NCBI GenBank assembly: GCA_049599895.1
Contig: JBMYPC010000075.1
Location: forward strand, 1-15,188
Origin: Bacteriovoracaceae bacterium
Lineage (GTDB): Bacteria; Bdellovibrionota; Bacteriovoracia; Bacteriovoracales; Bacteriovoracaceae
Length of the DNA stretch: 15,188 nucleotides
Reading direction: 5' to 3'
Position numbers and translations under genes: made by a program. The notes below the pieces were generated by a model. That model did not search any database. It was not told where the DNA came from and saw only the letters and a list, made by a program, of their open reading frames with translations. The first letter of the stretch is position 1. Every line of letters starts with the position of its first letter. Shown here one piece after another: positions 1 through 15,188 of this stretch.

Positions 1-4
1 ATCC

Positions 5-610
5 ATGACACTTTTTCGTTGTTCAGTATTAAAGAAAAGAAATTCAAATAAGTTTCTTGATACTCCTGATGAAGTTTATGCTGTAGGAGAAGTTCTTGAT
101 GAGATAGATTGGCCAGATCATTTTAAAAGAACTGGTGGGATCACTTCTCAGGGAGTAACGAGATTTGGCCCAAAGGGATATGATACCTGGCCACTATACG
201 CTAGTGAAAAAGATGATACTAGTTTTTATGAGTTTGCTTATTGGAAGCTCAAAGATTGGGAAAATGAGTTGGGGATGCAGACTAATGCAAGCCTTATTAG
301 ATTAGAATTTCATCCAGATAATAAACCAATTGATGTACAGGGCGAATCTAATAAAGCTCAAATACTAGATACTAAGACCTATGCTCATTCTCATCAATGG
401 ATTAAAAGCTTACCTAGTATTCCAGAGTCCGTTTCTTATTCTTCTGTGCGTGATCCGCAAGGCGGAGGAATCAACTTTGCTGTATATGAAGAAAGTGCAG
501 TTTCAAATTTTTCATTTTATCAATCAGTAACGATGATAATAAGAGACGAGTTCAATGTTGAAGTCATCTTTCCAAATAAAACTAAAGTTACTGTTACACC
601 AATAAAATAA
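5..610 (+). CDS. RES-domain protein (putative NAD+-consuming toxin family)
   Basis: 201-aa ORF with the RES motif order: 'TRF..G....LYASE...SFYE' (R, E) and 'YSSVRDPQGGGINFAVY' (S). Any cognate Xre/MbcA-type antitoxin would lie upstream, outside the window. Confidence 0.75.
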   Translation: MTLFRCSVLKKRNSNKFLDTPDEVYAVGEVLDEIDWPDHFKRTGGITSQGVTRFGPKGYDTWPLYASEKDDTSFYEFAYWKLKDWENELGMQTNASLIRLEFHPDNKPIDVQGESNKAQILDTKTYAHSHQWIKSLPSIPESVSYSSVRDPQGGGINFAVYEESAVSNFSFYQSVTMIIRDEFNVEVIFPNKTKVTVTPIK

Positions 611-625
611 GTATAAAGTTTTCAC

Positions 626-773
626 TGACGGATAACCGTCATCTTCCAACCGATGGTATTCACTTTAAAACTCTGAAATCCCCTTGGCTTGTGACGGAAA
701 GCCGTCACTTACTAAATTATTAAAATTAAAAAGAAGAGCTGATTTAAGCCTTTTTATTGTCGGGCATCCGACA
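626..773. promoter_or_regulatory. Three TGWCGG-N4-CCGWCA palindromes at exact 66-bp period (putative operators)
   Basis: TGACGG-ATAA-CCGTCA 626-641, TGACGG-AAAG-CCGTCA 692-707, TGTCGG-GCAT-CCGACA 758-773. Confidence 0.65.
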
Positions 774-827
774 GCGACTAGTTTTTCAATTATGAAATTT
801 TAACCATTTATACTCATCATATTTTGT

Positions 828-1139
828 GCCCTCGAGGATGTGAGCTATTTCTATAAGGAAGTAGAATGGATCGATACTCTCTTGGCCAATCCAAAAGTTC
901 ATATTGTGACGGCGGCAGGGAATAGTGGAGTGCAACTTCATGAAAATAATCAATGTAATGTCTATCTAGCTTGTCTTCGATTCAAGCTCTCAAAGAAAGA
1001 GAAGTTTCATATTGTAGGAAGTACAGATGGTAAATTCAATCAAGGAAAAGTTTTAACAGCCAGAAGACCATCAAGCTTTGGCCTTGAAAATGGGACGAGT
1101 ATTTCAGCTGCTAGATTCGCCTCGGAGCTGATAGACTAG
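828..1139 (+). pseudogene. 5'-truncated S8 subtilase-like gene (copy A), paralog of 8814-9470
   Basis: ALEDVSYFYKE...VTAAGNSG...CNVYLACL...NGTSISAARFASEL aligns with the C-terminal half of the 8814-9470 product. In-frame stop at 801-803; the N-terminal half carrying the HGT motif is absent. Confidence 0.8.
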
Positions 1140-1142
1140 AGC

Positions 1143-1322
1143 TAATCTTTTGAATTGAAGTGAGACCTTAGTCCTGAACCTGTCGGAAGAAGCCCGCCTA
1201 AAAAGGAAGAAGAGAGAGTAAGGAGGGGCTATGCTTTTACACTAAGCAAGTATTGTGAAAACCGCATGAAGTTTTTGATAGCGATTAGTAGAGTCAGTCT
1301 TTGTATGAGCTTCTTTGAAAGG
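1143..1322 (+). ncRNA. Candidate structured non-coding element (copy A)
   Basis: Shares ordered blocks TAATCTTT, CCTGAA, CGGAAGA, GAGAGAGTAAGG, GTGAAA-N-CCGCA, GCG-N-TTAGTAG, GTCAG, CTTTGT with 9468-9652; sequence-divergent hairpins lie between the blocks. Strand assumed from flanking genes. Confidence 0.5.
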
Positions 1323-1342
1323 AAAAAGTATGTAATACACAA

Positions 1343-1463
1343 ATGCCTGTGATCCTCAGATATAAAAATGTCAAAATATGTATTTTCCCTGATGATCATG
1401 GCCAAGTACCTCGAGCAAAGAGTCGAAATTTTACTGGAGGCTTGGAATGAATACCAAAACTAA
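1343..1463 (+). pseudogene. DUF4160-like putative toxin with frameshifting internal deletion
   Basis: Not in the ORF track. ATG 1343 reads MPVILRYKNVKICIFPDDHG (DUF4160-type start). Another frame reads KYLEQRVEILLEAWNEYQN* to TAA 1461-1463 (typical end), overlapping the antitoxin start. The middle of the domain is missing. Confidence 0.65.
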
Positions 1464-1719
1464 GAAAAAAGACATTGAATACGGAGACGTCGAAGTTGAT
1501 CTTCCTTCAACTTGGAACTCTAATGAGACGAAAGTTAGAATCACAACTTTTCTCGACGAAGACCTTCTCATCAAGATCAAAGAAGAGGCAAATGCTCAAG
1601 GGAAAAAATACCAGTCACTTCTTAATGAGAGATTGAGGGAAGTCTTTATGGGTGAGGAAGGCTTAGAGACACGGCTCAAGAAGCTTGAGGAAGAAGTTTT
1701 CAAAAAGAAAATGGCCTAG
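1447..1719 (+). CDS. BrnA/CopG-like ribbon-helix-helix antitoxin
   Basis: 'KVRITTFLDEDLLIKIKEEANAQGKKYQSLLNERLRE' fits the BrnA-family pattern; GGAGG RBS upstream. Confidence 0.8.
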   Translation: MNTKTKKKDIEYGDVEVDLPSTWNSNETKVRITTFLDEDLLIKIKEEANAQGKKYQSLLNERLREVFMGEEGLETRLKKLEEEVFKKKMA

Positions 1720-1738
1720 AGCTAGAAGGAATAAGCAA

Positions 1739-2098
1739 ATGGAATTGGCTGTCGATAGGTTTGAACTTTCATTGAAGAAAAAATGGGTTATCAGGTTTGC
1801 TGCTTTAACAAGTCTCATCCTTTGCACAATCTCTCTTAAAGAATTTGGTGAACCTCGTCCTTATTACCTTAGTATTGCCGCAGGATTCATCAACTCGTTA
1901 TTTTTGAATGCATCAATCATCTTTTGCGCTTTTAAAATTCCAAGAGGGAAGTTGAGATATCTAATGGCCCTTGGGGTTTTTCTCTCAGGCCTAGGAGTAT
2001 TTATTATTATTGCCTATGGATGGACAGTCGCAACTATTGCACTGGTCTTTCATTTATGGCTTGTCTATGAGCTTCTTTCACAAAAGAGCTTCAAGTGA
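1739..2098 (+). CDS. Small ~4-TM membrane protein (copy A)
   Basis: Start moved to ATG 1739 (AAGGA upstream) by alignment with 10378-10740 (MEL......KKKW.IRFA ... FHLWL.YELLSQK); four hydrophobic stretches. Confidence 0.8.
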   Translation: MELAVDRFELSLKKKWVIRFAALTSLILCTISLKEFGEPRPYYLSIAAGFINSLFLNASIIFCAFKIPRGKLRYLMALGVFLSGLGVFIIIAYGWTVATIALVFHLWLVYELLSQKSFK

Positions 2099-2340
2099 CA
2101 AGTTTTTGGAGACCAGATTTACTTGCCAAAGAAGCTCGTGACGAAGCCTATGAGTATTTTGACAAAAATATTCGTCCACTTCCTAAAAAATCAGATGGAA
2201 CGATTGATATCGCTGCGTTTGGGTTAGAAAACAATGATATTGATGCTTTTAGGCATGCTCACGTTAGTGGAGTTTTTACTATAGTCTATAGCGAATCAAC
2301 GGCAGATATTTTTGGTCGTCTCAATGAGTATTCTCCTTTT
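2095..2340 (+). pseudogene. 3'-truncated DUF6973-like protein (copy A)
   Basis: 65 of the first 79 aa identical to the 10737-11396 product by manual count, including DAFRHAH. Homology stops after RLNEY; the ORF runs on to a stop at 2364 in unrelated sequence. Confidence 0.85.
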
Positions 2341-2345
2341 TCTTC

Positions 2346-2492
2346 CAGTCAATTAGAAAGATAGTGAAAATGAGATTAAAAAATATAGGAATTGAAACAA
2401 GTCGATTAACTTGTCACTCTATGAGACATACTGCTGTAACCCTTAGTCTCTTAGGAGGGAGCGGACTTCAAGAAACAAAAGAACTCGCGCGC
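2346..2492 (+). pseudogene. Internal fragment of a tyrosine recombinase/integrase
   Basis: Not in the ORF track. Reads QSIRKIVKMRLKNIGIETSRLTCHSMRHTAVTLSLLGGSGLQETKELAR: the H-x-x-R box II motif, ending just before the expected H and catalytic Y. Confidence 0.8.
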
Positions 2493-3039
2493 TGGAAAAT
2501 GGATTTTTACAAGCGGAACACTCACCATTGAGAGGGCCTACTTTTTTATCTTTTTCACAGATGCCAACCCCTACGTTTCCATGCAGAAATAGGAGGTCAG
2601 GCATATTTTCTTCGCTTAAATATCCGTTGCGTCTATATGCCTGGATTAAGAATGAGTCCCAATTAAAAGTAGCGATAGTGTCTTTTGCTCTAAGCGAACA
2701 AACTAGGTAGTCATAGATTGTGACTACATCAGGAAGTCTTAATTCTGAAAAGTAATTAAAGATAGCATCTTCCATCTCTCTGCATAGATCAGAATATTTT
2801 TTTTGGGAGTAGAGACTAGAAAAAAGACTCTCAAATCCAATCCCATCATACTTTATAGAATACTTATCAAGAATTGAGGTCATACCTACCGTCTTAACGA
2901 AATGCTCATCCATTAGTGGAAGATGGCGATTGTTAGAATCACCATTAGGACATGCCGCTTTACTGGCCCCTGCACCTAAAACAACTAGATGGGGGGCATG
3001 GAGTATATTGAGTTTTCGGTCGTATGGTGGAAGTTTCAT
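2493..3039 (-). pseudogene. 3'-truncated SIR2-like (SIR2_2) protein
   Basis: Motifs VVLGAGAS, TFNWD, LHGNV followed by a Cys cluster. After CSACKNPFS the ORF reads into the antisense of the integrase fragment and stops at 2443. Confidence 0.75.
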
Positions 3040-3088
3040 AGGTCTAACTTAACAAACCTTCCCATTTTTGGGAAATTCTTAAATAGAT

Positions 3089-3131
3089 CCACTCTATAAA
3101 AGTCTAATTATTTTAGATGCTTATAGAGTGG
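3089..3131. repeat. Inverted repeat in the divergent intergenic region
   Basis: CCACTCTATAA (3089-3099) / TTATAGAGTGG (3121-3131) with inner TCTAA/TTAGA pairing. Confidence 0.6.
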
Positions 3132-3152
3132 CAAAAGCCTCTGAACTAGAAA

Positions 3153-3230
3153 TTACGCAAGTTTGAGTAATTCCTTGATTTCTTACGCAGTTTTGCGTAA
3201 TATTGAAATATGTTACGCAACTTTGCGTAA
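3153..3230. promoter_or_regulatory. Three TTACGCA-N4-TGCGTAA palindromes at exact 30-bp period
   Basis: 3153-3170 (one mismatch, TGAGTAA), 3183-3200, 3213-3230; directly upstream of the ATPase start. Confidence 0.75.
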
Positions 3231-3252
3231 ACTAAAAATGGATAGGAATAGC

Positions 3253-4488
3253 ATGGCAAGAGTAAAAAACCCCTTTATCACCGATTCAATAGTTGACGGA
3301 GAAGACTATTGTTCAAGGCAAGTATTGGAAGAAAGGATTTTGACCAAGCTAGAAAGTGGGCACAAGTTGGCTTTAATTGGAGATCGGAGAATTGGTAAAT
3401 CATCCACTGCTCACTATGTAATCGACAATATGAAAGGCACTTATAAAGTTGATGTTGACCTCTATCATGTTGCTGATGCCGCCGATATAGCTGAGGCAAT
3501 AATTGATGCCTGTAAAAAAGTCTTGGATGAAGTATGGGATTCCAAAAAGGTCTTAGACATGGCCAAAAGTGTGAAGCCTAAGTTGGAAGTAGCACCAGAT
3601 GGATTTTCTCTAGGGTTTGACACTAGGCCAAAAGAGTTTAGAAAAACTCTTAACATTGCTTTTGAGTTTTTAGATGAAACTATCAAACGAACAAAAAGAA
3701 AAATAGTTATCTTATTTGATGAGTTTCAGGCAATCAAAGAAGTTAAAGATGGTGATGCAATACTTAAATATATGAGGGGGAAAATCCAAAAGTTGAATAG
3801 AATACCCATCATGTACGTTGGGAGTATTAGGCATGAAATGGACAGCATATTTAGAGATCAAAGCTCTCCATTTTTTAAGCAAACAGAGATTATCTACTTT
3901 GAACATATAGAGAAAGATATTTTCTATCAATTTGTTTCTAAGAAGTTTCAGAAAAAGAAAATAACCATTAAGGAAGTAGTCTATGGGCATCTCTATGAAA
4001 TATGCTATGGAATTACTGGTGATATTCAGCAGTTTTGTAGAGTAGCTTTCGATAGTTTAAAGGAAAATACAACAATAGATTTTGATACCTTCTTTTATGT
4101 AATGGAAATTATCTACAAAAATGAGTTTAAATACTTTCAAGCAACGATTGAGGGAAAAGAACTCACAAAAGTTCAACAAAACTTTTTACTTCAAATAGCA
4201 AATGCTCAACACCAAGAAGGAACTAAACTGTTTGGCCAAGAAATCCAAAAAGCTTCTGGTGTTAAAAGTCCTGGCACACTTAGAAATGCTATGATTGCCC
4301 TAGAGAAAAAGGGTCATATCTATAAAAGTGAAGACAGATATTGTTTTTCAAACCCTTTCTTTAAAGAATGGCTTTTGGATTACAAGTTGGTAATTCGAGC
4401 AACAGCCGGAAACTTGGTTGCCGGAGGAGCTATCGCTGGCACTAGGCTTGATTTTGGGCATAGAGAGAGGATAAAAAAACAGCAATAA
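3253..4488 (+). CDS. AAA+/archaeal-type P-loop ATPase with probable C-terminal winged helix
   Basis: NPF N-terminal motif, Walker A GDRRIGKSS, Walker B ILFDEFQ, YVGS, C-terminal 'ALEKKGHI...Y.FSNPFFKEWL'. ATG 3253 with AGGA upstream preferred over the TTG at 3163. Confidence 0.85.
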   Translation: MARVKNPFITDSIVDGEDYCSRQVLEERILTKLESGHKLALIGDRRIGKSSTAHYVIDNMKGTYKVDVDLYHVADAADIAEAIIDACKKVLDEVWDSKKVLDMAKSVKPKLEVAPDGFSLGFDTRPKEFRKTLNIAFEFLDETIKRTKRKIVILFDEFQAIKEVKDGDAILKYMRGKIQKLNRIPIMYVGSIRHEMDSIFRDQSSPFFKQTEIIYFEHIEKDIFYQFVSKKFQKKKITIKEVVYGHLYEICYGITGDIQQFCRVAFDSLKENTTIDFDTFFYVMEIIYKNEFKYFQATIEGKELTKVQQNFLLQIANAQHQEGTKLFGQEIQKASGVKSPGTLRNAMIALEKKGHIYKSEDRYCFSNPFFKEWLLDYKLVIRATAGNLVAGGAIAGTRLDFGHRERIKKQQ

Positions 4489-4505
4489 AAACAAAGAAGA
4501 TATGG

Positions 4506-4593
4506 ATGACCTCCTTCCCAAACTCGAGTGCTGGTTAACTCATGCAAAAGGTGATTTGATCACGCAGTTACAAACGGGATTTAAGGAGGCCAT
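4506..4593 (+). ncRNA. Structured IS110 left non-coding end (bridge-RNA-like segment; RBS-sequestering stem)
   Basis: ATGACCTCCTT 4506-4516 pairs with AAGGAGGCCAT 4583-4593; inner TAACT/AGTTA and GTGAT-TTG-ATCAC stems flank internal loops; lies directly before an IS110-type N-terminus. Confidence 0.45.
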
Positions 4594-4595
4594 TA

Positions 4596-4742
4596 ATGGG
4601 AAAAATAATGTATTTTGCAGTGGATGTCGATGATAAAAACTTTCATGCTTGTGGAATTAGCGAGGGAGCTAAGTCATCAGAAACTATATTAAAGTTTAAA
4701 ACTCGTCCAAATGCTGGAGCTTTAGCTAAAAAGTTAAAAGAA
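4596..4742 (+). mobile_element. IS110-family recombinase N-terminal fragment
   Basis: MGKIMYFAVDVDDKNFHAC...FKTRPNAGALAKKL resembles the start of the DEDD RuvC-like domain; strong AAGGAGG RBS. Confidence 0.6.
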
Positions 4743-5532
4743 GCTGATATTACAAATGTTAGTACTTTTGATATGGGTGAAGACGAGATCATTGAATTTT
4801 ACCGGCAAAGAGCAACAGCAGAGAACTATATTCGGGAACAGAAGTACGGGTTTGATTTTCTTAATTTTCCCTGTCAAAAGCTGAGAGCGAATCAAGTATT
4901 TGGGCAAGCAGGGAGCATTACTCACAACCTTATACGCGCGTTGAGTTTTATGATGAAGCAGAAAGTAAAAAAAGTTAAGGGGAAAGATGGAAAGCGACGA
5001 GTAGTCACCCAGCTTGGATATTTTTCAAAAAAAGTAAGAAGTGAACTGATAAAAATTGCTGGCAAAGTTGTCAGCAGTGCTCGCAAAATCAAACTGCGAC
5101 TGAGTCGCCACAACTGGGAGGTGTTTGAAAAGATGATGTTAAAAATCAACGAAACTAAGCAAAGGTACGTTCCGTACAAAACCTTGAGCGAGCTCTTTAA
5201 CAATAGAATATTGGAACGACCAACTTAGCTACCGTCTCCAAGGTAGACGCCACCTAAAGAGCGTCTTTGAGAGGTAATTTTCAACTCTCGAGAAGAAATA
5301 ATTTTGAAAATAGGAGGAGATAAAAAGTTATGAAAAATAACTGACGGACAGGTTTGTAAAAAGCTGAGATTGAATAACGACTTTGGTGACAAAGCACGAC
5401 GATGAAAAAGTAGAGAAGAGTTTTTTATAGATTTTTGAAGTGAGTATGGCGAAATTGGGCGCACGTATCCGTACCTGTTTAACGCCAATCGGTTGTGACG
5501 TATGTTGCATGCTGGCTATTCGCGGATTTGAG
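4743..5532 (+). mobile_element. IS1380-family transposase C-terminal fragment (stop 5228) and probable right end
   Basis: 'ITN...IIEFYRQRATAENYIREQKYGF...FPCQKLRANQ...HNL...LIKIAGKVVSSARKIKLRL' is the IS1380 C-terminal signature. The right boundary (…CGCGGATTTGAG 5532) is a guess. Confidence 0.75.
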
Positions 5533-5625
5533 TTTTAGACTTAACACTTCAAAAAGACTAGGCTTTGTTGTCCGTCTTAAGTTGGTTACACCTCACAATA
5601 TGATTAAGAAGTCATCACTTTGATG

Positions 5626-5680
5626 TTGTCGGCAAATTATCGGCAATTGCCGTGATTTTGCGTGATTTCTAGTGATGTTT
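5626..5680. repeat. Integrase arm-type-like and 10-bp periodic repeats
   Basis: TTGTCGGCAAA / TTATCGGCAAT tandem (5626-5647), CGGCAATTGCCG palindrome (5641-5652), GTGAT at 5652, 5662, 5672. Confidence 0.5.
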
Positions 5681-5719
5681 GAAAGATGAACTGAACGTAA
5701 CTACTGGATACCTTTAGTT

Positions 5720-5757
5720 AAAAAAAACGGAAACTTATAAAGTTTCCGTTTTTTTTT
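5720..5757. terminator. Bidirectional rho-independent terminator
   Basis: A8-CGGAAACTT-ATA-AAGTTTCCG-T9. Confidence 0.8.
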
Positions 5758-5764
5758 GCTTTCT

Positions 5765-5794
5765 AAAATGGCGGGAGCGGAAAGCGACGAACCC
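5765..5794 (-). other. tRNA-3'-end-like remnant / putative att core (copy 1)
   Basis: Minus strand GGGTTCG-N8-CGCTCCCGCCA has T-arm-to-CCA spacing like a tRNA-Asp 3' end and is followed by the terminator. AAAATGGCGGGAGC (5765-5778) recurs exactly at 13662-13675. Confidence 0.5.
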
Positions 5795-5939
5795 TAGCGT
5801 CAAAGTGCGTAGAAAACGATCAATGTCAGGGGAAAATCTGAACTCTCAAACTAAAAGATTAGGGTAGGGCCTGTTTTTCTTCTTGTTGCGGCGGGACAAA
5901 ACTCTAATGCGATGATAGGCTTCTTGAAAGGAAGCTAGA

Positions 5940-6974
5940 ATGGAACTGTTAAAACCACATAAACTAAACAAGGGCGACACAATAGGAGTTTTCACTCCCT
6001 CTTCTCCTGCCTACAAAGCAAATGAAGAGCTTTTCACTAACGGAGTCAAAAACATTGAAAGGCTTGGCTTCAAAGTAAAGCTAGGTTCTTTGACTAAAGA
6101 AAGATCAAGCCAGGGGTACAGGTCAGGAACGCCAAAAGAACGAGTCGAAGAGTTCATGGACCTCATTCGAGATGATAGTGTGAAGGCCCTCATTTCAACG
6201 ATAGGTGGAATGAACTCTAACAGTATGATTCCCTTTCTTGACTTTGATTTGATTCGAAAAAAAAGAAAAATCATTTGTGGTTACAGCGATGTGACTTCTC
6301 TTCATCTTTCAATCCTAAAGTACTCTGGACTCAAAACTCTCTACGGCCCAGCAATAATGACCTGGTTCGGGGAATATCCAAATGGAATTGAAGAAAGCAT
6401 CAGCTCATTTCTCATGGCCACTACGAACTCCTCGGATAACGAAAGAGAATTTCTACCGTTTCCTAGATGGAGTAACCATTTCAGGGATTGGTCTAATGGA
6501 GACTGGAAAAACATTCCGAGAGAATGGAAAGAAAATAAAGGCTGGAAAGTTCTCAATGCAGGAAGTGTCACTGGAGAAATTGTTGTTGCAAACCTAAACA
6601 CGTTGATGAGTTCTGCTGGAACAGACTACTTTCCTAATATCGAGGGTAAGATTCTTTTGATTGAAGAAATGTCTGCTCCTTGGTCCAAAGAAGAAAGAAG
6701 TCTTCGACAGCTCCAGCTGATGGGAGTTTTTGATAAGATTTCCGGGCTCATAATGGGGAAACCTGAAATGCCAAACGACGAAGGTGCTCCATTTGGACTG
6801 AACGAGCTTTTGATGGAAGTTGTTGGTGTGAGAACATATCCAATAGTTTCAGAATTTGACTGTTCACATACAATTCCAATGCACACGATAGGAATGCGTT
6901 CCAAGGTTAGTCTGGAAGCAAGCTCAGACTATGATGTAAAATTTAAAGCCTTGGAGTCCTTTGTTGAAAATTAA
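5940..6974 (+). CDS. S66 family LD-carboxypeptidase / MccF-like peptidase
   Basis: LNKGDTIGVFTPSS, STIGG, GYSD (catalytic Ser), LLIEE (Glu), FDCSHT (His); intact 344 aa. Confidence 0.93.
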   Translation: MELLKPHKLNKGDTIGVFTPSSPAYKANEELFTNGVKNIERLGFKVKLGSLTKERSSQGYRSGTPKERVEEFMDLIRDDSVKALISTIGGMNSNSMIPFLDFDLIRKKRKIICGYSDVTSLHLSILKYSGLKTLYGPAIMTWFGEYPNGIEESISSFLMATTNSSDNEREFLPFPRWSNHFRDWSNGDWKNIPREWKENKGWKVLNAGSVTGEIVVANLNTLMSSAGTDYFPNIEGKILLIEEMSAPWSKEERSLRQLQLMGVFDKISGLIMGKPEMPNDEGAPFGLNELLMEVVGVRTYPIVSEFDCSHTIPMHTIGMRSKVSLEASSDYDVKFKALESFVEN

Positions 6975-7081
6975 AAGAGATTGATTTTTCTCAAAACTGA
7001 CAAATTCCTCGCAAAAACTTTGGGCCTTTTTTCCTGAAGCTGGTAATTATTTTTTATTACGAACAGCAAACAGGAAAAATA

Positions 7082-7483
7082 ATGGCCAAGCTCACCTACA
7101 ATCTTGAGAGACTCGAGAAGTGCATCTTCTCTCTCTACGATGACATCAAAACAGCAGATGACATTCTGAAAACTTGGGACATTGACGAGAGTGGAATTGA
7201 GAAAGCTTGGGAAGAACTCACCGTAGGAAAAGTTCTCATTGGTGGCTCTCCTCTGAGTAGAATCCGATTGCTGGATTGTTGGAAGTGGGAGCACATTGTG
7301 GACCCGCCTCTTGATGACGAGTACCAACCCTTATGGGAGGAAGCACAAGACTGCAAGGAGATCATCGACAGGGGTGATGACCTCTGCTCTCTCCTTCTCA
7401 TTTTTGCCATAGAAGGTGGCGACCCATCTCAGTTCATTGTCGATGATGAGAGCTTGCGACCTGAGTTTTTGAGGAATGGATGA
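7082..7483 (+). CDS. Acidic hypothetical protein
   Basis: 133-aa ORF, CAGGA upstream, first gene of a co-directional cluster; no recognised motif. Confidence 0.7.
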   Translation: MAKLTYNLERLEKCIFSLYDDIKTADDILKTWDIDESGIEKAWEELTVGKVLIGGSPLSRIRLLDCWKWEHIVDPPLDDEYQPLWEEAQDCKEIIDRGDDLCSLLLIFAIEGGDPSQFIVDDESLRPEFLRNG

Positions 7484-7575
7484 ACTCTCAGTCAAAGAAA
7501 GAGAAGTCTCGGATTTTTGGCGGAGGTCTCAGCTTCACCATTAGGCTCCCTCGTTTACCCTTCGATGAGAAGACT

Positions 7576-7899
7576 ATGGAAGATGATTTTGATTTTGGAA
7601 AGAACCTCGAGAAATTGATTCTCGCCAACTATTCAAGCATTGCTAGTTTTGCAAGAGACATCAATCTCAACGCCAAGACAGTGCAAGAATGGTGTGGTGG
7701 TGGGGCTAGGTTTCCCTCCAAACCAGAATATCTTCGTGTGATGGCAGAAGCCTTGAGAGTGACAGTTCACGAGTTGATGTTTGGCTGCCTCGACAAGAAT
7801 GAACCACTTGGCTCCGCTCTTGAAAAAACAGAAATCCACACAGGGCTGTATGAAATCACCATCAAGAAAGTGGATGTCAAAGACAGGGGGGAAAAATGA
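7576..7899 (+). CDS. Cro/C1-type HTH transcriptional regulator
   Basis: 'FGKNLEKL...SIASFARDINLNAKTVQEWC.G...P...LRVMAEALRVTVHELMFG'. ATG 7576 preferred; the overlapping ATG 7480 is possible. Confidence 0.8.
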   Translation: MEDDFDFGKNLEKLILANYSSIASFARDINLNAKTVQEWCGGGARFPSKPEYLRVMAEALRVTVHELMFGCLDKNEPLGSALEKTEIHTGLYEITIKKVDVKDRGEK

Positions 7900-8444
7900 G
7901 AGCAATATTTTTGATTATGGCCTTTGTGTTTGCAAGAGGAGCCCTTGCTGACAACTTCAAGGGATACGACCCAAAGTACAAAAAGCAAGTAGAGAAGATG
8001 AGAAAGTTCGTCTCTGATAAGAACAAATGCTTTGCTAGCGTATGGGCCATAGCTGATGTTTCTATCAAGCACTATCTCCCTGGTTACGCTCGGACTGTCT
8101 ACTGCTTCGCCGATTTGATTTTAGACAAGGGGAGTATCAATGAAAAGAATGGTTGTATGCTTGTCAATTACAGAGTGGACAATAACCAGTACCATCTCAT
8201 TGTGCAAAAGCCTTTTGACGTTCCTGTAGTGAAAAAGAAATGTGCTCAAGGTGGCTTCGAGGAACTGGTTCAGAAAAAAGGAAATTGGTATCCCATCACA
8301 GGAGGAAAACCATTTACGGTGGAGAAGTTTCTTTTCGGAAGTGTCACCGTCCCAAGGAATAGAATTGACATTCACCTCATCAATGCCAAAACAAACAAGG
8401 CCAGAGAGTACGTTTTGAAGAAGATTGCGGAAGGTGAGAAATGA
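7896..8444 (+). CDS. Secreted Cys-containing hypothetical protein
   Basis: Signal peptide MRAIFLIMAFVFARGALA-D; four Cys; ATGA overlap with the HTH gene. Confidence 0.75.
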   Translation: MRAIFLIMAFVFARGALADNFKGYDPKYKKQVEKMRKFVSDKNKCFASVWAIADVSIKHYLPGYARTVYCFADLILDKGSINEKNGCMLVNYRVDNNQYHLIVQKPFDVPVVKKKCAQGGFEELVQKKGNWYPITGGKPFTVEKFLFGSVTVPRNRIDIHLINAKTNKAREYVLKKIAEGEK

Positions 8445-8830
8445 GAACTCTCTTTTTCTTGATGACATTTTCACTAGAGCTATTGGCGAGTGAGTATGTC
8501 TATCACCCCAAATGGATGGCCATCTACAAAGGACTATACGGCTCAACAATTCTCACAAGAATCAACAACGACTATGGCTGGAAGGTTCCTCATCACGATT
8601 GCAAAGCAGAAACAGTGAAAGAACTTAAGGCTGGGAGCTACCATCGCAAACTCACCTGCAAAGAAAAGTCTGTGCTTCTTGAATGCAAGGCTAAAGATCA
8701 AGAAGTGACAAAGTGTGATGTGGAACTAGCTGGAGTGACTTTGCACTTAGAGATACGAAGGTTTTTGACGATGAGAGCTTTGAGAAAAAAACAACTCAAA
8801 GAAGAACTTGAAAATGAGATCCCTTATTAG
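8441..8830 (+). CDS. Secreted Cys-containing hypothetical protein
   Basis: Signal peptide-like MRTLFFLMTFSLELLA-S; four Cys; ATGA overlap with the previous gene. Confidence 0.75.
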   Translation: MRTLFFLMTFSLELLASEYVYHPKWMAIYKGLYGSTILTRINNDYGWKVPHHDCKAETVKELKAGSYHRKLTCKEKSVLLECKAKDQEVTKCDVELAGVTLHLEIRRFLTMRALRKKQLKEELENEIPY

Positions 8831-9470
8831 GACTTGTTTTCTTCTCATCATCATTCTGTCAGCTATCTCCTGTGATCACAGAAAAAGAATTGTCATTTTG
8901 GAAAGTGGAGTTAATGTCACCGAAAAGCTGAAACCATTTCTCTGCAATAACGGTCACAGAAGCTTCTTGAAAGGACAAGCTTGGAATAAAGATGAAACAG
9001 GTCACGGGACAACTATATTAGAAGTTCTCTCTCAAAAGTTGGACCCCAACAAACATTGTATTCTTGTCTATAAGACAACTGATAGGAAAGCACGAGCTTA
9101 CGAATATGCAATGGCCTTAATTGAATTGCAAAGAGTTGATTTTGAGGTTCTGCTTCTCGCCCTCGAAGACGTAGGGTACTTCTACAAAGAAATTGGTTGG
9201 CTTGATTCGATTTCCTCAAGATCAAAAGTTGTCGTAGCGGCAGGGAATGGAGGAGTGGAGCTAGGAAATAAGAAAAGCTGTAATGTGTATCCAGCCTGTC
9301 TCATTCACAAGATAGATAACCAAAAGAACTTCTTTGTCATTGGCTCGAATGACAGAAGATTTAACTATGGAGAAATCATCAAAGAGAAAAGAAACCCCAA
9401 TCACAAAGACCAATCAGGAACAAGCATTTCTGCTGCAAGATTCGCCAGCGAACTAATGGCACAAGACTAA
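8814..9470 (+). CDS. Minimal S8 subtilase-like lipoprotein (copy B)
   Basis: Lipobox-like SAISC; IVILESGV (E in place of the catalytic D), DETGHGT (His), VAAGNG (oxyanion Asn), SGTSISAA (Ser); ~218 aa with no propeptide. Confidence 0.8.
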   Translation: MRSLIRTCFLLIIILSAISCDHRKRIVILESGVNVTEKLKPFLCNNGHRSFLKGQAWNKDETGHGTTILEVLSQKLDPNKHCILVYKTTDRKARAYEYAMALIELQRVDFEVLLLALEDVGYFYKEIGWLDSISSRSKVVVAAGNGGVELGNKKSCNVYPACLIHKIDNQKNFFVIGSNDRRFNYGEIIKEKRNPNHKDQSGTSISAARFASELMAQD

Positions 9471-9652
9471 TCTTTCTTTCAGGCCAGGTGTAAACCCTGA
9501 ATCCAACGGAAGAGTCCGGGCGTGAATGCTGACAGGGAGGTGGAGAGAGTAAGGGAGCACCTTGTGCCCACGGAGGCTACGTCGTGAAACCCGCAATCCC
9601 GAGGTTGCGCTTAGTAGGTCAGGCCTTTGTTGGCACGCTCATAGCAAAGAGG
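9468..9652 (+). ncRNA. Candidate structured non-coding element (copy B)
   Basis: GC-rich island with hairpins GGT-GTAA-ACC, CGGA-AGAG-TCCG, CCTT..AGG, CGCAATC-CCGA-GGTTGCG, CTTTGTT..AGCAAAG and a possible closing stem CCTGA/TCAGG. Linker blocks are conserved with 1143-1322. Confidence 0.55.
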
Positions 9653-9724
9653 ATAAAATTTAAATCTGAAATGAGGTAACTACCTAATATTCCAATATAA
9701 ATCTTCTGTCTGAAACTATAGGTA

Positions 9725-9753
9725 GTGACAAGGTGTACACCTTGTGGTACTCT
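9725..9753 (+). promoter_or_regulatory. Sigma70-like TA promoter with 18-bp palindromic operator
   Basis: GTGACA (9725-9730)-17 bp-TACTCT (9748-9753); perfect palindrome ACAAGGTGTACACCTTGT 9728-9745 with a TGTACA core as in yefM-type operators. Confidence 0.7.
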
Positions 9754-9774
9754 TCGGGTTATCAGGAGATTTCT

Positions 9775-10035
9775 ATGCAAAATGTAAATCCAAAGAAGCT
9801 AAGAGCAGAATTGAAGGACTATTTGGACCTAGCTTCTGGCGAGCCAATTCGCATTCAACGTAGAAGCGGAGAAAGCTATGTCCTCATCAATGAGGATGAT
9901 TTTTCAGAAATGAAAAATGAGATAATGTCTCTTCAAAAAAGGTTACTGGCCATGACAGAGGTGGTAGATAAAAAGGTTGAAGAGTATCAACCCGGAGATC
10001 GCAATCGTTTGAAGCGTCTCAAGAAGAAAGCATAA
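9775..10035 (+). CDS. Phd/YefM-family antitoxin
   Basis: 'VNPKKLRAELKDYLDLASGEPIRIQRRSGESYVLINEDDF'; AGGAG RBS before ATG 9775. Confidence 0.85.
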   Translation: MQNVNPKKLRAELKDYLDLASGEPIRIQRRSGESYVLINEDDFSEMKNEIMSLQKRLLAMTEVVDKKVEEYQPGDRNRLKRLKKKA

Positions 10036-10377
10036 GTGGTCAAATTTTATTTCACTAAAAATTATTCTAAAGAGCTGGAAAGAATTGAAGATTTTATTCT
10101 TGAGTCAACTGAAAGCATAGAACTGGTTGAAAAATTCCTGGATGAACAAGATCAAACTCTCGAGTTCATTTCTCAAAACCCAAAAACTCCGGCTATTCAC
10201 CCAACCACAGGGGATCAGTCTTGGGTTTTCTCCGATGGGAGATATAGGCTCTTTTTCAAAGTTACTCACAAAGATGACGATCTTGAGGTTTTTCTCCTGC
10301 ATATCATAGACAATAGAGAAGCTAATTTAAAAGTTTATCCAGGGAATAACCTCCCCACATATTACGAGGAAGAATAG
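10036..10377 (+). CDS. RelE/ParE-family toxin
   Basis: 'FYFTKNYSKELERIEDFI ... YRLFFKV ... VFLLHIIDNR'; GTG start abuts the antitoxin stop. Confidence 0.75.
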   Translation: MVKFYFTKNYSKELERIEDFILESTESIELVEKFLDEQDQTLEFISQNPKTPAIHPTTGDQSWVFSDGRYRLFFKVTHKDDDLEVFLLHIIDNREANLKVYPGNNLPTYYEEE

Positions 10378-10740
10378 ATGGAGTTAACTATTAGCAGTAT
10401 GAACTTTCTCTTTAAAAAGAAATGGGCCATTAGATTCGCTACAGTGACAATTTTCATCATTTGTACGATCTCTCTTGCTAGTTTCAACTTGTATCGTCCA
10501 TTACATATTCGTGTGATTTCAGGTTTGATTGATTCATTTCTGTTAAATTCCCCCTTATTTGTTTGTGCAATGAGAATTTCGTCTGGAAAATTCAAGTATT
10601 TACTCGCTTTTGGAGTTCTTCTGTCTAGCTTGGCAGGTTTACTTCTTGTTGTTCGTCAAGGATGGCCATTGGGTATAATGTCTACGGCTTTTCATTTATG
10701 GCTTATTTATGAACTGCTTTCACAGAAGGGTCGCAAATGA
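10378..10740 (+). CDS. Small ~4-TM membrane protein (copy B)
   Basis: Paralog of 1739-2098; abuts the toxin stop and overlaps the next gene (ATGA). Confidence 0.8.
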   Translation: MELTISSMNFLFKKKWAIRFATVTIFIICTISLASFNLYRPLHIRVISGLIDSFLLNSPLFVCAMRISSGKFKYLLAFGVLLSSLAGLLLVVRQGWPLGIMSTAFHLWLIYELLSQKGRK

Positions 10741-11396
10741 CAAGTTTATGGCGACCCGACTTACTTAGCGATGATGCTCGTGATGAAGCCTATAGGTATT
10801 TTGACAAAAATATTCGCCCTCTTCCCAAAAAGGCTGATGGAACGATCGATACGACAGCATTTGGGTTAAGTGATAATGATGTTGATGCTTTTAGACATGC
10901 CCACGTGAGCGGGGTTTTAACTATTGTCTATAGTGAGAATACAGCAGACATATTAGGTAGGTTGAATGAATACAGACCTCTTGATTTGTATTCAAACTCA
11001 AGAGATCCGAAGTCTCTCAATATGGACCTTTGGAATAACAGTGTTGGAAGAAAATATGGCAAGAAAACAAAAGATAGAAAAGAATTGCTCAAACTTATTC
11101 ACAAGGCTTTGGATAATGGAGAACTCATTATCGACCCTAAGAACGACAAACGAATTTATGAGGGAGCAAGCCACGACCCAGTCAATAAATCAAAACCTGT
11201 GATTGTTTTGACTGAGGATGAAAATGGAAGAAATCAGACCTTTCTTGATCTCGTCAGAAACCAAGTTCTCACAAGAGAAGAGTTTGTTTCTCAAATTGAG
11301 GCTAAAAATTACCCTGGCTATACAGTAAAACAAATCAACGGAGTCCCAACTCCAGTTTCAAATCCAGATGGAAGACGCACAAACAATTTGAGTTAG
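10737..11396 (+). CDS. DUF6973-like (DAFRH...DLWNN) protein with DUF3892-like C-terminus
   Basis: DAFRHAHVSG and MDLWNNSVGR motifs; C-terminal 'TREEFVSQIE...Y.V..ING..TP.SNPDG...NNL'. Confidence 0.7.
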   Translation: MTSLWRPDLLSDDARDEAYRYFDKNIRPLPKKADGTIDTTAFGLSDNDVDAFRHAHVSGVLTIVYSENTADILGRLNEYRPLDLYSNSRDPKSLNMDLWNNSVGRKYGKKTKDRKELLKLIHKALDNGELIIDPKNDKRIYEGASHDPVNKSKPVIVLTEDENGRNQTFLDLVRNQVLTREEFVSQIEAKNYPGYTVKQINGVPTPVSNPDGRRTNNLS

Positions 11397-11399
11397 CGG

Positions 11400-11423
11400 G
11401 CTCAAAATCACTTGATTTTGAGC
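11400..11423. repeat. Perfect 11-bp inverted repeat between convergent genes
   Basis: GCTCAAAATCA-CT-TGATTTTGAGC; an extra GCTCAAAA half-site at 11446-11453. Confidence 0.65.
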
Positions 11424-11461
11424 TTGAGGCCTTAAAGGGAAATTTGCTCAAAAACTTTCAG

Positions 11462-11785
11462 CTAAGACTTACGGGCCTTTTTTACTTTTCGCAAAAAAAC
11501 TTCGTAACCACGAGACTCAAGTTCTTCGACGAGGGCATCGTTGTCAAAACCACTGAGCGCTGAATCTAAGTTTCCAATCTCGGGAAGCTTCTTGTTGTAT
11601 TCCAAGTAAACCTTCTTGAACTTTTCCCAGGTCTTCTTGTTCATCTTCCCACTTTTGTGGGTAACGTGCCAAAAACCGCCTTTAGTAAGGCCAATTTTTT
11701 TACCAACTTCATTTTTACTTAGTGGAATCTCATCAAGCATATCAATCACTGTCTGCTTGCCAATGAAGACCATCTTTCTTTCCAT
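11462..11785 (-). CDS. Putative HTH repressor (phage/satellite-like)
   Basis: ATG 11785 with CAGGAG RBS gives 107 aa; 'LSKNEVGKKIGLTKGGFWHV' is HTH-like; C-terminal 'LSGFDNDALVEELESRGYEV'; divergent from the helicase gene. Confidence 0.65.
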   Translation of the reverse strand: MERKMVFIGKQTVIDMLDEIPLSKNEVGKKIGLTKGGFWHVTHKSGKMNKKTWEKFKKVYLEYNKKLPEIGNLDSALSGFDNDALVEELESRGYEVFLRKVKKARKS

Positions 11786-11876
11786 AGAAGAACTCCTGTC
11801 CCGTAAAATATTGTACCTCAAATAACTGAAATAGCAATAATTGGTAAAAATAAACACAGTCCGACCCGCAAAATAC

Positions 11877-11905
11877 TTGACCATTGAAAATGGAAATTGT
11901 AGCTT
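11877..11905 (+). promoter_or_regulatory. Sigma70-like promoter
   Basis: TTGACC (11877-11882)-17 bp-TAGCTT (11900-11905). Confidence 0.6.
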
Positions 11906-11907
11906 GC

Positions 11908-12034
11908 CTTCCGTAATAACGCGTGGCCGGAAGCCTGCCCGAGCTGACAGGGGTCCTAGGTAAAGGAGTCTTCCAAGGCCGAGACAGAACGACGGACCCC
12001 ATTGCTCCCTTTGGGAAACCAGAGGGAGCTTTTT
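11908..12034 (+). ncRNA. Structured leader / small RNA ending in an intrinsic terminator
   Basis: CTTCCG/CGGAAG stem, GGGGTCC (11950-11956)/GGACCCC (11994-12000) stem, then the terminator at 12004-12034. Confidence 0.55.
12004..12034 (+). terminator. Intrinsic terminator / attenuator just before the helicase RBS
   Basis: GCTCCCTTTGG-GAAA-CCAGAGGGAGC-TTTTT, then AAGGAG (12038-12043) and ATG 12049. Confidence 0.75.
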
Positions 12035-12048
12035 GAAAAGGAGAGCAG

Positions 12049-12591
12049 ATGCAAGACAACGAAAAAACGCCAATGGAAAAGAGTGAGATTCCTGATGTGG
12101 TTGAACATTTCAAAGCGGGAATGGAGAGACACGGAAGACTACAGGGAAAGAAGGAGCTCATCGAGGAAGTAGAGGTCAACGAGAAGTACGATGGTATTCA
12201 AGAAGAAATTCAGACCAGAGACAAAATTAAGAGACTGAGTTTAGAGACTCCCAAAAAGGAAGACGTAGAAAGATCTTATGACCTAGTCGAGCGAGATCGA
12301 ATGCTTGCAAGAAAAGCAGGAAAGCCATTCTATACAGTCTTTGGAGATTGGTTCCCTGCTATGCCAAACACTGTCACTGGTATTTTTGCAAAGACTGGTG
12401 ATGGAAAATCTACTTTCGTGGCCAATCTCGCTGTTCTTGCCTATGAAGCGAAACTCAAAGCATTGGTAGTCTCAAACGAAGAAACAGTTGAGATTCAAAT
12501 GGTAAGGGCGGCAGCAACTTCTCTTGGTAAACCTTTTCGAGGAATAAGCAAATTTACTGATGAAGAAATCAAGGAACTCAAGGAGGAAGCC
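12049..12591 (+). pseudogene. 3'-truncated DnaB/RecA-like (SF4-type) helicase
   Basis: Walker A GIFAKTGDGKSTFVANLA and LVVSNEE; no Walker B. Beyond ~12591 it reads antisense to the S41 gene until the stop at 12651. Confidence 0.7.
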
Positions 12592-13431
12592 CTTTTTTCT
12601 GTCATACTTCCAATTAGTTGTCTCTATTGGCTTAGTGTAAAACTCTTCTAGTTCACCCTTTAGGGATTTTTCCATCAACACTGAATTTTCCTTTAGGTAG
12701 AGATCAAGTTGAGTAATCATATTTTTGTTCTTCGTATTTGATTTGAGCACTCGAAGGTAGTTCTCCCAAATAACTAGAGTTTCAGGTGTTCTTCTTCGAA
12801 CATCAGGAGCAATTGGTGTCTCAATGTTTTGCCCTGCTAATTTCTCGGCCATTTCATATCCTATGGAGTCGTCACCTCCTCCATTCCCACGAAGGTCGAT
12901 GATGATGGCCTTTGCTTTTTTGACGGCTTCATCGAGAAAGTCGTGAAATCCAGGCCATTTCCCTGGAGTGAATTTTGAAATAGCTATGGTGTAGACCTTG
13001 TCGCTAGATATGATACCTTTCCACGGCTTCTGTGTGTCGTTTTTGTTTTTCCCAACATCAACTAATTTGATATTCGGTCGGTAACAGAATGTTCCCTTGT
13101 ATTTGGCTTTGAGGTGGTGGTCTGGAAAATCACTGAGAACTTTTCCGATCTTTTGACAAAGCTCTTTAGAGTTACTGATGAGTTCGAGATTTTGTAGTTT
13201 TTTATCGACGGACTTAAAAATGCTTTCGTCTATAGTACCTTTGCCTCCATAGGCTCGTTCAAGGGCATATCGAAGAAAGAGGATGTCTTCTTGAAACTCT
13301 ACTGGGTTAACCTCTGATTTGTATTTCTTAGAAAAGTCTTCAATTCGTAGAGAGTTATAGGATAGGTTTTTGAATGTATTTGTCGAACAAGCTGTCATTG
13401 TAACTATAGTTAAAAGGAAAATTTTTTTCAT
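12586..13431 (-). pseudogene. 3'-truncated S41 family peptidase lipoprotein
   Basis: Lipobox-like MTAC, D.HL, IIIDLRGNGGG; no catalytic Ser (AS-type) region. After DRKKGF it reads antisense to the helicase until the stop at 12472. Confidence 0.8.
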
Positions 13432-13617
13432 AAGGTTTTTTACACATTGTTTGTCTATTCGTCATTTTGTTTGCCACTCGTAAATTCGGGCCAGTAAGAA
13501 CTGCGAACAGAAAAAAAGCGCAACTCTGCACCCCTGTTTTTCGCCCTCAGGGTGAAAGGCATCCACGGGTTCGCCGAACCCGGCTGCAGCATCGCTTCTG
13601 GCGATGTCGCTTTGTGA

Positions 13618-13755
13618 AAATTGATTGATTTCGAGAGCTTGACCCCGCTCTCAGGGGTTCGAAAATGGCGGGAGCAAGTGGACGATTTTAGAACCGTGTG
13701 TAGGGAGTTATTTGTCCACAAAAACTCTGACTTTTTAGAAGGTAGGGTTTTATGA
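13618..13755 (+). pseudogene. Possible C-terminal remnant of a large serine recombinase overlapping att core copy 2
   Basis: Reads KLIDFESLTPLSGVRKWREQVDDFRTVCRELF...*, a W..VD.FRT-type tail recalled from element-borne serine recombinases. Contains hairpin GACCCC..GGGGTT and AAAATGGCGGGAGC (13662-13675). Confidence 0.4.
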
Positions 13756-13967
13756 AGCTGGTTGATGAACTTAATTTAATTTTAATCGAAGACTTAAAGC
13801 TAAATAAGCAAGTTAGAGTGATTAGGTCTGAAATTAAAGATAAGGATTTGTCGCGGAGTGTCTTGTTGTCTCTATACCACGTTGTGAAGAGGCTTATGAA
13901 TGAGTTTCCAAAACATAGAAAAACACTGACCCCCTTAAAAGATTCAATAAAAAAACGATTGAACTGA
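13752..13967 (+). CDS. Small basic hypothetical protein
   Basis: 71-aa ORF with ATG and purine-rich upstream sequence; no recognised motif. Confidence 0.45.
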   Translation: MKLVDELNLILIEDLKLNKQVRVIRSEIKDKDLSRSVLLSLYHVVKRLMNEFPKHRKTLTPLKDSIKKRLN

Positions 13968-14094
13968 GTTATCTGGTCAAAAAATTACTCATCTATCAAA
14001 AATTTTTATCTATGCGATAATCTAAGCATAATAATTTTAAGTAATTAGAGACTTTGAATTTTGTCAGTTTCTTGCAACTACAAGGAGGTAGTTG

Positions 14095-14736
14095 ATGTCA
14101 CAGCATGATGTAGTGTTGAAAAGCATCTTAGATTTAGCAATGGATTATAGAACTAAACTTGAAGGAAAAATAAATGACCGTAAAAAGGAAATGGAAGAGG
14201 ACGATTTATCTCATCATGACCTCTATTCAGTCTTAGGTGTTACAAGCGAGAAGGGCCATCAGATAGATATATATCAAAACATTGGTAGGTTTTTATATAA
14301 ATATGCTGGTTCATTTTTAGAGGAAGCAGCGGTTATTTGTTTTAAGTCGAAATACCCTGATGCTGACAAGGTAAAGATTCCAAACACGATTGGACAAAAA
14401 CCAAAAACATTTGAAATTGATTGCTTGGTGGGCAAAAGGGCTTATGAAATTAAGTGGAGAGACGCTACGACTGATGGAGACCATATAACAAAAGAGCATA
14501 CCAGAGTTCAAAACATTAAAAACGCTGGTTACACGCCTGTAAGAATAATGTTCTACGAGCCAAACCGTTCACAAGCACAGAGAATACAGGTTAGGCTTAA
14601 AAATATTTATGAAGAGGTAAATGGTGAATATTACTCTGGTGACACGGCGTGGAAATATATTTTAGAAAAGACAAATGTTGATTTAAAAGCTATATTAAAT
14701 GAAGTTGCCACAAAGGTAAGTTTTATGGAGATTTGA
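14095..14736 (+). CDS. ApaLI-like type II restriction endonuclease
   Basis: 'IDIYQNIGRFLYKYAGSFLEEA', 'FEIDCLV...AYEIKWRDATTDGDHITKEH' (PD-(D/E)xK); AAGGAGG RBS, start TTG 14092 or ATG 14095. Confidence 0.88.
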   Translation: MSQHDVVLKSILDLAMDYRTKLEGKINDRKKEMEEDDLSHHDLYSVLGVTSEKGHQIDIYQNIGRFLYKYAGSFLEEAAVICFKSKYPDADKVKIPNTIGQKPKTFEIDCLVGKRAYEIKWRDATTDGDHITKEHTRVQNIKNAGYTPVRIMFYEPNRSQAQRIQVRLKNIYEEVNGEYYSGDTAWKYILEKTNVDLKAILNEVATKVSFMEI

Positions 14737-15171
14737 ATGTTTATTAACAAGGATTGCATTGAAGCGTTAAGTGAAATTAAAGAAGAGACAGTAGATTTAA
14801 TTTATTTAGACCCACCATTTTTTACTCAGAAAAAACAAAAGCAAAAAACTAGAGATAATACAAAAGAATACTCATTTGACGATAGCTGGTCGTCTATTGA
14901 TGAATATCGTGATTATATTCAAGACAGACTTGAGGTTTGTAAAAAAGTTCTAAAGAAGACTGGTTCAATTTTTCTTCATTGTGATAAAGCTGCATCTCAT
15001 CACTTACGAATTGCATTAGACAATGTATTTGGTTACTCAAATTTTCAAAGTGAAATTATTTGGACTTACAGAAGATGGTCCAATGCTAAAAAAGGTTTAC
15101 TTAATAGTCACCAGGTAATCTTTTTCTATTCTAAGACTAAGAGTTTTAAATTTAATCAAATGTTTACATAA
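14737..15171 (+). pseudogene. N6/N4 DNA methyltransferase (beta class), truncated
   Basis: VDLIYLDPPF, LKKTGSIFLHCD, EIIW; stops at 144 aa before any FxGxG SAM-binding motif. Confidence 0.8.
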
Positions 15172-15188
15172 AAAATAATTTTGTTTAA

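Follow-up and report, generated by a model that had tools for sequence, protein, structure and literature searches.

The window analyzed here is a 15,188-nt stretch of DNA from a Bacteriovoracaceae bacterium (JBMYPC010000075.1, positions 1-15188). It contains a five-part order twice, as the original prediction had described: a mini-subtilase (S8) gene, a non-coding element, a slot for toxin-antitoxin (TA) genes, a membrane protein gene, and a gene for a DUF6973 (Min-Wnt) protein. The two copies lie 8.3-8.6 kb apart on the one contig, and all genes of the run are co-oriented with several overlapping. The features are as follows.

816-2364, + strand: copy A of the five-part order, with its parts listed next
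816-1139, + strand: C-terminal half of a mini-subtilase, pseudogene (tblastn to copy B residues 112-215, 48%)
1140-1322, + strand: non-coding element, partly decayed (model match 1170-1299; this is a training sequence of the model)
1343-1463, + strand: DUF4160 toxin remnant, slot A (110-nt internal deletion compared with the intact gene at L111:2099-2329)
1447-1719, + strand: intact CopG/BrnA-like antitoxin, slot A (CopG_antitoxin E 2.3e-5, BrnA E 4e-4)
1739-2098, + strand: 119-aa membrane protein, 3 predicted transmembrane (TM) segments (81% to L111, 44-46% to copy B)
2095-2364, + strand: truncated Min-Wnt gene (homology stops at 2340, aa 82)
5766-5778, + strand: att-like sequence that repeats the tRNA-Asp 3' end in reverse complement and separates copies A and B
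7082-7483, + strand: unknown 133-aa gene, a marker of the S8-RNA module (70% homolog in locus L008, two genes upstream of S8)
7480-7899, + strand: Cro/CI-like HTH regulator (PHROG 8, E 4.7e-7; absent from L008)
7896-8444, + strand: predicted secreted protein of no family (hydrophobic segment scored; absent from L008)
8441-8830, + strand: small protein with a signal-like N-terminus (homolog immediately upstream of S8 in L008)
8814-11396, + strand: copy B of the five-part order (gene order matches copy A)
8814-9470, + strand: 218-aa mini-subtilase, predicted lipoprotein (subtilisin fold of the predicted model)
9470-9655, + strand: ~180-nt non-coding element, likely a structured RNA (begins at the S8 stop codon)
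9775-10035, + strand: Phd/YefM antitoxin, slot B (Pfam E 8.8e-7, 29 bits against a cut-off of 29.8)
10036-10377, + strand: ParE/RelE toxin, slot B (Pfam ParE_toxin E 2.4e-6, over cut-off)
10378-10740, + strand: 120-aa membrane protein, 3 predicted TM segments (stop overlaps the start of the next gene)
10737-11396, + strand: Min-Wnt (Lipocone; Pfam DUF6973) domain, aa 1-145, with a DUF3892-like tail, aa ~150-219
13663-13675, + strand: second att-like sequence repeating the tRNA-Asp 3' end, at the closing border of the island that contains copy B

Two copies of one gene order

The flanking parts of the two copies are paralogs. The C-terminal halves of the S8 proteins share 48-50% amino acid identity, the membrane proteins 44-46%, and the DUF6973 proteins 79% over 82 aa. 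A 300-nt stretch shows 76% nucleotide identity, and the two non-coding elements can be aligned through conserved blocks. The slot contents are unrelated, with a CopG/BrnA-like antitoxin in copy A and Phd plus ParE, an intact and adjacent type II pair, in copy B. The original prediction is upheld on both points.

Copy A keeps the order, but it is pseudogenised, with three-fifths of its parts broken (S8, DUF4160 toxin and DUF6973). Its S8 homology begins near residue 112 of the copy B protein, so the N-terminal half with the catalytic acid and histidine is absent; nothing upstream of 828 aligns to copy B. The deletion within the toxin gene breaks type II pair A. The Min-Wnt homology ends at aa 82, so the gene lacks helix 4 with Asp97 as well as the C-terminal domain. 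The broken base pairs of the non-coding element are also found mostly in copy A. An intact relative is found at locus L111 in another genome (G026), where an intact DUF4160-antitoxin-TM-Min-Wnt run is 83% identical to copy A. The L111 toxin gene (also scanned as L054) matches DUF4160 with E 9.5e-9, and the copy A antitoxin, for which both Pfam matches fall under cut-off, is 92% identical to its L111 counterpart. The DNA upstream of the L111 run is unrelated, with neither S8 nor the RNA. The assembly of the window holds, since contigs from sequencing run X1 (a possible source) match positions 1-14979 almost letter for letter, and exact pieces at 485-878 and 2300-2651 from run X2, a separate study, cross both truncation points of copy A.

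Copy B was described as led by an HTH gene and two translationally coupled secreted genes. The HTH gene and the overlapping pair are present, and both genes of the pair have signal-like N-termini, but a hydrophobic segment is scored only for 7896-8444 and none for 8441-8830. The protein encoded at 7082-7483 has no match in Pfam, NCBIfam, PHROG or the PDB. Its homologs occur in 3 of 237 family genomes, and in genome G014 one of them adjoins a homolog of 8441-8830.

The mini-subtilase and the adjoining non-coding element

Although Pfam returns no S8 match for the copy B mini-subtilase, its structural model (pLDDT 89) matches the subtilisin fold (E 4.9e-9, TM 0.70). His64, Asn145 and Ser204 are present, and Glu30 occupies the position of the catalytic aspartate. 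Glutamate is found at this position in 7 of 12 close rows and aspartate in 91 of 99 rows of the wider family. Given this substitution, the copy B protein may be weak or inactive. A lipobox can be read from its sequence and there is no propeptide. Homologs form 1,100 clusters at E <= 1e-10, mostly of about 220 aa among the 150 listed, yet the mini-S8 is present in only 1 of 401 genomes of the phylum and 3 of 201 of the order. Relatives occur on two phage-like contigs (L009, L010) and a viral contig (L012). The wider family seems to be mostly non-chromosomal, and the mini-subtilase is likely phage-derived.

Three copies of the non-coding element are known (A, B, and one in L008). Rfam holds no family for it (best match FMN, 17.4 bits versus 66.2; nothing relevant for the L008 copy). 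The original prediction called the element structured. Folding energy gives this no support, with z-scores of 0.12 for copy B and 1.56 for copy A and, over the three copies, of 0.49, 0.30 and -1.26. Covariation among the three sequences speaks for it: both sides change in 6 of 15 named pairs, a count reached by 2 of 500 shuffles, while slid controls give 0-2, the structure being drawn from the same three sequences. Loop blocks are invariant and stems variable among the copies, and copy B contains a GAA/AGUA internal loop, which we take to be a loop E/S-turn motif.

Alternatively, the element could be decaying DNA left over from an intron, a transposon end or a cis-acting phage site, and not a working RNA. 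The folding z-scores, the small number of copies from which the structure was drawn, and the fact that the S8 gene preceding the element is broken in two of three cases would all fit such a relic; the doubly changed pairs and the invariance of the loops while the stems vary do not, and we consider it possible but doubtful. Judged from sequence comparison, the element is likely a structured RNA.

The terminal pair and its variable slot

The original prediction did not recognise the module as a named system. The product of the last gene of copy B contains a Min-Wnt domain with a Wnt-like five-helix fold (helices predicted at 7-25, 48-64, 67-79, 91-108 and 114-126) and the Lipocone His/Glu/Asp pattern. 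The best fold match is BteO (PDB 9uu0; Z 10.2, rmsd 3.9, 120 aligned), followed by WNT8A (Z 8.7, rmsd 3.4, 118 aligned) and WntD (Z 5.9); these values are moderate, as Z below about 13 can be generic for helical folds. Foldseek returned nothing at E <= 0.001 for the model. H54, E78, D97, N100/N101 and G104 are invariant in 39 of 39 family members and fit the Min-Wnt pattern of His (H2), Glu (H3), Asp (H4), a downstream polar residue and a capping Gly, and the active site of the copy B protein is predicted to be intact. The Lipocone pattern is that of section 7 of PMC12419801, where a Bacteriovorax Min-Wnt serves as an example query.

The C-terminal tail is DUF3892-like and may belong to that family. 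The isolated tail matches the family weakly (E 0.02, 15.8 bits, cut-off 22.3), 3 of 39 members show a match (best E 0.0035), and a scan of the host genome with the DUF3892 family does not list the copy B gene. The tail is predicted as three strands then a helix, as described for DUF3892, and a profile of it ranks a pair of true DUF3892 domains higher than 200 shuffles by a narrow margin. The protein matches PHROG 11939 (E 2.8e-15). PMC12419801 predicts that the Min-Wnt-DUF3892 fusion is an antiviral effector acting on lipid head groups. A defence role, for which the original prediction suggested a location in the envelope, is likely, but no hydrophobic or signal segment is found in 10737-11396, so the protein is likely cytoplasmic and not exported. 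The PADLOC scan suggested earlier yielded no system: 18 window proteins searched with the 2023 library gave weak single hits (for example PDC-M38A, E 6.4e-5, on Min-Wnt), with no system's components strongly matched.

A 3-4-TM protein gene followed by a DUF6973 gene occurs in 63 of 237 family genomes. We used 41 other DUF6973 (Min-Wnt) loci as anchors for neighborhood counts. Pfam TA or defence families lie just upstream in 24 of the 41, with 2 probable cases, 2 contig edges and 13 without; the scan covered 120 of 144 upstream ORFs. These slots hold 13 kinds of TA or defence genes. At the 25 loci with enough DNA for a control, such families fill the slot in 14, and two control ORFs at least 8 kb upstream gave three R-M matches, one lone nucleotidyltransferase and no TA family (control E-value 1e-8 compared with 1e-4 for the slot, two ORFs compared with two or three, and kin that are not independent). 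Sister rows in the tree differ in slot content while sharing a partner class (HipA in L068 and AbiE in L069; HigB in L074 and BrnT in L063). A third version in the host genome (contig C10) consists of mutM, a tyrosine integrase, TumE plus HVO_A0114, a TM gene and a frameshifted Min-Wnt gene. On the upstream side of the slot no gene cluster is common to more than a few loci, and S8-RNA borders it in this window only. With 13 kinds of content in 24 of 41 loci, the TA-exchange hotspot first proposed from this window is real, and it is anchored at the TM and Min-Wnt pair.

The 10378-10740 membrane protein is a candidate immunity or accessory partner. The pair might instead be an addiction module that stabilizes islands and has no anti-phage role, with island ends simply collecting TA pairs. 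Its two-gene, translationally coupled layout, its terminal position beside att-like sites, the tracking of one Min-Wnt clade by one TM family (8 of 9 rows in a 97/95 clade) and a single HicB-antitoxin fusion to the same Min-Wnt protein (P0165) are in keeping with this. So is the proposal in PMC12419801 of 4-TM proteins as Min-Wnt immunity proteins, which that text ties to secreted Min-Wnt toxins and not to the DUF3892 fusion. However, the upstream partner is an EEP protein in 3 of 41 anchors, a divergent metallophosphoesterase in 10 and missing in 3, which is odd for a lethal toxin, and L111 joins an A-like TM protein (81%) to a B-like Min-Wnt (93%), so the pairing is loose. We regard addiction as unlikely.

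The original prediction united all five parts in one conserved operon, which would combine envelope protease, regulatory RNA, exchangeable TA and membrane/Min-Wnt effector for defence or antagonism. The order is kept in copies only 44-79% identical in protein, so the junction has lasted long enough to diverge, and the co-orientation and overlaps of the genes also agree with a single operon. Yet none of the 41 other anchors, nor any other searched genome, carries the mini-S8 or the RNA with the pair. The only other S8-RNA locus, L008, consists of 7082-like and 8441-like genes, S8 and RNA followed by tRNA-Asp, with no TA, membrane or DUF6973 gene; S8 is also found without the 3' genes at L006, and at L111 the 3' genes occur with neither S8 nor RNA. 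A weak sigma-70-like site at 9630-9659 (0.8 expected by chance) would further split the RNA from the TA genes. Co-location thus fails for the whole order and holds for slot, partner and DUF6973 gene, and a single functional operon is improbable. The run comprises two separable modules, a TM and Min-Wnt pair that is family-wide and an S8-RNA module that is rare.

Probable island setting and comparison with known systems

The proposed mobile-element setting is supported by the att-like copies of the tRNA-Asp 3' end at 5766 and 13663. This 13-mer, expected 1.5e-4 times per window, occurs four times in the genome: in the tRNA-Asp of contig C33, twice in the window and once in C142. The C33 tRNA-Asp abuts a large serine recombinase. 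The N-terminal half of a methylase ends the window (contig C75) and the C-terminal half ends C33; the link between the contigs is drawn from these halves, with no overlap bridging them. No joint from excision between the att sites is present among contigs of four runs (contigs drop rare forms). An att-like mark lies within 350 nt downstream of 13 of the 41 anchors (mutM-start copy 8, tRNA end 2, shared motif 3) and is absent from 28 for the three patterns tried. The window probably represents islands arrayed in tandem at tRNA-Asp. That copy A is instead a decayed local duplicate of copy B with one TA replacement and no general hotspot might be suggested by their proximity and the decay of A, but it is largely refuted by the A antitoxin and membrane genes being far closer to G026 (92% and 81%) than the membrane gene is to B (44-46%), the att-like sequence between the copies and the variety of slot contents elsewhere, and we give it almost no credence.

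We consider it reasonably probable that the repeat combines the cargo of two related islands, which likely sit one behind the other at tRNA-Asp, and that it consists of two separable modules. Both window copies join S8-RNA to TA-TM-Min-Wnt, so at least one lineage of islands has passed this junction on. The terminal pair would be an intracellular anti-phage effector with TA and defence genes swapped upstream. As PMC12419801 predicts, the C-terminal domain would sense infection and the Min-Wnt domain would cleave carrier lipids, lipid II for example, at their phosphate-linked head groups, leading to cell arrest or death. We propose that the membrane protein holds the enzyme in check or in place, and that the EEP and calcineurin-like phosphoesterases found instead of it in other clades may target the same phosphate-linked chemistry. 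As the final genes ahead of the att site, the pair would serve as a conserved recombination anchor, with TA cassettes exchanged more rapidly than the pair itself. The lipoprotein subtilase would reside in the envelope and most likely cleave a phage receptor or an incoming phage protein (superinfection exclusion), while the RNA may act in cis on the S8 transcript.

Bacteriovoracaceae are predatory bacteria that have been little studied, and the genes in the slot supply candidates for defence functions in this family. Neither the S8-linked RNA, known from three copies, nor the ~220-aa subtilase family turned up in Rfam or the literature searched. The copy B pair is intact and compact, with only two genes; its active-site residues are defined, its partners fall into three natural classes and dozens of natural variants exist, which makes the antiviral prediction directly testable. 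Min-Wnt-DUF3892 proteins are the proposed bacterial source of animal Wnt, and in PMC12419801 their antiviral role is a prediction. We put forward only tentatively the joint proposal that Min-Wnt, as the bacterial ancestor of Wnt, and its interchangeable membrane or phosphoesterase partners are truly anti-phage and anchor a family-wide island-end hotspot, with a new S8-coupled RNA and phage-excluding subtilases. If true, unnamed slot genes in Bacteriovoracaceae would be new defence candidates, and an undescribed ~180-nt structured RNA would be coupled to phage lipoprotein subtilases that have no propeptide and form a large family, likewise undescribed.

The mini-subtilase has the fold of the S8 subtilisin family (TM 0.70) with its His, oxyanion Asn and GTS-Ser motifs. 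Unlike the usual S8 enzymes it is 218 aa long, with a lipoprotein-like N-terminus, no propeptide and Glu in place of Asp. By their Pfam matches and their arrangement in two genes, the TA pairs are ordinary type II systems (Phd-ParE/RelE and DUF4160-CopG/BrnA). In the hotspots of P2 phages and P4 satellites, TA and defence genes vary at one site beside conserved mobile-element genes, and the slot in the window is likewise variable at a fixed position. However, conservation is limited to the anchor on its downstream side, which is itself predicted to be an effector, and the host elements are tyrosine-integrase islands at mutM and islands at tRNA genes.

BteO, a Bacteroides fragilis T6SS effector, is the sole PDB sequence match to the Min-Wnt protein below E 0.1, and the match spans the RH, E and D-x-x-NN-x-x-G motifs. 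It is delivered to rival cells, binds OmpA in the periplasm and has a periplasmic immunity protein, and it is reported to be non-enzymatic and toxic in the periplasm only (PMC12541434). The window protein differs in having no signal and an additional C-terminal domain. It also resembles the Min-Wnt-DUF3892 proteins of the SAW clade (Burroughs, Nicastro, Aravind 2025, PMC12419801), with which it shares the five-helix Wnt-like core and active-site pattern, the lack of a secretion signal and a C-terminal three-strand-plus-helix domain. Figure 5-source data 1 of that paper gives the fusion without a partner gene. In contrast, the family in the window nearly always has a partner, takes the island-end position and anchors a variable TA slot.

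The repeated gene order and its island setting

The order of S8-like mini-subtilase gene, non-coding element, toxin-antitoxin (TA) slot, membrane gene and DUF6973 gene occurs twice in the window, as first noted, and the flanking genes of the two copies are paralogous (48–50% identity for the C-terminal half of S8, 44–46% for the membrane protein, and 79% over 82 aa for the DUF6973 protein). The genome comprises 3.27 Mb in 266 contigs, of which C75 in its full length is the window. Contigs of sequencing run X1, a possible source of the assembly, match positions 1–14979 almost exactly, and exact pieces from run X2, which belongs to another study, cover the truncation points of copy A. These matches rule out an assembly artefact as the origin of the repeat.

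Copy B (8814–11396) is intact and carries Phd and ParE in its slot. Copy A (approximately 816–2364), whose slot contains a CopG/BrnA-like antitoxin, is dead, a point first overlooked: its S8 gene starts at approximately residue 112, its toxin has a 110-nt deletion compared with the intact DUF4160 gene of another genome (G026), and its last gene (DUF6973) diverges past residue 82. The G026 locus (L111) is itself a mosaic in which the membrane gene resembles copy A (81%) and the N-terminal half of the DUF6973 gene, hereafter Min-Wnt, resembles copy B (93%), which suggests that the two genes were brought together by recombination between them.

Features surrounding the two copies in the window, and on contig C33
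2443–3039, minus strand: fragment starting just past the copy A truncation, with no Pfam or NCBIfam match; we take its motifs to be SIR2-like
3253–4488, plus strand: ATPase-wHTH gene with a weak PDC-S27 match, adjoining the SIR2-like fragment
4596–5228: DDE transposase remnant
5940–6974: S66 LD-carboxypeptidase gene, intact
11465–11803, minus strand: divergent HTH-like gene
12049–12651: truncated DnaB/primase-helicase gene
12472–13431: S41 peptidase gene, 3' end overlapping the DnaB-like fragment
14092–15171: ApaLI-like restriction endonuclease and split methylase
C33, 20714–25674: two unknown ORFs after the methylase, then a large serine recombinase

A 13-nt reverse-complement copy of the 3' end of tRNA-Asp is present at 5766 and 13663. 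This 13-mer has four occurrences in the genome, one of which is the tRNA itself, and 1.5e-4 are expected per window. The large serine recombinase adjoins tRNA-Asp on C33, and its frame extends into the antisense of the tRNA. The DNA methylase is split, with Pfam positions 1–115 at the window end and 139–220 at the C33 end. We infer that C75 and C33 are adjacent, and no sequence overlap bridges them. In L008 an S8-RNA run is oriented like tRNA-Asp and precedes it by approximately 340 nt, and remnants of two upstream genes, resembling those at 7082–7483 and 8441–8830 in the window, adjoin tRNA-Asp in G014. In our reading, island remnants stand in tandem across the window. Among the run contigs no excision joint between the att-like sites was found, and no complete parent island was recovered, because the DnaB-like fragment is absent from the other family genomes (237 searched).

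At its left end the window begins with a RES-domain gene (5–610). The end of contig C201 is a near-identical copy of the start of this gene. A gene of antitoxin size precedes it there, and at positions 40 and 52 run X1 agrees with the letters of C201. Judging from this near-identity and these letters, C201 probably extends the window leftwards.

The mini-subtilase and its likely RNA element

The five-part order had been proposed to be one conserved unit and is not conserved. Matches to the DUF6973 protein occur in 63 of 237 family genomes, and 41 anchors (loci of a Min-Wnt gene) were used from 40 regions fetched around the better-scoring matches, with long contigs favoured. The mini-S8 gene, the genes of 7082–8830 and the RNA element are found at none of the 41 anchors examined, and the proposed unit thus merges two modules. 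S8 matches are confined to three of 201 genomes of the order and one of 401 of the phylum, our own genome counted. The L008 locus carries a 7082-like gene (70%), an 8441-like gene (29%), a frameshifted S8 gene, the RNA and tRNA-Asp, in that order, and L006 has a more distant S8 gene without the RNA or any of the 3' genes. The longest contigs of two further 7082 homologs have the same sizes (214,439 and 13,568) as those of S8 homologs, which suggests that the two genes may travel together. The two ordinary full-length subtilases of L075 and L076, 10 kb upstream, were missed by the mini-S8 query and were not counted.

The 218-aa S8 protein of copy B has a subtilisin fold in its predicted structure. 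Read from the sequence, its N-terminus is lipobox-like. The protein lacks a propeptide and has His64, Asn145 and Ser204, with Glu at position 30. A profile of the protein recovers 1,100 clusters at E ≤ 1e-10. Relatives are found among replication genes (L009, L010) and, on the viral contig L012, near a gene that we read as terminase-like and that has no family match. The mini-subtilase may be of phage origin and may act in exclusion. The S8 query had no match among cultured phages, and IMG/VR contained no close relatives of the S8 or 7082 proteins.

In each of its three copies, the likely RNA element begins at the stop codon of S8. Its folding energy is unremarkable. In a hand-drawn 15-pair structure 89% of cells are paired and six pairs are changed on both sides, a number reached by 2 of 500 shuffles, with slid controls at 0–2; these figures overstate the covariation, as the structure was drawn from the same three sequences. 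Among the invariant loops is a pair of strands, GAA and AGUA, which we take to be a loop E motif. Rfam searches of the whole window and of three short stretches gave no family that fits the RNA.

Pattern and model searches produced no credible fourth copy, and a search of sequencing runs listed none that carries the element. Across 237 family genomes the pattern matches in our own genome and G195 only, and 20 IMG/VR stretches with the pattern, none of which was scored by the profile (best E 0.31) and 16 of which likewise failed to score in a second scan, were treated as chance. The model search, which covered 151 family genomes, gave a match in G216 (26.6 bits) that is antisense within a 340-aa ORF and one on contig C100 of our own genome within a 303-aa ORF; both were rejected. 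The GC-rich intergenic stretch at 11880–12045, between the divergent HTH-like gene and the truncated DnaB/primase-helicase gene, has a slightly better fold than shuffled sequence (z −1.88) and no Rfam match. Its portion from 11900 to 12045 has two short motifs in common with the RNA of copy B, but was rejected as a further copy for want of a model match. Sampling of the S8-RNA module is thin.

The slot upstream of Min-Wnt

The predicted TA-exchange hotspot is real, as 24 of the 41 anchors have Pfam TA or defence families next upstream of the partner, the gene directly upstream of Min-Wnt. Of the other anchors, two are probable, 13 have no such family and two lie at contig edges, in a tally made by hand from a scan of 120 of 144 upstream ORFs. 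The families are AEP-TOTE, AbiE, Fic, BrnT/CopG, DUF4160/BrnA, ParE, RES/Xre, HigB, HipA, Abi_2, JetD, HVO_A0114 and DUF4411/IrrE. In a rough control of two ORFs at least 8 kb upstream in 25 anchor loci (48 proteins), scanned at a stricter threshold than the slots and with kin loci not independent, there were three R-M matches, one nucleotidyltransferase and no TA family; the slot is positive in 14 of the same 25 loci.

The partner is a small hydrophobic protein with 2–4 predicted TM segments at 25 anchors, a divergent calcineurin-like phosphoesterase at ten, an EEP-family enzyme at three and none of these at three. In a 39-row Min-Wnt tree, built without three broken or partial anchors, partner class tracks clades and slot content differs between sister rows. 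The calcineurin-like phosphoesterase (256–265 aa) and Min-Wnt are arranged head-to-head, nearly abutting, in L059, L060, L063, L067, L071, L073, L074, L076, L079 and L080, and tail-to-tail in L057 and L061. Homology of the small TM partners is not established, because searching with a profile built on the window-type membrane family failed to bring up the other 17 clearly (best E 6e-4). Complex prediction for Min-Wnt (1–145) and the membrane protein gave no answer (score 0.00) and was given no weight.

An att-like mark lies within 350 nt downstream at 13 of the 41 anchors. Small islands with mutM, a tyrosine integrase, TA, TM and DUF6973 genes, in that order, occur in L056 and on contig C10 of our own genome. 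The latter (L125, 19972–25139) is a third slot variant, with mutM, the integrase, nuclease-like and secreted genes, TumE and HVO_A0114, a different TM gene and a frameshifted Min-Wnt. Copies of the mutM start are found 117–158 nt past the Min-Wnt stop in L056, L062, L067, L070, L072, L076, L080 and L082, and L076 has four, a tandem array at mutM. L049, L068 and L069 have in common a motif of approximately 17 nt, 113–123 nt past the stop, possibly a third att family. In the literature searched we found no account of the hotspot, the S8-linked RNA or the mini-subtilases, and the name DUF6973 nowhere.

Min-Wnt and known Lipocone proteins

The Min-Wnt model (pLDDT 90) consists of five helices followed by three strands, a helix and two strands. 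A fold search returned BteO (Z 10.2, rmsd 3.9, 120 aligned), WNT8A (Z 8.7, rmsd 3.4, 118 aligned) and WntD (Z 5.9); Foldseek gave no match at E ≤ 0.001. H54, E78, D97, N100/N101 and G104 are invariant in the Min-Wnt alignment, and the tail of the window protein matches DUF3892 weakly. Searches for Min-Wnt gave a single weak match in plasmids and three distant matches in IMG/VR.

Contig C80 of our own genome (5900–13100) has two genes containing DUF3892, with a small membrane-anchored gene behind each, as well as a standalone Min-Wnt-like ORF (6569–6949) and TA-like genes; it is another island with the domains of the window pair in another arrangement. In homolog P0165, known from one contig and possibly a read-through, a HicB antitoxin domain is fused to a full Min-Wnt/DUF3892-like protein.

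The Min-Wnt anchor is computationally known, as a predicted antiviral candidate. The accessible parts of PMC12419801 describe the Lipocone site as His, Glu and Asp with a polar residue and Gly; among the queries used there is a Bacteriovorax Min-Wnt. According to the prediction given there, Min-Wnt-DUF3892 fusions detect infection and act from within the cell against lipid II or other carrier lipids. RTX repeats C-terminal to Min-Wnt, as in those parts of the paper, are found in P0166–P0171. Its context table, as far as accessible, gives no partner for the fusion, and 4-TM immunity proteins are named there for secreted Min-Wnt toxins only. The partners, terminal position and slot were not found in these parts, and the locus-level supplement may bear on their novelty.

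BteO is published as an OmpA-binding T6SS effector, in a paper whose accessible text contains neither 'Wnt' nor 'lipocone' (PMC12541434). We are cautious in assuming catalysis by Min-Wnt because BteO is reported there to be non-enzymatic. When BteO (PDB 9uu0) is aligned to the Min-Wnt motifs, the His, Glu, Asp, Asn-Asn and Gly are in place, and by this alignment BteO may be an unrecognised Lipocone protein with an intact site.

Follow-up and report, generated by a model that had tools for sequence, protein, structure and literature searches.

We report a non-coding element of about 185 bases that starts at the stop codon of an S8-like (subtilisin) peptidase gene in a mobile island of predatory bacteria, within the 15,188-nucleotide stretch of Bacteriovoracaceae DNA analyzed here (hereafter the window). 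The window holds an intact-looking copy 2 (positions 9467 to 9653, plus strand), which begins at the TAA stop codon of the S8-like gene and whose ends were placed from its putative closing stem, and a partly decayed copy 1 (1142 to 1323, plus strand). The element is very probably a functional structured RNA: a Y-shaped, plus-strand molecule of about 185 nt is predicted, in which a closing stem carries two long arms, each with a GAA/AGUA loop. It is a real and rare new candidate RNA motif, and represents a candidate structured RNA family outside Rfam. As for its role, we tentatively suggest an orphan RNA released from the S8 cassette message at its 3' end and acting as a protein-binding or docking scaffold, a reading we hold to be possible rather than probable. 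An earlier note on this DNA had proposed a structured, functional element of no recognized family behind S8-like genes. This part of the proposal stands, but the specific pairings drawn in it do not.

Eight short blocks pointed out previously are all present, identical and colinear in the two copies, namely (copy 1 / copy 2) TAATCTTT (1143-1150 / 9468-9475), CCTGAA (1173-1178 / 9496-9501), CGGAAGA (1184-1190 / 9507-9513), GAGAGAGTAAGG (1212-1223 / 9543-9554), GTGAAA.CCGCA (1255-1266 / 9584-9595), GCG.TTAGTAG (1281-1291 / 9607-9617), GTCAG (1293-1297 / 9618-9622) and CTTTGT (1299-1304 / 9625-9630). Global alignment of copy 1 with copy 2 gave a score of 117, against 42.6 +/- 8.9 for dinucleotide shuffles (n = 300, z = 8.4, best shuffle 72), and the 185 bases 3' of each copy do not align (z = 1.3). 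A third copy lies 3' of a homologous S8 gene in genome G053 and keeps the first four blocks; its 3' half shows no significant sequence likeness to the window copies (z = 0.9 and -0.2). In all three copies the start of the element lies 0-6 bases from the S8 stop codon, copy 1 starting two codons past the stop of a 5'-truncated S8 relative. Searches of the 3.27-Mb source genome with a profile of both copies and with a core model revealed no copy beyond the two in the window, both of which adjoin S8 genes. MITEs, IS ends and REP-like repeats occur as many dispersed copies with terminal inverted repeats. An element of this kind was rejected because only two copies are present in the genome, both behind S8 genes. 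Six-frame translations of the three copies have no reading frame in common, which rules out a decayed coding sequence. Thus, of the deflating explanations raised in the earlier note, neither a decayed coding sequence nor a known IS end fits when checked.

The S8-like gene before copy 2 (8808 to 9470, plus strand) is intact, encodes 220 aa and has HGT, AAGN and GTS motifs. A profile of 30 S8 homologues matches solved subtilisins with an E-value of 2e-13, and 11 close relatives with 46-53% identity were found in protein collections. The protein has a hydrophobic N-terminus with a Cys and, judging from its sequence, is likely a lipoprotein. The relative that precedes copy 1 (816 to 1139, plus strand) is 5'-truncated, retains the C-terminal half only and is 48% identical. 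Gene B of the cassette (8441 to 8830, plus strand) lies directly 5' of the S8-like gene, and gene A lies at 7082 to 7483 on the same strand; both are syntenic in G053. The ~220-aa minimal S8 family to which such proteins belong comprises 917 clusters at E-values up to 1e-10 and has several invariant cysteines, and a single S8-like sequence is missed by Pfam, PHROGs and NCBIfam.

The S8 genes also supply a measure of divergence. Among third positions, those of copies 1 and 2 agree at just 38 of 104, and among four-fold sites at 11 of 23, so that the similarity of the two RNA copies exceeds a leftover of duplication, and the S8 gene of G053 is identical to that of copy 2 at 6 of 29 four-fold sites. 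In the alignment of the arm A core from the three copies, 29 of 63 columns are invariant. A contig from sequencing run X3 has 88% identity to the window over 9057-9739; in this comparison, in one listing of which 6 of 29 differences are given without a position, third codon positions of the S8 gene differ at 28 of 75 (a count using 38 of the 40 listed gene differences, the two beside an indel being excluded), compared with 1 of 61 bases in the arm A core (9495-9555). The whole element differs at 14 of 181 bases, and the 63-base spacer 3' of it holds nine listed differences. Because silent sites of the S8 genes have diverged while the core is nearly unchanged, and because no frame is common to the copies, we regard the element as non-coding and constrained; on these comparisons it is under purifying selection, tightest in the 5' half. 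A second contig, from run X5, also covers the element. In these two partial contigs, which share most of their changes, none of the 20 changed sites falls within the 23 loop-motif bases (P = 0.07, not significant), and stems have no deficit of changes (they contain 11 of the 20, and 96 of 181 positions are paired). Nothing from runs X6 and X7 aligned on the element. The same figures bear on the idea that the element has no function and is an old spacer or a decayed gene that was duplicated together with the cassette. The small number of copies, the decay of copy 1 and the folding of the whole length, which equals that of shuffles, would suit this idea, but the adjoining gene is close to saturation at its four-fold sites next to a nearly unchanged core, and the copies lack a common frame. 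We therefore consider the absence of function largely refuted by the sequence comparisons, with a slim chance of being correct.

The predicted fold centers on arm A, the conserved core (9486 to 9562, plus strand; 1163-1230 in copy 1). Its helices are formed by 9486-91/9557-62, 9495-98/9552-55, 9502-07/9539-44 and 9515-17/9535-37, so that it runs from a basal helix through a CCCU/AGGG helix, a GAA loop, a 6-bp helix and a one-sided GGAAGA bulge to a variable tip. The second helix reads CCCU/AGGG in copy 2, UCCU/AGGA in copy 1 and CACC/GGUA in G053. The GAA (9499-9501, plus strand) lies opposite GAGAGUA (9545-9551), which by its sequence would make a loop of the bulged-G or loop-E type with a 3-base GAG bulge; this loop is invariant in all three copies, is unchanged in the X3 and X5 contigs where they cover it, and is flanked by the helix that covaries among the three copies. 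The purine bulge GGAAGA (9508-9513, plus strand) is likewise invariant. Arm B (9564 to 9636, plus strand; 1233-1310 in copy 1) would pair the CTTTGT block with the stretch that follows arm A, through helices 9564-68/9632-36 and 9570-78/9622-30, with a tip hairpin at 9592-9609 and a second loop of GAA (9586-88) and AGUA (9613-16) under the CGC..GCG hairpin. This arm is common to copies 1 and 2. G053 has neither its sequence nor its loop, and the 3' half of the G053 copy, though unlike in sequence, folds as a long arm of similar length. The closing stem is predicted between UCUUU (9471-9475, plus strand) and 9646-9650; all three copies allow a similar U-rich/AAAG pairing, with zero compensatory changes. 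These pairings replace those suggested earlier. A multibranch fold closed by CTGA and TCAG had been envisaged, but the CCU of CCTGAA pairs instead with the AGG of GAGAGAGTAAGG, in a helix where both sides have changed in three of four pairs, and G053 has no CTGA or TCAG at the corresponding places. The local hairpins TGCTT..AAGCA and CCTT..AGG similarly give way to the long arm B pairing with the CTTTGT block.

The alignments show compensatory changes in the putative helices of arm A (three copies) and arm B (two copies). In the arm A core both sides have changed in 5 of 12 pairs, a count reached by 4 of 500 shuffles and set against 0-2 in slid controls, and in the full model for the two window copies in 6 of 39 pairs, reached by 7 of 500 shuffles; these counts come from only three and two sequences at related loci, with the structure drawn from the same sequences, and related sequences can exceed shuffles without any structure. 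RNAalifold, unaided, proposed the outer arm A helix and the arm B helices, and a model trained solely on copies 1 and 2 retrieved the G053 copy with 38.5 bits and an E-value of 1.5e-7 in 35 kb. Folding of the whole element is no better than that of shuffles (z = 0.48 and 0.20). For single arms the z-scores are -2.9 for copy 2 arm B, -4.8 for G053 arm A and -0.9 for copy 2 arm A. The arms of copy 1 have z-scores of +0.8 and +1.3; there the model is about 10 kcal/mol worse than the free fold, and the helix 1179-84/1208-13 has three of its six pairs left. Two further motifs were tried and rejected: the leader CUAA paired to UUAG, which a change in X5 disrupts, and a K-turn at the GGAAGA bulge, which would cost G053 its 6-bp hairpin.

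The consensus of loop E, or the bulged-G motif, is a GAA facing AGUA between two helices. At the level of sequence, this arrangement is found in arm A of all three copies and in arm B of two of the three, and we infer loop-E geometry for both loops. In one account (PMC2879506), loop E is described as having a sheared A-G pair, a trans-Hoogsteen U-A pair and a parallel A-A stack, with the bulged G often contacting protein.

We infer that the RNA strand is the plus strand. Plus-strand folds are more stable than minus-strand folds in all three arms tested, and at paired sites changed in X3 or X5 the pair is kept at 9 of 11 on the plus strand versus 5 of 11 on the minus strand, the figure of 9 of 11 not being significant (P = 0.10); two changes in X5 break pairs of the model. 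The earlier note had also entertained a recombination or origin site acting as single-stranded DNA, and the loop-E-type motifs together with changes that keep G-U pairs instead favor plus-strand RNA. A broader version, in which folded single-stranded DNA acts as an attC-like, origin or packaging site, draws on the location of the element within a mobile island, on the tolerance of G-T pairs in DNA hairpins too, and on the fact that cassette sites begin at a stop codon, as the element does. However, the element is not one long imperfect hairpin, its two loop-E-type motifs are features of RNA, and the att-like sites of the island lie elsewhere (5765 and 13662). Only two copies are present in the genome, and no joint at the element was found in seven sequencing runs. 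We thus hold a DNA-level site to be very unlikely.

We compared the element with known RNA families. In Rfam 15, no family reaches the gathering threshold in any of the three copies, which agrees with the earlier statement that no family could be assigned. The best match inside the element is to the FMN riboswitch (RF00050) in copy 2, at 17.4 bits against a threshold of 66.2 and with an E-value of 0.093. The match covers the outer parts of the model only: copy 2 mimics the first and last hairpins, but the center is missing (74 model positions are unmatched), and the same bases are engaged differently in the covarying helix of arm A. Copy 1 and G053 have no FMN match. Context also led us to reject an FMN riboswitch, because toxin-antitoxin genes or a tRNA terminator lie downstream and not riboflavin genes. 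A looser form of this idea is a riboswitch-like leader for downstream genes, in which an aptamer resembling half of the FMN type would be combined with a ribosome site concealed in the 3' AAAG(A)GG strand. The outer FMN match and the resemblance of the closing strand to a Shine-Dalgarno site would fit it. Nevertheless, the downstream genes differ at the three loci, G053 has no long open reading frame before the tRNA terminator, and the Phd/ParE pair that follows copy 2 has its own palindrome and SD-like site, so that this pair is probably not led by the RNA. Such a leader has a very slight probability, and the cis-regulator of a downstream gene proposed in the earlier note is weakened by the same difference among the loci.

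The element also resembles the T-box Stem I specifier loop, in which loop E lies in an asymmetric internal loop of a long arm (PMC2879506). However, the AGUA strand carries the extra bases of the element, GAA is followed by three variable bases (UCC, UCU, CCU), and the element has no T-box match in Rfam and is not upstream of amino-acid genes. A T-box riboswitch was rejected, as a specifier codon beside loop E, an antiterminator and amino-acid genes downstream were not found. Likenesses to 5S rRNA, RNase P RNA, SRP RNA and the ATP aptamer were set aside, as Rfam gave no support for them.

No terminator-like or promoter-like site marking the ends of the element was found (a sigma-70-like site at 9630-9659 was rejected because it is altered in X3 and X5). 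From this we suggest that the element would be co-transcribed with the S8 gene as the 3' end of the cassette message. The closing stem might then define a unit that is trimmed out and persists as a stable RNA. In arm A, the invariant purine loops could serve the host island as a surface for protein binding or tertiary docking. The RNA persists behind broken S8 genes at two of three loci (copy 1 and G053), which hints at a role apart from the protease, although slow decay would look alike. In a different explanation, the element acts in cis in the 3' UTR of the S8 message, either blocking 3' decay or switching with translation; in the switching variant, the partner of the leader as ribosomes depart from the stop codon would be either the 3' end or, in arm A, the GAGAGAG strand. 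The short distance to the stop codon in all three copies is in keeping with a cis-acting element, as is the small energy gap, 0.6-3.4 kcal/mol in every copy, between the arm A fold and the fold that pairs the leader with AGAGA. Against it, neither leader pairing has a compensatory change, and U-rich and purine-rich strands pair readily. Persistence behind broken S8 genes also speaks against it, and one study (PMC5737381) calls regulatory RNAs in bacterial 3' UTRs unusual. We consider a cis-acting role unlikely, with an appreciable residual chance.

A catalytic role was considered as well. The element could belong to a new class of self-cleaving ribozyme whose two loop arms dock and cut the polycistronic message of the island behind the S8 gene, a proposal we find rather improbable. 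We judge about equally improbable the related picture of a catalytic RNA, made of the loop-E arms and the GGAAGA bulge, that would process the transcript of the island targeting tRNA-Asp and be kept after the protease gene breaks. The internal loops are invariant and the stems variable, two arms leave one junction, and the end of the element has no terminator-like site, all of which could be expected of a ribozyme. Hairpin ribozymes dock two loops, one of them with an S-turn, and G8, A38, G+1 and C25 are invariant in their loop A/B core, as PMC8216279 describes; the element is similar in that both of its arms leave one junction and contain a conserved internal loop with an S-turn or loop-E-type element. 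However, its loops do not fit loops A and B in a comparison made by eye, it has no Rfam match, and it was found in a DNA island rather than a circular RNA. At E-values up to 10, none of the Rfam ribozyme families scores in the three copies, G053 has no arm B loop, and no conserved pseudoknot was found by eye. In addition, a link to a single protein family is called unusual for self-cleaving ribozymes in PMC5737381. Of the same general kind as the orphan RNA that we tentatively favor are the orphan motifs DUF3800-I, drum, skipping-rope and raiA (Weinberg et al. 2017, PMC5737381), which are likewise multi-stem, have conserved loops, are linked to genes and, like the element, have no consistent 5' UTR position.

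The RNA is known from three genomic loci and two partial run contigs, and all loci are of common descent. An S8 profile gave matches in 3 of the 238 genomes of the order, and the RNA is 3' of the S8 gene at three of four loci; at the fourth, in G257, a distant S8 gene runs straight into the next open reading frame and the RNA is absent. A 19-base pattern matched five of the 238 genomes, with three true sites in two genomes and three chance sites. Over overlapping sets of 151, 80 and 80 genomes, the core model (R1) scored above 29 bits only on its training copies; when the eight best non-training matches were inspected, the highest were in or across open reading frames and their motifs were broken. 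The full model (R3) gave two weak matches in open reading frames among 237 genomes, but it missed the positive control G053, so that this blank is weak. Scans of viral contigs yielded 33 pattern loci, none homologous by R1, and the element was not found in annotated phages and plasmids. When genomes and metagenomes were scanned with the S8 alignment, the matches were all distant subtilases, and a wide S8 profile over 401 genomes of the phylum matched general subtilases. No description of the element, and no structured-RNA description for this bacterial group, was found in literature searches of openly accessible papers; motif tables outside Rfam, in supplements or subscription journals, could contain one. 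The detection started from two diverged copies in one window, fewer than comparative screens require. If true, a new ribozyme class or an island RNA-protein module would be a real addition, and an orphan motif at three loci a moderate one.

The surroundings of the element are those of a mobile island. A block consisting of the S8 gene, the RNA, a toxin-antitoxin pair, a membrane gene and a DUF6973 gene is duplicated in the window, and the toxin-antitoxin pairs differ. Copy 2 is followed by a Phd/YefM antitoxin and ParE toxin (9733 to 10377, plus strand; palindrome at 9728-9745), and copy 1 by a 35-codon truncated open reading frame and a CopG/BrnA-like antitoxin (1343 to 1719, plus strand). 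The 35-codon frame (1343-1450) has zero matches in PHROGs and NCBIfam, and presumably resembles the start of a DUF4160-type toxin. The genes for a small membrane protein and a DUF6973 protein recur as a pair at 1685-2364 and 10378-11396, the first copy being truncated. Two att-like remnants are present, a 15-bp copy of the tRNA-Asp 3' end at 5765-5779 and a 14-bp copy at 13662-13675, and the window also holds a repressor-like gene, a broken DnaB-like helicase and a transposase remnant. On these grounds we read the window as a stack of decayed islands that probably targeted tRNA-Asp. A third copy of the tRNA-Asp 3' end is on contig C142. In G053 the order is gene A, gene B, broken S8 gene and RNA, ending about 350 bases from the tRNA-Asp 3' end; in G169 a remnant of genes A and B lies near the same tRNA-Asp, without S8 gene or RNA. 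A short contig from X5 joins sequence resembling approximately 13585-13615 to 9667, so another strain may carry a rearranged or deleted version of the island.

We also observed other features in the window. A second GC-rich structured leader (11905-12040, z = -2.1) ends in a terminator-like hairpin and U run, and lies between a divergent repressor-like open reading frame and the broken DnaB-like helicase. It has no Rfam match above threshold, and its placement is, we assume, that of satellite-type immunity or attenuator RNAs. Positions 11965-11974 are complementary to 9508-9517 of copy 2 at nine of ten bases, probably by chance. At 2443-4488, a broken minus-strand open reading frame with a GAGAS motif neighbors a divergent AAA ATPase that ends in a winged helix; we take the former, which has zero library matches, to be SIR2-like, and the two are possibly a decayed defense pair. 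Just past the second att-like site, 14092-15171 encodes an ApaLI-like restriction endonuclease and an N6/N4 methylase.
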